Shown here in pieces: positions 1-64,000 of a stretch of DNA of 64,000 nt. Source of the DNA: a virus; IMG/VR virus record IMGVR_UViG_3300039008_000077, positions 4,189 through 68,188 of that record; one strand, 5' to 3'. Positions within the stretch are counted from its first letter, which is position 1. Each line of letters starts with the position of its first letter. A program made the translations under genes and the position numbers. The notes beneath the pieces are model-generated. The model had not been told where the DNA came from, did not search any database, and was given only the letters and a program-made list of their open reading frames with translations.

Positions 1-652
1 CTTCGCCAGAGGATTGACCTCCTTCACCCTCTTGTGCTTCATCACCAGAGGACTCACCGTCACTCTGATCCTGAGACTGTTGCTGATCACGTTTCTCTGC
101 GAATTCGGCCAGCAATTTAGTAACACGAAGGGTATCATCCCACGTCTCAATTTGCATGGCAATATCCACCATCTTCTCCTCATCTTCGTCGAAGGCAAGA
201 GGAACAAGATTTCCGCATTTTGCATGGATGTTGAGTTTGTTCAGGAAGCCAAGTGTATTGGGGTCAATTCCTTTGATCCCAAATCGATCTGCATTCAGCA
301 TTTTCTGATATGCACGAACAAACATTCCGTACGTACCCGGATACTCACGACGAATCAGTTTCTCAATGCGGATATCTTCCACAATATTCAAAATAACCTG
401 TGGACAGCCCGGAATCTCTTCCTTGAGATCATGATTCCAGTCCTCTGGGGTAAACATAGCATGGCCCACCTCATGGGTGACCAGTAGGTTGTACACATCC
501 CTATCAGCATCTTCCCAAATAGGAAGACGCAACACCCGGTTTTGCGGATCGAAAGATGCGGTGGAATAGTTGCCGTGCAGTACGTCCAACTTCTCACCAG
601 CCATGATACGAGCCAGCTTCGGGGTTGCGTCAATGAAATTGTATTTGGCCAT
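1..652 (-). CDS. Putative zincin-like (HExxH) protein, 3'-truncated by the window edge; not in the supplied ORF track
   Basis: Manual translation from ATG at 652 gives MAKYNFIDATPKLARIMAGEKL...DVYNLLVTHEVGHAMFTP...NIVEDIRIEK..., open to base 1 and ending in an acidic linker. Resembles the conserved T4-like peptidase/VWA (CobT-like) protein. Confidence 0.7.
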   Translation of the reverse strand, partial: MAKYNFIDATPKLARIMAGEKLDVLHGNYSTASFDPQNRVLRLPIWEDADRDVYNLLVTHEVGHAMFTPEDWNHDLKEEIPGCPQVILNIVEDIRIEKLIRREYPGTYGMFVRAYQKMLNADRFGIKGIDPNTLGFLNKLNIHAKCGNLVPLAFDEDEEKMVDIAMQIETWDDTLRVTKLLAEFAEKRDQQQSQDQSDGESSGDEAQEGEGGQSSGE

Positions 653-675
653 GCCAATCTCCTTATCTTGAGAAT

Positions 676-704
676 GGTATAGCATATTGAATTTGGAAAG
701 TCAA
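676..704 (-). promoter_or_regulatory. Sigma70-type promoter upstream of the HExxH gene
   Basis: Minus strand TTGACT-N17-TATACC with a TGn extended -10, in the gap between gp46 and the gene starting at 652. Confidence 0.55.
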
Positions 705-716
705 CGGTTCCTTATA

Positions 717-2438
717 TCAATTTTCCTTCATAACAGAGAAATTGTTGGTCTTCTCGAATTTCAATCCATACTCGAACTTCTCGGCCATGAGATGGCCCTT
801 GTGAGAGATAACAAATACATTAGTATCGGCATCCAGAGTAGACAAAATTTTCATCAGATTGTCAATCCCATCAACATCCAAAGAAGAGTCAAAGGTCTCG
901 TCAAGAATAAGCAGGTTGGTAGCAACACTGTTCTTCATCTTAGCAATCTGACGCCAAGTAAACAGAATGGCTAGGTCAATACGTTGCTTCTCTCCTTCAG
1001 AGAATGAAGAATAGGAAAAGCTATCACGGTGTCTAGACAGAATAGTTTCATTGAAAGACTCGTCCATCTCAAACAGAACGAAGAAATCAAGGACATGTAG
1101 GTACTCATTGATGAGTCTATTCATGGCCGGGAGATACTGCTTGATTATCTTGGTCTTGATACCAGAATCCTTCAGCATCTCGAATACTACGGAGTTGTAG
1201 CTCATCTCTTCGGTCAAGGTGACCTTGCGTTCTCTATACTGACTCAGCTCAGCCTGAATAGCATCAAGAGATTCACGGGCAGTCATGGTGTCTTCCGCCT
1301 TCTTCTGAAGAATAGAGACTTCACCCTGAAGCGTAGTGATTTGTTTCATGATTTGCTTGGCCTCAGAGTTGTAGCCCGCAATGCGCTTCTCATCCCGCTG
1401 GATAGCGTCCATAACCTTGGATAGGGCATCCATGAGTTTCATGGCGTCATCACGCTCAGCCTCGTGTTCGGTGATATATCCGATGGCAACTTCGACATCA
1501 TGATTCAGATCTCGAATCTTGGTGGCCTTGAACTCTTCTTCGATGTCCTGAGTACACGTTGGGCAGCTGTCATTGTGCTCAAAGAACGTGAGGTGTTTTG
1601 CAGCAGCCTTGTGTTCAGCCCCAAGGGTAGCCAGCCTCTCACGGATCACCTTCAGCTTAGAATCGATCTCCTTCTTGTGAGCCTTATATTCGGCACGGGA
1701 GTTGTCGATCTTCTCCTGTAGGCCATCTGCCTTACCCGCAAGGGCTTTGCCTTGCTCAGTAAGGTCTTTGATAAGCTGCTGCTTTTCTGCCAGCTGGTCG
1801 TCAGCCATGGCTTCCAGCTGAGCGATGTGATCGGTCTGCATGTCCACCTTGCCTTCCAGCAGGGAGGTTTGGATGGTTACATCCTTGGTCTCATCACGTA
1901 CACGAGCGGACTCTTCCTTGAGCAGCTGGTTCATCTGGGTAAACACAGAGATGTCAAGAAGGTTCTCAATGACCTGACGGCGGTGGTTAGCTGTCAGCTG
2001 CATGAAAGGTGTGAAGGAAGAAGAACCGAGAACCACAACCTGATGGAAGGTCTTATAGTTCATCTTCAGGACATTCTGTTCTAGGAAGAGCTGGTAGTCC
2101 CGCACAGTAGAAGACTGGTCTAACAGATTCCCATTCATGTAGATTTCGAATTTGGCCGGGCTGATACAGCGGCGGACCTTGTACTGCTTCTTACCAGCCT
2201 CAAATTCAACCTCAACTACAGCATTCTTCTGGTTCACAGAGTTGACCAGCTGCGGCTTGTTGATGTTACGGTGGGCCTTGCCGAACAGGGCGAAGGCCAG
2301 AGCATCAAGCATGGTGGATTTACCTGCACCATTACCCCCGGTCACAAGAGTAGCCGGGGAGCGCAGGAAGTCGATTTCAGTAAACGTGTCGCCGGTACTC
2401 AAAAAATTTCGGTATCTGAGTTTGCTAAAAATAATCAA
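717..2438 (-). CDS. gp46: Recombination endonuclease ATPase subunit (Rad50/SbcC-like)
   Basis: Walker A GGNGAGKST, long coiled coil with a CPTC zinc hook, FSEGEKQR signature, LLILDE Walker B. Confidence 0.97.
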   Translation of the reverse strand: MIIFSKLRYRNFLSTGDTFTEIDFLRSPATLVTGGNGAGKSTMLDALAFALFGKAHRNINKPQLVNSVNQKNAVVEVEFEAGKKQYKVRRCISPAKFEIYMNGNLLDQSSTVRDYQLFLEQNVLKMNYKTFHQVVVLGSSSFTPFMQLTANHRRQVIENLLDISVFTQMNQLLKEESARVRDETKDVTIQTSLLEGKVDMQTDHIAQLEAMADDQLAEKQQLIKDLTEQGKALAGKADGLQEKIDNSRAEYKAHKKEIDSKLKVIRERLATLGAEHKAAAKHLTFFEHNDSCPTCTQDIEEEFKATKIRDLNHDVEVAIGYITEHEAERDDAMKLMDALSKVMDAIQRDEKRIAGYNSEAKQIMKQITTLQGEVSILQKKAEDTMTARESLDAIQAELSQYRERKVTLTEEMSYNSVVFEMLKDSGIKTKIIKQYLPAMNRLINEYLHVLDFFVLFEMDESFNETILSRHRDSFSYSSFSEGEKQRIDLAILFTWRQIAKMKNSVATNLLILDETFDSSLDVDGIDNLMKILSTLDADTNVFVISHKGHLMAEKFEYGLKFEKTNNFSVMKEN

Positions 2439-2447
2439 TTGTGTTCC

Positions 2448-3509
2448 TCAATGTAAATCCATGTTCTGCGCCTCTGTATACAGGCGCTGCATAATATTTT
2501 TGAGGCGATCACGATCCAGAGGAGTATCCACAGCCTCAACATATTCGTTCAGGAGCTGGGAGGTATCTTGAAAGTCGATCTCTTCTTCTACACTGTCACC
2601 AGAGTAGTCATTGAAGTTCTCGGCAATTTTCAGGTCGTGATACCGACACTCAGAGATTTTATCGATGAATTTATCAAACAGGTACGGGTTGGATTTCTTG
2701 ACCACCACAACCTTGACGAATTTATCATTGTAGTCATCGGAATTGAACGTACCTAGATGATCATTCAACTCGTCATTATACAACACTTTCTTGTACATTG
2801 TCAAGGGAACACGGACTTCTTCCACATCACCCGAATCCCAATCCAGCACATGAAAGTACTTAGGATCGTCAGCATCTGCCCACGTAAATTCCATTTGGGA
2901 GCCAAGGTACATGATATTACCCTTACGACTCTTCTTGTGAAAGTGACCAGACATAACAAGCTCGTACTGATGCAGGGAAGATGTATCCATACCGTGAGTG
3001 GATTCCACACCGGGATGCATCTCAAAGCCAGCAATCTCAAAGTGACCGAGAATCATATCGGCCTCACCGGCCTCAAGGAAGCTCATGCACTGGCCATAGT
3101 TATCCGTTGTAATCCAAGGGATGAAGCCTAGCTTCTTCTTGCCACGTTGCAGAATGATAGGGTCATGGTGGAGGGTTATGTTATCATAGCCTGCAAACAC
3201 AAGATCCAGAGAACACAGCTTGTTGGTGTTCTTGAAATATACATCGTGATTGCCGGGCTTCACATCCATGGTGAATCCATACTCAAGCATAGGATTCAGG
3301 AAGTGTTCACGGTTGGCAGCTACACCCTTTACGTTAAGGTGCTTGCGGTGCTCGCAGTAGTCGCCATCGTGGATGATATGGTCAATGCCGTTTTCCTTCA
3401 TATACGGGAAGAGGCAGTCTTGGTAGAAACGTCTCTGATAATCAATGAACACATCAGAGGAGTTACGCACGCACATATGCGTATCATTTAGAATGATCGA
3501 TTTCGTCAT
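2448..3509 (-). CDS. gp47: Recombination endonuclease nuclease subunit (Mre11/SbcD-like)
   Basis: Metallophosphoesterase motifs NDTH, GNHD, GHFH. Start reassigned to MTKSIILNDTH at 3509, overlapping the end of gp55. Confidence 0.95.
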   Translation of the reverse strand: MTKSIILNDTHMCVRNSSDVFIDYQRRFYQDCLFPYMKENGIDHIIHDGDYCEHRKHLNVKGVAANREHFLNPMLEYGFTMDVKPGNHDVYFKNTNKLCSLDLVFAGYDNITLHHDPIILQRGKKKLGFIPWITTDNYGQCMSFLEAGEADMILGHFEIAGFEMHPGVESTHGMDTSSLHQYELVMSGHFHKKSRKGNIMYLGSQMEFTWADADDPKYFHVLDWDSGDVEEVRVPLTMYKKVLYNDELNDHLGTFNSDDYNDKFVKVVVVKKSNPYLFDKFIDKISECRYHDLKIAENFNDYSGDSVEEEIDFQDTSQLLNEYVEAVDTPLDRDRLKNIMQRLYTEAQNMDLH

Positions 3510-4089
3510 CTTCATCATCAAATAGTGGAGTGGTCTTTTGCTTCTTGCGGTTATTCGCAGGAGTAGACCATCCATGGTGAGCCTGCTTCGAATCCTCTTT
3601 CTTCTTCTCATATGAGGAGGTGGAGGAACGAAGTTCACTAATCAGTGAAGAGGTAGCCTCTGCGCCAGCCTCATCACCGGGTACCATAAAGGCATCCAGA
3701 GCTGATCGGTTAATCATCTCGATCTTAATATTAACTTGTTTCTCTTCTGCTTGGATGCGGCGCACCATAGCATAGAAGGCAATTGTAGAGAAATAAGAGT
3801 GGGCGTTGGGGTTACCGCTACGGGTCGCAGCCTCAGAGTCGTAATTACCCAACGCCTTAGTGCAGTTTTCTAGAGCATCACTAACCATCTCATCCCGATA
3901 AGAGTAGTATCGGAAATTAGGTCGCATAGACACACCCTCGCAAATACGAAGGATACTGGTGCCGATGTAAGATGATGCTCTAGGGGGTTCTTTGCCAGCG
4001 GCTTCTGCTTCGGCTCTTTTGAAACCATATTCAATTACAGCCGCAGAGAACTCCTTGTTATTGACATAGAAGTCTGTTTGGGTATTCAT
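3484..4089 (-). CDS. gp55: Late-transcription sigma factor
   Basis: YVNNKEF N-terminus and RPNFRYYSYRDEMVSDALENC...YFSTIAFYAMVRRIQAEEKQ, typical of gp55. Confidence 0.95.
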   Translation of the reverse strand: MNTQTDFYVNNKEFSAAVIEYGFKRAEAEAAGKEPPRASSYIGTSILRICEGVSMRPNFRYYSYRDEMVSDALENCTKALGNYDSEAATRSGNPNAHSYFSTIAFYAMVRRIQAEEKQVNIKIEMINRSALDAFMVPGDEAGAEATSSLISELRSSTSSYEKKKEDSKQAHHGWSTPANNRKKQKTTPLFDDEDDEIDHSK

Positions 4090-4116
4090 ACTACGCTCTT
4101 GTTATTGTTGAAACCG

Positions 4117-4145
4117 AGTATACCACATTTGGTACATGTTGTCAA
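4117..4145 (-). promoter_or_regulatory. Sigma70-type promoter for gp55
   Basis: TTGACA (4145-4140), N17 spacer, TATACT (4122-4117), 28 nt before the gp55 ATG. Confidence 0.8.
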
Positions 4146-4185
4146 GCACTTAGTAAAAAATATTGCAGTAACTGCATAAAGGGGG

Positions 4186-4215
4186 TTGACAATGATATAA
4201 GTCTCGGTGTATAAT
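4186..4215 (+). promoter_or_regulatory. Consensus sigma70-type promoter, divergent from gp55, with no long ORF downstream
   Basis: TTGACA (4186-4191), N18 spacer, TATAAT (4210-4215). Confidence 0.7.
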
Positions 4216-4318
4216 TGCCGTAGGCATAACACCGCTGAAAGCGGTTATGTTACTGCCAAAAACGGAAAAGAGTATACAACAGATTGAAAGTGAGCGCAAG
4301 CGAACACCACGAAGTGGT

Positions 4319-4340
4319 TAGTAACTGTAGTTACTATTTC
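4319..4340 (+). terminator. Short hairpin followed by a T run, possible end of a small plus-strand transcript
   Basis: TAGTAAC-tgta-GTTACTA then TTTC. Confidence 0.35.
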
Positions 4341-4343
4341 TCA

Positions 4344-4736
4344 CTACGTTCGAAAGGGCTTACGCCCAAACTTAATTACGTTGGTTTCCTGATTGGTTTC
4401 TACTTCGGTATCGTCGGATACTTGTGTCTGAATATCTTCCAACTCAGAAGCTACAATCATCAACCAGTCTTCCATCATATAATCTTCGGGAGCCACATCA
4501 CAGATAATGTGTTGCTTACCCATATTTATAAGAGTTTCAGAAGAGCCTTTCATGAACGTCACGAAGGCATAAGAACCGTAGATGGACCCGTCATCATCGT
4601 TGATATATTGAGTGAGAATCTTTTTGGGATTGTCGATCTCAATGCTGTCACCATTGTCTTTGATGACATGGCCTACGATCTCTTCACCGCTGGTAAGCTT
4701 GATGTAACGAATGTTCGGCAGTGCTTCTTCCATCAT
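4344..4736 (-). CDS. Conserved T4-like hypothetical protein downstream of uvsW (possible Sm-like fold)
   Basis: IRYIKLTSGEEIVG motif; position immediately after uvsW. Confidence 0.75.
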   Translation of the reverse strand: MMEEALPNIRYIKLTSGEEIVGHVIKDNGDSIEIDNPKKILTQYINDDDGSIYGSYAFVTFMKGSSETLINMGKQHIICDVAPEDYMMEDWLMIVASELEDIQTQVSDDTEVETNQETNVIKFGRKPFRT

Positions 4737-4738
4737 TA

Positions 4739-6241
4739 TTATCCTGTGTTGATGGTTATCATTTCATAGTTAAATTTTTCACGGACATACATCTCAAGCC
4801 GCAATGCACCATGCTTGAATGTGTAGTTGGCATGCTTGCCCGTTGACAGGTCATCCACAATGTCAATGAGGATACACCCCCGGCCATCTGTAGACTTACG
4901 CAGGCCACGTCCAATAGACTGTAGAACCGTTACTGATGATTTAGTAGGTGCTGCAAATACGATGTTATGAATATTCCGTATGTTGATGCCTGTAGAGAAT
5001 GTACCCAGAGATGCTACGATGATTGCGTTCTCTTCCTTCTCCACAATGGCCCTGATCTCTTCACGAGTGTCCGTCTCGGTTCCGCCGTAGACTAGGAAGA
5101 TCTTGCGTTTCTTGTGGGCCTTTTCCTTGAACAGATTATACAGGTGTCTGCCATGATCGACATGACGGAACATAACAATGGTGTTGCCGTCTAGGTCCAG
5201 AGTGACATTGCGAATGTATTTGTTTCGCCACTCATGACTATTTATGAAGCTCACTTCGGAGTTATAATCAGACTTCTTCATGAGCTTGCATGTGTCGGAC
5301 GGGTACTTGAGCCGGACAATCTTGATGTCCAGTTCAGATATGTGGCCTTCATCCATAAGCTTCTTGGTCGTCGTGACGTGCTTGATGGGACCGAATAGAC
5401 CTTCCAGTACCATCTCGTTTACAACGCCGTCCTTGAGCGTACCAGTGGTGCCTAGACGGTATTTGGCGTTGATACAGTTCTCCATGATGCCAGTCAGAGA
5501 CTTGGCCGTAAATGTATGGGCTTCGTCACCGATCACACCCACGCAGTCCTGTAGGTATCTCTTGGGGAATTTAACTAGGGATTGCCATGTGGTGATCGTG
5601 ATGCCGCTGGTCACTTTGGACTTGCCTTCGTATACCTTATTGCAGTGCTCATCCACGTCCCAGTGATCATCGTACTGAGAGTATTCTCCAAAGTCCTTGT
5701 ACATCTGTTCCACCAGCGAAGTGGTCGGGACCACGAGCACAATCGGCTTGTCCGATTGTAGGCGAATCCAGCGCAATACGCAGTAGATGATTAGGGACTT
5801 GCCAGAGGATGTAGGGCTTATCAGGAGAGAGCCTTGCTCTGTGATAGCATGGTAGATAGCCTCAAGCTGATATGGGCGAGGCGTAATCTTCTGGCCATCG
5901 GCATGAAGGTTCAGGCCCTCAAGGAATTCCGCAAAGTCATCGAAGTCGATCTTGACCTGTTCGCCGGGCGCAACTTCCCAGTCCGTGGACTCGGGGATGA
6001 AGTTGTATCCAGAGATGTCACAGAACTCTTTAATCTGGCGATGTAGGCCAGCATAGATTTTACGGGTCTTGGGGTTCAGGAGGCGGATGAAGCCATCCCA
6101 GCGGCCAGTCTTATAAGAAGACATGAAATAACAGCCGGGTACCTGAAAGCTGAAGTGCTCCCACATTTCCCGAATCACACCGGAGTTAGCATCGATTTGT
6201 AGGTAGGTGCTATTAAGCTTCTTGACACGAACGTCAGACAT
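4739..6241 (-). CDS. uvsW: SF2 RNA-DNA/DNA-DNA helicase UvsW
   Basis: SPTSSGKS Walker A, GDEAH, GTTGT, FSTGINI, QSIGRGLR; lies next to uvsY. Confidence 0.96.
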   Translation of the reverse strand: MSDVRVKKLNSTYLQIDANSGVIREMWEHFSFQVPGCYFMSSYKTGRWDGFIRLLNPKTRKIYAGLHRQIKEFCDISGYNFIPESTDWEVAPGEQVKIDFDDFAEFLEGLNLHADGQKITPRPYQLEAIYHAITEQGSLLISPTSSGKSLIIYCVLRWIRLQSDKPIVLVVPTTSLVEQMYKDFGEYSQYDDHWDVDEHCNKVYEGKSKVTSGITITTWQSLVKFPKRYLQDCVGVIGDEAHTFTAKSLTGIMENCINAKYRLGTTGTLKDGVVNEMVLEGLFGPIKHVTTTKKLMDEGHISELDIKIVRLKYPSDTCKLMKKSDYNSEVSFINSHEWRNKYIRNVTLDLDGNTIVMFRHVDHGRHLYNLFKEKAHKKRKIFLVYGGTETDTREEIRAIVEKEENAIIVASLGTFSTGINIRNIHNIVFAAPTKSSVTVLQSIGRGLRKSTDGRGCILIDIVDDLSTGKHANYTFKHGALRLEMYVREKFNYEMITINTG

Positions 6242-6276
6242 AAAAAAATATCCCCAATCTCTCGGGGATATTTATC
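6242..6276 (-). promoter_or_regulatory. Hairpin over the uvsW ribosome-binding site, overlapped by a late-promoter variant
   Basis: 10-bp stem AAATATCCCC / GGGGATATTT (6273-6264 / 6255-6246), T7 run abutting the ATG, GATAAATA at 6276-6269. Confidence 0.6.
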
Positions 6277-6571
6277 AGTTACGAATTGGACTTGACTCGG
6301 CTACAAACTCGTCCCATGAGATAGGCTCTGTGAGCCCTTTAAGTTCATAGAGCTTACCTGTCACATAGTGATGGTATCGATTCCTCATGAATTGATGCTC
6401 ATCAATGCCATACTCAAATGCGGCCTTGGCTACCCAGTATTCAAAATGGTTTTTGGGGTGGTCTACTTGGCCACAAGCTCGGCCAGCTACTGACCGGTTC
6501 CACTCACGAGACATCCTGTAGGCGTCTTCCATAATCTTGTCGTAATCATCATCAGTCATTTTATCCTCCAC
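6275..6571 (-). CDS. Hypothetical protein
   Basis: 98-aa ORF filling the gap between uvsY and uvsW, overlapping the uvsY stop. Confidence 0.7.
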   Translation of the reverse strand: MEDKMTDDDYDKIMEDAYRMSREWNRSVAGRACGQVDHPKNHFEYWVAKAAFEYGIDEHQFMRNRYHHYVTGKLYELKGLTEPISWDEFVAESSPIRN

Positions 6572-7013
6572 TCATGAACCTAGCCCAGTCAATCGCATTG
6601 CGGATGTGGGTATGCCGCCATTTAATCGCTTCCACAACATCAATCACAAAGTCACGGATGTCTGTCAGCTCCTGTAGCTCCTCACGGACCTTGGCCACGT
6701 CATCATCGACACTGACCCAATCCTTGAGTTCGCCTTTCATGGGCTTGATACGCCCGTTAAATGGATTATGGTCCCATCCCAGTTCATTAACTTTCTCGGG
6801 AGACAGGTAGCCGCCCAGATGTTCCTTCTTGAGATGTGTGAGCTTTTCCAGCTCGAATTGTTTCTTGCGCACTAGCTTGCGCATTACATTTAGGTGTCCG
6901 GTCCACTTGGAGTGGAGGTATGGCACCCGCAGCGCTTCATCATCAAGTTTGGTTTTGTCAATGGGGGAGTCTTCTGACCATTCTCGTTGCAATTCCTTTA
7001 GCAAATCACTCAC
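6561..7013 (-). CDS. uvsY: Recombination mediator UvsY
   Basis: WSEDSPID...EALRVPYLHSKW...IRNAIDWARFMSG pattern; lies between gp3 and uvsW. Confidence 0.9.
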   Translation of the reverse strand: MSDLLKELQREWSEDSPIDKTKLDDEALRVPYLHSKWTGHLNVMRKLVRKKQFELEKLTHLKKEHLGGYLSPEKVNELGWDHNPFNGRIKPMKGELKDWVSVDDDVAKVREELQELTDIRDFVIDVVEAIKWRHTHIRNAIDWARFMSGG

Positions 7014-7447
7014 GCTTTGCGAAACCTCGTATATTTGATAGTGGCATCTATAGAAATCACTTCGTCGGACTGATCGCCGGTATTAAAGGGAATCTGTCCA
7101 AGAGACTCTATTAGAGCGCCTTCATATTTAATCTGCGACGTGGGCTTATCATTAGCTCCATAAGCTGTCAGTATAACATCTCTGGTATCTTCTGACAAGA
7201 GCCAATCGTACAAGGTCCAATAGTTATTGAGCTGAGCATCTAGCTGTACCCGGATAGACAGGTCTTCCCATTGATACCGAGAACCATGATAGGGTACATC
7301 ATGTGTGCGAGCGGGAGCCATTGCGGCTGGCCGAGTTAGGCCCGGATGCGGCCATTCAACTACGGACAGTTCAACACCCTTTAGTGATGCGTCATCAAAG
7401 GTCAGACTGAACCTTGTGTTTGTTAAATATGAATTTGAGATAGACAT
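7010..7447 (-). CDS. gp3: Tail tube terminator / tail completion protein
   Basis: YLTNTRFSL...HPGLT...WEDLSIRVQLDAQLNNYWTLYDWL tube-protein fold; late promoter upstream. Confidence 0.85.
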   Translation of the reverse strand: MSISNSYLTNTRFSLTFDDASLKGVELSVVEWPHPGLTRPAAMAPARTHDVPYHGSRYQWEDLSIRVQLDAQLNNYWTLYDWLLSEDTRDVILTAYGANDKPTSQIKYEGALIESLGQIPFNTGDQSDEVISIDATIKYTRFRKA

Positions 7448-7448
7448 G

Positions 7449-7476
7449 TTGACATCCTATTTTGTTCGTGTATATT
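7449..7476 (+). promoter_or_regulatory. Possible sigma70-type promoter for the plus-strand orphan gene
   Basis: TTGACA (7449-7454), N16 spacer, TATATT (7471-7476); overlaps the opposite-strand late promoter. Confidence 0.45.
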
Positions 7477-7480
7477 TATA
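7473..7480 (-). promoter_or_regulatory. T4-type late promoter (gp3-uvsY)
   Basis: Exact TATAAATA 26 nt upstream of gp3. Confidence 0.85.
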
Positions 7481-7500
7481 TCAGAAACTAGGAGAGACCC

Positions 7501-7794
7501 ATGGCTAAGCAACACGAAAATTTGATTCCGGGCGTTACCAAATGCAACCGCCCGAAGATTTCTAGTCACGGTGGTCGCACGTGGGATAGTTGCGACATCA
7601 CCCTGAAAGATGGAACTCAAATTAAAGGGTTTCTTGACACGACTTGGGGAGATTACGTCTACTTTGAGTATGATGGTGCGTGGCGCAAGTTCAGCCTTGT
7701 GCATGCCGATACTCATTTTGTAGATCTGCACGACCCGCTCCGTAATGTGTTTGATTTCCGTGAGTTCAAGCTTCCTGTACCGAAGGTATCATAG
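7501..7794 (+). CDS. Hypothetical protein on the opposite strand between gp23 and gp3
   Basis: 97-aa ORF with a GGAG Shine-Dalgarno; fills an intergenic gap without overlap. Confidence 0.75.
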   Translation: MAKQHENLIPGVTKCNRPKISSHGGRTWDSCDITLKDGTQIKGFLDTTWGDYVYFEYDGAWRKFSLVHADTHFVDLHDPLRNVFDFREFKLPVPKVS

Positions 7795-7813
7795 TCACGT
7801 TGAAGTGGAATCT

Positions 7814-7846
7814 GGAAAAGAAAAGGGCGAGCCCTAAAGCTCGCCC
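7814..7846 (-). terminator. Rho-independent terminator after gp23
   Basis: GGGCGAGC-N6-GCTCGCCC stem followed by TTTTCTTTTCC on the minus strand. Confidence 0.85.
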
Positions 7847-7873
7847 CATTCAATTCAGGTATCCGAATTCGGA

Positions 7874-9196
7874 TTAGCCAAGGATGCCCTTGACACCGAA
7901 GATACGGAAGTACTTGTTGGCACGCAGGTTACCAATACCGCTTTGCGGAGTGTCTTCTGCGAACGGGTTCGCAACCATGCCGTAGCGGGTCTTGAACGCC
8001 ATGATCTGAGCCATGTTGCCCGGATCGGTAGCACGCAGTTGCGTGAGCGGTACGTACGGGCAGTAGAAGATACCAGCGTCGTATGCGTGGGAACCACGGT
8101 AACCAACGAGGCAGTAGTCTTCAACAGCGTACGGGTCAATGTAGACCTTGAGCCAGCCGTTGATGGTACCAGCAAACGTGTTGCCAGTGTCGTCAACTTT
8201 CAGACCGTCCGTCTTCATCAGCGGAGCGTAGTCCAGAACGCCAGCCATGCGCAGAGCAGCAGCAACGTTAGAGCTACACAGGGTGAAGTTACCCTTACCA
8301 CGACGAGTGTCTTTGGCGATCTGGTTGGCTTCCAGTTCGAGCTGAAGAACCATGCCCTTGATCTTTTCAGCAGACCAGCGACCATCAGCGTCCTGCTGAA
8401 GGTCAAAGTAACCAGCAGTCGTAATGTTTTCAGTCTGTGCACCCAGCTTAGCACGGGATACGATGGTACGGATGAACTCACGGTTGATTTCTGCGAGGAT
8501 TTCCGGGGCAAGGATGTTAGCCAGTTCGGCGTCAGCATCCAGACCGTGGATAGCCTTCAGGTCTTGGTAGAGTTCGAGAGAGTATTGAGCCTTGAGCTGA
8601 CGAGAACGAGCTTCAACAGAAGTCTTCTCGATGCTGAAGCCCATCTCGTTGTAGTTGTCGTCTTCCGCAGCAGCGGTAGTCATACCGTAACCGAACGAGA
8701 AGTCATCGGCCACGTTGTCGCCGGTACCAGCACCGATCAGGGTCGAAGCAGTCGTACCAGCGTCGTTAGAACCAGCAGAGCCAATCAGAGATGACGTGTC
8801 ACCACCGTGGATACCAGCACCAGAGAAGTCGGTGTCAGCTTCGTTGAACAGCGCTTCTGTTCCGCTCATGCTGTTGTAGCGAGACTTCATGGCGAAGATC
8901 AGGCCAGTAGGACCAGACATCGGCTGAACGCCACCCATGTCGAAGGCCAGAAGGTTAGGCATTGCACGGCGCACGAGGCTGATCAGGATTGGATCCCAGT
9001 TAGCAACACCGGCGTTAGCAACCGAGTTCGTCGGAGCTGCTTCGCCCAGCATAACACGCTGGCTAGACAGATCCGCCTTTTGGTTTTCAAGCATCTGAGC
9101 AACGACTGCCTTACGATCCGTGCGGATAGCAGGAGCATGTTCGCTGTCCAGAACCTTACCCCACTTTTCAATGAGGACTTGCGTAGTAGATTCCAT
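7874..9196 (-). CDS. gp23: Major capsid protein
   Basis: WDPILISLVRRAMPNL, GVQPMSGPTGLIFAMKSRY, EILAEINRE, GIFYCPYVPL, FKTRYGMVANPF. Confidence 0.99.
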   Translation of the reverse strand: MESTTQVLIEKWGKVLDSEHAPAIRTDRKAVVAQMLENQKADLSSQRVMLGEAAPTNSVANAGVANWDPILISLVRRAMPNLLAFDMGGVQPMSGPTGLIFAMKSRYNSMSGTEALFNEADTDFSGAGIHGGDTSSLIGSAGSNDAGTTASTLIGAGTGDNVADDFSFGYGMTTAAAEDDNYNEMGFSIEKTSVEARSRQLKAQYSLELYQDLKAIHGLDADAELANILAPEILAEINREFIRTIVSRAKLGAQTENITTAGYFDLQQDADGRWSAEKIKGMVLQLELEANQIAKDTRRGKGNFTLCSSNVAAALRMAGVLDYAPLMKTDGLKVDDTGNTFAGTINGWLKVYIDPYAVEDYCLVGYRGSHAYDAGIFYCPYVPLTQLRATDPGNMAQIMAFKTRYGMVANPFAEDTPQSGIGNLRANKYFRIFGVKGILG

Positions 9197-9238
9197 TTTC
9201 TTTTCTCCGAATGGTTTGTTTCTACAGGTTATGAACTA

Positions 9239-10711
9239 TTAGCGGTTTGTGAAATTCAGCACACTCAGGACATCATCCATATCGTCATGCTCAGAGATTT
9301 CTGTTGATTCAACCAGCGACTCTTCGGCCATTGTGGTTGGGGTTGCATTACCAAAGTGGAATTCTTTGAGATCAGCAACTGCACTAGCAAATTGATCCGC
9401 AGATTTAAAATCCACACTCTCTGCCAGCTTACGCAGCTTTGTCCCTTCGTTCATGCTAAGGTCAAAAGATGCTTCTGCAAGGGCCTTTTCACGCTTCAGC
9501 TCGATATTCTCCTTGCGGATTGCAACGGCTTGGCGAGACACCTTACGGATTTTTTGGTCACGCTCAGCGAGCGTAGACTCTAGTTCCTCAACAACATTGA
9601 CTTTACCTTCAGGCACTTCGATGTAATGTTCAGCGAACACACTACGGATGCCTGCTACGAAGGATTCCGACAGTTCGTTGCGAACGCCTTCTTGGATAGC
9701 AATGCGGTTTTCTTCGAAGAAGTTCTCAGCCATGTATCCCATGTAGTCATCGATCTTAGATGCATATGACTCATCAAGAAGCTTGATTTCTTCAGCGATA
9801 GCGAGGGATGCTTGTAATTCGATGTCAGCAGCGATAGCTTCGACCTTCGTGTTTACAGCAGATTCAAAGATAACACCGAGCTTAGTCAGGAAGTCATCAG
9901 AGAGAGATTCGTCAATCTGAGCCAGCTTAGCAATCTCTTCGCTCATGTCGAAGTTGAGTGCTTCCATGGCCTTCAGCTTAACGGCGCTTGCAAGATCGCC
10001 AGCCTGACGGTTCTGGTTGTTCTGAGACTGGTACTTCTTCACAAGGTCCATGATGGCCTTCGCTTGTGGCGGGGTCAACTTAGAGGTAGCATTGCCACCT
10101 TTCTTGATCGAATTAACCGAGTCTTCAGTAGAGGTGAACTTAGATTCTCCGGAATCGACAGAGTGTTTTGGAAGCTTCTTGGCTTTCGTTGCGGATGACT
10201 TGGGAGCAACCTGCTTATCTCCCGGAGAATTAGCCGGAACCTCAAGATTTTGCAAGGTACCCGCCCAAGCAGAATCAGAAGTAGCTTCTTTTACTTCCTC
10301 ATCATCTTCAACTTCTTCCTCTCCTTCACCTTCGAGATCTGCATCCAGCTCATCGCCTTCACCTTCAAGGTCTACATCCAGCTCATCGTCTTCACCGTCG
10401 CCCTCAAGGTCAAGTTCTTCACCGTCGCCCTCGTCGGAGCCAACCAGTTCTTCCAGCTCAGCCAGAAGGTCTTTTAGTTGGGAGACAACCTCAGCCGCAT
10501 CGTCGGCTTCCAGCTCATCAGATTCAACCTCGTCGTCGAAGTCTGGATCTTCCATGTCATCGACATCTTCGAGGTCTGAATCACCATCGAGGTCTACGTC
10601 CAGCTCATCGCCTTCGTCAGCACCGTAAACAGTGACATCGGCTTCATTTTCGTTGTTATCATCAGACGGATTAACGTCCATCAGGTCTTCTTCAGTATCT
10701 TCATCGTACAT
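9239..10711 (-). CDS. gp22: Prohead core (scaffold) protein with a long acidic N-terminal region
   Basis: C-terminal half has KIDDYMGYMAENFFEENRIAI, FAEHYIEVPEGK; lies between gp21 and gp23. Confidence 0.9.
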   Translation of the reverse strand: MYDEDTEEDLMDVNPSDDNNENEADVTVYGADEGDELDVDLDGDSDLEDVDDMEDPDFDDEVESDELEADDAAEVVSQLKDLLAELEELVGSDEGDGEELDLEGDGEDDELDVDLEGEGDELDADLEGEGEEEVEDDEEVKEATSDSAWAGTLQNLEVPANSPGDKQVAPKSSATKAKKLPKHSVDSGESKFTSTEDSVNSIKKGGNATSKLTPPQAKAIMDLVKKYQSQNNQNRQAGDLASAVKLKAMEALNFDMSEEIAKLAQIDESLSDDFLTKLGVIFESAVNTKVEAIAADIELQASLAIAEEIKLLDESYASKIDDYMGYMAENFFEENRIAIQEGVRNELSESFVAGIRSVFAEHYIEVPEGKVNVVEELESTLAERDQKIRKVSRQAVAIRKENIELKREKALAEASFDLSMNEGTKLRKLAESVDFKSADQFASAVADLKEFHFGNATPTTMAEESLVESTEISEHDDMDDVLSVLNFTNR

Positions 10712-10725
10712 TCGTTTTGCTCCTG

Positions 10726-11370
10726 TTAGCGAGAAATTCCAGAGAGGAACTTCTTAGCGGCAGCGAGCATACGCTCTTCACTTACCACCTGTTCTGTCTC
10801 CGCTTGTTCTTCAATGCTCTTAGGCAGAATGATACCGCTCTCGTCTTTGAACCACTCAACGCCTTCCAGAATCCCATTAACAAAAGCAGAATGGGCGCTC
10901 GGGTCTTGGACAATATCAACGGTATTCAAGAAGAAATCTTCCCCAACGTAGGAACAATCTTCAGACTGCGTAAGGCTACCCATACCACGAGATGAGACGC
11001 CAAGTTGAACACCACCGTCGAGCAGGTCTTTTACAATACGACCACACGGAGTATTCAGGATTTGGGCCTTTCCGTACACATCATCGCCGTCCCATCTCAG
11101 GTCGTCGATTTTGTGCGAAACTCTATCGAGATTTACTGTCGGTCCTTCTGGGTGATCCAGTTCCCCAACGGCACGTCCCTTGGAAACTTGCTCAGTGACA
11201 TACTTGTCTACGGCAGATTCCAGAATGTTTCTTTTATATACACGTCCGTTACGATTCTTTTTCTCGGACTGCATAAAAATGCCTTCGATGAAGTACTTCT
11301 TCTCACCGGTCTTTGCATCCGATTCTGTCAGCAGTTCGATGTCTGCACTATGCTCGGTGATGAGTTTCAT
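10726..11370 (-). CDS. gp21: Prohead protease
   Basis: MKLITE start, IEGIFMQSEKKNRNGRVY, GELDHP, GVSSRGMGSL, DIVQDPSA. Confidence 0.97.
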   Translation of the reverse strand: MKLITEHSADIELLTESDAKTGEKKYFIEGIFMQSEKKNRNGRVYKRNILESAVDKYVTEQVSKGRAVGELDHPEGPTVNLDRVSHKIDDLRWDGDDVYGKAQILNTPCGRIVKDLLDGGVQLGVSSRGMGSLTQSEDCSYVGEDFFLNTVDIVQDPSAHSAFVNGILEGVEWFKDESGIILPKSIEEQAETEQVVSEERMLAAAKKFLSGISR

Positions 11371-11371
11371 C

Positions 11372-11542
11372 TTAGGACTTCTTTCCAAAAAAATCTTTGG
11401 CTACTTTGACACGCTCTTGGTCAAGAAGGGGTGCGGCCTTGTGTGCGAAGATATCATTCATGGCATCTTCAGCACGATCATAGCGCTCATCCTTGATGGC
11501 ATCGAGCAGGTCAGCTGAACGTTGTTTAGTGTATTCGGACAT
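11372..11542 (-). CDS. Small prohead core protein (gp67/gp68-position); not in the ORF track
   Basis: Manual translation MSEYTKQRSADLLDAIKDERYDRAEDAMNDIFAHKAAPLLDQERVKVAKDFFGKKS (56 aa), directly behind a late promoter and in front of gp21. Confidence 0.8.
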   Translation of the reverse strand: MSEYTKQRSADLLDAIKDERYDRAEDAMNDIFAHKAAPLLDQERVKVAKDFFGKKS

Positions 11543-11565
11543 AATCTATCCTCTCAATCTGGAAG

Positions 11566-11573
11566 TATTTATA
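11566..11573 (-). promoter_or_regulatory. T4-type late promoter (prohead core, gp21, gp22)
   Basis: Exact TATAAATA. Confidence 0.85.
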
Positions 11574-11586
11574 CAAAGTTGTTTTT

Positions 11587-13608
11587 CTAGGAGGGGTACT
11601 TAGGATGATTTTTACCAGTGATTTGTTTGTACATTCGACCAATACTTCTTCTCCTTAAATTGCCAGTAAATGTTCCCGCATCTTTTCCAAAATGGAACAT
11701 CCAGAAGGCACCAACAGCATCATACTCGCCGCTGTTGCTTTGGCCAAAATCTGGATAGTCATCGGGGTCAGTCATATCAAAAAGGTCATAGTCCAGAGCT
11801 ATCTGGATCGCCAGTTTGATATTAGGGTTTCCGTTATCGTCGTTGATATCGTCATGACGAATAATGTCATCAATCTCACCCTTATCTGTAAGGATGTAGA
11901 AGTCGTTGTATGCAAACGAGCTTTGTCCCATGTTAGCGGAGATTTCCATATCGATTCTACCACGCTGTGCATGGGTGTTTTCCTCAAGATACTCGTAGAG
12001 TTCTTTAGTCATATCATAGAAGAGGCTGTCGAAATGGGGGGTATCAAAGATGCTGAGATTCTTAACCTTACTGAAGTCCCCGCCGATCTTCTCCACGGCT
12101 TCGTCTAGGGAATCATCCATACCTCGCAAACCTTCATAGAGGCGAGTATAGAACGCCGTGGTGTCTACACTATCTCCAAATATCTTTTGGAAGTTACTTT
12201 TAGCGCCAGACCACGTGTTATTGGTATAGAACATGTAGAATACTTCACGCTTGAAATCATCTACACGGTCGTCTTCGGTTATGTCCCATTCATCATCGCC
12301 ATGTTCATCAACATATTCTTGGAGACATCTTTCTACATTTTCATGCAGCCCGTCTTCAGCCTGTCTGTAGACATCCGAAACATCATATCCCGGTTTCGTA
12401 ATAATATCATCGCCATCGACCGATTGAATTTCGGTATAGTTCAGTTCGATGTTTTCACGGAGCCACTCTTCAAATTCGCCCCCAGACACAGTTCCATCAA
12501 CCCATCCACGATATACAATGTCGCCAGACTCACCAACCATGAAGCCGGGCTTCACATCTAGAATGCGTTTTTGCTGTTCTTCAGTGAAATGATCCCACAT
12601 CCAGTTTTCGCCCTCTTCCCAACGAGCTCTGCCAATGCCATCAACTTCGGGGAGGAGGCACAAGTCAACGAGCTTATCGCCGTACTTCCCGTGAGGAGTG
12701 GTGTTACCTCGCCCCTTGATCTCGCCAAGAAGCCCATCATCCTCTAGGACAGCCGTGATGTGTGGATAACGATACCAATCTTTGCCCACCTTCTTCAGAG
12801 TAGACAGGGAGTACACATTGTCATTTGTATCGGAGCGTGGAGAGTTACCACAGTGACCGGCAGCATCACCTTCAAGAGAACAGGACGGACGCTGTAGGTC
12901 AAACCAGTACATCTTCTCTGACTTGTAGGCAATGATAATTTTATCGCCAGCATCTTCATCTACGGGAGCCCAGCCCTTCAGCTGCTTCTTGTAATCCTCG
13001 TAGATGTCTTCAAGCTCACGTTTCAGATAGGTGTAAGTTAACTTGGGGTCCCATACGAAATCGAGGATAGGCTTGATTCCGGTTTCGAGATACCGCAAGA
13101 GATTGCCAAGCATCTGTTTAATACGAAGTGGGGTGTATCTTCCTCCGGTTCCAAATGCAGTATATTCTTGCTCTACAGAATCTCTGCCCTGAGTCTTCTG
13201 AAGCTTCTTCATAAAGTTCATCTTGGAGAAGACATTTTTGAAAAGCTCAGCGGACATTTGGTCGGGGGTGAACCGCTTACCCTTATACCAAGTTTCAGTA
13301 GTAGAGCCCACAGAGCACAATAGATGGAACTTCAGAAACTTGATGGCCCATACAACCCGGTCTTCACGTTCAAAGTTATCTTGAATCTGGGGTGCTTCCT
13401 CTTGCAAAACACCTACCACCTTAGAGATTACGTTGTTGAGATTGTTCCCAACTTCGGCCTCTGGGTCTAGCTCTTTGATAGCATTATGTATGGCATTATT
13501 AAGCGCATCCCGATCAAAATCGGTGATCATGGCCTTCACATCGGCCTTCTCTTCAAGGTATTCTTCGTAGAGGACGCTATTGATATCCTCAAAGAGCAGG
13601 TGAGACAT
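11587..13608 (-). CDS. Large hypothetical protein with a PcfJ-like central motif; candidate internal head protein
   Basis: SCSLEGDAAGHCGN...VYSL...PHIT...EIKGRGNTTP motif; N-terminal LYEEYLEE; translationally coupled to the portal gene. Confidence 0.6.
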   Translation of the reverse strand: MSHLLFEDINSVLYEEYLEEKADVKAMITDFDRDALNNAIHNAIKELDPEAEVGNNLNNVISKVVGVLQEEAPQIQDNFEREDRVVWAIKFLKFHLLCSVGSTTETWYKGKRFTPDQMSAELFKNVFSKMNFMKKLQKTQGRDSVEQEYTAFGTGGRYTPLRIKQMLGNLLRYLETGIKPILDFVWDPKLTYTYLKRELEDIYEDYKKQLKGWAPVDEDAGDKIIIAYKSEKMYWFDLQRPSCSLEGDAAGHCGNSPRSDTNDNVYSLSTLKKVGKDWYRYPHITAVLEDDGLLGEIKGRGNTTPHGKYGDKLVDLCLLPEVDGIGRARWEEGENWMWDHFTEEQQKRILDVKPGFMVGESGDIVYRGWVDGTVSGGEFEEWLRENIELNYTEIQSVDGDDIITKPGYDVSDVYRQAEDGLHENVERCLQEYVDEHGDDEWDITEDDRVDDFKREVFYMFYTNNTWSGAKSNFQKIFGDSVDTTAFYTRLYEGLRGMDDSLDEAVEKIGGDFSKVKNLSIFDTPHFDSLFYDMTKELYEYLEENTHAQRGRIDMEISANMGQSSFAYNDFYILTDKGEIDDIIRHDDINDDNGNPNIKLAIQIALDYDLFDMTDPDDYPDFGQSNSGEYDAVGAFWMFHFGKDAGTFTGNLRRRSIGRMYKQITGKNHPKYPS

Positions 13609-15431
13609 TATTGATTCTCGTTCTCTAGATCAAACTCGTCTTCTTCATCGCCAAGGTCTTCGCCTTCTTCGGCGTCTGCACCAAGCTCGGTGGCAGCGCC
13701 TTCAGGATCGCCAAGGTCATCACCGAACTCGTCGCCACCGAATTCACCGCCTTCGGAATCTAGGCCAAGGTCGCCTTCAAAGCCCCCTTCGGCTCCTCCC
13801 CCACCTTCGCCACCGCCAAATCCTTCAACGTCATCACGCTCAGGATTCGGGAGACCATCGTTGTTAAGAGCCTCGGCCCGAATCTGATCCTTGATCTCAC
13901 GGATTTCTTCTTCGGTCTGGTGTAGGATATGCTTGCGGACATACTCTTTAGAGTAGTAGGTACCAATGTGCTCAGATGCAGAGTTCAGCGTCTCGATACG
14001 CTCACGCAGAATCTCGGCTTCCTTCAGTTCAGAGAAGAAGTTGTCACGGGCATAGTCAAAGATGATACGATCTTTGATCTTGTCCCATTCGTTCTCTTTG
14101 AGAACGTTCTTCAGAATCAGATGGGAGCGCAGAGCCTGACGGAACAGGTCAGAGAACTTGATGCGCAGGCTATCGATGAACTTCTGGAAGCGGACTTCAT
14201 CACGGTCAATCTCAGAAGCCCGCCCAAGATTAAACGCAGAACCTTCAATGCTATCCATTCGGCTATACGGAACCTTCATGGACTTAAGCATTTCACGCTT
14301 GAAGTATATGATATCTTCGATCTCACCAAGGTTTTGTCCGCCCGGCAGATTGGAGACTTCTGTCCCCTTGCCATTTTGCCTTGGGAGCCAGAAGTCTTCA
14401 AGCATATGCATGTGACGACGATCTTGCTTGGTTGTGCCGGTCTCTGGATCGTAGCTCAGCTTGTTGCGGTACTTCTGCATAATGCTGGCAAGATACTTCT
14501 GGCCTTGGGCCTTCGGCATATCACCAATGTCAACGTAGAAGATACGGCGCTCAGGAGCACGAGAGAGACGGTAGATAACCAGAGCATCTTCCATCATACG
14601 GAGCTGGTTGATATAGCGCAGAGATGTGTGCAGATGTGAGAGGGAGAATCGACGGCTCGGGTCCATCTGACCAGAGGTCACATAGCTCACAGCATCCTTG
14701 GCGATCTTCAGGCCTTGTACAGCCTGTCCGCCGCCAGATCCACCAGTTTGTTGAGAGTTGTTGTTAGCTACGAACCCATCATCAGAATATACAAAATATT
14801 CATCCCACCCAGCGATCATCTTCGCACCGCTACGGGGATCTTGTTCTTCAACGACTTCCTTGATCCGTTGAATTTTGAGTGGATTGATTGGTCGCATTTC
14901 AATCACGCCACGTTTCGGATTGTTCAGGTCGATAACGTTGTGGTATGCTATGCGCCCGTCCACATACCAGCGGCGGATGATGTCGTGTCCATATTTGCGG
15001 AAATCGATAAGATTCAGGATGTGCTCAAACTCTTCCTGAATCTTCTTTTTAACGCCCTTTTCCATCTCATCGATATGGTCAAGGTTCAGTGTAACCGGCT
15101 GGTCCTCATCGTTAGCAACGACCACTTCATTGACGATTTCATCAATGGCCCGGTCAACTTCTGGATTCATGGCAGCATTACGGTATTTTACGATAAGATC
15201 ACGGTCATTTACAAAGTGATCTCCACGCACATCGATACCATGACCGAAGACAGCCCCAGCCGTGGTAACAATCGCACTCTCCGACTCTTCAAGAGGAGGT
15301 ACGAAGGATGATGCTTTTTCGTTATCAGGAGCATCATTTTTATCAATGATCTCATAACCAAAGAACTGGAAATCCTTAGCTCTTTGCTTTTCTTCTGATG
15401 AGAACGGTGAGCCTGTAATCTCTTGCATCAT
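13608..15431 (-). CDS. gp20: Portal protein
   Basis: NQLRMMEDALVIYRLSRAPERRIFYVDIG, EDFWLPR, LPGGQNLGEIEDI, RDEVRFQKFI. Confidence 0.98.
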   Translation of the reverse strand: MMQEITGSPFSSEEKQRAKDFQFFGYEIIDKNDAPDNEKASSFVPPLEESESAIVTTAGAVFGHGIDVRGDHFVNDRDLIVKYRNAAMNPEVDRAIDEIVNEVVVANDEDQPVTLNLDHIDEMEKGVKKKIQEEFEHILNLIDFRKYGHDIIRRWYVDGRIAYHNVIDLNNPKRGVIEMRPINPLKIQRIKEVVEEQDPRSGAKMIAGWDEYFVYSDDGFVANNNSQQTGGSGGGQAVQGLKIAKDAVSYVTSGQMDPSRRFSLSHLHTSLRYINQLRMMEDALVIYRLSRAPERRIFYVDIGDMPKAQGQKYLASIMQKYRNKLSYDPETGTTKQDRRHMHMLEDFWLPRQNGKGTEVSNLPGGQNLGEIEDIIYFKREMLKSMKVPYSRMDSIEGSAFNLGRASEIDRDEVRFQKFIDSLRIKFSDLFRQALRSHLILKNVLKENEWDKIKDRIIFDYARDNFFSELKEAEILRERIETLNSASEHIGTYYSKEYVRKHILHQTEEEIREIKDQIRAEALNNDGLPNPERDDVEGFGGGEGGGGAEGGFEGDLGLDSEGGEFGGDEFGDDLGDPEGAATELGADAEEGEDLGDEEDEFDLENENQ

Positions 15432-15446
15432 ATTACCCTAAATTAA

Positions 15447-15487
15447 ATAAACCGGTAGCCTTGACTATTTATAGGCTACCGGTTTAT
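15447..15487 (-). terminator. 14-bp hairpin after gp19 with a late promoter in its loop
   Basis: ATAAACCGGTAGCC / GGCTACCGGTTTAT; the 13-nt loop contains TATAAATA (15473-15466). Confidence 0.75.
15466..15473 (-). promoter_or_regulatory. T4-type late promoter (portal)
   Basis: Exact TATAAATA 35 nt upstream of gp20. Confidence 0.85.
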
Positions 15488-15494
15488 GTATTAA

Positions 15495-16010
15495 TTAAGC
15501 CTCTGTCCAGTAGAGGAATCGGAACGTAGATTCAAATGTTTCGATTTGGTCACCAGATTCGTTGTCCAGAGAAATCTCACCTACAGTCTGAGGATAAGCT
15601 CCATGGAGCTTATATCGCTTCAGAACCTCACCCTCGGCCAGACCAAGCTGTTCTACGATGATGTCAGAGAACCAGCTGTCGATGGGCTGGTCAGAGCTGT
15701 TCGTAGCGTTATCATTAATACCGTTGTGCCATGCCACGAGAGCATTGCGTACAGAAAAATCAATGTCATTGAGAACAGTGACATTCCATGGTTCAAATGT
15801 CTTATCACCCGGATAAGGAATTTGACGGCCACGGAAGGCTACGTTAATCTCGCCAGATTGTACACCGGGCATAGAAGCTGCCTTAACCATGAAGCTGGTC
15901 TCTTCTGTATCTCCCCCAGCATAGCCGGGGAAGCTGATGAGTACACGGAATCGGTTTGGGCGAGCCCCGCCGGAAAATTTGGCTTTAAAGTCATTTACAT
16001 CAAGAGACAT
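15495..16010 (-). CDS. gp19: Tail tube protein
   Basis: GGARPNRFRV, FRGRQIPYPGDKTFEPWNVTVLNDIDF, QIETFESTFRFLYW. Confidence 0.97.
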   Translation of the reverse strand: MSLDVNDFKAKFSGGARPNRFRVLISFPGYAGGDTEETSFMVKAASMPGVQSGEINVAFRGRQIPYPGDKTFEPWNVTVLNDIDFSVRNALVAWHNGINDNATNSSDQPIDSWFSDIIVEQLGLAEGEVLKRYKLHGAYPQTVGEISLDNESGDQIETFESTFRFLYWTEA

Positions 16011-16015
16011 TAGAA

Positions 16016-17707
16016 TTACCCTCCCGTAACTTCATTAAAATCAACACCAGTGCGGGTAGCAATGAAGTTGAGTTGAATATAATTGATAGAACGTGCAGGC
16101 TTGATATAAATATCGCCCACAAATTCATTGCGATCAATCACGTCACCAGTATTATTGGTGTCGTCACAGACCACTGCGAAATCAGTGATACCCCTGCGCC
16201 CCTTGACAGTGCGCAGGAACGGCTCAACGAGGTTCACGAACTGCGCACGAGTGTACACATCGTTGAATTCGAAGAGGGTGCTGCGAGAAGCCTGAGAGAT
16301 AGCCTTTTCAAGCGCAATAAACAGGCGACGGACATTAATGCGGTCAAAGGCAGAAGGACGGCCAAGGTGAGTCTTATCACCGTACAGGATCGTTCCTTCC
16401 CCGGGGAAGGTCACAACAGGGTTAATACCACGCTTGTACAGGTCGTCCCGATCAGCTTGTGATGGGTTGTAGTACAGCTTCGTGACTCCACGAAGTTGAC
16501 CACGACGCAAACCAGCCGGAGAGTACCAAGCACCAACAGTGCGATCCGTGTCAGCCGTTAGGCCAGCAACAGAAGAGCATGCTGGAATGTTGACATATGT
16601 GTCATTGTACTTATCATATACCTTAAGTCGTGCAGAGTCGATGAAGGCATAAGAGCTATAGGTTAGGCTGTCGGCAAATGTAAGAATCGCAGCCTTGTCA
16701 TCTCCCGAAACGGGAGAGATAAAAGCAACACAGTCCTTACGAGCTTCCGCAATAGAGATGATGTGGTTAGCCACAGTTACAGCAATACCGGAAGCAAGAT
16801 CAGGAGCGATCAGCAGAGAAATGTCAACGGTTGCAGAATCTGCAAACAGATCCCAACCGCCAGTGTACGTACCAGCGACGAATGCACCGCTGTCGTCACC
16901 GCCAGACAGAGACGTATCAACCACACCGGAAGCAGGAGTTACTGCATAGTCTAGTGCACCAGTGGTAGCAGAACCGGCATTGGCAAAGTTGGTGTCGTCA
17001 ACAGCAGCAAAGCGGATGTACTGAGATGTGTTGTTGATCACGTCAACATAGTACAGGCTAGAACCGTCAGCAGCCTTGGCATCAGATGCTTGAGACAGGA
17101 ACTGGAAGCGTTCCAGAACCGTACCCTGAACACCACTGAACAGGCCGTCTTCGTCGATCACAGCGATGTGGATTTCATCGTTGCTAGAGCCGAAGCGAGC
17201 AGCATAAGCAGACGTACCCGGTGCACCATCGAAATTAGAACCGTATGTCCAGTTTCCAAAGTTAGTTGCGGTCGTGGATGCATCTGTTTTGAATCCAAAG
17301 ACGGAAACTTTCAGGGAATTGCCCAATGCACCCGGAAAACGGGCAAGGAAGTGACCATGGTTAGCAAAAACAAACGTGGCGTCATCATAGGCATCGTCAT
17401 TATTGACGGTCAGGTCAGTAGCGCCCCCGGCATTGGCAGAATTGCCGCCGTTGTTCGCACGCACAACACGTAGGTCACGAGAATATTTGAGAAAATAAGC
17501 AGCGGTGTGAAAGTCAACGGCCTCTGAGGCGCTAGGAGCGCCAAACTTAGATGCAAGATCGGTTTCGGACTCGACAGCGGTGATTTCATTAACCGGACCC
17601 CACCTAAAGTTACCAACAAAAGCGCCGGTAGCCGTGCTTACAGGTGCAATGGAGCTGGTGTTATCGATTTCCGATACATTTACTCCGGCAGAAAGAAGAA
17701 AAGTCAT
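16016..17707 (-). CDS. gp18: Tail sheath protein
   Basis: WYSPAGLRRG, RDDLYKRGINPVV, AFDRINVRRLF, IYIKPARSINYIQLNFIATRTGVDF. Confidence 0.98.
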   Translation of the reverse strand: MTFLLSAGVNVSEIDNTSSIAPVSTATGAFVGNFRWGPVNEITAVESETDLASKFGAPSASEAVDFHTAAYFLKYSRDLRVVRANNGGNSANAGGATDLTVNNDDAYDDATFVFANHGHFLARFPGALGNSLKVSVFGFKTDASTTATNFGNWTYGSNFDGAPGTSAYAARFGSSNDEIHIAVIDEDGLFSGVQGTVLERFQFLSQASDAKAADGSSLYYVDVINNTSQYIRFAAVDDTNFANAGSATTGALDYAVTPASGVVDTSLSGGDDSGAFVAGTYTGGWDLFADSATVDISLLIAPDLASGIAVTVANHIISIAEARKDCVAFISPVSGDDKAAILTFADSLTYSSYAFIDSARLKVYDKYNDTYVNIPACSSVAGLTADTDRTVGAWYSPAGLRRGQLRGVTKLYYNPSQADRDDLYKRGINPVVTFPGEGTILYGDKTHLGRPSAFDRINVRRLFIALEKAISQASRSTLFEFNDVYTRAQFVNLVEPFLRTVKGRRGITDFAVVCDDTNNTGDVIDRNEFVGDIYIKPARSINYIQLNFIATRTGVDFNEVTGG

Positions 17708-17762
17708 ATTACCCTCTTAGAGAAGAATTATAAGCGAACATGGCAAGGATTTCACTCGGAGA

Positions 17763-17770
17763 TATTTATG
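17763..17770 (-). promoter_or_regulatory. Late promoter variant (gp18)
   Basis: CATAAATA, one mismatch from consensus, 56 nt upstream of gp18. Confidence 0.65.
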
Positions 17771-17789
17771 TAAAAGGAGGTCTCTATGA

Positions 17790-19490
17790 CTATAATCGGA
17801 AATCCCAAGGATCGGGGTCCTTTTTACTAAGGTCCCAATCTGTATATACGCCTTCGATAGACCATTTTACGTCAGTGTCAATCTCGCCCCACTTTTCAAG
17901 TAGGTCCATAGCGTCATCATCGGGCAAAAAGCCTAAAGCTGGGATAGATTTCTCGATCAGAGCCTTCTTTTCCTCGTTCATCATGTCTCGGAGCTTGTTT
18001 GTGGTCATGTCACCGAACATATCGGTATCTGAGAACCATGCAAGCATCACCAGACCGGCAATCATGTCGTCATGGTAGCCGTCTCGGGCCTCAAAGCTCT
18101 CTTTGCGAGCTTCATAGACGTAAAATTCCTTAATGGTCTCCTCGTCTACGATCTTCAGCTTGCCTCTTTCGATCAAATCCTTGAGGTTTGTGGTCCCCAT
18201 GCGCTTAACCTTGCGGTTAATCTCCAATCCCATGGACCTCCCGTTAGCAACCTTGGACGTAAATACGTTTTCATACTCCAAATCGTAGTAGAGAATCTTA
18301 AAAACAACCTCACCGGCATTAGCTTCGATAATCGTGAAGGCATCGTTGTAGGATTTAGCCACCTTATGGATCAAATTCGGGAAGATCATAGGTGAAACGT
18401 TGTTGTCTCGATATGCAGCCACCTGTTTATACGGCAATTGGCTCACATCGACCACTGAGATGGTCGAGAAATCGATTCCTCGGCCTTTTGATACATCGGC
18501 TACCAGAATGTACTCATGGCCCTCTACGGGCTTCTCATAGACTTTTACGTCCGATGTGACTTCAAGAGGCTCCTCATGGGTCATGAGTTGCAGGAATTCC
18601 ATGTCAATCAGCGTGGAGGAGGTTTGGTTGAAGTTGTTACCGAACTCCTGACCAAATCGCTTCTCGCCAATGTTGCCCATGGTCATCTCTTTCCACGCCT
18701 CATCACGACCCGGAACGTCCCACCAGTCAACCCGGATAGGATTGAAGCTGTTTAGGCCCTTCTTGGCACCATCATAGAGACGGAAGAAGACATTGTTGAT
18801 ACCATTAGGCGTGGATACGATAATCATCCTAGCAGTATCAGAGGAAGAGATAAGCGGGTAGTTAGATTCGTAGAATTCCTCATCACCATTTACGAATGCG
18901 AACTCATCGCAAATCATGAGCGAGCCGGACTTACCACGAGCACCATCAGAGGAAGCTGCGATGGCTTCAATCTTGGTGTCAGTATCGAATGTGATGGAGG
19001 TCTTGTTGTATTCCCGGCACCCATGCTGAAGGAAGAACGGAAGGTTCTCAATAGCCCGTTGGATACGGGTCAGCATTTCCTTGGCGGTGTCCAGTTTGTT
19101 GGCCGCAATGATGACGTGCTCTGCCTTATCCGAGAATAACATCAGCCACACAACATATCCAATAAACCCCACTGACTTACCAGACTGGCGACACGCAAGA
19201 ACGATGTTGAATCTGTTCTTCTCGAACTCATCCATCATGTCAATCTGGTACGGATATGGCTCATAGTTGATGAGACCTTCACCCGGTTTGATGACCTTGA
19301 TGTAGGTGGAGCAGAAGTAATCCTTATCTTGGGAACACTTCACCCATTCCTGTAGCTCCCACTTCGTAAAGTTCTGGGATACACCCGCACGCTTAATCTT
19401 CGGATTGCCAAGATAGGTTGGGAGGTTATGTGGGTTCTGAGGACAGGCCCATGTAAGCTTATGCTTAGGTTTCGGTATTGTCTGAACCAT
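17790..19490 (-). CDS. gp17: Terminase large subunit
   Basis: CRQSGKS Walker A, MICDEFAF, IIVSTPNG, ADVSKGRGIDFS, HDDMIAGLV. Confidence 0.97.
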   Translation of the reverse strand: MVQTIPKPKHKLTWACPQNPHNLPTYLGNPKIKRAGVSQNFTKWELQEWVKCSQDKDYFCSTYIKVIKPGEGLINYEPYPYQIDMMDEFEKNRFNIVLACRQSGKSVGFIGYVVWLMLFSDKAEHVIIAANKLDTAKEMLTRIQRAIENLPFFLQHGCREYNKTSITFDTDTKIEAIAASSDGARGKSGSLMICDEFAFVNGDEEFYESNYPLISSSDTARMIIVSTPNGINNVFFRLYDGAKKGLNSFNPIRVDWWDVPGRDEAWKEMTMGNIGEKRFGQEFGNNFNQTSSTLIDMEFLQLMTHEEPLEVTSDVKVYEKPVEGHEYILVADVSKGRGIDFSTISVVDVSQLPYKQVAAYRDNNVSPMIFPNLIHKVAKSYNDAFTIIEANAGEVVFKILYYDLEYENVFTSKVANGRSMGLEINRKVKRMGTTNLKDLIERGKLKIVDEETIKEFYVYEARKESFEARDGYHDDMIAGLVMLAWFSDTDMFGDMTTNKLRDMMNEEKKALIEKSIPALGFLPDDDAMDLLEKWGEIDTDVKWSIEGVYTDWDLSKKDPDPWDFRL

Positions 19491-19878
19491 TTCCTAGTTC
19501 TGTGAATTCTGCATCCTGCGGTTCTTCACGCAGGTCTTTTAGCATCTTCACAATGTCCTTTGTTGAGCCAGTGAATTCAACTTGTTGACTCGGGTCAATG
19601 GGGGCAGTGTTAACACCTTGATCCTGATTGATCACCTGAATCTTACGCTGGTTGTCCAGCAGCTTGTCGTTAAGATCACCGATGTTTTTGATATAATTCC
19701 CAAGGATTTCAAAGCAGCGAGGGTGTTCACTCTCTTCTGCGATCTCACTTAGGCGGTCTAGGCCCTTCATGCCATGCTGGATCAGCTGTGCGTAGATTGC
19801 ACGGGATAGCTGATAGTCATCAATCTGATCCTCACGAACATTGGGCTCTTCTACGGGTCTGTTGTCATCTTCACTCAT
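19465..19878 (-). CDS. gp16: Terminase small subunit
   Basis: DDYQLSR...EESEHPRCFEILG...FTGSTKDIVKML; directly upstream of gp17. Confidence 0.9.
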   Translation of the reverse strand: MSEDDNRPVEEPNVREDQIDDYQLSRAIYAQLIQHGMKGLDRLSEIAEESEHPRCFEILGNYIKNIGDLNDKLLDNQRKIQVINQDQGVNTAPIDPSQQVEFTGSTKDIVKMLKDLREEPQDAEFTELGNGSDNTET

Positions 19879-20630
19879 TGGTCATATCCATATGTATGTG
19901 TCACGTTGATCGTGTAATTGTCCGTCTCATCGGCAGTCTGCGGGTCCACAGAGGTTGTCGATGTTAGTATTGTGTCGTTGGTGTCAGAATCTTTGAAATT
20001 GATGATTGCGTTTTTAATAACTTCTACTTGTGTGTCTACTTTTCCCCACAGATTCAGGCGCATCTCAAACATGATCGTGTATATGATCAGGCGGCGGTCT
20101 GCCTGTTCACCTTCATAGCTATCTTCTTTGGATACTGTTTGCAAAGAGATGTTTACATCGTCAATAATATCTGTGTTGTCTTTGATCGGGTAGATACGAA
20201 GACCAACAGAAGGTTTAAAGTGAGGGAGAATCTGTTCCAGAATCTGGTTAGCTTCATCCACATTCCGAGTCATGATACTGAGTTCAAAGGGAATTAGGTA
20301 TGGAGCTGGTTGCCAAATCTTGGCGGCAAGGTTCTGCCCGGCCACATTTGGTGGACAGGTCAGTGTTGCATTTTTGTTCTTCTGAAGCTGAGCTGCATAT
20401 ACAGGGGCATCCATTTCAAAAGACATACGTGGCAAGGTGATGGCAACGTGGTCGTCAGGAAGGTCCGGTCGCTCAGTTACACGGGATATGAACTTCTGGC
20501 GTGGCCCATAGGCAATAGGCACCCGCTGTTGATTCTTGCCACCCCGGGAAACATACAGTTCATCGAAAAGCTTGCCAAAGGTACTGACAGCTCGTCTAAG
20601 CGTCTGAGTATAATTGTAAGATCCTTGCAT
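19875..20630 (-). CDS. gp15: Tail terminator / sheath stabiliser
   Basis: VPIAYGPRQKF, ITLPRMSFEM, QILEQILPHFKP. Confidence 0.93.
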   Translation of the reverse strand: MQGSYNYTQTLRRAVSTFGKLFDELYVSRGGKNQQRVPIAYGPRQKFISRVTERPDLPDDHVAITLPRMSFEMDAPVYAAQLQKNKNATLTCPPNVAGQNLAAKIWQPAPYLIPFELSIMTRNVDEANQILEQILPHFKPSVGLRIYPIKDNTDIIDDVNISLQTVSKEDSYEGEQADRRLIIYTIMFEMRLNLWGKVDTQVEVIKNAIINFKDSDTNDTILTSTTSVDPQTADETDNYTINVTHTYGYDQ

Positions 20631-21490
20631 TAGTAATCAGCTCCATATGGATTTGAACTGTCAGCAATAACTCCCTCTGAATCCAAGTCAAAGTCGTCAT
20701 TAAGTTCGTATTCATTTGTGTTGTCATCAGTCCAGTCTGCTACTGCTGTAACAGAGCGGGTAACTGTAGACTCGTCTCCTGTAATATCTATACCAGAAGT
20801 GAACATCTGGAATTCGCCAGAGGATGACGTGACATGAGACACAACAAGGTCAGTCCCGGACATGGATACCAGCTCACCAGTGACAATGGTTCCAGAGTGA
20901 ACCTGAGTGATGGTCTCTCCCAACGTGAAAGCACCAGCACTGGCAACAGTAAGAACCTGAGCATAGTCACTTTCCAACTCAGAGGTGTCTACTCCGTCAA
21001 TATCAATATCTTCGCCGTTGTATTCGAAGACAGCACAGCGCAGCTTGTATACAGGCAGATTTACAAGAGCATAGAATGGCTCTTCGTGTTCAACCATGGT
21101 GATCTCAAATATGGTTTTTGAAAACGGCACATAGATCAAATCTCCTTCGTTGGGGCGTGTCTGACTATGCGGTGTTCCAATGACGGTATTCCAACGTGAC
21201 CGAGACACCACAAGCGTAGTTTCGTCACGAATCTCAATACCGAATTTTTGAAACAAGTCGGCCCCTTCGTAACCCTCGGAGTTCTCGACATACATCTCAA
21301 TGTCATATGATGTAGTAAATGATGACGCAACATCTTCTCCAAATAATCTATCAATTTCAACTTCATCACGGGGGACATAGGTCATGTCCTGACCGTAAAT
21401 CTTAAGGGACTCAATGATAAGGTTTTCGTATAATGACTGTTCTGTCGCAACTCCCACCGAATTGCTGTTAAAGTGTGAGTTAGTAGCCAT
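20630..21490 (-). CDS. gp14: Neck protein
   Basis: EQSLYENLIIESLKIYGQD, FQKFGIEIRDE, RPNEGDLIY, VEHEEPFY. Confidence 0.95.
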   Translation of the reverse strand: MATNSHFNSNSVGVATEQSLYENLIIESLKIYGQDMTYVPRDEVEIDRLFGEDVASSFTTSYDIEMYVENSEGYEGADLFQKFGIEIRDETTLVVSRSRWNTVIGTPHSQTRPNEGDLIYVPFSKTIFEITMVEHEEPFYALVNLPVYKLRCAVFEYNGEDIDIDGVDTSELESDYAQVLTVASAGAFTLGETITQVHSGTIVTGELVSMSGTDLVVSHVTSSSGEFQMFTSGIDITGDESTVTRSVTAVADWTDDNTNEYELNDDFDLDSEGVIADSSNPYGADY

Positions 21491-21493
21491 TGT

Positions 21494-22234
21494 TTATCCC
21501 ACGTAAAAGTCTACTGGATCGCTCCATTTAGTCTGAAGCTCTTCTTCCAGTTTGGCGATCTCGTTTTGTGCTTGGTCCAGAATACCACCAGCATTCATGG
21601 TAACACCACCCAGCATAATCACACCTTCAAACTTGGCAAGATTCTGACCCCACTGTAGCTGGATCAAAGCCGTAGCATAGGCCTTCAGCCAGATGTTGTC
21701 CCATGCCGTAGATGTCGCAGGGTCCACCCGTACATAGGCCTTGAGTGCCACATATTCGCCAGCCTTCAGCTCACCGGTATCCGTACCGTCAATATAGAGT
21801 CGCTTGCCATAGCGATGGTAGCGCCAGCTAACTTCCCCATTGAGAAGATCGTCCATCATATTCAGATACTGTCGAGTCTGGATGTAGGATTGCATCCCAC
21901 CCATCATTTGTAGTTCCTGAATCATGGTCAGCTTAATCTGGTAGTTGATGTCCAGAAGAGAACGAGACAACATAGGATCGGAGATACCAAAGACGCCATG
22001 GACAAGCATGATGTCATCAGGCACAGTGATGTATCCATTGTCTACGTCTGTCTGGGTTAGCACATGTGTGACATAGACTTCCTCAAAGCCATCATTGTGC
22101 ATCTCTTGCCACATCTGGATGGCGTCATCGATCCGATCTTCAACCTGAGCATCAGACACGTTAATCTCAATAACACCATCGCCAAGACGGCGCAGGCAGT
22201 ATTCCTTAAATGCGGTACGATCAGCGAGGGCCAT
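21494..22234 (-). CDS. gp13: Neck protein
   Basis: FKEYCLRRLG...INVSDAQVEDRIDDA, WLKAYATALIQLQWGQNLAKF. Confidence 0.95.
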   Translation of the reverse strand: MALADRTAFKEYCLRRLGDGVIEINVSDAQVEDRIDDAIQMWQEMHNDGFEEVYVTHVLTQTDVDNGYITVPDDIMLVHGVFGISDPMLSRSLLDINYQIKLTMIQELQMMGGMQSYIQTRQYLNMMDDLLNGEVSWRYHRYGKRLYIDGTDTGELKAGEYVALKAYVRVDPATSTAWDNIWLKAYATALIQLQWGQNLAKFEGVIMLGGVTMNAGGILDQAQNEIAKLEEELQTKWSDPVDFYVG

Positions 22235-25200
22235 TATTTACCTTCCAGTTCTGCCACACGGGCTTCCAGTTCCTTAATGGCCTCCAACAGGACCGGAACC
22301 ATCTTCTCGTAGTTCACCAGCTTCTCACCGTCCTCATTGGTGTGAACAACTTCCGGCAGGGTCTCTTCGGCTTCCTGAGCAATAACACCAATCTGACGAC
22401 GATCATTAAAGCGTTCAGTATCACGCCAGTCATAGCGCACTCCACGGATTCCCCGGATCAAATCCAGAGCGCTACTGATCTCTTCGATGTTCTCTTTGAG
22501 GTTTACATCCGAGAATGCCGTGATGTCACCGGTAGCCGTGAAGGCACCATTATCATCAAAGGTGAAGCGGGTAGTCGTGCCGTCACGAACATACAGATTA
22601 CCGGTATTCATATCCATATAGGCATGAGTGCCGCTATGGAAGATTTCAAAGTCAGAACTATTACCGAATCCGGCGATTTTGCTATCGGTAATTTTTATTC
22701 CATCGCTAAATGTGATCTGAGCCGCTGCGGTGTCTGTTGTGTTGGCTCGAAGGAAAGCCCCAGAATTAAGGCCATCCAATGTATCGGCATCTACATTGAG
22801 TGCATCCACAAAGCTCTTGGTAACACGGGAATCAATAGCAGAATTTGCCCGGGTATCTGTATAGTAGAGGTTGGTACCTTCAGACAGGTTAGATGTGCTG
22901 AAAGCCCCCATATTCACACTGATAGCGTCAGCCGCAACTGTTATACCAGTACCGGCACCGATGTTCAGCGTAACGGAACCAGAAGACCCGCCGCCGGTCA
23001 GGCCTGAACCGGCGGTGACACCAGAGATGTCACCAGAATTTGTGGTGTAACCGTAGCTCTCAATCTTATCCTCAATGGCAGCAGCCGTCATCAAAACTGT
23101 GTTAGAGTTTGAAAATGATTCTGAAGAAACTTGAATGGCGGCTCCGGCAAAATCTGCAACGGTCAGATCAGGAAGTCGTGCCGCTGACAAAGTACCAGAC
23201 GTGATGTCCGAAGCGGCATGGGTGTGTCCAACCTGAGAGAAGCTGGATGCGTGGAAGCCATCGAGTAGATCAGCGTCTAGTCCAGATCCAGCCCCGTCAT
23301 TTTGCTCGGACCAGACATTGTAATTCACAGAAGCCGCACGATAGTATAAACCATCAGAAGCATCGTAAATCAATTGCCCATCAGCAGTAAGATCGGAAGC
23401 TTCGTTATTACTTAGGCGTAAAAAGTCAACTCTGATTTCAGAAGATGACAAGTTTAGTGTACCGGCAGTAATCTTGTTGGCCGAAATATCGGAAATGTTG
23501 GAATTAGAAAATTGTCCAGATGTGATCTTCGATGCATCTAGATCCGGAATTCTAGCACTTGCAAATGTCCCGGATGTAATATTAGATGCTGGCTGTGCAG
23601 TCGGAGTGAAGTTACCTTCATGCCATACCGCACTGCTATTCACGGTGAGTCCGGCGGCATTAACGGTCCCGGGAAAATCAGAATCTCCGAAATTATCAAC
23701 AACAGTGGCTTCGTATCGACCACTCCATCCGGTAGCCCAGTTATCGGAAGAGGATACAGCCCGCACTCCTCTTTCCCCGGCAAGCCACACAAATTCTCCC
23801 GAATTTTTATTGGAGGTTTGAGGAGCTGCTTCGCCCGCAGCAATAACAATTGCTTCGCCATCAGCGGTCGAAACAAGATTTGATTTTAATGTCCCTGTGA
23901 TGGTCTTATCTGCCATACTGGTAGGGAGACGTGAGTCTGACAAAGTGCCAGACGTGATTTTGGATGTGTCTAGATCCGGAATGCGAGCCGATCCGAGAAC
24001 GCCTGCTGTGATTTTGGATGCATCTAAATCCGGAATGCGAGCCGATCCGAGAACACCTGATACTACATCACTAGCATCATGAGTGTGTGCGCTCGGCGTA
24101 AATGTTGATGGCACGCCCGTCAAGTTAGCCCACGCCCGATAATAGGAGCCATGTTCGCCATCTAACAGGTCAGCATTCAGTCCGTTGCCACCATTTTCGT
24201 CCGCAGTGGTAAGAATGCGAGAGTAGCTAATACCATCAGATGTTAGCTGCCAGATATTAGAAGACTCATTCCACCGGATCTCGACATCATCTGATGTCCC
24301 CCGATTAACTTTGAAGAATGCATTTTGTGTTGGCGCTCCTGTAACCGTAGCGTTCAATACAACTTCATTAGATTCAATTTCAAGGGTTTCTTGTGAAGCA
24401 GTAGTCGTTGTACCCAGAACGGTCAAGTCGCCGTTGATAACCACATCCTGTGTAAAGGTTTCTGATGCAAGATCGGTGCGAGCCAGAGAAGATAGATTCA
24501 CTCCATCTAGTGTATCGGCATCCAGCCCAGATCCAGAACCCATGTTACCGGGGTGGAAAACTTCTGATCCGCTTACTGTAACCGTATGTCCAGATGGAAC
24601 GGAAATACCACTCCCAGACAGAGTGAGGTCTTCATAAAACGTGATACCCGAGCCAGAGAATATTCCAACAGTTCCGGCAGCGGCAACGATATCTACAGAA
24701 TTGGAATCAAAATCAATGCGCTCTCCGGCCCCATTATTAATAGAGCCTGATGATGATGTTAGAAGAAAATTATCCCCCGTTACATCTTCGGTTGAGATAA
24801 GATTTCCCTGAACAGTCGTGGCCCTTTTCAATGTGATTGCAGAATTTTCAATCTGCACTCGATTTGCGGTTGCATTATCATCAATCCCCAGAGATGTAAA
24901 TCCACCGGAATCGATTGTCAGACCACCAGAAAGAGTAGCAAGCCCATCAACATCAAGGGTACCAGTAAGAACGGCATCCGTGAAATTTTGTGTCTCTCCG
25001 GTTTCAAGGCTATAGAGATAATTAATCGCCGCAATAATGCTATTATCGTTAGCGCCCGTAAAGCCAGAATCAAGATCCCCAAGACTACCCACCCGAGTAT
25101 CAAGAGAATTGTGATTAGACTCGATTTCATTAATAGCCCCAGCCAATGATGTAGAGTTTGTAGTTAGAGACGTACCTACACCCGTCCATAGGGTATATGC

Positions 25201-26412
25201 ATCGTAAAAATTATCTACGATGCTAGATAGATCAGTATCAGCTCCACGGATAGTAGTGTTGATACTAGAAATATTACCAATCTCGGCATCAGCAGTAGAA
25301 ATATTGGTTGCGTTTGTATTGATTTCGGAATGTAGTTCATTGATAGCACCAACAAGATCGGAACTATACACCGTATCCAAAGCACCAAGGTCGCCGTCAC
25401 GATCAAGCAATTTCTGGTCGAGCAAAAGAATAGAGCCCGCAACATCAGAACCTCGGATGTCGGCGGGAATCGTTGATAGAGCACCGGTACGGGTGTCAAG
25501 ATCGTCATGCTCGGTCCACAGGAAATTAATAGCGGCAACCGTGTTATTATCATTTGGTCCGGTAAAGGCATTGGCCAAATTTGACAGGGAGCCAACTCGG
25601 CTGTCAAATTCATCGTAGACGTTATCCACCGATTCGACAACATCAGCGCCTCGAACAGCAGAAGCAATAGTATTCAGAGGGCCTACACGGGCATCTAGAG
25701 TATTATGCTCTCCATGCAGCTCATTGAGCCCTCCTGCCAGAGTTCCAGATGAGGTGTCTAGAGAAGTACCGATCCCAGTGAAGTTTTCGAACTTGACATC
25801 CAGCAAATTGATAGAGCTGACAATATCGCCACCTTCGATGTCATTGTTAAGGGTGGCAAGAGCACCCACACGGACATCCAGAGCGTCACGCTCGTCGTGA
25901 ATTTCATTTAGTCCAGCAACCACATTAGAAGCGGTGGTAGATAAAATTACCCCTCTGCCAATGAAATTGTAATAATCATCCCAAGAGTCTTGAATTGCCT
26001 CTGTCACTGTTGATGCGGACCAGATAGCCCCGGTTACAGTAAATGACCGAGTACCAACCCATGCATCCAGATCGTCATAATCTGAGTGCAGTTCGTTAAG
26101 GGCTCCGGTCGCAGTCTGAGAAACCGTGTCAAAATCAGTGTCCGGATCTGCCCATGCAATATAGCTATCATAGAAATTATCCAAAGATTGGGTAACAGAA
26201 GTGCCGTCTCGAATATCAACATGGATGTTCGTCAATGGGCCTACACGAGTGTCTAGCAGGTCCAATTCCCCGTGCACTTCATTTACCGCATCAACGAGGT
26301 CACCCGCAGACGTATCCAGCAATGCAATATCACCTACATCCTGAGCTGTCAGGTTGTAAGTCTCAAACCATGTCTGGATAGTATCGGTGTATGATACGCT
26401 TCTATCAGCCAT
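22234..26412 (-). CDS. Fibre protein in the fibritin (wac) position, with a C-terminal S74-type chaperone
   Basis: N-terminal L-x-T...AINE repeats, GSGLDADxLDG fibre motifs, C-terminal SDVNLKENIEEI...GVIAQE...VNYEKMVPVLLEAIKEL. Confidence 0.8.
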   Translation of the reverse strand: MADRSVSYTDTIQTWFETYNLTAQDVGDIALLDTSAGDLVDAVNEVHGELDLLDTRVGPLTNIHVDIRDGTSVTQSLDNFYDSYIAWADPDTDFDTVSQTATGALNELHSDYDDLDAWVGTRSFTVTGAIWSASTVTEAIQDSWDDYYNFIGRGVILSTTASNVVAGLNEIHDERDALDVRVGALATLNNDIEGGDIVSSINLLDVKFENFTGIGTSLDTSSGTLAGGLNELHGEHNTLDARVGPLNTIASAVRGADVVESVDNVYDEFDSRVGSLSNLANAFTGPNDNNTVAAINFLWTEHDDLDTRTGALSTIPADIRGSDVAGSILLLDQKLLDRDGDLGALDTVYSSDLVGAINELHSEINTNATNISTADAEIGNISSINTTIRGADTDLSSIVDNFYDAYTLWTGVGTSLTTNSTSLAGAINEIESNHNSLDTRVGSLGDLDSGFTGANDNSIIAAINYLYSLETGETQNFTDAVLTGTLDVDGLATLSGGLTIDSGGFTSLGIDDNATANRVQIENSAITLKRATTVQGNLISTEDVTGDNFLLTSSSGSINNGAGERIDFDSNSVDIVAAAGTVGIFSGSGITFYEDLTLSGSGISVPSGHTVTVSGSEVFHPGNMGSGSGLDADTLDGVNLSSLARTDLASETFTQDVVINGDLTVLGTTTTASQETLEIESNEVVLNATVTGAPTQNAFFKVNRGTSDDVEIRWNESSNIWQLTSDGISYSRILTTADENGGNGLNADLLDGEHGSYYRAWANLTGVPSTFTPSAHTHDASDVVSGVLGSARIPDLDASKITAGVLGSARIPDLDTSKITSGTLSDSRLPTSMADKTITGTLKSNLVSTADGEAIVIAAGEAAPQTSNKNSGEFVWLAGERGVRAVSSSDNWATGWSGRYEATVVDNFGDSDFPGTVNAAGLTVNSSAVWHEGNFTPTAQPASNITSGTFASARIPDLDASKITSGQFSNSNISDISANKITAGTLNLSSSEIRVDFLRLSNNEASDLTADGQLIYDASDGLYYRAASVNYNVWSEQNDGAGSGLDADLLDGFHASSFSQVGHTHAASDITSGTLSAARLPDLTVADFAGAAIQVSSESFSNSNTVLMTAAAIEDKIESYGYTTNSGDISGVTAGSGLTGGGSSGSVTLNIGAGTGITVAADAISVNMGAFSTSNLSEGTNLYYTDTRANSAIDSRVTKSFVDALNVDADTLDGLNSGAFLRANTTDTAAAQITFSDGIKITDSKIAGFGNSSDFEIFHSGTHAYMDMNTGNLYVRDGTTTRFTFDDNGAFTATGDITAFSDVNLKENIEEISSALDLIRGIRGVRYDWRDTERFNDRRQIGVIAQEAEETLPEVVHTNEDGEKLVNYEKMVPVLLEAIKELEARVAELEGK
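23974..24054 (-). repeat. Tandem coding repeat with a 54-bp period (18 aa, GVLGSARIPDL)
   Basis: Identical 27-mer atccggaatgcgagccgatccgagaac at 23974-24000 and 24028-24054. Confidence 0.9.
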
Positions 26413-26593
26413 CTAATAGCTTCCTTACGAGTTGACGGAGTTCGGCGACCTCTTCTTTGAGGTCATCCATCTCCTGTTCTTTTTCTTTTTGTTTTTGCTT
26501 ACGCATGCGAGCGGCTTGCAATTCAATAGAATTGATATTGCAAATAGCACCGCTTGCTGTCCTAATAAGGTCTGGGTGTCCTTGGACTTTCAT
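26405..26593 (-). CDS. Small conserved T4-like hypothetical protein (coiled-coil C-terminus)
   Basis: MKVQGHPDLIRTASGAICNIN...DDLKEEVAELRQLV. Confidence 0.75.
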   Translation of the reverse strand: MKVQGHPDLIRTASGAICNINSIELQAARMRKQKQKEKEQEMDDLKEEVAELRQLVRKLLDG

Positions 26594-26597
26594 CTAT

Positions 26598-28664
26598 TTA
26601 TGTCCCCAAAGCAATAGCACGTAAATCTCTTACACGTGGCACAGCCGATGAGTTCGTGGAAGTATAGACAAATTTAAACTGATATGTGTTAAAAGATTCT
26701 AGGTCATCAATAGTGTATGAATATTCACGAAATACATTTGGGTCATCATCAGTTTGAATCTGCTGATCAATAGTAGCCAGAATCCAATTGGTTTGATTTA
26801 GAGGCTTATCATTACCAGATTCTGCAATGCGGTAATATAGTGCAATCTCTGAATCTGCTGGGCGATTCGCAGCAAACAAAACCTTCAACCCAACGGCAGC
26901 TGTGTCTAGAGTCACGGCACGTGTAAGGTGTTTGGCCTGTGCAGAGCCATCGATAGGATCGGTCTCGGCCACATAGTTGGCAGGAACGTTGTAGCCGGTA
27001 GCAGCCGCTGCGGCTGGCCGGTCAATGCGATTTCCAATCAGAGATGCGGACAAGCGGCTAAGATCAATCACAGGAGAGATTAAATTAGATGACGTGGAAA
27101 GTGTGGCTCTCAAGTCCAGAGATGAAGAATTGGCCATGTTAGCACTTTTGTTGGACGCACCAGCAACGAGGCGAGGAGTTGGATACTCCATATTCTCATT
27201 CGGCATAATAACACCATAAGATGAATCTTTGGAATATGCAGTTTCTGATCCGGCCAAAGATCGTCCAGTGGTGGTCTTGGCGGACCAGTTGGAAGATGCT
27301 TGAGGCAGAACCATCTGGTTAACGTTTGCAAACAAGATATTGAAGCGGTTATCCTTATCTACGAAGCAATTGGACTGGGATACAATACCAGTAGAAGTAG
27401 AGTTATCTCCTGTGATTGTGATAGTAAAGCTATCGGCATCCTGTCCGTCCACGACTGTATGAGTGTCATTAATAGATCCAGCAGCAACGCCATTCACTGC
27501 ACTAGACCCACTGATTGTAACCCGGGACACGCCGGATACAAGGCCGTGGTCCTGACAAAATACCCGCAGGGTTGGATTCGCATCAACATCTGTTGTTTCG
27601 ATAGCAGACACAACACCCTTAAGAGGATTAAGAGATGTAAACGAGGCAGTAGCGGACCCCGGTGTAAATTCGGCTCTCTTAAGACGAAACATCAAATCTC
27701 GGCTTTGATCTGGGGTCCATGTTGATCCATTTTGAGACTTGAAGAATGAACCCATAGAAGGTTGCTTCATGATGCGGTTGGTCGTAGATCCAACCTCGAA
27801 CTCGGTCATTACTCCCGTCCACACATTGTATGCATCAGACTCGGCCAGCAGAACCACAGCATATTCGGTGAAGCCGTTTAGGTAGATCGGGGCATCAAAT
27901 GCAACATTGGTGATCGTCCCGGCGTTATTGATATTCGGGTTGTCGGAAACATTGACATCAGCCGCTGCTACAAATTTACGAGCGCCCGGCAAAGGGGTCC
28001 CATTAGGAGTGCCATTCTGCATTCCACGGATTTGAACCTGAAGTGGAACACGACTATCCTTAGACTGCATGAACAAATCTACAGATGTAATAAAACACCC
28101 CTCGGGCCTCTCAATTACAAATGACTGGGCAACCGGGTCAATGAATCTAACAGGCGGTGTCGGTGGCGGCGGCGGGAAGATCGTGGTTACACTGGTCTCT
28201 TGAGTTTCTAATGTACCCTGAGCCGTGTATGACGCAAATGCCTTAGAAATAGAGTTGGCATCGGTGGTTGCATTCCAATCACGCACCTTGAACTCACGGC
28301 GACCTGCTCGAAAACGTAGGCTAGATGTATTTGGGATGTAGAAAGAGCCTTCTATTACACCGTTAGCATCAGAAATAAGGCTGGTGGAACCATCGGGGTG
28401 TTCTGTCAGGTCTGATGTATTATCAACAGTGCTCTCTGATGTGGTTGTGGAAACACGGGTGAAGGTTTCTTCACGGCACCAATCAGATACGTCTACATTA
28501 TCAAACAGTGGCCTATGCCTCATGTTTGGTAGAAGTCCTTCAATTTTGAAAAATACCTTCCGAGACCGGATAAACGGCAAAAGCACCACAGACACTGTAC
28601 GGGTGGTAGTGGTGCGTCGCACTCCACCCGGAAGTGTAATGGTAGTTGTACGAGGTGTAGTCAT
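26598..28664 (-). CDS. Virion structural protein, C-terminal half of a DUF4815-like protein
   Basis: PFIRSRKVFFKIEGLLP, DPVAQSF, GSFFKSQNGSTWT, PRVRDLRAIAL. Confidence 0.75.
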   Translation of the reverse strand: MTTPRTTTITLPGGVRRTTTTRTVSVVLLPFIRSRKVFFKIEGLLPNMRHRPLFDNVDVSDWCREETFTRVSTTTSESTVDNTSDLTEHPDGSTSLISDANGVIEGSFYIPNTSSLRFRAGRREFKVRDWNATTDANSISKAFASYTAQGTLETQETSVTTIFPPPPPTPPVRFIDPVAQSFVIERPEGCFITSVDLFMQSKDSRVPLQVQIRGMQNGTPNGTPLPGARKFVAAADVNVSDNPNINNAGTITNVAFDAPIYLNGFTEYAVVLLAESDAYNVWTGVMTEFEVGSTTNRIMKQPSMGSFFKSQNGSTWTPDQSRDLMFRLKRAEFTPGSATASFTSLNPLKGVVSAIETTDVDANPTLRVFCQDHGLVSGVSRVTISGSSAVNGVAAGSINDTHTVVDGQDADSFTITITGDNSTSTGIVSQSNCFVDKDNRFNILFANVNQMVLPQASSNWSAKTTTGRSLAGSETAYSKDSSYGVIMPNENMEYPTPRLVAGASNKSANMANSSSLDLRATLSTSSNLISPVIDLSRLSASLIGNRIDRPAAAAATGYNVPANYVAETDPIDGSAQAKHLTRAVTLDTAAVGLKVLFAANRPADSEIALYYRIAESGNDKPLNQTNWILATIDQQIQTDDDPNVFREYSYTIDDLESFNTYQFKFVYTSTNSSAVPRVRDLRAIALGT

Positions 28665-28673
28665 TGTTTATCC

Positions 28674-31670
28674 TTAGAAATCAATTAGTTCAACCATAGT
28701 GGCAAAATTGTTATCTGTGATACGGTTGTTACCGCCACGGAGACCACCTGCTTGTGTTGGTGTAATGATGCCGTTAGAGATTTGATTAGGGACACCTGTC
28801 CAATTCCAGCGCCAATTATCAAAATTACCGCCCTGATTTGGATTAACGGCTTGTGTCTCACGAATTGTATTTGAGATCGTTGTGGTATTAACGTCTCGCC
28901 ATTCATCAGTCTCAGGAGATAGTGTTATTCCACCAGTGTTTGTGATGACATTGTATGGGTTAACATTAATGGTAGAGGACGCCACGCCTTGCGTAATTTC
29001 CGTCTCTTCTGTGTAGCTCATTAATAGAAAATCACCGACAACAGTTACACCCGAAGATCCAGAAGATGTGTAACGAATTCCCACATTGTATTCGTAGAAA
29101 GTAGGACGAGACTCCCCAATCATCGGATCAACAGATGATCGATTCTCCCGAGAATTGAAGTCTGTAAACGTAAAGTCCTTGAAATTATCTACAAAGAATC
29201 CCGATTTGAATCGGTTGTTACCGTTTGCATCCAGAACTTCTAAGGTAGCAGTGTCGGATTCAAGAAGACTCAGAGTTGTCCACTCTTCGATACGATCAAT
29301 GCGATTTTCAATTTTACCAATGTCCCGCATAGTGTATCGTTTATTTTCGATGAATACCGGGATGACATCGGAAGCATCAATAGTACCCGCAAACAGGCCG
29401 AATCGATAGATCCCCATGGCATTGTCGGGCGGATTAGGTGCCTGTGGGTTTAGAGCTGCTGCCCCGGTAACAGACCCGAAATTGCCTTCTGCATCAATAT
29501 ATAGCAAATCGATACGAGGCACATAGTAGGTTACGTCAGCTTGAATAGTTTGGTTGTTCTGCGGCAACTCATTAATAGCCGCACCATTACCAGTATATCC
29601 AGTTTGTGGATTATTCAGCTTTGGGCGGAAGTCAAATACATCAGACAGACGAACCACATCACCATTGGCAAGGGTGTGTTTGGGAATGTCCCCATAGTTA
29701 TAAGAGGGGTCGGATACAAGTGAGTTATAGCTATCTACGTTAAAATAATCACCAGCACCATGAGCAAAGTACTTGTAGGATACCTTAACATTGCCAGTGG
29801 GCGCAGTCTGGTTAGCCTTTAGAATCAACACGCCATCTTGATAGAAGTTATCCCGCTGACCATTATCGAGGTCATATCGATCCGTGATATCAGCGTCCGA
29901 ATTGTCGGAATCCTTGACACTATCAACCACAAAAATATCAGACTCACCCAGAACAATATTGCCTGAGCCCGGGGATGCTACAACTTGATCCGTGACCGTT
30001 GTCAGGGTCTTTGTGCGAGCATTTGTGGTTGCTGTGGTCTTATCTACATATGCAATGAAGATATGCTCTGTGGAGGCTGTGAGGCCGCTTACAGCGATAG
30101 TTTGAGCCCCCGTAGATCCATAACCGCCCGGAGTAACAACTGCCCCGGTGTCAGATCGAATTACAATCCAATCGTCTGTATCTTCCCATGTGATAGAAGC
30201 AGACGTTGTATCCAAGGTTACATTACCAGAACCATCAGTAGTCTGAGTCTCATGTCTTTGGACTCTAACCGTAATGTCTTCGATAGATTGTACACGGGAT
30301 TGAGGGATTTCAAACAGAAGGTTGTTGCGATCCACATCGTAGAGCTGGGCACTGTTGGTCGTCAGGGCTGAATCATCTTCACCGATCAGCGTAGAAGAAA
30401 ACGCACCATTAGCAGCAGTCCGTACAACGTTGAAGCTGTAGCCGGAATTCATCTGAATATCAAATAGGTAGAGACGGTAAATAGACCCCGACTCACGTTC
30501 AATTCCACGAACTCTAGCCGTTCCCCGAATAGTGGAACCGGAATCACGTAGGTTTAGGGCGTCAAAATCGTCAACAGGGGGATTTCCGCTGATAGATGTG
30601 ACACGAATGTAGTTACCAAAATATGTAGATGTTTTACCGTTTGCCTTAACCTCGGTAGACAAAGCCTTATCAACATCAATAGAAGTTGAAAGGGATTTCT
30701 CGATTTCATACCCACGGACATATGCCTTACCGGGATCAAAGGTCAGGGTTAGCTTGGTGTCGTCGGATTCATGCTCGGCCACTGTTAAGAGGAAGGGGTC
30801 GATAGTATAGTTACCCGATTCATCAAATGTTCGCCGGGCCATCTCGTCACCGATAATGGCATACGAGCTGCGATCCACCTTATCAACAATAGTGGAGTCA
30901 CGTAGGGTAATTACGGTGAAATAGTCATCACCCGCCACGATATCATCACGCTTGATTAGATTCAGGGCATATTTGAGGCGATCAGCACCCGGAGCATTAA
31001 AGTTGTTTGTTCCGTTAGCATTGTCCAATAAAGATCCATCAGTATCAGAGGTGACAATAGACTCCGCAACTGTAAGTCCAATTTCTTGAATACCGGACGG
31101 AATCCCGTACTTCTCAATAATCAGAGATTGGGTGGTGGCCTTGACGAAGAAACCACGGGTAAAGTACCACCCTTCTTGTAGATCTACCTTCGTACCAGTA
31201 CCAGTACCGGACGTATCAACTGTATATGAACCAGATCCGGATACTGGATTGGTCCATGTCAACGTTTCACCATCAACAAAGCGCCCGCCTTCAGAAGACC
31301 CGCCTCCTGTATACTTAATGTACAAAGTGTTAGGATCAGAATTCTCAGCCGCAACAGTTTCGATCAGTTCAGCCACCAAACCAGAAGAAGAACCAACAAT
31401 GGTAGCGCCAGCAACGACATCCCCAAAGGAGCCGTTCGTGATCTTCGCATACTCATAGTTGGTATCAACAGATACACCAGCAGCCAGTACGGCAGAGCCA
31501 TCCAGAAAGATGTTCTGTCCGAAGCGTTTGATTTGCTCTTGAAGGATGCTTTGTTGTTGTGTAAGCTCTCGGGCTTGTACAGCACGCCCCGGACGATACA
31601 AGATACGGTGAAATCCATCATCCGTATTATAATCGTCGAAATACGGAGATACTGATGTATCTACAGCCAT
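28674..31670 (-). CDS. Virion structural protein, N-terminal half of a DUF4815-like protein
   Basis: SPYFDDY...RILYRPGRAVQARELTQ, NAPGADRLK, ARRTFDESGNY, RYTMRDIGKIENRI, RFKSGFFVDNF. Confidence 0.8.
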   Translation of the reverse strand: MAVDTSVSPYFDDYNTDDGFHRILYRPGRAVQARELTQQQSILQEQIKRFGQNIFLDGSAVLAAGVSVDTNYEYAKITNGSFGDVVAGATIVGSSSGLVAELIETVAAENSDPNTLYIKYTGGGSSEGGRFVDGETLTWTNPVSGSGSYTVDTSGTGTGTKVDLQEGWYFTRGFFVKATTQSLIIEKYGIPSGIQEIGLTVAESIVTSDTDGSLLDNANGTNNFNAPGADRLKYALNLIKRDDIVAGDDYFTVITLRDSTIVDKVDRSSYAIIGDEMARRTFDESGNYTIDPFLLTVAEHESDDTKLTLTFDPGKAYVRGYEIEKSLSTSIDVDKALSTEVKANGKTSTYFGNYIRVTSISGNPPVDDFDALNLRDSGSTIRGTARVRGIERESGSIYRLYLFDIQMNSGYSFNVVRTAANGAFSSTLIGEDDSALTTNSAQLYDVDRNNLLFEIPQSRVQSIEDITVRVQRHETQTTDGSGNVTLDTTSASITWEDTDDWIVIRSDTGAVVTPGGYGSTGAQTIAVSGLTASTEHIFIAYVDKTTATTNARTKTLTTVTDQVVASPGSGNIVLGESDIFVVDSVKDSDNSDADITDRYDLDNGQRDNFYQDGVLILKANQTAPTGNVKVSYKYFAHGAGDYFNVDSYNSLVSDPSYNYGDIPKHTLANGDVVRLSDVFDFRPKLNNPQTGYTGNGAAINELPQNNQTIQADVTYYVPRIDLLYIDAEGNFGSVTGAAALNPQAPNPPDNAMGIYRFGLFAGTIDASDVIPVFIENKRYTMRDIGKIENRIDRIEEWTTLSLLESDTATLEVLDANGNNRFKSGFFVDNFKDFTFTDFNSRENRSSVDPMIGESRPTFYEYNVGIRYTSSGSSGVTVVGDFLLMSYTEETEITQGVASSTINVNPYNVITNTGGITLSPETDEWRDVNTTTISNTIRETQAVNPNQGGNFDNWRWNWTGVPNQISNGIITPTQAGGLRGGNNRITDNNFATMVELIDF

Positions 31671-31680
31671 TGGTTATTCC

Positions 31681-32136
31681 TTACTTATTGTACTTCAGAA
31701 TATTTAGGACCTGAGCCTCAAAAGATTCTTGAACTTTGTCAGAATCTACATATTCACTATCTTCATCATCATACCTCACCATCCAATCTTGAATCTGATT
31801 GAAGTCTTTGAGTTTGAGCATGACGACCATATTTTCACCCACGGGACTTGTGCCTTGGTTGTCTGTGGCCCACCCAATTAATGTGATACCTTTTTCGGTC
31901 ACGTTGAATTTGACTTTGTTGGTGATGTCACTCACATGGGTAACTACGCCTTCGCTTCTACCAGATTCGATCTGACTCGCAATAGAATCGACTTCATCCG
32001 GCATAAGCTCAACTGCCTGCCAGCGATCTCGATCATGGGTCTGTTCAATCTTGATGGCTTCGTAGTCTTCGGCGTTTTGACTTACAGTGGTAGTTAGGGT
32101 ACTATATTTAAATTTAAGGGGTCTTGGAGATTTCAT
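31681..32136 (-). CDS. Hypothetical protein
   Basis: 151-aa ORF with an AAGGA ribosome-binding site between gp8 and the DUF4815-like gene. Confidence 0.7.
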   Translation of the reverse strand: MKSPRPLKFKYSTLTTTVSQNAEDYEAIKIEQTHDRDRWQAVELMPDEVDSIASQIESGRSEGVVTHVSDITNKVKFNVTEKGITLIGWATDNQGTSPVGENMVVMLKLKDFNQIQDWMVRYDDEDSEYVDSDKVQESFEAQVLNILKYNK

Positions 32137-32174
32137 AGTTCTTCCTTACGGTTTTTTTGTTCTGGGTCATTAAG

Positions 32175-33767
32175 CTAGAATTGAACGACTAACTTTATAT
32201 CCTCGGTTTGGTCAATGGCCCGAGAAACTGCAACACGGTTTTCGATATAATAAATCTGACCCGAATACTTATCTACTTCGCCATCCCGATCAGCAGAATC
32301 CGAAGCGCCATCAATGGAACCGGTAGAAACACCGTCGCCAGTTAGAACTTCGCCGTCTGTAAATGACCCAAATCCAGTTGTTGAGTTCTGGTGAAAGTAA
32401 AGAGATTCCGTGTTGGAATCGTAGTAGTCAATAACAGCTTTGGCACCAGAGGACTGCCCGGTGACCGTATCATCAATCACCCATGTACCCCCTGCCGAAA
32501 CAAGGTGATTGCGCAAAACAATACCGGTTGTCTCTGTGAAAGATTCTTGAGGAGATGATAGGTCCAGTGGGTTATTCAGAAGCATAAGCTGGCGGTAATT
32601 GTTAGCTGGAATAAAGTCACCGTTGAAGCCGTCTGCCGGGTTCTCATCGCCCTCAAGCAGCACATTCCCCATGATGTAATAGGCGTTCATGTCTACGGTA
32701 GGGTCATAGCCAAATCCACCTTTTGGCGATGTAAATCGTACAGTCAGTTCGGCCTCTGTGCCAGCAGTACTCGTGGCCGGTACCGCAGAAGCTTCGTTAT
32801 AGCCGTAACCTGCTTCGTCAATAGTAATAGAGTTTTGAAGAACCCCAGCGGTAACGGTGCCAGTAGCTTCAGCATTGAATCCGTCACCTGAGATATTGAT
32901 CGTCATTGATCCATTTGTGTACGATGTTCCACCATTAGTAACATCAATAGAATCGATCTCACGCCCTTCCGCAGTAGGAGCCACAACCGCCCGCAAAGTG
33001 GCTGGCGTTGTGGGAGAGCCGCCGGAAACAGCAACCGTAGCATACGTATATCCCGATCCAACATTAGTCATGGTGATGCCGGTAACGACACCGGAAGTCA
33101 AGGTAGCTGTAGCTGTAGCGCCAGAACCATCTCCCGCAATGGTTACGGTCGGAGCGGACGAATACCCCACACCACCATTGTCAATTTCCAGATTGTGAAT
33201 AGCTCCTGCTGTGGCATTGGATGCCACATTGGAATCACGGAAAACGGGTATGAAATCATTGGTTAGAAACTTGGAAGCATCGACAGCAGAAATGGTGTAC
33301 ATATATTTCCAGATGTAGCCATCAGCGCCCGCAGTTGGGGTAACAGATCCACGGTCAGCTTCAAGCCCTGATCCCCCATCGTCAACACCGATAGGCTCAA
33401 CGGTAGATGTTCCCGAACCAGCCTTAAGGCACAGATAAACATTGAAGTTAGACTGATTCAGAACATAATAAGCCTTGGTGTGCAAATCTGCATCTGCATC
33501 ATCATAAGCAACATAGGTTCCACCAGCAGTCCAATTGTGACGAGGAGCACAGTGGGCAATATCTGTCACCTTCTTAACAGATTGAATTGCATGTCGGGCT
33601 GAAATTTCGTCCTCAAAGTCTACGTCTGGGGTAGGAGGAAGGGACTCGTTATCCCAAGCTTCAGATCGACCAATGGCCAGATACAGCTGATCCGTGCCTT
33701 CGTCGATCCGGCGCTTTGCTCTGCGAAGATTGGCAAAGCGAAACTTATTAGTGACAATAGCAGTCAT
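32175..33767 (-). CDS. gp8: Baseplate wedge subunit
   Basis: LYLAIGRSEAW, FNVYLCL, DGYIWKYMYTI, YIENRVAVSRAIDQTEDIKLVVQF. Confidence 0.92.
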   Translation of the reverse strand: MTAIVTNKFRFANLRRAKRRIDEGTDQLYLAIGRSEAWDNESLPPTPDVDFEDEISARHAIQSVKKVTDIAHCAPRHNWTAGGTYVAYDDADADLHTKAYYVLNQSNFNVYLCLKAGSGTSTVEPIGVDDGGSGLEADRGSVTPTAGADGYIWKYMYTISAVDASKFLTNDFIPVFRDSNVASNATAGAIHNLEIDNGGVGYSSAPTVTIAGDGSGATATATLTSGVVTGITMTNVGSGYTYATVAVSGGSPTTPATLRAVVAPTAEGREIDSIDVTNGGTSYTNGSMTINISGDGFNAEATGTVTAGVLQNSITIDEAGYGYNEASAVPATSTAGTEAELTVRFTSPKGGFGYDPTVDMNAYYIMGNVLLEGDENPADGFNGDFIPANNYRQLMLLNNPLDLSSPQESFTETTGIVLRNHLVSAGGTWVIDDTVTGQSSGAKAVIDYYDSNTESLYFHQNSTTGFGSFTDGEVLTGDGVSTGSIDGASDSADRDGEVDKYSGQIYYIENRVAVSRAIDQTEDIKLVVQF

Positions 33768-33796
33768 GGTCGATCCTTAGAGTTTGTTTCTGTGTG

Positions 33797-33804
33797 TATT
33801 TATA
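33797..33804 (-). promoter_or_regulatory. T4-type late promoter (gp8 operon)
   Basis: Exact TATAAATA 30 nt upstream of gp8. Confidence 0.85.
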
Positions 33805-33817
33805 CAAGAAATGTTCA

Positions 33818-35377
33818 TTACGTAATTAATTGAGCATCATATACCGTGGCAGTTCCACCCCACGAATCAAGTTTATATGTTGGTTCACCCACAACATTGA
33901 TATGTCCATTTGCGAAATACCCACCATCAGCATTGCCATGAGAAGAGGTGTTTATCAATGAATAGTAAGATTGAACAGGAGTCTGCACAACTCCATCAAT
34001 CCAAAGTCTAAGTGTATTTGGGTTTACGGTTGGGTTTATTTCTACCACGACATTATGCATCTGGCCATCTCGCCGAAATTCATAGTCTGCATATGTGCAA
34101 TTTAGATTTGCCTCTACTTCACTCCCACCGTCTCCGAATCTTACACGCAAAAGGTTGGATTCAGTAATTCCAAACCAAAATCCTCGTCCAGACCCACCTT
34201 CTTCAATGATTGTCCCATTCAATTCACGATCCATTGGAAACATAAAGTCCAAATCCAAAACGAATTCATTATCTGGGGGTATAAAGCTATCAAGCTTGCT
34301 ACCGGGCTCGGCAGTGGCCGAAGACGATAGTCCGCTAATGATATTAGATGCACCCTTATATGTGAACCTAGCGGGGCGCTGATTGGGTAATTTAATGGTT
34401 CTATTAATGCTCGGCTCATTAATTTCGTTTATACGAAAGTCCTTCAGTTCACCAATTGTGTGTGTAGATGTGATGATGTTCTTATTGACACTTTCTAGAG
34501 AATATGCATCATCACCATCTGCGACCACAACCTTCCAATATTTCCGAATAAATTGCGGGAAGGTCCGCATACGATGATCGATAGGAGCGGCAGCAGTGTT
34601 ACCAACCACAAAATAGATCGCTGCCGTAAGAATAAGGATGTTGGCGTCACGAGTCTGGAAGCCCGGAACGATTTGAGGAGAGCGTGCACCAGACCGAGTA
34701 ACAGCACGATACTGCTCGAATTGGGCTAGCCCTTCAATTCGAACTTCGCCGAACAAATTCCACCCAGCTGGATGGGCCAATTCACGAAATTGAGCACCCC
34801 AATCAGCAATAGAAACACCAGACCGAACCAAATATGAGTAAATTTGATAGAAGGTTGAGTCCTGAATCACCATTGTGGTTTCAGAGATGTGGCCCTGCTG
34901 GTCTTCCCATCGCTGAGCATCATTGTCCCAGTTACCGTCAGAGACTCGCAGCATGTTGTCCTTCGGATAGATGACCTCAGCCTCTGTGTTCAGGAAGAGA
35001 CGGAAGTAGGCTTCGATGGCCTCTTGGTTACCCTTAGACTTGAACCACATGTGAAAGAGCTTAAGAGCGTTGGCATCGGTTAGTGTGCCAAGATCGGGAA
35101 ACCCTTCACCGTACTCACACATCATACGTTCAATATAATCACCCTGAGCAATGTCGGCATTACGCACATCACGAAGCCTCTCAACCATACGGTCAAGACC
35201 TTGATCAGATTCTAGGAACTCATAGTATGTTGTGAGAAATTCAACAAAGTCCGGGTACTCCTTCACGAAATGTGAAGGCAATGCCTGTTCTACTTTGCGA
35301 CGACGCAGATCGATATTATCAATCTGGAAATCTGCGCCCCGCTCGCCTCGACGTGTGAGTGTGTTGTTATCAGCCAT
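33818..35377 (-). CDS. gp7: Baseplate wedge initiator-like protein with an extra C-terminal beta domain
   Basis: YPDFVEFLTTYYEFLE, FKSKGNQEAIEAYFRLF, IQDSTFYQIYSY, LAHPAGWNLFGE; lies between gp6 and gp8. Confidence 0.75.
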   Translation of the reverse strand: MADNNTLTRRGERGADFQIDNIDLRRRKVEQALPSHFVKEYPDFVEFLTTYYEFLESDQGLDRMVERLRDVRNADIAQGDYIERMMCEYGEGFPDLGTLTDANALKLFHMWFKSKGNQEAIEAYFRLFLNTEAEVIYPKDNMLRVSDGNWDNDAQRWEDQQGHISETTMVIQDSTFYQIYSYLVRSGVSIADWGAQFRELAHPAGWNLFGEVRIEGLAQFEQYRAVTRSGARSPQIVPGFQTRDANILILTAAIYFVVGNTAAAPIDHRMRTFPQFIRKYWKVVVADGDDAYSLESVNKNIITSTHTIGELKDFRINEINEPSINRTIKLPNQRPARFTYKGASNIISGLSSSATAEPGSKLDSFIPPDNEFVLDLDFMFPMDRELNGTIIEEGGSGRGFWFGITESNLLRVRFGDGGSEVEANLNCTYADYEFRRDGQMHNVVVEINPTVNPNTLRLWIDGVVQTPVQSYYSLINTSSHGNADGGYFANGHINVVGEPTYKLDSWGGTATVYDAQLIT

Positions 35378-37161
35378 TACGTCTCTCGGGTAGCATTAAC
35401 AGACGTGGTGTCACTGTCAATTTTTAAGAGAAGGTCACGCTGTGGCTTAATCGTATTCTCGTCTGCGGGCCTTACCGAGAAACGAATTCCATCATCGGCA
35501 TCGGGGTATCCAGACGGCTCGAAAGGTAACAGGACAATCTTGTTGTTTGTCGTGTCAATATATCCAGCATCATCCACCACGATAACTTCCCCTCCCGTAC
35601 CACCACGGAAGATTTCAAGCTGGGTAGAATTCACTTTATTACGTAGGTAGCAGGTGTAGGACGTGCCTCCTACTGTATAGATGAATGCCGTAGAAGTGAC
35701 CACAGATTCAAAATCTGTTACAGATGCAATCGGAGTAGTATATGCTAAGTCATATCGAGCCTTAACATTCAGCGTTGGTTTCAGTCTCCGTTGAATTTTT
35801 ACATCAGCAGATACGGTTAGTACAGAGGCTTCACTATCATCAATATAAGACATAAGGCGAGATTTACGAAACGCAGAGTTGAATTCCGAAAGGTTTGTAG
35901 TCCCATATGCCAAAATAGAATTCTTAATCTGGCTCTCAAGCTGACTAGAAGAAAGCGGAGTTTGTCTGCTGTCATAGGTGACATTCATGTCAACTTCCAG
36001 ATACTCGAATTTAGGATCAACAATCTCATGGCCCACCGTAATGATGGACTTAGGAGCAATGATGACATCAAGCAGCTGAGTTTTCTGGGCATCCGTCAGA
36101 ACCTCAGCTCCCACCGGCTTCACGCAGATGTAAACCTTCCCAAAGTTCGGAGGATCATTATCTTCCCCACCCCACACATTTAGAGTTTCAACGAAGTTGG
36201 CTTCGGACTGGATGAAAGTAGAATAGTCGTTGACAGTAACAGCACGGTTTTGTGCACCAAAAGCTTTTGGTGCATTGAAGCGAATAGAATCGATACCCTC
36301 ACGATCAGAGCCACCCGAAGAATTTGACAGAGTAGTAACTTCAGCAGAATATCCACCGAAAGAGGCAGATGTTGCAAAGACAGATGCCCCATCAGCATCA
36401 GTGCTGGATGATTTCAAGAATTCCACATCGATTACAGAGCCAGCAGGTGGCTCCTTTCCAATAATCCCATCTCCTAAATAAATTTCATAATATCCATTTG
36501 GAGTTTCGTAGATAAAATAATTAGTATTCTCTACAATGAGGTCTTCAATTTTAGTGGGTACAGTATATGTTTCTCCCTCCGTAGTATTCAACCCATCTTT
36601 AACTGTGACGGACATAGTAGTTGTGTCTATCTTGTCGTTAGGGATCACGTAGGCGGGATAGTCATCGGTATCTACGATGAAGCGTTTGTTCAGCTTCTTA
36701 CCCTCGGTGATAGTAACATCAACCGTGTAGCTATTGGAGTTAGTGGCAGTGGCCTCGTCTAGTGTGTAGAATGTATATACATTATTATCAATGCTAGACG
36801 TAAATTTTGTCCATTTGGGAATTAAGATGTCATCTGTCAGCGCCGGGACCCCCTGAAGAGTAAGGCGCACAGAAGCGGTTGCCGAGCGAGCAGAGCGAGG
36901 TAGATATCCTAGAGGCTTGGCATGAGATACCACCGACCCTCGAAGCTGAGCTGTGTCTAGGAAGGCCTCGTTAGAAGACATGTTGGCAATCAGTGCGTTC
37001 TGATGTGTATTCCAAGCAAGGACACGCATTAGCGCCTGCATACCAGATCCCGAAAAATCATAATCATTGAACTTACCTGATGTTTCAAAGTAAGCCTTCA
37101 TCTTTGACATAATAGAGTCAAAGTCTAGATTCGACGGGTCAAACTTAAATTCTTGTGACAT
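35377..37161 (-). CDS. gp6: Baseplate wedge subunit
   Basis: LDFDSI, FNDYDFSGSG, FLDTAQLRGSVVSHAK, AQNRAVTVNDY, VWGGEDNDPP. Confidence 0.96.
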   Translation of the reverse strand: MSQEFKFDPSNLDFDSIMSKMKAYFETSGKFNDYDFSGSGMQALMRVLAWNTHQNALIANMSSNEAFLDTAQLRGSVVSHAKPLGYLPRSARSATASVRLTLQGVPALTDDILIPKWTKFTSSIDNNVYTFYTLDEATATNSNSYTVDVTITEGKKLNKRFIVDTDDYPAYVIPNDKIDTTTMSVTVKDGLNTTEGETYTVPTKIEDLIVENTNYFIYETPNGYYEIYLGDGIIGKEPPAGSVIDVEFLKSSSTDADGASVFATSASFGGYSAEVTTLSNSSGGSDREGIDSIRFNAPKAFGAQNRAVTVNDYSTFIQSEANFVETLNVWGGEDNDPPNFGKVYICVKPVGAEVLTDAQKTQLLDVIIAPKSIITVGHEIVDPKFEYLEVDMNVTYDSRQTPLSSSQLESQIKNSILAYGTTNLSEFNSAFRKSRLMSYIDDSEASVLTVSADVKIQRRLKPTLNVKARYDLAYTTPIASVTDFESVVTSTAFIYTVGGTSYTCYLRNKVNSTQLEIFRGGTGGEVIVVDDAGYIDTTNNKIVLLPFEPSGYPDADDGIRFSVRPADENTIKPQRDLLLKIDSDTTSVNATRET

Positions 37162-37604
37162 TAGCGGAGCCTTTCAACAGTCGCACGCAGCACCACAGTT
37201 TCATTAGTGCTCACGACTTGGAATTCGATAGTGATGTTTGCGGTGTTACCGTCTCTACGCATTGCTGCCTCCACCTTCCGGATGCGGGCTCTCGGCTCAT
37301 AGTTTTGAATAGTGTTACGAATGGACTGTTCAATTTCATATGCCGTGAACGAATCATTAAGTTCAAATAGATACGAGCGAATGCCAGCGCCTTGGTTTGG
37401 CGCAAAGGGAACTTCGCCGGGGTTGGTCATAATTAAATTTTTGACAGCCTGCTTGACCGCAGCGGCATCATTGGAAATGTAAATATCTCCCGAACCGGGA
37501 ATCGGTTGGAAGCTAAGTTGAATATCAGAATATTTTTTGGTGCGGCTTACAATGATGCTGCCTGTTGAGAGGTTTGCGTCATCTGCGGCAAACTTGCGTG
37601 CCAT
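37161..37604 (-). CDS. gp25: Baseplate wedge subunit
   Basis: AVKQAVKNLIMTNPGEVPFAP, IRNTIQNYEPRA. Confidence 0.93.
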   Translation of the reverse strand: MARKFAADDANLSTGSIIVSRTKKYSDIQLSFQPIPGSGDIYISNDAAAVKQAVKNLIMTNPGEVPFAPNQGAGIRSYLFELNDSFTAYEIEQSIRNTIQNYEPRARIRKVEAAMRRDGNTANITIEFQVVSTNETVVLRATVERLR

Positions 37605-38371
37605 TATAATCCCTCCTCTCCATAGTCAGCATTCCAAGATACGGGATCAAAGATTACCATCTGGTCACCACGAAATCCTACGTTCTGAGCGTGGATATCC
37701 AAATTGGCATTCAAGCTTTTGACTTTTGTTAAGAAGTCTATTAGGTGTTCAAGATCAACTCCTAGCCTCTTGGCGAATCCATGAACTTGTTCGTGTGCAT
37801 ATGTATTATTGGGGTTGTCATTCAATACGTCTACAAGCGCTGCAATTTTATTGAAATTGTTTTTTTTAACTCCAAGGTCATATGCCTTATCTGAATTAAT
37901 TTCAAGAAATTCCATGACCGCAAGCATCTCGCCATGCTCAAACTCCCGGTAGTAGATTACCTCAGGGAAGAGAGGATTGGACTTGTGATATTTCTGACAC
38001 AGGGCAGCAAAGCCCTGCCAGCGATCTTGTTCACCCGTGCGGCCCGGCTTACTATGCTTCAAAACATACTGACGCTCATTGGTAGCACGAGAGTTTGCTC
38101 CTGAGAACACTGTAGAGAAGTAACCCCCACCCTCATATGATAGCCCCATTCCAATAGTGGTGTCCGTTGTCCCATCACTGAGAGCCCGAATAAGATCGGT
38201 CCCGGTTTCTAACCGAATGGTTCTTACTTCTCTTTTGGGAAGATCGGTCTCATTGTCCCAAGACGCAACCTCCATCTTATAATCAGTCGGCATAGACTTG
38301 ATTAGCTCGATGAGGTCCAGAGCTTCTTGTTTGCGCTCTACTAGCTGAATAAATTGACTATAGCTCTGCAT
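37604..38371 (-). CDS. Putative protein kinase with a capsid-targeting-like N-terminus
   Basis: Gly loop GGGYFSTV, VLK lysine, AVMEFL hinge, catalytic DIHAQN, VIFDP; N-terminus MQSYSQFIQLVE. Confidence 0.75.
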   Translation of the reverse strand: MQSYSQFIQLVERKQEALDLIELIKSMPTDYKMEVASWDNETDLPKREVRTIRLETGTDLIRALSDGTTDTTIGMGLSYEGGGYFSTVFSGANSRATNERQYVLKHSKPGRTGEQDRWQGFAALCQKYHKSNPLFPEVIYYREFEHGEMLAVMEFLEINSDKAYDLGVKKNNFNKIAALVDVLNDNPNNTYAHEQVHGFAKRLGVDLEHLIDFLTKVKSLNANLDIHAQNVGFRGDQMVIFDPVSWNADYGEEGL

Positions 38372-40301
38372 TGGATAGATCCAGAATGTTGTCGTCTACC
38401 TTGACGTGGTTGAACTCAGTGTAAACCGTACGAGAATTAGCACCCGGTTTAATGGTCACGATCAGGGTCGGCTCATTGACGCCTGAAGGATCATAGTCAA
38501 TGTAGGACAGAATCAGCTTATCGAAGGTCAGGTTATTTCTGATCCACTGAGCGGCTTCGAAGTAGAAGCTATTGGGGTGGTTAGGAAACTGGATGCCTAC
38601 ACCCAGACCTTTCACCATATCCACCGTAGGGGAATTGGAATCAACCTTCTCATTAGGCAACAGATTGTAGATGCCTTCAGATACTGTCCATGTATCCCTA
38701 TATTTATTCCGTAGCTCTTCTAGAACATTGTAGGAAACCAGCTGAGCATTCTGCGCAATCTGCGCAGCAGAGAGTCCGGCCTGATCCTTCAGAGTAGAAG
38801 ACAGGCTGTCGCCAGACAGCATATGACTGAGCATGAAGTTGGGAGATAGTTTGGAAGATTTTGCAATACCTTCGGTCAGGATCATTGCAGTCGGAATTTC
38901 CGTGACTCGTAGGCTTTCTGTTTGCTCAAGGTGAATCGTACTTTGACCTGCCCGAGAGTTACCAATAGAAGTAGACCCACTTGTAAATGGTACCGTAGAA
39001 CCCTCTCTCGTGGCCGTGGGTGGCGTTGAAGAGGAAATGGTAGACAGGATAGCCCCATTGTCCAACTGGTCCTGTAGCCATGCTTGATTCGTCCTCAGCG
39101 AACGATTGCGAGCACGGGCTACAACTTCATAGGTATTCAGAAGGCGACTGTTGTAGCCCGTGACAGGCTGGCGATCCAGATTCGTAATATAATCGTCACT
39201 GGTGCCTTTAACATCCACGACAGTCTCATCACTGTCTGGGTCCTCATCACGAGCGTCCGCAGTACCGGCACTCTGATTGGAAACCGATGTTGGAGAAGAA
39301 GCGCCGGTAGGAGCACTACCGGCAGTAGACGCCCACTGAGCACTCTTGGCGGTGCCTTCAAGAAGGGGCGTATGGACTGTGCCATCGGCTTTGATGGAAC
39401 CGGTAACGTCAAGAGCACCATCAATCACCACGTCGCCTGTGATGTCCATTGTGCCGGTCGTAACCACGACATTACCATAAAAATTTGTATTGTAGAGATT
39501 GGATGTGACGATAGAGCCAGCACCCTCGGTGCCTTCGGCATCCACGCCATTCATAGTCACAAGACCACCGAAGTATGAGCCCTGATACTGACCATAAGAC
39601 ATCTCATGAATTTCGCCCTCTACAGTTGTCCTATAGTCTCCTCCAATCTCAAGCTGGTGGTTGCCTACAGTACGTTCCAGCGAGTTGGAGAGATTGCGCA
39701 GGATCACATTGCCACGAGTCTCGTGGAGCCTGCTTCCGGTCGTAGAGGTTTCTTCGTTGCCATGGATACGAGTTCGGGTAGATCCTTGGACTTCTAGATT
39801 ATAGTTACCCTGTACCAGATGGTTGAAGTCGCCATCGGTTTGTAGGTTCATATCCCCTTTGCATCGAATAGATGCATTGGATTCAACGATAATGTTGACG
39901 TTACCCCTCACAACAGCATCAGCATCGCCCGCAACAATTTCATACTTGTCGCCTTTGGCCTTCACATACACAGAACCGTCCGGGCGCATTTCTATCTTAG
40001 AGCCAGTCTTATGCTGGATGCTTACCCGTTCACGGCCCGGCGTGTCATCGTATTCCACGATGTGTCCACCACGTGTTTCGTATACTTGGTTATGTGGATA
40101 TTGAGGAGAGCCTGAAGATGTGGGCTCTGTCACAGACTCAGCTGCAACTTGGGGGGTCAGAGATGCTACTCGTGCGCTACGGTTTCCCGCAGATTGTATC
40201 TCTTCACTTGCATTTGAGCGTGCACGTGGGTTAACGCCAGACTGATTTTGTGTCTGGCGCTTAGGAAATGTACCTGTTACATCCTGAAACCCATCGGGCA
40301 T
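38358..40301 (-). CDS. gp5: gp5 C-terminal part (beta-helix needle) plus a degenerate peptidase M15-like domain
   Basis: YPHNQVYETRGGHIVEYDDTPGRER...HKTGS, V-x-G-N/D beta-helix repeats; C-terminal LSPNFMLSH...NVLE; no OB-fold. Confidence 0.85.
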   Translation of the reverse strand: MPDGFQDVTGTFPKRQTQNQSGVNPRARSNASEEIQSAGNRSARVASLTPQVAAESVTEPTSSGSPQYPHNQVYETRGGHIVEYDDTPGRERVSIQHKTGSKIEMRPDGSVYVKAKGDKYEIVAGDADAVVRGNVNIIVESNASIRCKGDMNLQTDGDFNHLVQGNYNLEVQGSTRTRIHGNEETSTTGSRLHETRGNVILRNLSNSLERTVGNHQLEIGGDYRTTVEGEIHEMSYGQYQGSYFGGLVTMNGVDAEGTEGAGSIVTSNLYNTNFYGNVVVTTGTMDITGDVVIDGALDVTGSIKADGTVHTPLLEGTAKSAQWASTAGSAPTGASSPTSVSNQSAGTADARDEDPDSDETVVDVKGTSDDYITNLDRQPVTGYNSRLLNTYEVVARARNRSLRTNQAWLQDQLDNGAILSTISSSTPPTATREGSTVPFTSGSTSIGNSRAGQSTIHLEQTESLRVTEIPTAMILTEGIAKSSKLSPNFMLSHMLSGDSLSSTLKDQAGLSAAQIAQNAQLVSYNVLEELRNKYRDTWTVSEGIYNLLPNEKVDSNSPTVDMVKGLGVGIQFPNHPNSFYFEAAQWIRNNLTFDKLILSYIDYDPSGVNEPTLIVTIKPGANSRTVYTEFNHVKVDDNILDLSNAEL

Positions 40302-40312
40302 AAATTCACCCC

Positions 40313-40579
40313 TTAGCCGTTCAGTTGTTGTGGCTCGGTAGTAGTAGACTCAGAGACTTCGGGAGATTCACGCTTCACCACAGCACCATCCGGCTGGATA
40401 GCATACTCACCGGATCTCAGGTCAACACCATGGCGGTCTTGGATTAGATCCAGAACATCCCTGAATTCACGATCCAGTTGAGCAGCAGCTTGTTGGAGTC
40501 CACCTCGACGGACTTCCAGACCAGATAGTTTTTGAAGTTCAATTTCAGAAAGATTAATATTGGACATGTTATTTTTCAC
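40313..40579 (-). CDS. Small hypothetical protein (possible fibre-associated or chaperone)
   Basis: 88-aa helical ORF between the late promoter at 40859 and gp5C; the start may be 40567. Confidence 0.65.
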   Translation of the reverse strand: MKNNMSNINLSEIELQKLSGLEVRRGGLQQAAAQLDREFRDVLDLIQDRHGVDLRSGEYAIQPDGAVVKRESPEVSESTTTEPQQLNG

Positions 40580-40607
40580 CTATGATTAATGTCGCTATGC
40601 TAGTGGA

Positions 40608-40838
40608 TTAGGCCAGCAATTCATCCAACCGTGCTACTACACGGTCAATTTGTTCAAACTTCATAGAGAAGTCAGAAAGAAGATGCCGAGCCGTGTTCTT
40701 TGCATCAGCATCAAGATAAAGATCAACCTCAAGGTCAAGGCTATCTTTTAGATTTACCATCGCATCTTTGGTAGCAAGGAGTCTGGCTCGATCATCTGCC
40801 CACGCCTGCGCAATAGTTGTATTACGGTCTATTGACAT
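40608..40838 (-). CDS. Small hypothetical protein
   Basis: 76-aa ORF with a GGAG ribosome-binding site just after a late promoter. Confidence 0.7.
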   Translation of the reverse strand: MSIDRNTTIAQAWADDRARLLATKDAMVNLKDSLDLEVDLYLDADAKNTARHLLSDFSMKFEQIDRVVARLDELLA

Positions 40839-40858
40839 TATTTTCTCCGTTATGCTTC

Positions 40859-40866
40859 TATTTATA
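40859..40866 (-). promoter_or_regulatory. T4-type late promoter (drives gp5C, kinase, gp25, gp6, gp7)
   Basis: Exact TATAAATA. Confidence 0.85.
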
Positions 40867-40878
40867 GCCTATGTGATA

Positions 40879-41379
40879 TTAGATTTCGCTGCCGTAAGTC
40901 GATACGAAAATTTCATCCAGTGCCACCGGGCCAGCAGAAATATTGGTAATACTCAATGTACCGTTGACTCCCAATGAACCGGACTGCGCAGTATCAATAA
41001 AGTTAAACTGAAGCGTGTCATTGTTAGAAATAGAGATGTCTGTATTACTGGAAAATGATGTGTATGATCCGCCGTTGACTCTGTATTGTAGTGTACCTTG
41101 GGTAATATCCGGTGACAGTCTTACAGTAATTGCCTGACTTATACCGGTAAATGTTTGAACGTTGGACGCACCAGTACCCGGACCCAGATCAATCCAATCC
41201 ACAGGATCAGGGGTAATATCAACATCAGAAGTGCCATAGAAGTCACTAAGGCTTAGTGTACCCGATCCCGGTACACCCGTATCGGCTCCATAATATTCAC
41301 TAATGGAAATAGGGTTTGTCCCTCCAAATTCAGTTTGGATATCTCCAAGTGAAATTGCACCTGATTCTTGAAGTGCCAT
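40879..41379 (-). CDS. Fibre-tip-associated (adhesin-like) protein
   Basis: N-terminus MALQESGAISLGDIQTEFGGTNPISISEYY...LSLSDFYG, a motif typical of genes following phage fibres; beta-rich C-terminus. Confidence 0.65.
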   Translation of the reverse strand: MALQESGAISLGDIQTEFGGTNPISISEYYGADTGVPGSGTLSLSDFYGTSDVDITPDPVDWIDLGPGTGASNVQTFTGISQAITVRLSPDITQGTLQYRVNGGSYTSFSSNTDISISNNDTLQFNFIDTAQSGSLGVNGTLSITNISAGPVALDEIFVSTYGSEI

Positions 41380-44300
41380 TAATTGGGTTCCTTTTCCTCG
41401 TCGTTTAGTTTATTTATAAGAATTGAGACAAGCTCTTTCAGATCTTTTACTTCTTCTTCAAGAGCTTCACGTTTTTTCTTTTCTTCATAAAGAGCGGCTA
41501 CGGCATACTTACCGTAATCCATATGTAGAATGCCATTTTCATCCTCATGTACCAACTCAGGCGCTTCTTGTTGAACTTCCTGAGCGACAGGAGTAATGGA
41601 GTTCCGACCAGTTTCCTTCCATGTGATGTCATAGACAACAAGATTATCAATGAGGCCCGGACGATCAATTTCATGGTGAATATTCTTTAGGCTGGCATCT
41701 GAATATGCGGTAACATCACCAGTTGCAGTAAAATCGCCATTGTCATCAAATGTGAATCGGGTAGTCGTACCGTCACGGACATACAGATTGCCCAGATTAA
41801 CATCCATGTATGCATGAGTGCCATCATGAAAAATTTCAAAGTCATCGCCGGTGCCGAATGAACAGACATCATTGTCGTCAAAACTAACACCTCCATTGGC
41901 ACTAATGACACCTGTAACTGAAAGTGCCCCCGGAAGGCTACTGTCGCCACTTCCGTCACAGATAGTGGCAGTATAACGACCTGCCCATCCAGTGGCCCAG
42001 TTATCCGAAGATGAGTTGATTACTAATCCACCTTCGGCGTTGATATAAACACGCTCATCAGTTTGGCCGGTTGCATTTGCCGAAGCTTCACCGGCATTCA
42101 ATACGAGCTGCTGGCCTGTTCGGCAACGGACTTCATCCGCAAATACCCCCGTAGTTGCATATATTTCGGGTACTGTGATTTGGTCGTCTACTGTTAGTTT
42201 ACCATCAGTCGTAAGCGACATTGCGCCTTCAGATCCAGTATGATCAGAATGGCCCCACCAGAATCCACGAGAACTAGAGTTGTTCATTTGGAATGTCATG
42301 GCGAAGCTGTTCAAATCACCATATGTCACGGAGCTATCCATACCAATAGCATAATTCGAGTTATTCCAGACCCGAATCTTGTCACGAGAAGCAGTATTGT
42401 TGTGATCGATGTAATGATTCGCCGCAATTGATATATTGGAATCGAATTCCCATGCGCCGGTAATAGTTGCGGCTTCTGCCTTCCTTGGGAATTCCGATGC
42501 TTCGTAGCTATCTAGAGTATCAGCATCCAGCCCAGATCCAGATCCGTCATTACCAGCGTGCCAAACCTCATTGCCACTTTCGGCATAGATCGCTCCGGGG
42601 GAAGTGAAGCTCCCATCACTATCCTCGAATGTCCAACTATATTCTGTAGAATCCGTTTTGACTGTAATATAAAACCCTAAAGGACTTGCATCTGTTGAAT
42701 AAGAGTGCAAGTAGTTACCAGAAGATCCGCCATGGAGTGTAATGTATTGAGTGCTATTGCGTCCAAAAAGAGGTCCGGTTGTTGTATTTGGGGTATTACT
42801 GTTAACATAGCTAGTAATACCCGAGTCTGCACTAATACGTCCATCCCATGTACTAGACCCATCATTATTCACAATAGCAACAGTTGAGCCATTACCAGCC
42901 CCAGACCGTAAATCTAGAATCGCACCCGTTGATTGATTAGTAACGTATAGGGCGGGGCTTGTGCTATCTCTTCTTACCCATACATAATCATCTGTCGTTG
43001 AGCCAGCTCTTGCGTAGCCCGATCCCTCAACACCATCTAATGTATCGGCATCTAGCCCAGATCCCGATCCGTCATTACCGGCATGCCAATAGTCTGATAC
43101 AGCAGTCCCATTGAAGCTACCAACATTTTTGATGTCATTGCCGCTCATATTAAAATCGGCATATGCGGAAACTTCCGATGTTTTTAATGAGAATACATTT
43201 GTGAGAGCAGTAGCAACTCCTGAAGTTGTGCTGTCTCCCAGTTCAAATATAATCCGAGCGGTTGACGAATCCACATGTGATTCAATTCTAGCAGACGATC
43301 CCGTAGAATCAGGAGTGCCATCTCTGTGATTGAATGTGAGGTTGGCATTTCCATACCCATCATTAACCGTTAGGGCCACTCCCCCAGAACCGTTCCCAGC
43401 TTCGATATATGAACTGCTTGAAATCGATCCTGTTGTGGTGTCATCTGCATCAGATCTTAGGAATTGAGATGCGTGTAGGCCATCCAATAGATCAGCGTCC
43501 AACCCAGATCCCGATCCGTCATTACCGGCATGCCAGAGGGCGTTACCATCAAAGGTAAACGATGATGAGGTTAGAGATAACAACGGATCAGTAGTTAGAT
43601 CAGCCGAATCATTGATAACAAATGTGGAGCTATCTGATGCACCAACAGCCCAATCATCAGTACCCGTAGATCCGACATCAAACCCTACTGTCGGATCTCC
43701 TGCCTCACATCCGATATTGATGATTCCCGTAGACCCAATATCACGCTCGAATCGAGCAATTGGACCATCACTTCCGCCACCTGTGACATAAAGGCCAGCG
43801 CCCGATGATTTATTATCATCGATATGAACAGTGTATGAGGTGGTCCCGAAAGAGCTGCCATTACGCCCAAAAACAGTAGAGCCTTGAATGTGATTATGGA
43901 CATCAGATTCGGTGTCTCCTGCCTCTACCCAAATACCAAGCGCATTTGTGACATCTCCATCCATATTGTCACGGAGATTGATATGTAGACCATACAGGTT
44001 AGTGATCGTTCCGGTAGACGCATTAATATCAACATCGGCTCTTAGGAGATATGCGTTAGAAATCGTGGCTCCGGATGTTGAATCCTGATCAAGAAAACTA
44101 CGTACCCCGTACGCAGAAGACATAGCCTGATCGGAATCGGTAGTCAGCCTGACAACGCCCATTACCCCATAAGCAGTATCTAGTTCGGACCCCGCATTAT
44201 CCATACGAGATTCAAATCTACCACCAAATACAGTAGACCCGTTTGAGTCAGATCCGCCACTGACAGTTGCCAGTCCATTGACGCCATACATGAAGTCTGC

Positions 44301-47300
44301 ATGGCCAGAAATAATCTGTGCGTATCCATCCACCCCTGTCACGATAGGCACATTGCTATCGGCAGTGGTGGAGCTGTCATTAAGGACGGTCCGGCCATAG
44401 ATAGCGGTCCTATCTTGGGCGGATGTCATCAAGGCAGAACCTGATGCAACATTAATGCGTGAGAAGATTCCATATTCATCAGCATCGGTGTCCGAAGATG
44501 ACGTTCTTACAAGGTTGATAGAGCGGTTAGCATTGATGCCTACCCCGACCCCGATGTTATAATTGCTATCGAATTCAACATCAGAGTTAATGTTGAGAGT
44601 GTCCGCTGCGTTGAGGTTTAGGTCCCCGGACAGGGTACCAATAGTACCTGCTCCGGCATTGTACATTTCATTGGGATCAAATGACCACCCAAGAGAGGCG
44701 GTACCGATTTTAACCCATCCATTTTCCCATGTAGACCCCCCAATAGATCCACCGCCTCCGTCCCACTTCAGAGCACCACCAGCTTCAATTTCACCACGAA
44801 TTGTATCATTTGTACCAAAGACAATCTTCTCGTTATCCTGATTAACGATGTGGTAGTCCCCGGATGTGAATCCATGATATACACCTGAAGTAGACCCATC
44901 GCCTTTGAGGGTCATTAGTGTGTCACTGCCCGTTGGGTCACTAAAGCTAACACCCTCAACTCCGTTTGGCCTAATGAGAATGTCGCCAGCGGTAGTATCG
45001 ATAAGCATATTACCAGAATTGGTAGCAACAAGACGACCGATTTCTCCTGTCGTCTCATTACCAAGGAACAGGTATGCCCATTCTGTCCCAGATCCTCTGG
45101 CATAGAATCCACCATATCCCGATCCGCCCCGAGACTCGATGAGTGTGTCGCCGCTGGTGTTTTCAAAAAACCCCGCAGTTGGTGTCGTGGAATTGACAGT
45201 CAACGCCCCGGTCATGGTATCACTTGTGTCAGATCGCAAGAATTGAGTAGAATTCAATCCGTCAATAGTGCTGGCATCGGTGCTTCCAGACACCACGCTA
45301 TCAACATACGCCTTAATGGATTGCTGAGTAGCCAAAGCTGTAGCAGAGTCAGAAGACATAGCATCTTCATCAAGGATACTGTTTACCGATACACCAGATT
45401 CGAGCGCAAGGCCGTTATTGCCCAGCGCCATACGTTCAGTTCCATTCGTAGACCATGCCTGAGTGTTAGCTGCCTTGAGATACCACCCGGTATCTCCATC
45501 AGACCAGAAGGTATAGTGTGGAGTCGAAGCGGCTCCAAATCCCCCACGCTGGACGATATGAGCATCAGCAGCGGTAGAACCAGCAGTCGTAATATCAGTT
45601 ACCGTGACCGAAGCCCCAGATGCATACGAATTTTCAAATTGAGAACCTTCTCCTGTAACATTGATAGCTCCCCCAATTTGAGTATCGCCTCCAACATTAA
45701 GGACATAGGAAGAATCTACATCATCGCAAATACCAACCCGACCACTCGAAGATACAAACAGGGCCTTGTGCTGACTATTGTCATAGTCGCCCCATAGCTT
45801 CATGATGTATCGATCATCGGTTTGATCGGGATCTTGGATTTCGAAGTGAGTGCCACCGTTTGTTGTTGGGGGCTGAATTAGAATGCCAGCACCAGCATGT
45901 TGGTCCATAAGAAGCCGTTGACCAATTATGTCTAATGTACCATGGATGGCCATGTTACCAGAGGCATTTAATGTAGCAACTGTTGATCCATCAGGACCAT
46001 CTCTCCATGTGAACCCTCCGGACGCATCGAAAAACATAGATCCAGACGAAACGGTAGATGTAATTTTGGAATTAACTGTTCCGCCCGTTCTGAACTGGAT
46101 TTGAGTCTGAGTATCACCACTACTAATAATCTTGGTGTTAGGATTATTAGTAGCCCCAGTAGTCGGACCAAACGTAGTATTACCCGTAGATTCGATCTGT
46201 ACACTATTGATTCCCGAATTATTACGGAAGTAGTGATTGTCGAAATCTGTATACTGTGTTGTTACTGCTGTTCCCGGAGACGTATGGAAATATGGAGAGC
46301 CAGAATTGTCTACCAGACTTTGAGAGACCGACGAATTGGCTGTTGTTGTCTGGTGCAGTACCTGAGACTGAACACTCGTTCCAGAAAACACGACTTTCTC
46401 AGCCGTCCCAGAATTTTCAATCTGGAAGAATGTAGTTTCAGAGTTATCACGGAAGACAAAGCTATCCCCACCAGCCACAACTTCAAAGTTATTGATGCCA
46501 TTGACCCCAATTGCCATAGCCCGAGACGATGAATCGTTACGAATATATGTACGAGAGCTATCTTGCCCGATGAATGTCGAATATCCAGCACCGTCAAGTT
46601 CAAGATGATCGCCATCATCGCCACGGGAGATTTCAACCACATGATCGAGCCCAGTTCCGCCATTCACAAAAAGCGCAACTCCTAGAGAATCAGCAGTAAC
46701 GGCACTACCGATAGACACTCCAAGGTCATTGGTAAAGACTACTTCTTCAGTACCATTAAAGATCCATCCATATCCATTTTCACCCCGAATGATATTATTA
46801 CCACTTGCTTCCCAGCCGATATATCCCCGGCGAGTGTCATCGGCGGAATGGAACCCAAAGTATGGGGGATATGTGGCATTCGCACTTGTTACACTGATAT
46901 ATGGTCCGGACCCTTGACGGAACTGATCATTCTCATCGGAACGCATGAAGCTTGTAGAGTCTAGGCCATCCAGAGTAGCAGCATCACCAGCAGCAGTTCC
47001 GTCATCGAACAGAACATCATAATAGTTAGATCCATCAGATGTGGCTTGCCATGTGTCAGTAGTTTCATTCCAGCGGAATTGAACATTATCAGACGTACCC
47101 CGCTCAACTTCAATACCCGCATTCTGGGTGGGAGAGCCGGTCTCATCAGCGTTGAGCGTGATTATATTGTCCCCGACCTGAAGGTCAGTTGTATTGACAT
47201 ATGTTGTGGTCCCGTTAACTGTTAAGTCCCCGGAGACAACCATATTTCCGGTAAAGGTTTGGGCGGCGGCATTCAGGAATGCAATCTGACTATCATTCCC

Positions 47301-50300
47301 TGTGTGATATACTTGATCTGTTCCAACATAGAGTTCACCATCATTACTAAATGTGAACTGTCTATTGGTCGAGTCATATCCATTCTGAAGATCGGTTACG
47401 ATATATACATCAGAATCGGCAACTACCCAAGTATTCTCTCCTGTTTCATTAGAGATATAATTATGGAAATCATTACCTACGTCGCCACTACCAAGAATAA
47501 GAGAATCGTCCCGAGAAGAGAAGTTCAACGCACCCCGATCAGACACTTGACGTAAAATCGCAGTGCCTCCCAGAGACATCAGGTTATCCGAGCCGGGATC
47601 AGAAGCTACTCTATCATCAAACTGGATGCTAGATCCATCTGGAAGATCTATATTTTTCCCATTCATGTTCAGATCAGAGCGTAAGGTGACTTCAGCCGCA
47701 GATGTCCCGAGATACAGTCGATCCGCAGAGTGATCCCTCCACAGGTAACTGGTCGGACTGTCTGTAGAGTCTGCAAGGATAAAGTCCTCATCATCAACGA
47801 TGATATTGACCCGACCATTGTCAACCCCATCTCCACGCACAAAGCTAATGCTGTCGATTCCATCCAATGTATCCGCATCTACATTGAGAGCATCCACAAA
47901 GCTCTTAGTAACCCGGGCATCAATATCTGTGTTGGCTCGGGCTGTCGTATAGTAGAGGTTGGTACCCTCAGGCAAATCAGTGGTACTTGACAGGTCGGTG
48001 ATCTCTGCCAGAACATGAGTGTGAGCGCTTGGCGCAAATGTTGATGGAACGCCTGTCAGGTTAGCCCATGCCAGATAGTAAGTACCATCCTGTCCGTCAA
48101 GCAAATCCGCATCAAATCCAGAGCCAGTACCGACATTAGCATTTACCCATGTACCAGAAGAGTAGGTTAGTACCTGCCCGTTCGCCGGAGATGCGATCTC
48201 CACATCAGTAAGCTCTCCTAGTTCATCACGAGATGCCAGAAGGGTATCCACCTGAGATGACGTGTAGTATCCCGTGAACAGAGTATCCACCTGAGATGAT
48301 GTATAGTATGCAACCAATGCACCATCGATCAATGCCTGAACCTCAGATTCAGATAAACTGTCGCCTCCTAATGCGGCGGTAGCAAGACCTAGGCCGGAAG
48401 CAGTGCCTACAATCCCCAAGATAGGATCAGAGAACGGCGAAGGGATTGTGACTGGGGGATTCGGTGCGGACAGGTCAGCAATCTCACCAGTGACCGTCTC
48501 TACAACATCAGAATCCAAATCGGTTACAGATGGAATGTTAGCCGAATTAGGAGTAGGCACATCGGGCTCACGGCCCGGAGAGCTTTTGGACTGGTTAACT
48601 GCCTTGGCATTTGCTTTAGCGCTGGCGGGGCGAGCCTTGTCGCCACCAGCCGAAACAGCAGACGCATTTACACCAGATGTATCCGGCACAGTCGCCGGGG
48701 CGGGCTGAGGGTTGCTAGTCGTCTCGGGCGTAGTAGATTCAAAGAACTGGCGAACATCAAACAACGGACGATTGGATGTGTCATCTAAATCACGCAGGCC
48801 AATCACAGAAACTGCTGGATATGCATGTGTGATAGCATTAACGATCACACGAAGAGCATTGAACTGTTCGACAGAATACGAAGTTGCACGCCCGCCACCA
48901 TGACGCTGACCACCTTGGAATGCGACCACAACAGAGAATTGACGGTGATTTCGTAGAGTTTGACCTGATACTCCAACATTACCACGTCTAAAATACTCAG
49001 CCTCAACCAGACGCCTACCATGCAAGGCCCGTGTTACACCATCTTGGGGATAACGAATGCGCTCGTTATTAGCATTGCGATAGGAAGTATACAGAGTAAA
49101 TGAACTCGCAGCGGCCTCATAGTTACCGCTATTCAGATTACGAATAAGAGTGCTGGCCGAGGAAGTAAGATTACCAAGATTATACGACAGTGCCACCAGA
49201 GCATCAAATTGAGACTGAGTAATATCAACAGTAACGCTTCTGTGCACCACTCCTTCAAATCGCTCAACATGTTCGTCAAAGAGCTGGTCTGCCTGTGCTT
49301 CAGTGATAGAAATTTGGCTGCGGTCGGACGTAGCGAACCCCATCCAGCGCTGACTAAATTCTTCGAATAGCTCTGGTTGATCATTGGTACCAATAAAGTA
49401 TCCATACCCAATAGAATAGCCATATGCGTCTACATATGGCTCAAGGCGTAGGCCCTCCCAGCGCTTCATTTGCTCTCGCATCTCTGTAGACGTAGTGAAG
49501 TGAGATGCGGGTAACATCTCACCATCAGCCGTCACAGACGTACCGGCAGGCATATTTTCCACAGGCTGGTTGGCTAATGTACCGATCCGAATAGACCCAT
49601 CTTCAGCAATCAGAAAATGAGTATCATCGGCCCAGTCATCGGGCAACGGACTGCCCGGCTGGGTGTTTGTATCGGTAACAATTACTTCCGCAATGTTGCG
49701 ATTCAGAGACCGAATATAGCGGTAAACATGCTCCTCAGATGGAAGGATGTCATCAGTTTTTAAATCGGTGGGAGCCCCACGTTCAGGATAAAGTCCAATG
49801 TCACCATTGGTAGACGAACCATATGCGTCCAATGCCTGACGTGCATAACTGTGACGAATATTGCGATCTTGTTCGAGTGGGAGCCCCAACACGTTTACCG
49901 CAAATGAATCTGCCGCCTCAGAAGAGTCAAATGCGCCAAGCTGCTGACCCGAAACAGAATGGTTAGGCCATGCATCTGTGTGCTGAAGAGTACTTCCAAG
50001 AAACAAGAGCTGAGTGTCAAAATCCTCATATCGGCGACTGGACACTGATGCATATGAACGCAAAGCAGCAGCGTTGTCTTCATCCCAGTTACCAATGCCA
50101 TATCGACCACTAGCATGATCAACGTCCACACTATCAAGAGTATATGAGCCCATGAATTGAGCGACCGCACCCAGTGCACCCGCAGCTTCTTCCTCAGTAA
50201 AACCAAGGATGTCACGGAAGTATGAGTACATGCGCTCGGGATTAGAGTCGCCATACAGAGACTGGGTGATTTGATTAAGAGCTTGGCCCTGCCTTGCCGT

Positions 50301-50609
50301 AGCAGTGTCAGTACCAGTTAGGGCATTTATGACAAGGAAATCCTGCTTGTCCGCACCATCAAGGAACACACCAAAGACAAACGAACCTTCAACCAGACCG
50401 GTAGGAGTTTGACCAACACCAGACGTACCGGCATTGTTCGCCGCAATCGCAACGTGAGACCATGGCAGTTCATGAATGGCCAATGTGTTATTATCAAATG
50501 TATGAAGTCCGTGAATACGTACACGAACACGCCCTTGGTTCAGTGGATCTTGAATATCTTCAACAACACCAATGCCCCAATGGGTCGAGTCACCATAGAA
50601 TTTTTGCAT
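41379..50609 (-). CDS. 3,076-aa fusion: gp5 OB-fold, muralytic domains, long fibre, S74-type chaperone
   Basis: GVVEDIQDPLNQGRVRVRIHGLH...GSFVFGVFLDGADKQ (gp5 N-terminus), WEGLRLEPYVD...SIGYG (GH24), WHAGNDGSGSGLDAD repeats, SDASLK...VAQEVQQEAPELV. Confidence 0.85.
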   Translation of the reverse strand: MQKFYGDSTHWGIGVVEDIQDPLNQGRVRVRIHGLHTFDNNTLAIHELPWSHVAIAANNAGTSGVGQTPTGLVEGSFVFGVFLDGADKQDFLVINALTGTDTATARQGQALNQITQSLYGDSNPERMYSYFRDILGFTEEEAAGALGAVAQFMGSYTLDSVDVDHASGRYGIGNWDEDNAAALRSYASVSSRRYEDFDTQLLFLGSTLQHTDAWPNHSVSGQQLGAFDSSEAADSFAVNVLGLPLEQDRNIRHSYARQALDAYGSSTNGDIGLYPERGAPTDLKTDDILPSEEHVYRYIRSLNRNIAEVIVTDTNTQPGSPLPDDWADDTHFLIAEDGSIRIGTLANQPVENMPAGTSVTADGEMLPASHFTTSTEMREQMKRWEGLRLEPYVDAYGYSIGYGYFIGTNDQPELFEEFSQRWMGFATSDRSQISITEAQADQLFDEHVERFEGVVHRSVTVDITQSQFDALVALSYNLGNLTSSASTLIRNLNSGNYEAAASSFTLYTSYRNANNERIRYPQDGVTRALHGRRLVEAEYFRRGNVGVSGQTLRNHRQFSVVVAFQGGQRHGGGRATSYSVEQFNALRVIVNAITHAYPAVSVIGLRDLDDTSNRPLFDVRQFFESTTPETTSNPQPAPATVPDTSGVNASAVSAGGDKARPASAKANAKAVNQSKSSPGREPDVPTPNSANIPSVTDLDSDVVETVTGEIADLSAPNPPVTIPSPFSDPILGIVGTASGLGLATAALGGDSLSESEVQALIDGALVAYYTSSQVDTLFTGYYTSSQVDTLLASRDELGELTDVEIASPANGQVLTYSSGTWVNANVGTGSGFDADLLDGQDGTYYLAWANLTGVPSTFAPSAHTHVLAEITDLSSTTDLPEGTNLYYTTARANTDIDARVTKSFVDALNVDADTLDGIDSISFVRGDGVDNGRVNIIVDDEDFILADSTDSPTSYLWRDHSADRLYLGTSAAEVTLRSDLNMNGKNIDLPDGSSIQFDDRVASDPGSDNLMSLGGTAILRQVSDRGALNFSSRDDSLILGSGDVGNDFHNYISNETGENTWVVADSDVYIVTDLQNGYDSTNRQFTFSNDGELYVGTDQVYHTGNDSQIAFLNAAAQTFTGNMVVSGDLTVNGTTTYVNTTDLQVGDNIITLNADETGSPTQNAGIEVERGTSDNVQFRWNETTDTWQATSDGSNYYDVLFDDGTAAGDAATLDGLDSTSFMRSDENDQFRQGSGPYISVTSANATYPPYFGFHSADDTRRGYIGWEASGNNIIRGENGYGWIFNGTEEVVFTNDLGVSIGSAVTADSLGVALFVNGGTGLDHVVEISRGDDGDHLELDGAGYSTFIGQDSSRTYIRNDSSSRAMAIGVNGINNFEVVAGGDSFVFRDNSETTFFQIENSGTAEKVVFSGTSVQSQVLHQTTTANSSVSQSLVDNSGSPYFHTSPGTAVTTQYTDFDNHYFRNNSGINSVQIESTGNTTFGPTTGATNNPNTKIISSGDTQTQIQFRTGGTVNSKITSTVSSGSMFFDASGGFTWRDGPDGSTVATLNASGNMAIHGTLDIIGQRLLMDQHAGAGILIQPPTTNGGTHFEIQDPDQTDDRYIMKLWGDYDNSQHKALFVSSSGRVGICDDVDSSYVLNVGGDTQIGGAINVTGEGSQFENSYASGASVTVTDITTAGSTAADAHIVQRGGFGAASTPHYTFWSDGDTGWYLKAANTQAWSTNGTERMALGNNGLALESGVSVNSILDEDAMSSDSATALATQQSIKAYVDSVVSGSTDASTIDGLNSTQFLRSDTSDTMTGALTVNSTTPTAGFFENTSGDTLIESRGGSGYGGFYARGSGTEWAYLFLGNETTGEIGRLVATNSGNMLIDTTAGDILIRPNGVEGVSFSDPTGSDTLMTLKGDGSTSGVYHGFTSGDYHIVNQDNEKIVFGTNDTIRGEIEAGGALKWDGGGGSIGGSTWENGWVKIGTASLGWSFDPNEMYNAGAGTIGTLSGDLNLNAADTLNINSDVEFDSNYNIGVGVGINANRSINLVRTSSSDTDADEYGIFSRINVASGSALMTSAQDRTAIYGRTVLNDSSTTADSNVPIVTGVDGYAQIISGHADFMYGVNGLATVSGGSDSNGSTVFGGRFESRMDNAGSELDTAYGVMGVVRLTTDSDQAMSSAYGVRSFLDQDSTSGATISNAYLLRADVDINASTGTITNLYGLHINLRDNMDGDVTNALGIWVEAGDTESDVHNHIQGSTVFGRNGSSFGTTSYTVHIDDNKSSGAGLYVTGGGSDGPIARFERDIGSTGIINIGCEAGDPTVGFDVGSTGTDDWAVGASDSSTFVINDSADLTTDPLLSLTSSSFTFDGNALWHAGNDGSGSGLDADLLDGLHASQFLRSDADDTTTGSISSSSYIEAGNGSGGVALTVNDGYGNANLTFNHRDGTPDSTGSSARIESHVDSSTARIIFELGDSTTSGVATALTNVFSLKTSEVSAYADFNMSGNDIKNVGSFNGTAVSDYWHAGNDGSGSGLDADTLDGVEGSGYARAGSTTDDYVWVRRDSTSPALYVTNQSTGAILDLRSGAGNGSTVAIVNNDGSSTWDGRISADSGITSYVNSNTPNTTTGPLFGRNSTQYITLHGGSSGNYLHSYSTDASPLGFYITVKTDSTEYSWTFEDSDGSFTSPGAIYAESGNEVWHAGNDGSGSGLDADTLDSYEASEFPRKAEAATITGAWEFDSNISIAANHYIDHNNTASRDKIRVWNNSNYAIGMDSSVTYGDLNSFAMTFQMNNSSSRGFWWGHSDHTGSEGAMSLTTDGKLTVDDQITVPEIYATTGVFADEVRCRTGQQLVLNAGEASANATGQTDERVYINAEGGLVINSSSDNWATGWAGRYTATICDGSGDSSLPGALSVTGVISANGGVSFDDNDVCSFGTGDDFEIFHDGTHAYMDVNLGNLYVRDGTTTRFTFDDNGDFTATGDVTAYSDASLKNIHHEIDRPGLIDNLVVYDITWKETGRNSITPVAQEVQQEAPELVHEDENGILHMDYGKYAVAALYEEKKKREALEEEVKDLKELVSILINKLNDEEKEPN
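41411..41418 (-). promoter_or_regulatory. T4-type late promoter inside the 3' end of the giant gene
   Basis: Exact TATAAATA 32 nt upstream of the 166-aa gene. Confidence 0.75.
42531..43535 (-). repeat. Three 33-bp direct repeats encoding WHAGNDGSGSG
   Basis: cccagatcccgatccgtcattaccggcatgcca is identical at 43056-43088 and 43503-43535; the copy at 42531-42563 has 3 mismatches. Confidence 0.9.
48244..48299 (-). repeat. Tandem repeat with a 39-bp period (YYTSSQVDTL x2) at the start of the fibre region
   Basis: gtatccacctgagatga at 48244 and 48283. Confidence 0.85.
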
Positions 50610-50611
50610 GT

Positions 50612-52027
50612 TTATCTCGGTCTTTGTTCTGCTTCGGTTTCAAAGCGCCCCGGATCATTGATATTGTCCGGTGTATCTGGTCTGCCAAGTTCAAGAACAA
50701 CATTATACTCATTATTGGTGTTGTTCATGATGTGTCTAGCATTCATGATCAGGAATCGCCCCGATCTCTTTTGGTCTAGTGAATTCTGGTCGTTGCGATA
50801 GACTGGCTGGTCTTTTGGCATCCGTACATTAATAGTTGTCCCCACGCCTCGCTCATCATCAGTGGCCCCAAAGTGATAGCCATCGATCATAACCGTATAT
50901 CGCTCTCGTTCCAACATAAGAATGTCTGATTCACGTGAGAGCCTGAATTGATGGTTGTCATACTGGGTTTCCTCATTGAACCCACGATAGCCATCAAACA
51001 TCGACGTAGTATTTATTCCAGAAGTAAAGACGGAATCGAGTCCGGCTACACGTGTTTCCCCATCTTCATTGGTCAGAGAGAAGTATTCGTCAAATAGAGT
51101 GTGGTGTTCTTCTGAAGCAGACTGGTTAGATTTGCGATTATCAAAATGTGTCTCGGCATCAAACTCAATGGGATCTTGGGTTCTATTGGTCAGGTCCATG
51201 TTATAGTAAGTAGAACGCAGTGCACCCTTGTCGGCCAAGGTGAAGATATTGTCGTTCTCGGGAAACGACACGGACTGAATGCGATAGCGATCCCGCACAT
51301 GTGCTTCCTCCACAGTCTCAGCAGGAATCTGGCTGTATGTAAATGTCTCCTCGGATTCCCATGGATGATTGGTCATCATCCCGGTTAGATCACGAAACTT
51401 GATGTTCGGCGTTTCAAGCGCTTCTTCAGAGCCAGACTTATTCATGGTGGCATAGGTAAACATAGGTTCGCCTATATCATTGGTGGCCCGGCCACTGAGC
51501 CATCGAATGATCTCAAGTGGGTGTCTATTGTTCTCCATGATGCGAATGCGCTGAACAGACTCATCAGAAACGGACAATCCCGCATCGATTCCAGACAGAA
51601 TGCTATCGATAATATTCCCGATCTCACCCGCCTTGGTTCCGTCCAGTCTTTGAAACTTAGAGTAATAGCCATGGCGCTCAATAATATCTAGAATCAATGT
51701 AGAACCTGTGGTGTTGGCAGATTTGTTCTGAGCAGAAACAGCATAGATGTAGAAGTTCTTTACATATTGTTTATCGCCAACACGCCACTCAAGACGCAAC
51801 ACTTCTTGCCCTTGGAAGTTAATGGCAGCTGCCAGAGATGAGGTGTCTACTACAGCAACCCTACCTGTCATAACAGGCTCCCAGATAGATTCGAACAGGT
51901 TCACTTCTGCAATGGCAGGACGGACATCCCAGCGCTGCACATCAGTATCAGCCTGTCCGGCAAACCGGCGACGTTCGATCTCGGCCAAGGTGATCGAGAA
52001 CTCTCTCATTTCGTTCTGGATGGGCAT
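50612..52027 (-). CDS. Baseplate hub protein (gp27-like)
   Basis: VNLFESIWEPVMTGRVAVVD...QGQEVLRL, DQKRSGRFLIMNARH; lies between gp53 and gp5. Confidence 0.75.
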   Translation of the reverse strand: MPIQNEMREFSITLAEIERRRFAGQADTDVQRWDVRPAIAEVNLFESIWEPVMTGRVAVVDTSSLAAAINFQGQEVLRLEWRVGDKQYVKNFYIYAVSAQNKSANTTGSTLILDIIERHGYYSKFQRLDGTKAGEIGNIIDSILSGIDAGLSVSDESVQRIRIMENNRHPLEIIRWLSGRATNDIGEPMFTYATMNKSGSEEALETPNIKFRDLTGMMTNHPWESEETFTYSQIPAETVEEAHVRDRYRIQSVSFPENDNIFTLADKGALRSTYYNMDLTNRTQDPIEFDAETHFDNRKSNQSASEEHHTLFDEYFSLTNEDGETRVAGLDSVFTSGINTTSMFDGYRGFNEETQYDNHQFRLSRESDILMLERERYTVMIDGYHFGATDDERGVGTTINVRMPKDQPVYRNDQNSLDQKRSGRFLIMNARHIMNNTNNEYNVVLELGRPDTPDNINDPGRFETEAEQRPR

Positions 52028-52947
52028 TAGTTATTCTTTACGCTATTGTTGAAGAGACGGACCACCTGAGCAATAGCGCCCGGCTTGATAACCTTGATTT
52101 GCGAAAGGTTATCATTCTTCTCGTCATAATATTCCTTGAAGGTGACGATGGTGTATGGAGAGCTATCTGAGTAGATGTCGGGATTCTCGATGTCACCAAC
52201 AACCCCGCCGATATAGTTTCCATTTGGACCGGGACCAGCCCCATCAGGCAGACCTGACACATTCTCAGAATCGCTTTCCGGTCCACGTCCTCTAAAGTCC
52301 AGAGCATAGTCCACATCCACATGATCGCCGTCACCATCTTCGACATGGTGGATGGCCAGATGTGCCGGAGAGTGAACGATACGCACCGTGAGTTGACTGT
52401 CAGGGGCAGAACCCTGTACATCAACCACAACCTCATTGGCAACGAATGAAGGAGAGCCAGCATCCAGCTCAACAAACATCTGTCCAAGGTTTACGTTGCG
52501 AGCATAGATCGTCCCAGCCGCACCCGACACCTGACCGAAGATGCGGTCGCCAACGGAGAACTGTTCGATCATGGCATGTTGAAGCCAGTTGGTATCATTA
52601 CCCAAATCCACCTCATCTTGTGACATGAACACCAGAACCTCACCGGGTAGGTCTTCGTTCATCTTGGCGGTTAGTTCCTGCTCGGACAAAGGCCACCCAC
52701 AGCTTCGAATGTCTTCGTTTAGTAGGTAGAAAGTCCAGTAGTAATCTGTCGTGCCGTACAGACGTTGAGATACCACATCCGCACGCTCCCCATCACGTAC
52801 AGTGTAGAACTGGTAGAGGCTGTCATTGTCGATCAGAGACTGGATAACCTCGGATGTAACAGTCAAATTGGTGAAAGGAGTCGTCACCGGTCCATTATCA
52901 GATGCGAACTCATAGTCAATAGACGGGAATGATCGAAAGTATGTCAT
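52027..52947 (-). CDS. gp53: Baseplate wedge subunit (LysM-like)
   Basis: MTYFRSFPSIDY, YTVRDGERADVVSQRLYGTTDYYW, GWPLSEQEL. Confidence 0.92.
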   Translation of the reverse strand: MTYFRSFPSIDYEFASDNGPVTTPFTNLTVTSEVIQSLIDNDSLYQFYTVRDGERADVVSQRLYGTTDYYWTFYLLNEDIRSCGWPLSEQELTAKMNEDLPGEVLVFMSQDEVDLGNDTNWLQHAMIEQFSVGDRIFGQVSGAAGTIYARNVNLGQMFVELDAGSPSFVANEVVVDVQGSAPDSQLTVRIVHSPAHLAIHHVEDGDGDHVDVDYALDFRGRGPESDSENVSGLPDGAGPGPNGNYIGGVVGDIENPDIYSDSSPYTIVTFKEYYDEKNDNLSQIKVIKPGAIAQVVRLFNNSVKNN

Positions 52948-53978
52948 TAATAGCCCTCGTCGATAGATGCGGAAGATAGAGGCCGATCTTCCTGAAGCGA
53001 TACGGACAATGTGGATGTTGTAGGTAGAGCATGGTATCCAATAGAGTCATCGCCCTGAATAGCAATAGGCCTGTATGCCATGGAGTTATTATTATCCAAA
53101 GTTTGAGCAACATCTGTCACATAACAAGGCTGGATTTTGGGGCCGACTCTCCACATACCAGAGGACATGACATCATCTTGATTCTGCCCTTGGCTGCGAA
53201 AGATATCTTCAGCAGCATCGGCATCATGTTGAATAAGACCATTGAATTGCTCGATGGTCTCCTCGTATAGGCTATACATCATATCCACCATCACCATGGA
53301 CGGGAACTTATAGACTAGCTGATTGGCAAGGTCGTCGGGAATCCCACGAGGTGTAGCACCCTCAAAGTCATGAAGTGTTGGATATGCCAGCTTTCGAAAG
53401 AACTTGACAATCTCTTGTTGTTGAATAGCCTCTTTCTCATTGTCAGGAACGAACTCAAATGCAAAAGAAAAGGCACGCAGGTTAACAGATTCAAAAAGAG
53501 CACGCTGGTGAGGGTTGGCTGTTGTTCGAAGGGCAGAGGACACCCCATTTCGTACACCACCCGGCAGAGGCCCCCCAAACCGCTTCATCATCAGAGCAAC
53601 CATGCCGGGGTTAACAGCTTCTGCCCCTGTCACCAGATCAGATGCAGTCTCGATGGTATCGACAGCAGCACCGGCAAGAGAATCAACTGCGGCCTGCAAA
53701 CGCTCGGCAGCATTAGTAGTGTTGAGTCCTGCTTCTCCCAATGCGAATTCAGTGGCCCTACCAAGCACACCTAGCTGATCGGTGGAATATGATGAGCCAT
53801 CTTTTAGCTCGATAGATCCCGGCAGATACAGGTAGATGGCAGGCTGTTGAGGCCCGGCAGTACCCAACATACGCCCTTCGGCTTCGTTCCATTCAAAGTC
53901 TAGGCGCTTGAATCGAACCCATAGTCTATGTTTGTCGAAGTCTTTGTTAGGATATCGGTAAATTCTGCTTTCGGTCAT
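52947..53978 (-). CDS. gp48: Baseplate tail-tube cap
   Basis: IYLYLPGSI, NPHQRALFESVNLRAFSFAFEFVPDNEKEA, LSVSLQE. Confidence 0.88.
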   Translation of the reverse strand: MTESRIYRYPNKDFDKHRLWVRFKRLDFEWNEAEGRMLGTAGPQQPAIYLYLPGSIELKDGSSYSTDQLGVLGRATEFALGEAGLNTTNAAERLQAAVDSLAGAAVDTIETASDLVTGAEAVNPGMVALMMKRFGGPLPGGVRNGVSSALRTTANPHQRALFESVNLRAFSFAFEFVPDNEKEAIQQQEIVKFFRKLAYPTLHDFEGATPRGIPDDLANQLVYKFPSMVMVDMMYSLYEETIEQFNGLIQHDADAAEDIFRSQGQNQDDVMSSGMWRVGPKIQPCYVTDVAQTLDNNNSMAYRPIAIQGDDSIGYHALPTTSTLSVSLQEDRPLSSASIDEGY

Positions 53979-53988
53979 GACCGTCTCG

Positions 53989-53996
53989 TATAAATA
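53989..53996 (+). promoter_or_regulatory. T4-type late promoter for the plus-strand gp4-gp2-gp54-tape measure operon
   Basis: Exact TATAAATA. Confidence 0.85.
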
Positions 53997-54016
53997 AAAG
54001 GAGATACGTGTAAGGT

Positions 54017-54024
54017 TATTTATG
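54017..54024 (-). promoter_or_regulatory. Late promoter variant for the gp48 operon, overlapping the gp4 ATG
   Basis: CATAAATA on the minus strand, 39 nt upstream of gp48. Confidence 0.65.
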
Positions 54025-54492
54025 TCATATGGTAAGACCTATTCAGGTAAATACAAAATAAAAAAGCCCGCCAAGTATGATGGGGATGCTACCTCTGTTA
54101 CCTATAGGTCTATGTGGGAGCGTGCCTGCTTTACATGGTGTGAGAGAAATGCCGATGTAGTCTCGTGGTCCAGCGAGGAGATTATCATTCCCTACATGGA
54201 TCAGAGCCAAAAGAGTAATATATATCCTCAAGGAAAGCCTCGGCGTTACTTCATGGACCTACGCATTACATTCAAGAACGGTGAAACTGTACTGGTAGAG
54301 ATTAAACCCGACAAGCAAACCAAGCCGCCTCGCAAGGGTAAGAACAAGACTCGGTATCTAACAGAGTCTATGACATTCATAACCAACCAATGTAAGTGGC
54401 AAGCCGCTGAGATTTATGCCAAGAAGCGTGGCTGGAAGTTCGTGGTCTGGACTGAGCACACTCTGAAGAAGATGGGGATTCTGAAGTTCTAA
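54022..54492 (+). CDS. gp4: Head completion nuclease
   Basis: YSGKYKIKKPAKYDGD, YRSMWER, WSSEEIIIPY, RRYFMD, VEIKPDKQT, NQCKWQAA. Confidence 0.93.
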   Translation: MSYGKTYSGKYKIKKPAKYDGDATSVTYRSMWERACFTWCERNADVVSWSSEEIIIPYMDQSQKSNIYPQGKPRRYFMDLRITFKNGETVLVEIKPDKQTKPPRKGKNKTRYLTESMTFITNQCKWQAAEIYAKKRGWKFVVWTEHTLKKMGILKF

Positions 54493-54932
54493 TGATCAAT
54501 GAAGGCAGATACCAAATGTGGGTGAAGGTCAAGGAGAGACAACCCAAGACATACCCATCCGGCATGGCATTTGGGGAAACCTATCTAATGCCCTATGAGA
54601 TTGATCTTCGCAAGGATGAGAACCACGGGGCTCTGGATGAGATGCCTTTGGCTATCCTTCTGCGCCCTCGTACGGGTGGAATTTTGGCGATCAATCTACT
54701 GGACATTCCAACGAAATATCGCCGTAGATTGGTCACAGAGCGCTATATGAAGGCCCTACAGAGCGAAAGCGATTCTGATAGGGTCAAGTCCCTCCTAGAA
54801 CTAGAACGCTTTGTACGGGCTTCTCCGTTGCTTCAAGGCGCATTTAAATTCTATTCTCGCAATCGAATTAAAAAAGCAATTCATATTCTTCCCGAAGAGC
54901 TGGAAGAACTCGTAGACAAAAGGATCATCTAA
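54492..54932 (+). CDS. gp2: Short DNA end protector-like protein
   Basis: YLMPY...LDEMPLAI...AINLLDIP...R pattern resembles the gp2 core; follows gp4. Confidence 0.6.
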   Translation: MINEGRYQMWVKVKERQPKTYPSGMAFGETYLMPYEIDLRKDENHGALDEMPLAILLRPRTGGILAINLLDIPTKYRRRLVTERYMKALQSESDSDRVKSLLELERFVRASPLLQGAFKFYSRNRIKKAIHILPEELEELVDKRII

Positions 54933-55573
54933 TGGTCGATTTCATTACTGATAGACTGGCAGCTCCTGAAATTGCCCAGTCTATCATCAATCTTAAGGGC
55001 GGGCCTACACGGCTCACAACATATCGTGTTGTTTTGCCAACGCTATCTATTGGAGGCGATGCCATCTCCATGGATGTTCTATGTCGAGGAGCAACGCTTC
55101 CGGGCAAGACAATCAACACAGTTGAACGCCGGACCAACATGAAGCCTATCGAAACGCCTATTGGATTTATCAATACGCCTATTGATATGGTCTTCACTGA
55201 AACCAATGATCATACAGCCAGTCATTATTTTGATCAATGGTTGAGCATGATCATTGATCCGGACACATACTACATCGGCTGGCGGGATGATTTTTCTAAA
55301 GACATCCTGATTATGTCTAATGATGAATCTGGGGTACCGGGGTATATCTGTAAGCTTCGCAATGCATATCCTAAATTCAAGAATCAGATCGATCTGTCCG
55401 ACCTTTCTACAGACACTCTCGCAGAACTACGTGTTCAGTTCGCATATGAGGATTACGAGATTATTGATGGACCCGGTATTGGGGGCGCACAAGACTTTGT
55501 GAGAGCCCTGAGAACCGGCTCTATTCAGCTACCGACTAATGTAATCCGCCTAGCCACCGAAGGATTATTTTGA
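54932..55573 (+). CDS. gp54: Baseplate tail-tube initiator
   Basis: LCRGATLPGK, FDQWLSMI, CKLRNAYPK, LRVQFAYEDY (tube fold). Confidence 0.82.
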   Translation: MVDFITDRLAAPEIAQSIINLKGGPTRLTTYRVVLPTLSIGGDAISMDVLCRGATLPGKTINTVERRTNMKPIETPIGFINTPIDMVFTETNDHTASHYFDQWLSMIIDPDTYYIGWRDDFSKDILIMSNDESGVPGYICKLRNAYPKFKNQIDLSDLSTDTLAELRVQFAYEDYEIIDGPGIGGAQDFVRALRTGSIQLPTNVIRLATEGLF

Positions 55574-57156
55574 TGGATTTTTCTGAAGTAATCGAACAGC
55601 TACGCATTCTTAATGGATATGCCGAAGAGATTAGTAGGGGTCAGATCGATCTTATTCAGATCACGGTAGATCTTGTGGAGCGTATTGATGCCCTCACAGG
55701 AACAGTTGCGGATGGTATTAGTACGGACATTCAAATCGCCAGAGATGAGGCTAAACGAGAGCGACTTAATGCGCTCAAGGACAGCGGCCCACCCGCCGCA
55801 GCCCAGCGCAGAGAGCAGCGACAAATGGACGGCCTGTTGACCTCACTGGTCACGGGCATCGCCACCACAGGTGCTATGATCTATGGTGCCATTGCAGGTA
55901 TTGCTCTGGCAGGCACTCGATTTACATCCGCATTAGATGGTGCACGAGAATCTACTATTGAGCTAGTGTCTGGTGTGCGTGGCATGTTTGGAACGCTGGC
56001 CATGCTTACCAAGCAGTTTAGGGCATTTGCAATGCTCTCGGCTATCGTTGCTACCTTACCTGTATCTGTTCCTCTGATCTTGACCGATTGGGTATCTCGC
56101 CTGTTCAAGCGTGGGGGTGTTGTTACTCAGGCGATAAACGGGTTTCTTAACGGCATTGTCAGATTATTTTCCTCTGTCGGTACCGATATTATGAGGATTC
56201 CGGGAGCCCGAAGACTAGGGTCGTTCTTACATGGGATAGGCCGTGTATTCATGGCCATTATTAGATTCATCGGTGGTGTGGCCGGATTTGTGATTCCGTT
56301 TGGGGGTGTATTGATGCGCATCACCGGTGTGCTGTTTAGGACAGCGGGTAGATTCTCAGGCATTCTTACAATTGTTATGGTTCTGGTTGATGCCATTCGA
56401 GGAGCGTTCCGTGGGTGGCAAGAAACCGGAACTATTATCGGAGCAGTACGTGGTGCATTGCTCGGGGTTGTTGAAGGGTTCTCCAATCTATTTCGGGATA
56501 TGGGTGTATTCCTTGACTGGCTTGTCACTGGTGTTGTAAACCTGATCCCATTCTTTAATAGCTCACAAGCCACAGCAGCCGGTGATGCCGTGAGGGCAGT
56601 ATTTGATGCATTAGCAGATTGGACAACTCGTATTGGAGAGTTCTTCACCGACATAACCATAGCGTTAGGAAGATACTTCCTGAATCCATCCTCTGTAATC
56701 GAGGACATGATGGCCTTTGTGGATAATATGAATGATTCTGTTATCTCATATATGGGTACTGTGATTGACAATGTAGTCCAGTCCATTACTGGTTTCCTGT
56801 CAAATATGGTCAGGGCGGTCGCAAATAGACTTCCCGATTGGGCTCCGGGTAAGAACTCTCTGCTCGCAATGGCAACTAGTATCGATGCGATGGCATCTCC
56901 TACCACAAGCCCTTCAAACTCGACACCAACATCATCTACACCATCAACCAGCCAATCAACTCCGACTGTTACTCCAACGCCACCCACGGCCCATCAAGCA
57001 AGTAATATCGGTATGCGTCCGGCTCATCGTGCACAAATGGTAGCCATCAATGCCCCGACTGTGAATCAGACCAACGTACAAACAAATAACCGGCAGAGCA
57101 CAGTTGTAAGTGCTCCACCGGCTGTACGGGATAATAGATGGGCGACGATCCGCTAA
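55570..57156 (+). CDS. Tape measure protein (gp29-like)
   Basis: Long amphipathic Gly/Ala/hydrophobic helices, S/T/P-rich tail and NAPTVNQTNV...SAPP C-terminus; follows gp54. Confidence 0.7.
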   Translation: MMDFSEVIEQLRILNGYAEEISRGQIDLIQITVDLVERIDALTGTVADGISTDIQIARDEAKRERLNALKDSGPPAAAQRREQRQMDGLLTSLVTGIATTGAMIYGAIAGIALAGTRFTSALDGARESTIELVSGVRGMFGTLAMLTKQFRAFAMLSAIVATLPVSVPLILTDWVSRLFKRGGVVTQAINGFLNGIVRLFSSVGTDIMRIPGARRLGSFLHGIGRVFMAIIRFIGGVAGFVIPFGGVLMRITGVLFRTAGRFSGILTIVMVLVDAIRGAFRGWQETGTIIGAVRGALLGVVEGFSNLFRDMGVFLDWLVTGVVNLIPFFNSSQATAAGDAVRAVFDALADWTTRIGEFFTDITIALGRYFLNPSSVIEDMMAFVDNMNDSVISYMGTVIDNVVQSITGFLSNMVRAVANRLPDWAPGKNSLLAMATSIDAMASPTTSPSNSTPTSSTPSTSQSTPTVTPTPPTAHQASNIGMRPAHRAQMVAINAPTVNQTNVQTNNRQSTVVSAPPAVRDNRWATIR

Positions 57157-57157
57157 G

Positions 57158-57424
57158 CTATTTTTTAGATAGCCAGCCTTCAACGCCAAAGTATGCCGCA
57201 ATGACACCAGCATTTGTAGTCAGGAACATACCACCGAGGCCGGTCTGGGCTGACATCATCTCGGGAGTAACTACTCCGACCGCCATAAGAAGTGCGATCA
57301 TAAACACATATAGTGCATTCACGGAAAACGCAGCGATGGCTAGTCTACGCTGCGTTTTTATTTTGCGTAGCGAAACCGCTACCTCATCCACTGATACATT
57401 ACCATCGTTGTTTAGATCAGTCAT
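57158..57424 (-). CDS. Putative holin-like membrane protein with an N-terminal EF-hand-like loop
   Basis: DLNNDGNVSVDE, then RRLA, two hydrophobic segments and a VIAAYFG motif; start coupled to the upstream stop (ATGACTGA). Confidence 0.6.
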   Translation of the reverse strand: MTDLNNDGNVSVDEVAVSLRKIKTQRRLAIAAFSVNALYVFMIALLMAVGVVTPEMMSAQTGLGGMFLTTNAGVIAAYFGVEGWLSKK

Positions 57425-58091
57425 CGTCGTCAAAGTCCAAATCTGAATTTTGAGAAATCTCGTCTGCATTAGTCCAACGGGCAGCTCTGAAATCCTTCAA
57501 GTTACGATAGACGTAGACCGGAATCTTATGAGCCCGGCCTGTCAGCATTAACTGCTTTATCCACCCTTGAAGGGCCTTGGCCTTATCGTCTGTATGTCCC
57601 ATATCAATATATTCTTCCCAAAATGAATCAATATATACATGAATGCCAGTAGCATAATTCCAGATCGGAAACTCTTCATCCTTAGTAATAAGACGCTCTT
57701 CCTGTTCACCGCCTTGGGATCTATGACCATAGTAGCTGATAGGGACAACCTTATAGTCCCTCTTGACCTTACGGGCATCGAACTCATAGGACACAATAGG
57801 TTCGTGCGAATCCATGTGCGTTTGCATTTCATCCAAAAACGAACTTTGCATTGTACGAGCAAAGGAGATGAACCGATATTCTTCATTCACCAGCTTATTA
57901 ATTGCATCCTTTGACTCCACTGACTTAGGCTTATAACCCATACCACGAGTAACAATACGGGCTTCTGTGTAATCCAGAAGAGCCGGGACCATATAACCAG
58001 AATCAATAATCTGCAACCATTTCTTGGTCATATGGAACATTTTCTCAACCCGAACACCCTCGGTAAGATTTACTAGATCAGAATAATGCAT
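57417..58091 (-). CDS. Putative ADP-ribosyltransferase-like protein
   Basis: MFHMT, FISFAR, EFDARKV...YKVVP, EQEERL pattern; N-terminus MHYSDLVNLTE; late-promoter variant upstream. Alternative start at 58103. Confidence 0.5.
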   Translation of the reverse strand: MHYSDLVNLTEGVRVEKMFHMTKKWLQIIDSGYMVPALLDYTEARIVTRGMGYKPKSVESKDAINKLVNEEYRFISFARTMQSSFLDEMQTHMDSHEPIVSYEFDARKVKRDYKVVPISYYGHRSQGGEQEERLITKDEEFPIWNYATGIHVYIDSFWEEYIDMGHTDDKAKALQGWIKQLMLTGRAHKIPVYVYRNLKDFRAARWTNADEISQNSDLDFDDDD

Positions 58092-58106
58092 ATGAATATC
58101 CATACA

Positions 58107-58144
58107 AGAAAGGCCTGATCATATTTATCAGATCAGGCCTTTCT
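58107..58144. terminator. 14-bp hairpin whose loop holds the gp51 stop and a late-promoter variant
   Basis: AGAAAGGCCTGATC / GATCAGGCCTTTCT; the loop contains GATAAATA on the minus strand (58129-58122). Confidence 0.75.
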
Positions 58145-58316
58145 GTTTCATTTCCGCCTCTTCCTTTTCCACTTGGGCTTCCAGCATACTCAGGTAAATT
58201 TCCCTTTCCCAAGGAACCATTTGCGCCTGTTCATCGAATGCCCATTTATGGTGATAACGCAGTCCGAACATTGTCCGATAATGGTTTTCGAGTGTATTAT
58301 AGGAAAGGCCTATCCG
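58128..58316 (-). CDS. gp51: Baseplate hub assembly protein (gp51-like), in the -1 frame of gp26; not in the ORF track
   Basis: Manual translation RIGLSYNTLENHYRTMFGLRYHHKWAFDEQAQMVPWEREIYLSMLEAQVEKEEAEMKQKGLI; the first ATG (58271) is internal to the conserved region. Confidence 0.8.
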   Translation of the reverse strand, partial: RIGLSYNTLENHYRTMFGLRYHHKWAFDEQAQMVPWEREIYLSMLEAQVEKEEAEMKQKGLI

Positions 58317-59023
58317 AAAAAATTTTGAATACCGACAAGAGGGGTATCATTCTTGGTGGAACATTTTGGGCAAGTCCAGTCCAGATCGATTTTACAGTTC
58401 GGCATGGCGCTCAGGAAGTCACGAATCCCCGTCATCTGCTCGGCATTCATAGATTCAAGAAACTCGTCTTTTTCTTTGTCACTGATATCACTAAAGTCAT
58501 ACATGCCATCTGGTGTACGCAATGCAACAAGCATTTCACGGATCATGCCGAAGGCCTGTTCAATTTCTGATGAAGTTTCGGGAATGTTGATCGCAGATGC
58601 TAAGGACGGCCAGCGTAGATCAAGAAGCCAGTTGGGCTGAAGCTCGACTGTATGTTCAGATTCATATTCTTTAAAGTCAGTAACAGTCGCCTCAAGTAAA
58701 TTGATAGTGGCATTATGTTCTGATCCACAGTTTTCACATTCAACAGTGACCGGAACAGTTTCTCCTGCGGATCGAGCACGAACTTGAGTGAATGCATATT
58801 CCATGTCTGCCAGAGGTAGAATATCCAACTCAAGGCCTTCCACACAGGCTTCCAGAGTGTCCCGCATGGCAATGGCCATCTGTGCCTTCTCTTGGGTCTC
58901 GTTGGCCATCAGAAGGGCCTTCTCTTCACCAACAAGGAATGGGCGGTAGCTATGCTTGGTGCCAGTCACCGGAAGAGTTAACTGGTATTTGTAATCAGAA
59001 TTTAGTTTAGGTAGCGTTGACAT
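58310..59023 (-). CDS. gp26: Baseplate hub subunit / assembly chaperone
   Basis: LPKL...YQLTLP, YRPFLVGEEKALL, DMEYAFTQVRARSAGE, CENC and CPKC; start at MSTLPK with a GGAG ribosome-binding site. Confidence 0.92.
   Translation of the reverse strand: MSTLPKLNSDYKYQLTLPVTGTKHSYRPFLVGEEKALLMANETQEKAQMAIAMRDTLEACVEGLELDILPLADMEYAFTQVRARSAGETVPVTVECENCGSEHNATINLLEATVTDFKEYESEHTVELQPNWLLDLRWPSLASAINIPETSSEIEQAFGMIREMLVALRTPDGMYDFSDISDKEKDEFLESMNAEQMTGIRDFLSAMPNCKIDLDWTCPKCSTKNDTPLVGIQNFFG
58316..58322 (-). promoter_or_regulatory. Candidate -1 ribosomal frameshift heptamer T TTT TTC
   Basis: AAT TTT TTC GGA TAG at the gp26 end; the -1 frame is open for 62 codons. Confidence 0.6.
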
Positions 59024-59046
59024 AATATCTCCATAGTGTCTACCTG

Positions 59047-59054
59047 TATTTATG
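59047..59054 (-). promoter_or_regulatory. Late promoter variant (gp26)
   Basis: CATAAATA directly after the gp32 terminator hairpin. Confidence 0.65.
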
Positions 59055-59056
59055 CA

Positions 59057-59091
59057 AGAAGCCGGAGGCTCGTCGAACACCTCCGGCTTCT
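59057..59091 (-). terminator. Hairpin terminator downstream of gp32
   Basis: AGAAGCCGGAGG / CCTCCGGCTTCT 12-bp stem, 11-nt loop. Confidence 0.7.
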
Positions 59092-59142
59092 ATGCTGGCC
59101 CGTATTTGCTACGCTGGTCAGGGCATCAGACCTCATGGACTA

Positions 59143-60087
59143 TTAGTCCATCTCAGCCGCAGCCTTGCGGAATGCGGCCATAGCGTCATCTACTTCATCG
59201 TCACTATCAGCCCCAGCGTCATACTCAATTTCTGACGTGGTTTCTTCCAGCGGAGATGCTTTTTCCGCTCCCGGGGAAGGAGCAGCAGCTTCTGTCAGGG
59301 TCGCCCCCGGCTGGATACCCATGACAGCATTGAACCGAACAGCCAGCTGGTCATAGGTCTTATAGTTGTCACGATCAACCAGATATCCAATGGACTGGAC
59401 TTGTTCCAGAACCTTGGCGATCTCTTCCATGTTACCATCACACATCTGAGACGGGTTCTCAAACCGACACTTGTCGTACTGCGGATAAGAACGGTCGCCA
59501 TCGGTCTTGTGGTAGAGGTTCAGGACGAGGTTAGCGCCCTCAATCGGATGGAACGGGTTGATGACAGTTTCGCCCGGATACGTTTCCTTCATAGAATCAA
59601 GGATCATGGTCATCAGGCCCTTCGCAGTAAAGCGATACTTAAAGACCTGCCCATTGTTATCCGGATTCTGAACATCGTTGATAACCAGAACATTCACAAC
59701 GTGCTGGTAGCGGCGGTACACGTTGTACTTGGCAACGAGCGGCGGCTTACCTTTACCTTGGTGATTGTCATACTGAGCAGACAGCCATTCAGCAGCCGGA
59801 TCAGCTTCCCAGTTAAACGTGTTCAGGGACTTCTCTACATAGTACTTACCAGACGGACCCTTGAAGAACCAGTCTTGGTATTCCACCCACGGCGTTTCGC
59901 CTTCTAGAGGCGGCAGGAGGCGGATAACAGCCTGAGCGTTACCTTGCTTATCAAAGGTCGGACGCCAGAAGCCAGTTTCTTCATCTTCGTATGAGTCAGA
60001 TGAAGCCTTGGACTCAGCGAACTTCGTGACCTCTTCCATAGAGACACCGTTCAAGCGCTTTTGTAGAGCATCAAAATCAAAAGACAT
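59143..60087 (-). CDS. gp32: Single-stranded DNA-binding protein
   Basis: FWRPTFDKQGNAQAVIRLLP, WFFKGPSGKYYVEKSL, NNGQVFKY, GANL, acidic C-terminus. Confidence 0.96.
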   Translation of the reverse strand: MSFDFDALQKRLNGVSMEEVTKFAESKASSDSYEDEETGFWRPTFDKQGNAQAVIRLLPPLEGETPWVEYQDWFFKGPSGKYYVEKSLNTFNWEADPAAEWLSAQYDNHQGKGKPPLVAKYNVYRRYQHVVNVLVINDVQNPDNNGQVFKYRFTAKGLMTMILDSMKETYPGETVINPFHPIEGANLVLNLYHKTDGDRSYPQYDKCRFENPSQMCDGNMEEIAKVLEQVQSIGYLVDRDNYKTYDQLAVRFNAVMGIQPGATLTEAAAPSPGAEKASPLEETTSEIEYDAGADSDDEVDDAMAAFRKAAAEMD

Positions 60088-60113
60088 ATTTGTTTTTCTT
60101 TCTTCTTATTTTT

Positions 60114-60141
60114 CAGTTACTATCAGTTACTATCAGTTACT
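60114..60141 (-). repeat. Three tandem 10-bp repeats (AGTAACTGAT) in the gp32 leader
   Basis: cagttactat cagttactat cagttact on the plus strand, followed by an A-rich unstructured leader. Confidence 0.9.
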
Positions 60142-60726
60142 TCACGTCTTCATGATATCGAGTAGAACAGTACGGAGCTTATCCGTATCTGTATTGAGGA
60201 ACATCGCATATTTTACGATCTTTCTCTTTAGATCAGGCCAGATGAGCGGATCGAACTCCGGCATCTGGTCACAGGCACCAGTGATCTTGTGGAACAGAGC
60301 CACAGTCTCAAGGCAGATCTCACCTGCAATATACTTTTTCATGATAAGGGGATATTGGCCGTTGTTTTCAATGAAAACCTTATCAAAGCCAATCTCAGGA
60401 ATATAACATATTAGGGATTGCATGTCAAGCTTAAACTGGTATGATAGGCGATTTTTCTTACCTGACCATTCCAGATATGTTTGCCGGTTCATGTCGCTGA
60501 CGTAGGTATTCCCAGCCACCACATTAGCGACCAAATATTCCACCAGCATATCTTCCCGAGTGTAGGTGTTAGCCAGCTTCACAAAGTGATGCCGGTCCCT
60601 ACGTTTCATGAAGGCCTCTGGTGAAGCATTTGTTTTGAAGCGGTACTTGATTGCATTGTATTTATCCCTGTTGAAATGGGACTGTATCGAGAGGTAAATC
60701 TGATACGCACGGAATGCACTAATCAC
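60142..60726 (-). CDS. gp59: Helicase loader
   Basis: AFRAYQIYLSIQSHF...YNAIKY, FMKRRDRHHFVKLA, ICLETVA; GTG start coupled to the upstream stop; directly upstream of gp32. Confidence 0.88.
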   Translation of the reverse strand: MISAFRAYQIYLSIQSHFNRDKYNAIKYRFKTNASPEAFMKRRDRHHFVKLANTYTREDMLVEYLVANVVAGNTYVSDMNRQTYLEWSGKKNRLSYQFKLDMQSLICYIPEIGFDKVFIENNGQYPLIMKKYIAGEICLETVALFHKITGACDQMPEFDPLIWPDLKRKIVKYAMFLNTDTDKLRTVLLDIMKT

Positions 60727-60973
60727 AGATAGGTTTGCCTTCCCGATCAATTCGGGGTGTAATAGCATACCCATCTCCATGCCAAGAGGCGATTACCAAA
60801 TATTCACATCCGGTTTCCGGATCGGTCAAAATTTCAACGTTACGGTCACTATTAGGATTCAATCCGGATGGAAAATTTTCGTTCGGATTGGCGGGAGATT
60901 CTTCTGTTGAAGTGGGTGAGCATGCAGCTCCAATGGACCCAACGGCCAATACGCATAACAGTAAGTTTTTCAT
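60719..60973 (-). CDS. Small lipoprotein (DUF6440-like)
   Basis: Signal peptide with lipobox GAAC; ILTDPETGCEYLV...ITPRIDREGKP; GGAG ribosome-binding site. Confidence 0.7.
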   Translation of the reverse strand: MKNLLLCVLAVGSIGAACSPTSTEESPANPNENFPSGLNPNSDRNVEILTDPETGCEYLVIASWHGDGYAITPRIDREGKPICD

Positions 60974-60983
60974 GGGGCAACTC

Positions 60984-61214
60984 CTATGTGAACAACAGCT
61001 TACATTCGTTGCCTCGTTCACCTTCGACCATATTGAGAGCAATACCTTCGGCCTCTACCTGAGACTTCATGGCATTGTCAAGAAGCTTAGGTGCATCCTC
61101 GGGCTCAAGACCATGTTCTTCAATAAGATGCAGAATAGCATCCATGTACGTGGTATTATATTTGGTCACATGCTCAACAACAAGTTCACGAAACATGGAC
61201 TTATTCAGAATCAT
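60984..61214 (-). CDS. gp33: Late-transcription coactivator
   Basis: YMDAILHLIEEHGLEPEDAPKLL...KSQVEAEGIALNM; upstream of gp59 and gp32. Confidence 0.85.
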   Translation of the reverse strand: MILNKSMFRELVVEHVTKYNTTYMDAILHLIEEHGLEPEDAPKLLDNAMKSQVEAEGIALNMVEGERGNECKLLFT

Positions 61215-61578
61215 TGATAACGTCCTTTTTTCCAAACCAATCAAGGCGAGATGTACCAGTACCTTCGCCATAGGATACAACATCAAGGGTGGTATCCTTT
61301 TCCATAGCACCAAGCCGGTATACTACCACAGAATCTTCTAGCATGTCAATATGCTTTAGCAGATACTCGATGTCAGACTTGGCGTGGACTATGAACTCTC
61401 CGGTAGATTCTTCGTTCACATCGACACAGTATTCGTCTTCTCCCAAGTCAATCCTGACATGCCTACAACTTCGGTGGCCTTCCATTTCGACATTTTGCTC
61501 GGGAGGATTTAGCCATTTAGCCGCTTCTAGGCGGGCTCTGATTTCATCAATTCGAGCCACTGTGACCGGTACCTTCAT
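61201..61578 (-). CDS. Hypothetical protein
   Basis: ORF in the tightly packed small-gene array; start uncertain. Confidence 0.6.
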   Translation of the reverse strand: MKVPVTVARIDEIRARLEAAKWLNPPEQNVEMEGHRSCRHVRIDLGEDEYCVDVNEESTGEFIVHAKSDIEYLLKHIDMLEDSVVVYRLGAMEKDTTLDVVSYGEGTGTSRLDWFGKKDVINDSE

Positions 61579-61738
61579 CCTTGGATACGGCATCACGAGT
61601 AGAGTCCGATAAAATGCCCTGATTGTCAAGGTATTCCATCATCATTTCGATATAGCCTTCGTCTCTAATGAAATAATCAAATGTACCATCGACTCCATAG
61701 TGAGTCAGCCTTACCCGGGGTTTATCAATTCGAGACAT
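61547..61738 (-). CDS. Hypothetical protein
   Basis: 63-aa ORF overlapping both neighbours. Confidence 0.5.
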   Translation of the reverse strand: MSRIDKPRVRLTHYGVDGTFDYFIRDEGYIEMMMEYLDNQGILSDSTRDAVSKDEGTGHSGSN

Positions 61739-62138
61739 TGTGACCGGCTTCCTTCAGAGCATCATAGAGGACATTGGTGTTCAGGGAATACTCTTTGGCA
61801 ATATGACGCATAGCAGACGCCCACGTATCAAAGTCAGGTACGATATTATCGTCATCATCCCAGCTCATAAGATCCATATCATGAGCAGCCTGAAGATTTA
61901 GTAATAGAACCCCACTTTTAGCGCCATCATCGACACTAATGTACTTGTCAGTAGCCAGATGGTCCGGAACCATCCACTCCATATCTTCAGTATATACATC
62001 ATCGGGAATGAGAACCCCTACTGCACACATACTTCCATCTGCGGTACGGTATTTACAATCTCCATATTCATTTACGGCTGGCTTACCTTGCTTGATGATA
62101 TGGCGGGCAACAGTGTCAAAAATTTCTTGGTTGTTCAT
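61725..62138 (-). CDS. Conserved phage hypothetical protein
   Basis: QEIFDTVARHIIKQG...CKYR...MCAVGVLIPDD...LQAAHD pattern; GGAG ribosome-binding site. Confidence 0.75.
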   Translation of the reverse strand: MNNQEIFDTVARHIIKQGKPAVNEYGDCKYRTADGSMCAVGVLIPDDVYTEDMEWMVPDHLATDKYISVDDGAKSGVLLLNLQAAHDMDLMSWDDDDNIVPDFDTWASAMRHIAKEYSLNTNVLYDALKEAGHNVSN

Positions 62139-62147
62139 ATCAGTCTC

Positions 62148-62408
62148 CTATAATACTATCGGGCATCCGAGTGGCTCATCTTCCTTGCAGTGCCAGTCGA
62201 AAGTATATTCTCCGGTGGTCAGGTCAAAGCATTCGTTCGTGAAATCGACACGCAATATCCCATTGGTGTCTATTGTACCAGACCACACGCCATTGTCAAC
62301 ATAAATTTCGATCAGTGACCCATCTGGCGCATGGTGAACTTCTCCCACTCGACCATGCCAGATATAACCTTCGGTATTCTTTATCTCAAAGAAGTAGCAC
62401 TTATTCAT
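62148..62408 (-). CDS. Hypothetical protein
   Basis: Start MNKCYFF coupled by an ATGA overlap to the upstream stop. Confidence 0.65.
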   Translation of the reverse strand: MNKCYFFEIKNTEGYIWHGRVGEVHHAPDGSLIEIYVDNGVWSGTIDTNGILRVDFTNECFDLTTGEYTFDWHCKEDEPLGCPIVL

Positions 62409-62617
62409 TCGTCCATCCATTCCTGATGTTCTTCGGGAGAGTCTACAGGCGTACCACACTTGGGACAGAATGCATACCCCTGAGACCAATCATCAAGGCA
62501 ACCGGGATTATATTCTGGCTCAGGGTCACCGACATAGCAAGGCACACGAATAAACGCAGCCCCCTCATCGTCATTCAGCTTCCAGATGATACCACGGATG
62601 CAACGATGATCAGCCAT
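62405..62617 (-). CDS. Small protein with a CPKCG zinc-ribbon motif
   Basis: MADHRC...AFCPKCGTPV; overlaps the upstream stop. Confidence 0.65.
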   Translation of the reverse strand: MADHRCIRGIIWKLNDDEGAAFIRVPCYVGDPEPEYNPGCLDDWSQGYAFCPKCGTPVDSPEEHQEWMDE

Positions 62618-62807
62618 TGTCAGGCTCCTTATAGCCACAGTCTTCGGTCTTGAAGTCCATGATGGCAATCGGCGGGTCACTATCAGGAGAGTTAAACATC
62701 TCCCACCACTTGTTGGCTCGCACACTTTCTTCCTCAGTGAAGTTGCGGTCGCACTCAAGGTTACCACAACTATGAACGCACCAGCTTCTATCTCGGTAGC
62801 AGATCAT
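62610..62807 (-). CDS. Small Cys-rich protein
   Basis: MICYRDRSWC...C...CDR; ATGA-coupled. Confidence 0.7.
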   Translation of the reverse strand: MICYRDRSWCVHSCGNLECDRNFTEEESVRANKWWEMFNSPDSDPPIAIMDFKTEDCGYKEPDNG

Positions 62808-63100
62808 GACCCACGTTGACTCTTCACATACTGGTAGATAATCATCTCAGCAATAGATTGTGGGGTCTCTGGCTCCGATGTGCTAATGCCGGTACCTTCA
62901 TCCTCTTCATCCTCTTCCTCTTCATCAGCCAGATCAAGGGCAGCAGCCAAATCAAGTAAAGCAGCCAGCTCGTCAATGGCCGTTCCGCCCAGAATAAGAG
63001 GGTCTCCCTCTGTTCCTGTACCAGACACAACAGTCATATCATCCTGCTTAAGTCCCATAGACTTTGCCATGGCGTAATAATGCTCTTCGTCAGTCATCAT
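62804..63100 (-). CDS. Acidic hypothetical protein
   Basis: Start MMTDEEHYY overlapping the upstream stop (ATGA). Confidence 0.6.
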   Translation of the reverse strand: MMTDEEHYYAMAKSMGLKQDDMTVVSGTGTEGDPLILGGTAIDELAALLDLAAALDLADEEEEDEEDEGTGISTSEPETPQSIAEMIIYQYVKSQRGS

Positions 63101-64000
63101 AATACCCTCAGTATCACAGTGTTTCGGTTCAGCCGTGGATTGGCTTTGACATCCTTGGTCGTCAGCCCGCCCCACGTCTTGTGGATTGTACGAAGGGCAT
63201 TATTACAGACTTTGGGCAGTACGTCAAGAGGCTTTCGTAACTTTGTTGCACGTGACTTGGATTCATCCACATTGGTGATCTCCATACCCTTGCCGCCAAA
63301 GCCAGTATCATCTTTGGCCACCAGCTCTGTGAGTGTGCGGTATTTCTCATTGAACAGGAATACACGCTGTGCTCCAATGATGTCCTTCACTGGACGGCTC
63401 TTTACACCGAACTCAGGGCTCTCTGAGAGGCAAACGAACTTCTTGGCCTGTTGGGCCTTGGTTGGTGCTTTCTTCTTCCTCACGCCCCTCTTAGTGGCAG
63501 TAAGGGTATCCAGCTCCTTGATCAGAGTCTTCAACAGCTTCACTCGGGCATTCTTGGCCTTCACTGTGAGATGTGGATAGCCTTCCTTATCCCAGTTTGT
63601 GGTGTACTCGGCCAGTCGGCCTTCTAGCCACGGGCGGGCAAAGGTCTCAAGGCTGATCTTGGAATCCTTGTACTGGGCCTGACGGATGGTCAGGGACAGA
63701 GAGCCGGTCAGGCCCTCTACCCACTGATCTTCCAGCTCTTCTAGAGCCTCCATCATCTTTGGACGCACAGGGCCTGTTCTCTTTGGTTTAATTGGAGCTT
63801 CTGTAGTAACTTCCTCGGGAATGAACGTGGCAGCAGAGTATGCGGACTGTACAAGATCAGTTTCGCTCTCGGACAGCTTCCAATCATTGTTAGCCATGGC
63901 GCACAATTTAGCAGCTTGTACATTTTCCCATGCCCGGGCAACTCGGTCTGCTTGGGTTGCGGACAGATTCTCATTGGACCGCAGCCAAGTCTTTACATCA
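63097..64000 (-). CDS. Conserved T4-like hypothetical protein, 5'-truncated by the window edge
   Basis: The frame stays open from 63906 to the window end (DVKTWLRSNENL...); C-terminus FNEKYRTL...KLRKP...RLNRNTVILRV. Confidence 0.75.
   Translation of the reverse strand, partial: DVKTWLRSNENLSATQADRVARAWENVQAAKLCAMANNDWKLSESETDLVQSAYSAATFIPEEVTTEAPIKPKRTGPVRPKMMEALEELEDQWVEGLTGSLSLTIRQAQYKDSKISLETFARPWLEGRLAEYTTNWDKEGYPHLTVKAKNARVKLLKTLIKELDTLTATKRGVRKKKAPTKAQQAKKFVCLSESPEFGVKSRPVKDIIGAQRVFLFNEKYRTLTELVAKDDTGFGGKGMEITNVDESKSRATKLRKPLDVLPKVCNNALRTIHKTWGGLTTKDVKANPRLNRNTVILRVL

What the first reader, a model, noticed from the sequence alone, without database searches (positions are those of the whole stretch)
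38358..50609. gp5 split in two, with its OB-fold fused to a central fibre of more than 2,000 aa
The hub-binding OB-fold of gp5 starts the 3,076-aa ORF right after the gp27-like gene. It continues through muralytic domains, a P/S/T/A-rich linker, a long fibre and an S74-type chaperone. The rest of gp5 (MPDGFQD...YPHN...beta-helix) is a separate gene about 10 kb downstream with its own ribosome-binding site and late promoter (40859), which argues for an evolved arrangement rather than a misassembly. Both gp5 and S74-chaperoned fibres are trimers, so this may be a contractile tail with a long central fibre on the hub. How a needle without an OB-fold attaches is an open question.
Basis: partly seen in the sequence, partly recalled or inferred. 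Interest (0 to 1): 0.8.

Follow-up and report, generated by a model that had tools for sequence, protein, structure and literature searches.

The report
Split tail spike carrying giant fibre
In this uncultured aquatic T4-like phage, the hub-binding foot of the cell-puncturing spike protein starts a 3,076-residue protein with cell-wall enzymes and a long self-chaperoned fibre, while the needle is a separate gene; split spikes are already published, but a fibre fused to the foot has not been described and recurs in many related phages.

Summary
On the minus strand a gp27-position gene is followed directly by a 3,076-aa ORF with this order of parts:
- Gp5 OB domain
- Phage_lysozyme2
- amidase-like halves around a GH24 lysozyme
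- P/S/T/A-rich linker
- about 2,200 aa of fibre
- a divergent S74 chaperone

Three small genes later comes a 647-aa gp5C: an N-terminal GFxD...YPxN docking segment, a beta-helix and an inactive-looking LAS-fold domain.

It is not a misassembly. The same gene order occurs in six other independent metagenomic contigs, and contigs from other studies bridge the junctions.

The OB proteins of this clade are 1,049 to 3,076 aa long. At least 12 clusters at 50% identity have an OB-first protein of 1,300 aa or more. Eight of the 12 long members scanned have a significant S74 match.

The split itself is not new. It is published for PhiM9/P10VF and is present in the cultured phage Melnitz, whose complete genome has no other gp5. 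Intact relatives show that the break lies exactly between the OB barrel and the GFxD motif.

A 3+3 complex prediction docks gp5C onto the OB trimer (0.89 against 0.00 for controls), probably through likeness to solved T4 gp5.

The fibre fused to the OB foot is the undescribed part. A single hub-anchored fibre on a contractile tail is inferred, not shown.

The parts
50612..52027 (-). 471-aa gene in the gp27 (hub) position, directly upstream of the OB protein
   Evidence: phrog_350 'tail protein' E 1.3e-38. It has the same position as the 'tail protein' upstream of gp5 in Milchi and C48C1. A gp27 fold is not confirmed: the AF2 model has pLDDT 40.8, and there is no PDB sequence or profile hit.
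50292..50594 (-). gp5 N-terminal OB domain (residues 6-106 of the 3,076-aa protein)
   Evidence: Pfam Gp5_OB at 46.5 bits, over the cut-off. It aligns with solved gp5 residues 5-97. In 150 of 150 best relatives the OB is at the protein's N-terminus.
48708..50243 (-). Muralytic head: Phage_lysozyme2 (residues 123-263), amidase-like N-half (about 290-360), nested GH24 lysozyme (382-509), amidase-like C-half (547-634)
   Evidence: Relatives have an uninterrupted Amidase_2 with the HHTD motif. The nested GH24 recurs in P0020, P0031 and P0039.
48345..48737 (-). P/S/T/A-rich linker (about residues 625-728), followed by a conserved IPSPF motif and a hydrophobic Gly-rich stretch (729-749)
   Evidence: 48% P/S/T/A over residues 625-790. 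The motif is conserved in P0005, P0006 and P0020.
41703..48344 (-). Fibre shaft and distal part (about residues 756-2969)
   Evidence: Seven spaced D-A-x-T/L-L-D-G nodes. Tail-fibre PHROGs match and tblastn finds fibre genes of marine phages. The proximal part is colinear with relatives and the distal part is mosaic.
41379..41702 (-). C-terminal S74-type intramolecular chaperone (residues 2970-3076) with the AY-SD-x-SLK site, and the stop codon
   Evidence: Pfam match covers the full model but scores 14.1 bits against a cut-off of 22. E 7e-13 to P0020, whose S74 scores E 4e-17. 49% identity to the S74 end of the 1,392-aa fibre.
40879..41379 (-). 166-aa protein of the 'MALQxSGxISLxDIQTEFGG' family, with its own TATAAATA at 41411-41418
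   Evidence: Eight members in six loci, always between the fibre gene and gp5C. The N-terminus is conserved and the C-terminus variable. Structural likeness to Gp38 adhesins is weak, TM 0.42-0.49, and is a lead only.
40313..40866 (-). Late promoter TATAAATA (40859-40866), 76-aa gene (40608-40838) and 84-aa gene (40313-40567)
   Evidence: nine TATAAATA sites against 1.65 expected. Both small genes are 72-92% conserved in L007 and L008.
40062..40301 (-). gp5C N-terminal docking segment (residues 1-80): the GFQD..FPKR and YPHNQVYETRGGH motifs
   Evidence: Colinear with the segment straight after the OB barrel in intact gp5. The predicted interface with the OB trimer uses residues 17-30 and 68-79.
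39342..40061 (-). gp5C triple beta-helix region (about residues 81-320)
   Evidence: phrog_430 positions 311-569, E 1e-44. T4 gp5 residues 376-549, E 5e-19. Pfam Gp5_trimer_C scores 24.1 bits, under the cut-off of 30.9.
38358..39341 (-). gp5C distal part: S/T-rich linker, a conserved helical region (about residues 321-470) and a LAS-fold (M15-like) domain (471-647)
   Evidence: AF2 pLDDT 87.5. Zn DD-peptidase 1lbu matches at Z 11.2, rmsd 3.4, 132 residues aligned. The positions of Melnitz's H, D and H zinc ligands are M562, G569 and V in this protein, and G569 is invariant in 13 clade members.

Best explanation
This is the central hub and spike module of a distant T4-like myophage, in which gp5 is encoded as two proteins.

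**Shown**
- The break lies exactly between the OB barrel and the conserved GFxD..YP motif of intact gp5.
- The upstream protein keeps the OB foot. It continues into a muralytic head, a flexible linker, a long fibre and an S74-type chaperone.
- The downstream protein keeps everything from the GFxD motif onward: the docking segment, the beta-helix and a LAS-fold end domain.
- The arrangement is conserved across a clade.

**Inferred**
- Three OB feet sit on the hub trimer.
- Three gp5C chains dock on them through residues 17-30 and 68-79 and form the needle in trans, much as T4's cleaved gp5C stays on gp5*.
- The muralytic heads flank the needle like T4's gp5 lysozyme domains.
- The three linkers of about 100 to 130 residues let the three chains join beside or beyond the needle into one trimeric fibre per virion. 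The fibre folds from its C-terminal chaperone, which then cuts itself off at the conserved Ser-Asp site.
- The fibre most likely acts in host recognition, possibly with the small variable 166-aa protein at its tip.
- The long linker would let the needle and lysozyme go through the envelope on contraction while the fibre stays outside.
For: **Domain calls.**

**Position of the break**
- Milchi gp5 residues 14-73 match the OB protein at 43-102, and residues 80-321 match gp5C at 3-239.
- Intact P0149 (638 aa) is colinear with gp5C residues 4-632, starting at its own residue 116.
- P0102 and P0164 carry a lysozyme or an amidase inserted at the same site while remaining one chain.

**Clade-wide conservation**
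- Six other independent loci have the order hub gene, OB-lysin-fibre, small genes, gp5C, gp25, gp6. Their OB proteins are 1,049, 1,482, 2,702, 2,738, 2,911 and 3,075 aa.
- Thirteen gp5C homologues at 39-93% identity have no OB domain on record.
- Among the 150 best OB relatives, 12 cluster representatives are 1,300 aa or longer.
- Twelve long members were scanned with Pfam. Eight have a significant S74 match and none has a beta-helix domain.

**A split gp5 is viable.** The complete Melnitz genome has gp5 matches only in genes 154 and 155. The PhiM9/P10VF split is published.

**Docking prediction.** The score is 0.89 against a best control of 0.00. That mark was reached by 58 of 80 solved complexes and 2 of 110 mismatched pairs. 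Partner pLDDT is at least 79 and the runs agree in at least 47% of contacts. The pass may come from likeness to solved T4 gp5.

**Pattern typical of a receptor-binding fibre**
- The N-terminal 1,300-1,560 residues are colinear with relatives at 59-65% identity, while the distal part is mosaic.
- Modules are shared with the phage's other fibre gene and with fibres of marine phages.
- There is no perfect late promoter inside the giant ORF except near its end.
Against: - Nothing shows that the protein is in the virion, stays uncut in the linker, or that the fibre is central.
- Three chains that leave the hub around an occupied axis must trimerise off-axis or beyond a needle that itself ends in three globular domains. 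That is geometrically awkward.
- The S74 match is under Pfam's cut-off in this copy.
- The hub protein's gp27 fold could not be confirmed.
- The docking prediction rests on likeness to a solved complex and used my own alignments.
- The record is 39% complete, so a second gp5 cannot be excluded here.
Confidence: 0.6

Rival explanations
1. Fusion for assembly only. The giant protein is cut in the P/S/T/A-rich linker during tail maturation, as T4 gp5 is cut into gp5* and gp5C. The OB-lysin head stays in the hub. The fibre is released, or is mounted elsewhere on the baseplate, or is held only non-covalently.
For: - T4 gp5 is processed after assembly (established knowledge; the T4 structures found are of that complex).
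- The linker is long and of low complexity.
- A conserved IPSPF motif with a hydrophobic Gly-rich stretch at the start of the fibre could be a docking element of its own.
- The phage has the usual peripheral baseplate genes and a second fibre with related modules.
Against: - No protease site or conserved cleavage motif was identified.
- Fusion of the OB domain to a fibre is kept over a wide span of divergence. OB identity runs from 46 to 91%, and the linker varies freely. That suggests the covalent link matters.
- A separately mounted fibre would normally be a separate gene.
Confidence: 0.2
2. The long region is not a host-recognition fibre. It would be a hub-anchored structural or penetration device, for example a tether or probe that crosses a thick capsule, sheath or S-layer ahead of the needle, or a line that is carried into the envelope with the lysozyme.
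For: - The protein carries up to three muralytic domains and sits at the puncturing centre.
- A hydrophobic Gly-rich stretch at residues 729-749 precedes the shaft.
- A separate 1,392-aa fibre gene sits in the usual host-recognition locus.
Against: - The distal part is mosaic while the proximal part is conserved, which is the pattern of receptor-binding proteins.
- Homology is to annotated tail fibres.
- An adhesin-like small gene family with a variable C-terminus always accompanies it.
Confidence: 0.12
3. Artefact: a chimeric assembly, or a decaying gene that joins an OB-lysin gene to an unrelated fibre gene.
For: - The window is a metagenomic contig.
- Fibre modules are repeated within the genome, which can mislead assemblers.
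Against: - An uninterrupted 9.2-kb frame.
- A 97.9% identical 3,075-aa copy in another sample's assembly, with full synteny.
- Copies that are 59-65% identical and colinear across the junctions.
- Contigs from other studies bridge the OB-to-linker and linker-to-fibre joints.
- The same architecture appears in many 50%-identity clusters.
Confidence: 0.02

Closest known systems
T4 gp5 in the (gp27-gp5*-gp5C)3 cell-puncturing complex (PDB 1K28 and later baseplate structures)
   Same: An OB foot, a lysozyme beside the needle and a triple beta-helix needle. In T4 the needle piece is also a separate chain in the mature particle, held non-covalently. The YPxxxxETxxGH pre-helix motif is shared.
   Different: T4 makes one polypeptide and cuts it after the lysozyme domain. 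Here two genes are broken straight after the OB barrel, 1.08 kb and three genes apart. The N-terminal piece goes on into about 2,200 aa of fibre plus a chaperone. The needle ends in a LAS-fold domain. No PAAR gene was found in the contig.
Split gp5 of Sinorhizobium phage PhiM9 and Rhizobium phage P10VF (gp5.2 OB protein, gp5.1 beta-helix protein; Johnson et al. 2015, PMC4621102)
   Same: gp5 is encoded as a separate OB protein and a separate beta-helix protein in a T4-superfamily phage.
   Different: In P10VF the OB frame is about 294 aa with no fibre and lies about 33 kb from gp5.1. gp5.1 has a 500-aa N-terminal extension of its own.
Methylophilales phage Melnitz genes 154 and 155 (cultured, Kyanoviridae; MZ577098)
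   Same: The closest cultured parallel. The break point is the same. Gene 155 is colinear with gp5C over residues 4-632, including the GFxD motif, the beta-helix and the M15-like end. The OB protein carries a wall-degrading domain. There is no other gp5 in the complete genome.
   Different: The OB protein is only 346 aa (OB plus a VanY-like domain) with no fibre or chaperone. The two genes abut. The M15-like domain keeps its H/D/H ligands. A PAAR-like gene follows. The paper does not discuss gp5.
S74 (endosialidase-type) C-terminal intramolecular chaperone fibres and spikes, such as K1F endosialidase and the T5 L-shaped fibre
   Same: A C-terminal chaperone domain with a conserved Ser-Asp cleavage motif, followed by a coiled coil, at the end of a trimeric fibre.
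   Different: Those proteins attach by dedicated N-terminal anchors to the baseplate periphery or collar. Here the N-terminal anchor is the gp5 OB foot of the central hub.
Central fibres of non-contractile tails (lambda gpJ, T5 pb3/pb4, Tal proteins of Gram-positive siphophages) and evolved VgrG of type VI secretion
   Same: A trimeric hub or spike protein extended into a central fibre or effector domain, often with muralytic domains. This is an analogy from established knowledge and was not tested here.
   Different: In those systems the fibre or effector continues the axis of the same chain, and there is no separate needle sharing the axis. No homology beyond the OB and beta-helix parts was shown.

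Membership tests
T4 gp5-type central spike / tail lysozyme | N-terminal gp27-binding OB domain | tested here: met
   Pfam Gp5_OB at 46.5 bits against a cut-off of 25. Aligns with solved gp5 residues 5-97, E 3e-21.
T4 gp5-type central spike / tail lysozyme | OB domain, lysozyme and C-terminal triple beta-helix in one polypeptide | tested here: not met
   The giant ORF has no beta-helix match. The beta-helix lies in a separate 647-aa gene. The same holds in six related loci.
T4 gp5-type central spike / tail lysozyme | Beta-helix domain recognisable as gp5 C-terminal domain | tested here: met
   phrog_430 positions 311-569, E 1e-44. T4 gp5 residues 376-549, E 5e-19. Pfam Gp5_trimer_C scores only 24.1 bits against 30.9.
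T4 gp5-type central spike / tail lysozyme | Encoded next to, and bound to, a gp27-fold hub protein | tested here: inconclusive
   The upstream gene is phrog_350 'tail protein' in the syntenic place. The fold is not confirmed: AF2 pLDDT 40.8 and no PDB hit. Binding was not tested.
T4 gp5-type central spike / tail lysozyme | PAAR cap (gp5.4) on the needle tip | tested here: not met
   No PAAR_motif match at E up to 1 in the 70-kb record. The record is incomplete. Melnitz has a PAAR-like gene.
Genetically split gp5 (PhiM9/P10VF, Melnitz type) | Separate OB protein and beta-helix protein, with no intact gp5 | tested here: met
   for the contig. Colinearity with Melnitz gene 155. The break maps to residues 73-80 of intact Milchi gp5. 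The absence of a second gp5 holds only for the 39% of the genome on hand.
S74 intramolecular-chaperone fibres | C-terminal Peptidase_S74 domain over Pfam's threshold | tested here: inconclusive
   14.1 bits against a cut-off of 22, E 0.06, but the whole model (1-58) is aligned. Homology to bona fide S74 ends: E 7e-13 to P0020 (Pfam E 4e-17) and 49% identity to the other fibre's end.
S74 intramolecular-chaperone fibres | Conserved Ser at the self-cleavage site, and trimeric fibre folding that depends on the domain | not testable with these tools
   The motif AY-SD-A-SLK is present at residues 2968-2975. Cleavage and folding need experiments.
LAS / M15 zinc peptidases (C-terminal domain of gp5C) | LAS fold | tested here: met
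   AF2 pLDDT 87.5. 1lbu matches at Z 11.2, rmsd 3.4, 132 residues aligned, followed by VldE and Hedgehog at Z about 6.
LAS / M15 zinc peptidases (C-terminal domain of gp5C) | His/Asp/His zinc ligands | tested here: not met
   Aligned to Melnitz gene 155 (SQHNTGNAVD ... WIH), the three positions are M562, G569 and V. G569 is invariant in 13 clade members.

The most novel reading that the evidence does not exclude
A clade of aquatic T4-like myophages carries one very long trimeric fibre anchored covalently to the central hub through the gp5 OB foot, side by side with a needle supplied in trans. This would be a contractile tail with a true central fibre. It would imply a way of coupling host recognition to the puncturing centre that is not known for contractile injection systems.
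Probability: 0.4. Interest if true: 0.8.

Novelty: new variant of a known kind. Interest (0 to 1): 0.6.

Why it matters
Contractile tails are thought to sense the host through peripheral fibres and the baseplate, while the centre only punctures. A conserved family in which the hub-binding foot of the spike is the anchor of a fibre 1,000 to 3,000 residues long would place a receptor-binding (or envelope-probing) element at the centre.

It also gives a natural series for how modular the spike is:
- intact gp5
- gp5 with an enzyme inserted at the OB/linker boundary
- split gp5
- split gp5 with a fibre

The family is abundant in marine and freshwater metagenomes but has no cultured member. It marks a concrete target for isolation, cryo-EM and proteomics, and the OB foot could serve as a natural adaptor in engineering fibre display on contractile particles.

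The split by itself is already published and should not be counted as the novelty.

Tried and rejected
- **Close DNA or protein relatives.** Megablast of the 13.7-kb region against cultured phages found no match. The search for related loci in viral contigs with residues 1-650 found nothing.
- **Cultured phages with the fused head.** tblastn with residues 1-700 found no record covering more than about 25% of the query. No cultured phage in that collection has a similar OB-lysozyme2-amidase protein.
- **gp27 fold of the upstream gene.** Pfam, NCBIfam and PDB searches by sequence and by profile gave no hit. The AF2 model from five sequences had pLDDT 40.8 and was not used. The Atlas listed only unnamed viral clusters and distant GPD/gpP-like leads.
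- **Small genes.** The 166-, 76- and 84-aa genes and the 255-aa gene have no Pfam, PHROG or NCBIfam family of note.
- **gp5C end domain.** Foldseek against the PDB gave only a weak 1lbu match, E 4.6e-3. VIA-align was needed.
- **Phage C48C1.** It looked like a second cultured split, but its 196-aa protein holds both the OB and the YPKNKVYETENG motif, and its 451-aa neighbour is unrelated to gp5C. It was rejected as a split.
- **Cyanophage S-CAM4.** Its gp25/gp6 region has no gp5 nearby and was uninformative.
- **L011's 109-kb record.** It could not be searched for a second gp5 because it is not held.
- **Literature.** Searches for an OB-fibre fusion or a central fibre on a myovirus found nothing relevant.
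- **Internal start.** An internal late promoter that could give a fibre-only product was looked for. There is no perfect TATAAATA inside the ORF except at 41411-41418.
- **Habitat.** Habitat was not inferred from runs that hold only a small share of the words.

Full report
**What is there**

The window is part of a 69,973-bp viral contig that CheckV estimates to be 39% complete. It comes from a distant T4-like myophage. Its gp6 is 33-34% identical to that of Methylophilales phage Melnitz and of cyanomyophages.

The gene order on the minus strand is as follows:

| Gene | Coordinates |
|---|---|
| gp48-like | 52947-53978 |
| gp53-like | 52027-52947 |
| 471-aa gene in the gp27 position | 50612-52027 |
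| 3,076-aa ORF | 41379-50609 |
| 166-aa gene | 40879-41379 |
| 76-aa gene | 40608-40838 |
| 84-aa gene | 40313-40567 |
| 647-aa gp5C | 38358-40301 |
| 255-aa gene | 37604-38371 |
| gp25 | 37161-37604 |
| gp6 | 35377-37161 |

T4-type late promoters (TATAAATA) occur nine times against 1.65 expected. Two of them lie at 41411-41418 and 40859-40866 on the minus strand. gp5C is therefore the third gene of a late unit. It has its own AAGGGG ribosome-binding site.

**The giant protein**

- Residues 6-106 are a gp5 OB domain. Pfam scores 46.5 bits against a cut-off of 25, and phrog_430 positions 15-110 match. Residues 6-94 align with solved gp5 residues 5-97.
- Next come Phage_lysozyme2 (123-263), a GH24 lysozyme (382-509) and an amidase-like stretch (547-634).
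- In shorter relatives the same place holds an uninterrupted Amidase_2 with the HHTD motif. Here the GH24 domain sits inside an amidase fold whose histidines are replaced. The same nesting recurs in P0020, P0031 and P0039.
- Residues 625-790 are 48% P/S/T/A.
- A conserved IPSPF motif and a hydrophobic Gly-rich stretch (729-749) precede the shaft.
- The shaft has seven spaced D-A-x-T/L-L-D-G nodes. It matches tail-fibre PHROGs and fibre genes of marine phages.
- The C-terminal S74 chaperone is divergent, at 14.1 bits against a cut-off of 22. It aligns at E 7e-13 with the end of P0020, whose S74 scores E 4e-17. It is 49% identical to the chaperone end of the phage's second fibre gene at 22234-26412.

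**gp5C**

- Residues 40-324 match phrog_430 positions 311-569, E 1e-44. Residues 57-182 align with T4 gp5 residues 376-549.
- The first residues (GFQD..FPKR) correspond to the segment that follows the OB barrel in intact gp5.
- The C-terminal 190 residues fold with pLDDT 87.5 into a LAS (M15-like) fold. The best match is 1lbu at Z 11.2, rmsd 3.4, 132 residues aligned.
- The three zinc-ligand positions seen in Melnitz gene 155 are M, G and V here, and the G is invariant in the clade. The domain is probably not a peptidase.

**Real, and conserved**

- A protein search restricted to similar lengths found three relatives: 3,075 aa at 97% identity over the first 300 residues (97.9% over the full length), and 2,738 aa and 2,702 aa at 82% over the first 300. 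They come from ENA, JGI and Logan assemblies.
- Their contigs show the same order, with gp5C beginning at the same Met-x-DGFQD and 93-94% identical to this one.
- gp5C homologues down to 39% identity have no OB domain on record. Their contigs carry upstream OB proteins of 2,911, 1,482 and 1,049 aa with the same domain order.
- A scan of 1.8 billion cluster representatives with the OB domain alone gave 3,051 hits. Among the best 150 the OB is always N-terminal, and 12 representatives are 1,300 aa or longer.
- Twelve long members were scanned with Pfam. All have the OB domain and ten have Phage_lysozyme2. Ten have an Amidase_2 match, which in two of them consists of partial halves around a GH24 lysozyme. 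One has GH24 without an amidase match, and one has an SLT domain instead. One has no muralytic match at all.
- Eight of the 12 have a significant S74 match, and none has a beta-helix domain.
- Contigs from other studies bridge 48097-48638, 48103-48612, 48535-50577 and 48589-50577.
- The proximal 1,300-1,560 residues are colinear with relatives at 59-65% identity, while the distal fibre is mosaic.

**Where the break is, and how it arose**

- Intact, lysozyme-less gp5 of Pseudomonas phage Milchi aligns with the OB protein over its residues 14-73 and with gp5C over its residues 80-321. The two genes together are therefore colinear with one gp5, and the break lies in a linker of about six residues.
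- Among the OB relatives, P0149 (638 aa) is an intact OB, beta-helix and M15 protein, colinear with gp5C from its residue 116.
- P0102 (1,008 aa) has a VgrG3-type lysozyme inserted at that very site, and P0164 (863 aa) an Amidase_2. Both remain one chain.
- Melnitz has the split with a 346-aa OB-VanY protein.
- This gives a graded series from intact gp5 to the present giant. T4's own lysozyme domain is inserted a little further on, after the GFSDP motif.

**The split is not new**

- Johnson et al. 2015 state that PhiM9 and P10VF have gp5 split into an OB protein (gp5.2) and a beta-helix protein (gp5.1) (PMC4621102).
- In P10VF the OB frame is about 294 aa and lies 33 kb from gp5.1.
- In the complete Melnitz genome, gp5 matches occur only in genes 154 and 155. 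A plaque-forming phage therefore lives on a split gp5.
- The Melnitz paper does not mention this. A pelagimyophage survey notes only that gp5 is very divergent.

**How the needle may attach**

- A prediction with three OB domains and three copies of gp5C residues 1-200, each given as an alignment, scored 0.89 against a best control of 0.00.
- That mark was reached by 58 of 80 solved complexes and 2 of 110 mismatched pairs. Partner pLDDT was at least 79 and the runs agreed in at least 47% of contacts.
- The interface joins OB residues 19-26, 58-73 and 98-102 to gp5C residues 17-30 and 68-79, which include the invariant YPxN..ET..GH motif. The pairing pattern looks like strand addition.
- T4 gp5 is solved, so this pass shows likeness to that complex and not independent proof.

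**Interpretation**

- Shown: the architecture, its conservation and the break point.
- Inferred: that the giant protein sits on the hub as a trimer, that its three chains form one fibre per virion, that the chaperone cuts itself off, and that the fibre recognises the host.
- The main rival is cleavage in the linker after assembly.
- No cultured phage in the collection has the fused form, and no paper describing it was found.
- I rate it a new variant of a known kind, with moderate-to-high interest.

Noticed in passing
window 40879-41379 (-); also L007:9165-9746, L007:10318-10824, L008:12096-12656, L011:8392-8919, L011:9489-10001, L012:9466-10008, L014:9450-10001: A small-protein family (166-193 aa) has a conserved N-terminus of about 55 aa (MALQxSGxISLxDIQTEFGG...SDFYG) and a variable C-terminus. 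One or two copies always lie between the OB-fibre gene and gp5C. Structural likeness to T4 Gp38 adhesins is weak (TM 0.42-0.49). It may be a fibre-tip adhesin or an assembly factor.
   Followed up: partly
window 40313-40838 (-): Two short genes (76 and 84 aa) look helical and are 72-92% conserved in the nearest relatives. Counterparts are present in L011 and L014. They have no known family and are transcribed from the late promoter at 40859-40866 together with gp5C.
   Followed up: partly
window 48708-49742 (-): A GH24 lysozyme is nested inside an Amidase_2-like fold. The HHTD motif seen in uninterrupted relatives (L012, L014) reads VTDTNT here. The same nesting recurs in P0020, P0031 and P0039, and P0022 has an SLT domain instead.
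   Followed up: partly
window 38358-38891 (-): gp5C ends in a well-predicted LAS (M15-like) fold that lacks all three canonical zinc ligands, although many other residues are invariant. Melnitz and the intact relative P0149 keep an M15_3 match. In Milchi and Vibrio phage 1.244.A the homologous domain is fused to a PAAR protein instead.
   Followed up: partly
window 48363-48440 (-), residues 724-749 of the giant protein: A conserved IPSPF motif is followed by a 21-residue hydrophobic Gly/Ala-rich stretch (PILGIVGTASGLGLATAALGG) at the linker-to-fibre transition. It could be a trimerisation start, a docking element or a membrane-active segment.
   Followed up: no
window 22234-26412 (-): A second fibre gene (1,392 aa) lies between the VrlC-like baseplate genes and the neck genes. 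It shares several modules and the S74 chaperone end (49% identity over 161 aa) with the giant protein, so fibre modules have been exchanged or duplicated within the genome.
   Followed up: partly
proteins P0102, P0164, P0149 (metagenomic relatives): Unsplit gp5 relatives carry a VgrG3-type lysozyme or an Amidase_2 inserted exactly at the OB/GFxD boundary, and there is an intact OB, beta-helix and M15 form. That boundary looks like a hot spot for domain insertion.
   Followed up: partly
L009 (Melnitz) 7914-8210: Melnitz gene 156 (98 aa), right after its gp5C-like gene, is PAAR-like (25.6 bits, just under the cut-off) but is annotated as hypothetical. No PAAR match exists in this window's contig.
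   Followed up: partly
window 37604-38371 (-): A 255-aa gene overlaps the end of gp5C by 14 nt. Its only match is a weak one to a phage protein-kinase PHROG (E 1.7e-6). It is absent at this position in L011, L012 and L014, where gp5C is the last named gene before gp25 (L012 has three short opposite-strand ORFs in between).
   Followed up: no
window 26598-31670 (-): The VrlC-like baseplate protein family (phrog_358) is encoded here as two adjacent genes of 998 and 688 aa. They match consecutive parts of the profile (positions 569-1157 and 1179-1585).
   Followed up: no

Follow-up and report, generated by a model that had tools for sequence, protein, structure and literature searches.

The window, a 64,000-nucleotide stretch of DNA from an uncultured marine T4-like phage (positions 4,189 to 68,188 of IMG/VR record IMGVR_UViG_3300039008_000077), carried on its minus strand an open reading frame (ORF; 59080-58310) that matched the T4_baseplate protein family PF12322 with an E value of 1.5e-50 and a score of 172.4 bits, against a curated cut-off of 24.5 bits. 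The ORF also matched phrog_150, annotated as "baseplate hub," with an E value of 1.4e-53, and we refer to it as gp26. It was the only PF12322 gene in the 69,973-base source contig, which was about 39% complete. The contig came from a coral metagenome. When the region was compared by blastn with the phage collection, no match was returned, and the window gp26 had no close relative among the IMG/VR sequences; the sole one, found in a scan of metagenomes, was a marine metagenome contig (L171) whose gp26 showed 62% identity.

The likely start of gp26 was ATG 59023 rather than the GTG that opened the ORF at 59080 (256 amino acids). This choice was based on four observations: the first methionine of the homologues aligned at residues 20/21 of the window ORF, a Shine-Dalgarno-like GGAG (59032-59029, read from the sequence) and an ATAAATA motif (59053-59047) were located 5 nt and 24 nt upstream of ATG 59023, the first 20 residues were predicted to be disordered (low pLDDT in the structural model), and GTG 59080 fell within the hairpin terminating the gp32 gene. 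This G+C-rich hairpin (about 59090-59055) preceded the ATAAATA motif, which was of the T4-type late promoter kind and is a putative promoter element. The T4 late-promoter consensus is TATAAATA. Translation from ATG 59023 yielded a gp26-type protein of 237 amino acids (59023-58310) with the C terminus ..GIQNFFG, and the 3' end of the gene read ATT CAA AAT TTT TTC GGA TAG, with the TAG at 58312-58310.

The codons AAT TTT TTC (58324-58316) placed the heptamer T_TTT_TTC (58322-58316, minus strand) in the X_XXY_YYZ register typical of slippery sites, as the first-pass annotation of this DNA had claimed when it proposed a programmed -1 frameshift joining gp26 to gp51. The -1 frame read TTT TTT CGG ATA GGC CTT .., with the translation ..FF RIGLSYNTLENHYRTMFGL.., and it was open for 62 codons counted after the two Phe codons (58316-58131; RIGLSYNTLENHYRTMFGLRYHHKW..KQKGLI), ending at TGA 58130-58128. 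This was the length that had been reported for it. The proposed gp51-like identity of the extension was also borne out, since the extension matched phrog_634, "baseplate hub assembly catalyst," with an E value of 5.3e-21, and the match started at the first Phe of the heptamer. A tblastn search found the gp51-type tail in 516 phage records. The gp26-gp51 unit ended in a terminator-like hairpin, a 13-bp inverted repeat with the arms GAAAGGCCTGATC (58143-58131) and GATCAGGCCTTTC (58120-58108), and the gp51 stop codon was located in its loop. The repeat was not called by a simple terminator scan and had no T tract. No T4-type late or sigma-70 promoter was seen between gp26 and gp51.

A TGA at 58349-58347, located eight codons 5' of the Phe pair, blocked the -1 frame, and thus the frame could not be entered from upstream. 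Reading this frame revealed no ATG, GTG, or TTG between the TGA and ATG 58271, in agreement with the first-pass annotation, and the only near-cognate codon upstream of ATG 58271 was ATA 58313. The first ATG (58271-58269) would yield a product of 47 amino acids only and was not conserved, and 17 conserved -1-frame codons were located upstream of it.

To follow up the proposal that the heptamer and the -1 register would be conserved at the 3' ends of gp26 genes, we gathered junctions from nine named phages (S-PM2, S-WAM1, Stenotrophomonas DLP_6, Stenotrophomonas Moby, Methylophilales Melnitz, Sinorhizobium phiM12, Aeromonas phiAS5, Acidovorax ACP17, and Salmonella Marshall) and from 160 IMG/VR contigs, which provided 126 distinct junctions of T4-like phages. 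Nine distant gp26 proteins, when aligned, proved too divergent to serve in a locus search. The sequence T_TTT_TTN was found in the same register in 125 of the 126 junctions; it was T_TTT_TTC in 84, T_TTT_TTA in 21, T_TTT_TTT in 19, and T_TTT_TTG in 1, and the single exception was Marshall, with GAA ATT TTC. The gp51-type ORF always used the -1 frame and had no stop between the T run and its own end. A -1-frame stop directly 5' of the run was present in many of the junctions, and the zero-frame stop either came immediately after the run or was separated from it by one codon (two in phiM12). In the window itself, TTTTTTC was under-represented, with 3 copies on both strands compared to 9.9 expected, one of them being the gp26 site. 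Because of this under-representation and the conservation of the heptamer, register, and frame relation in 125 of 126 distinct junctions, the heptamer was more than a chance occurrence.

Part of the conservation of the T run was at the amino acid level, as the Phe-Phe pair was also conserved as protein. Phe-Phe pairs at internal positions of these genes showed no fixed codon choice and were encoded mostly by TTC TTT (82), followed by TTT TTT (41), TTT TTC (18), and TTC TTC (13). The codon supplying the first T of the heptamer was AGT (55), TCT (29), AAT (19), GAT (9), or GCT (2), all of which end in T, whereas Asn, Asp, and Ser codons elsewhere in gp26 genes ended in T in 61-80% of cases. Moreover, the TTA and TTG variants converted the second Phe to Leu (FF to FL), and the T run was still kept. 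These codon counts indicated that the heptamer was conserved at the nucleotide level beyond what the protein needed.

A conserved T run could also be the substrate of RNA polymerase. If the polymerase added one U within the six-T run, part of the mRNA pool would carry the whole long form in one frame, and the protein produced (..NFFRIG..) would be identical. This idea fits with the fact that the conserved element was a homopolymer whose last heptamer letter was free (C, T, A, or G), and with the presence of 7-8 T in some clades (Melnitz type), which a length-dependent mechanism would tolerate. However, most junctions, including that of the window, contained exactly six T. Slippage by bacterial polymerases uses runs of about 8-9 or more, and six T is short for efficient slippage.

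The surroundings of the run in relatives also spoke against the polymerase, because many relatives had a downstream hairpin and an upstream Shine-Dalgarno-like element, both of which act on ribosomes. Specifically, GAGG or GAAGG was present 6-17 nt upstream of the heptamer in 104 of 114 relatives, where it was encoded by a conserved Glu-Gly pair, and a hairpin beginning 6-10 nt downstream was found in many relatives; the one in S-PM2 had a 14-bp stem and a z score of -4.4. The 48 nt after the site in relatives had a mean folding energy of -9.4 kcal/mol compared to -5.9 kcal/mol in control pieces, and 37% had a z score below -2. RNAalifold analysis of 41 junctions detected no consensus structure, and the hairpins varied in place and sequence between clades. 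We regard transcriptional slippage as an unlikely source of the long protein, although it is the strongest of the competing explanations.

The window was different from these relatives. It had neither a GAGG or GAAGG element nor any other Shine-Dalgarno-like tetramer upstream of the heptamer. The small ATAGG/CCTAT hairpin that the first-pass annotation had pointed out was indeed present (58313-58309 paired with 58303-58299, with a 5-nt loop, beginning 2 nt after the heptamer), but it was not a credible stimulator: the 48 nt after the site had a folding energy of -3.5 kcal/mol, weaker than the mean of -8.3 kcal/mol for random 48-nt pieces of the region, and the z scores of the downstream fold were +0.66 and +1.26 compared to controls. 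The sole local feature near the window site was the zero-frame stop one codon after the heptamer.

The two proteins predicted from the window corresponded to the products of two separate genes in T4. T4 gp26 (208 amino acids) consists of the PF12322 domain alone, whereas T4 gp51 (249 amino acids) consists of a PF12322 domain (residues 1-201; E value of 3.9e-52) followed by a phrog_634-type tail, and genes 26 and 51 are divergently transcribed. A hidden Markov model of 42 predicted fusions gave a single uninterrupted alignment with T4 gp51, which spanned model positions 22-282 of 298 and crossed the junction, ..leGlesFf-rialsheslenyyktnfal... The same profile aligned to T4 gp26 up to the junction only (..GLKEFFEL). 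Thus, the predicted long form was collinear with T4 gp51 through the junction, a contiguity that depends on the shift.

The heptamer was absent from all seven phages examined that have separate genes 26 and 51 (T4, Klebsiella Roth20, Escherichia AnYang, PTE-Eco09, GoldenSnicker, Acinetobacter Konradin, and Aeromonas Aes508). The corresponding place in these phages read GAG TTC TTT (T4), GAA TTC TTT, GAA TTT GTT, and similar. In other words, the run was found where one gene must provide both forms and was missing where two genes are available. Both arrangements occurred within the Straboviridae, as illustrated by phiAS5 (one gene) and Aes508 (two genes).

An arrangement without any fusion has to be considered as well. 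In this case, gp51 would be produced alone, either from ATG 58271 (47 amino acids), from a non-standard codon such as ATA 58313, or by ribosomes that re-initiate once gp26 has been completed. The GenBank records annotate gp51 from an ATG of this kind, and in 43 of 114 unique junctions, an ATG was found five codons after the heptamer, beside the gp26 stop, at the position of the annotated start of S-PM2; coupled re-initiation would be possible there. In contrast, 65 of the 114 junctions had a non-start codon at this position (CTC, CTT, CTA, CTG, TTA, or ATC; CTT in the window), and more than half of the junctions had no nearby ATG.

Among the 61 junctions whose first 16 codons contained no ATG, the entropy was 1.27 at the third codon position compared to 0.85 and 0.69 at the first two, and 41% of the differing codons were synonymous in the -1 frame compared to 13% and 10% in the shifted frames. 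None of the 61 junctions had a stop in the -1 frame, whereas 61 of 61 and 60 of 61 had stops in the other two frames. Similar results were observed when the tail of the window was compared to that of L171, which had the same TTTTTTC: 21 of the 29 codon differences in the -1 frame were synonymous and 8 were non-synonymous, and the synonymous/non-synonymous counts in the other frames were 4/27 and 3/29. Upstream of ATG 58271, 6 of the 8 differences were synonymous. These substitution patterns indicated that the start-less stretch is translated and that the tail is under purifying selection.

An independent gp51 start at ATA 58313 or ATG 58271, which the first-pass annotation had named as the competing possibility, was not borne out by this comparison. 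L171 had GTA in place of ATA 58313 and GCC in place of ATG 58271, and its upstream codons were still coding-constrained. Since neither codon was conserved while the peptide was, independent initiation at these positions was not conserved. Separate production of gp51 would also leave the invariant heptamer, its loss in two-gene phages, and the seamless collinearity with T4 gp51 unexplained. We consider this arrangement to be even less probable than polymerase slippage.

A homopolymer sequencing error that split a one-frame gene (such runs are error-prone), or a gp51 that is a dying remnant, has a negligible probability, because contigs from another study, which covered 58107-58700, showed 11 substitutions but no indels, which together with conservation excludes an assembly error, the run length and frame relation were the same in L171 and in 125 of the 126 isolate and metagenome junctions, and the gp51-type tail was under purifying selection. 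As the contig is incomplete, the rest of the genome may contain a further, long paralogue.

A -1 fusion at the heptamer was the only reading that explained the conserved start-less codons, the conserved heptamer, its absence from two-gene phages, and the collinearity with T4 gp51. We propose that gp26 and gp51 are one recoded gene, in which a -1 frameshift at T_TTT_TTC gives a short and a long protein, and we assign this reading a probability of roughly 0.78. The frameshift put forward in the first-pass annotation was thus supported at the sequence level by conservation, the coding signature, T4 collinearity, and the two-gene control.

According to this proposal, a late transcript would extend between the ATAAATA motif (59053) and the hairpin that follows 58143. 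The majority of the ribosomes translating it would stop at TAG 58312-58310 and release the short form of 237 amino acids. A minority, with two tRNA-Phe on UUU UUC within U_UUU_UUC (58322-58316), would slip one base back; after the slip, both tRNAs would pair with UUU, so that re-pairing would be complete. The slipped ribosomes would read CGG AUA GGC.. for 62 more codons and produce a long form of 298 amino acids (317 if translation started at GTG 59080) with the junction ..GIQNFF-RIGLSYN... The predicted tryptic junction peptide of the window's long form is NDTPLVGIQNFFR, ending in ..FFR, and the normal C-terminal peptide would end in ..FFG. The T4 equivalents of the short and long forms would be gp26 and gp51, respectively. 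Because these are the T4 hub assembly chaperones, the slip would fix the ratio of two chaperone forms with a common body, as it does in lambda G/GT. We infer, rather than observe, that the shift is ribosomal, and the same goes for its efficiency and for what the extra tail binds.

A search of largely open-access literature found no published frameshift in T4-like gp26/gp51. A 2016 review of recoding (PMC5009743) covers G/GT at length, and the searched portion of its text contained neither "T4-like" nor "gene 26." No text on the efficiency of U_UUU_UUC was located in PMC4066793. The comparisons described above support well the addition of gp26/gp51 to the phage tail-assembly chaperone genes already known to be frameshifted. 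If this placement is correct, the T4 superfamily would follow the frameshift rule that applies to tail chaperones in general. The missing annotation of gp51 in many records, or its truncation there at an internal Met (S-WAM1, ACP17, Marshall, Melnitz, and phiAS5), would also be explained, and a ribosomal-slippage annotation would have to be added at gp26 in hundreds of phage genomes. The placement would also provide a testable role for T4 gp26/gp51, whose part in hub assembly is unclear (PMC3004832), and a natural experiment in which one recoded gene can be set against two duplicated genes to learn why the proportion of the forms matters.

A previous study noted that cyanophage and marine vibriophage gp51 lacked the N-terminal ~200 residues that other gp51 proteins have, and the lack was left unexplained (Sullivan et al. 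2010, PMC3037559). This "short gp51" is the same small ORF as the gp51 tail of the window. The study viewed it as a reduced stand-alone protein, whereas a frameshift would supply the ~200 residues from gp26; if so, the residues apparently missing from gp51 in cyanophages and other marine T4-like phages would be accounted for.

A review of T4 counts gp26 and gp51 among the hub assembly chaperones and describes gp51 as an essential protein with no known function that does not occur in the finished particle (Leiman et al. 2010, PMC3004832). The short form of the window resembled T4 gp26 in being a PF12322 protein that ended in ..FFG, where T4 gp26 ends in ..EFFELL. The predicted long form shared the C-terminal tail ..F(K/R)..Y..N..L....YSL....M(I)P.ER.. 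with T4 gp51. The two systems differ in that T4 has two diverged genes without a slippery run, whereas the window has one gene with a 62-codon -1 extension, and the two forms of the window would have an identical body.

The other comparison is with the tail chaperones of phage lambda. In the part of the 2016 review that concerns lambda gpG/gpGT, a -1 frameshift is described as conserved in the chaperone genes of long-tailed phages (Atkins et al. 2016, PMC5009743, reviewing Levin 1993 and Xu 2004). The first-pass annotation had likened gp26 and gp51 to such a chaperone pair, and structural comparisons pointed the same way, with borderline scores. An AlphaFold model of the window gp26, built from 35 sequences, had a pLDDT of 87.7 and a pTM of 0.81. 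When it was aligned exhaustively to 48,161 representative chains, the first three ranks were taken by 3fgx (Rbstp2171; Z of 8.2, rmsd of 4.5, 85 aligned residues), 2ob9 (the HK97 tail assembly chaperone; Z of 7.1, rmsd of 4.5, 89 aligned residues), and 3klu (YqbN; Z of 7.0, rmsd of 4.9, 90 aligned residues), all of which matched the N-terminal domain of gp26 (residues about 16-115) with values that are borderline. All three are phage tail assembly chaperones (PMC9603447). The next, unrelated chain had a Z of 4.9.

Additional searches were mixed. When the N-terminal domain was modeled alone (pLDDT of 82.6), Foldseek again placed 2ob9 and 3fgx at the top, but with E values of 0.5-0.9 and TM scores of 0.43-0.55. 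The best match outside the family among the AFDB clusters was a 111-amino-acid "phage tail assembly protein" (E value of 0.013, TM scores of 0.61/0.58). A Foldseek search of the PDB with the whole gp26 model yielded no match below an E value of 0.5, an atlas search with the N-terminal domain returned PF12322 clusters only, and a profile search of PDB sequences found no chaperone. None of the 35 gp26-family members matched a Pfam Phage_TAC family at E values up to 10. Distant homology between the modeled N-terminal domain and the G/GT chaperones is a good lead, although it is not proof. Because three solved tail assembly chaperones were the best structural matches of this domain, the model suggests that the comparison with G/GT exceeds mere analogy, even though the scores were borderline.

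There are several differences between the two systems. The heptamer is U_UUU_UUC in the window and G_GGA_AAG in lambda; gp26 has double the length, including an additional part that carries a zinc ribbon, and matches none of the Pfam chaperone families at the sequence level; and the known role of the T4 counterparts is in hub assembly. In addition, gp26/gp51 is not directly 5' of the tape-measure-like gene. The first-pass annotation correctly placed that gene about 1 kb away, but it lies on the opposite strand to gp26/gp51 and its tape-measure matches were weak: the ORF (55570-57156, plus strand, 528 amino acids) matched phrog_58 at 8e-6, and two ORFs separate it from gp26/gp51.

The likenesses concern the products and the way they would be made. 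In lambda, as predicted here, a -1 slip close to the 3' end of a chaperone gene provides a short form and a C-terminally extended form, and G and GT are absent from the finished particle, as is T4 gp51. A broader interpretation, to which we give even odds, is that the T4 superfamily does possess G/GT homologues, long missed, in gp26/gp51. The chaperone frameshift would then be ancestral to all long-tailed phages, among them the T4-like ones, and T4 and its close kin would be derived, with the slip replaced by gene duplication. The "hub assembly catalyst" gp51 would couple the tape measure gp29 to tube initiation in the manner of GT.

In the gp26 start region (59021-59090, minus strand), the GTG at 59080, which was chosen as the gp26 start by the ORF finder, sat within a G+C-rich hairpin (GAAGCCGGAGG / CCTCCGGCTTC) that terminated the gp32 gene. 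Upstream of the ATG at 59023 were a GGAG sequence and a late-promoter-like ATAAATA motif, and this ATG was probably the true gp26 start. The gp26 gene (58313-59023, minus strand) encoded two CxxC-like cysteine pairs, CENCGSEH and CPKCSTK, at residues ~110-127 and 227-247 of the 256-aa ORF that is counted from the GTG. Their zinc-ribbon matches were weak, and the second pair was absent from many cyanophage homologues.

Besides the gp26 heptamer, the 64-kb window contained only two TTTTTTC runs (41472-41478 and 61226-61232, plus strand); the motif was three-fold under-represented, with 3 observed versus 9.9 expected occurrences. Directly 3' of gp51 was a 228-aa ORF (57417-58103, minus strand) with no match in Pfam or PHROG. 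In marine metagenome contigs from another study, the match to the window stopped at 58107 and resumed at ~57443; therefore, the ORF was missing from that marine strain. Judged from these alignments, it is a strain-variable insertion.

The gp51-type ORF was not annotated in the S-WAM1 and ACP17 records. In the Melnitz and phiAS5 records, it was annotated as a 40-47 aa protein starting at an internal ATG, which omitted the conserved N-terminal stretch. At the gp26/gp51 junction of Salmonella phage Marshall (Ackermannviridae; positions 1480-1660 of locus L009), gp26 ended in GAA ATT TTC ATT TAA, without a canonical heptamer, but the -1 frame still continued as an unannotated gp51-like ORF (containing SESMPWHLDLL); GAA ATT TTC may be a variant slip site.
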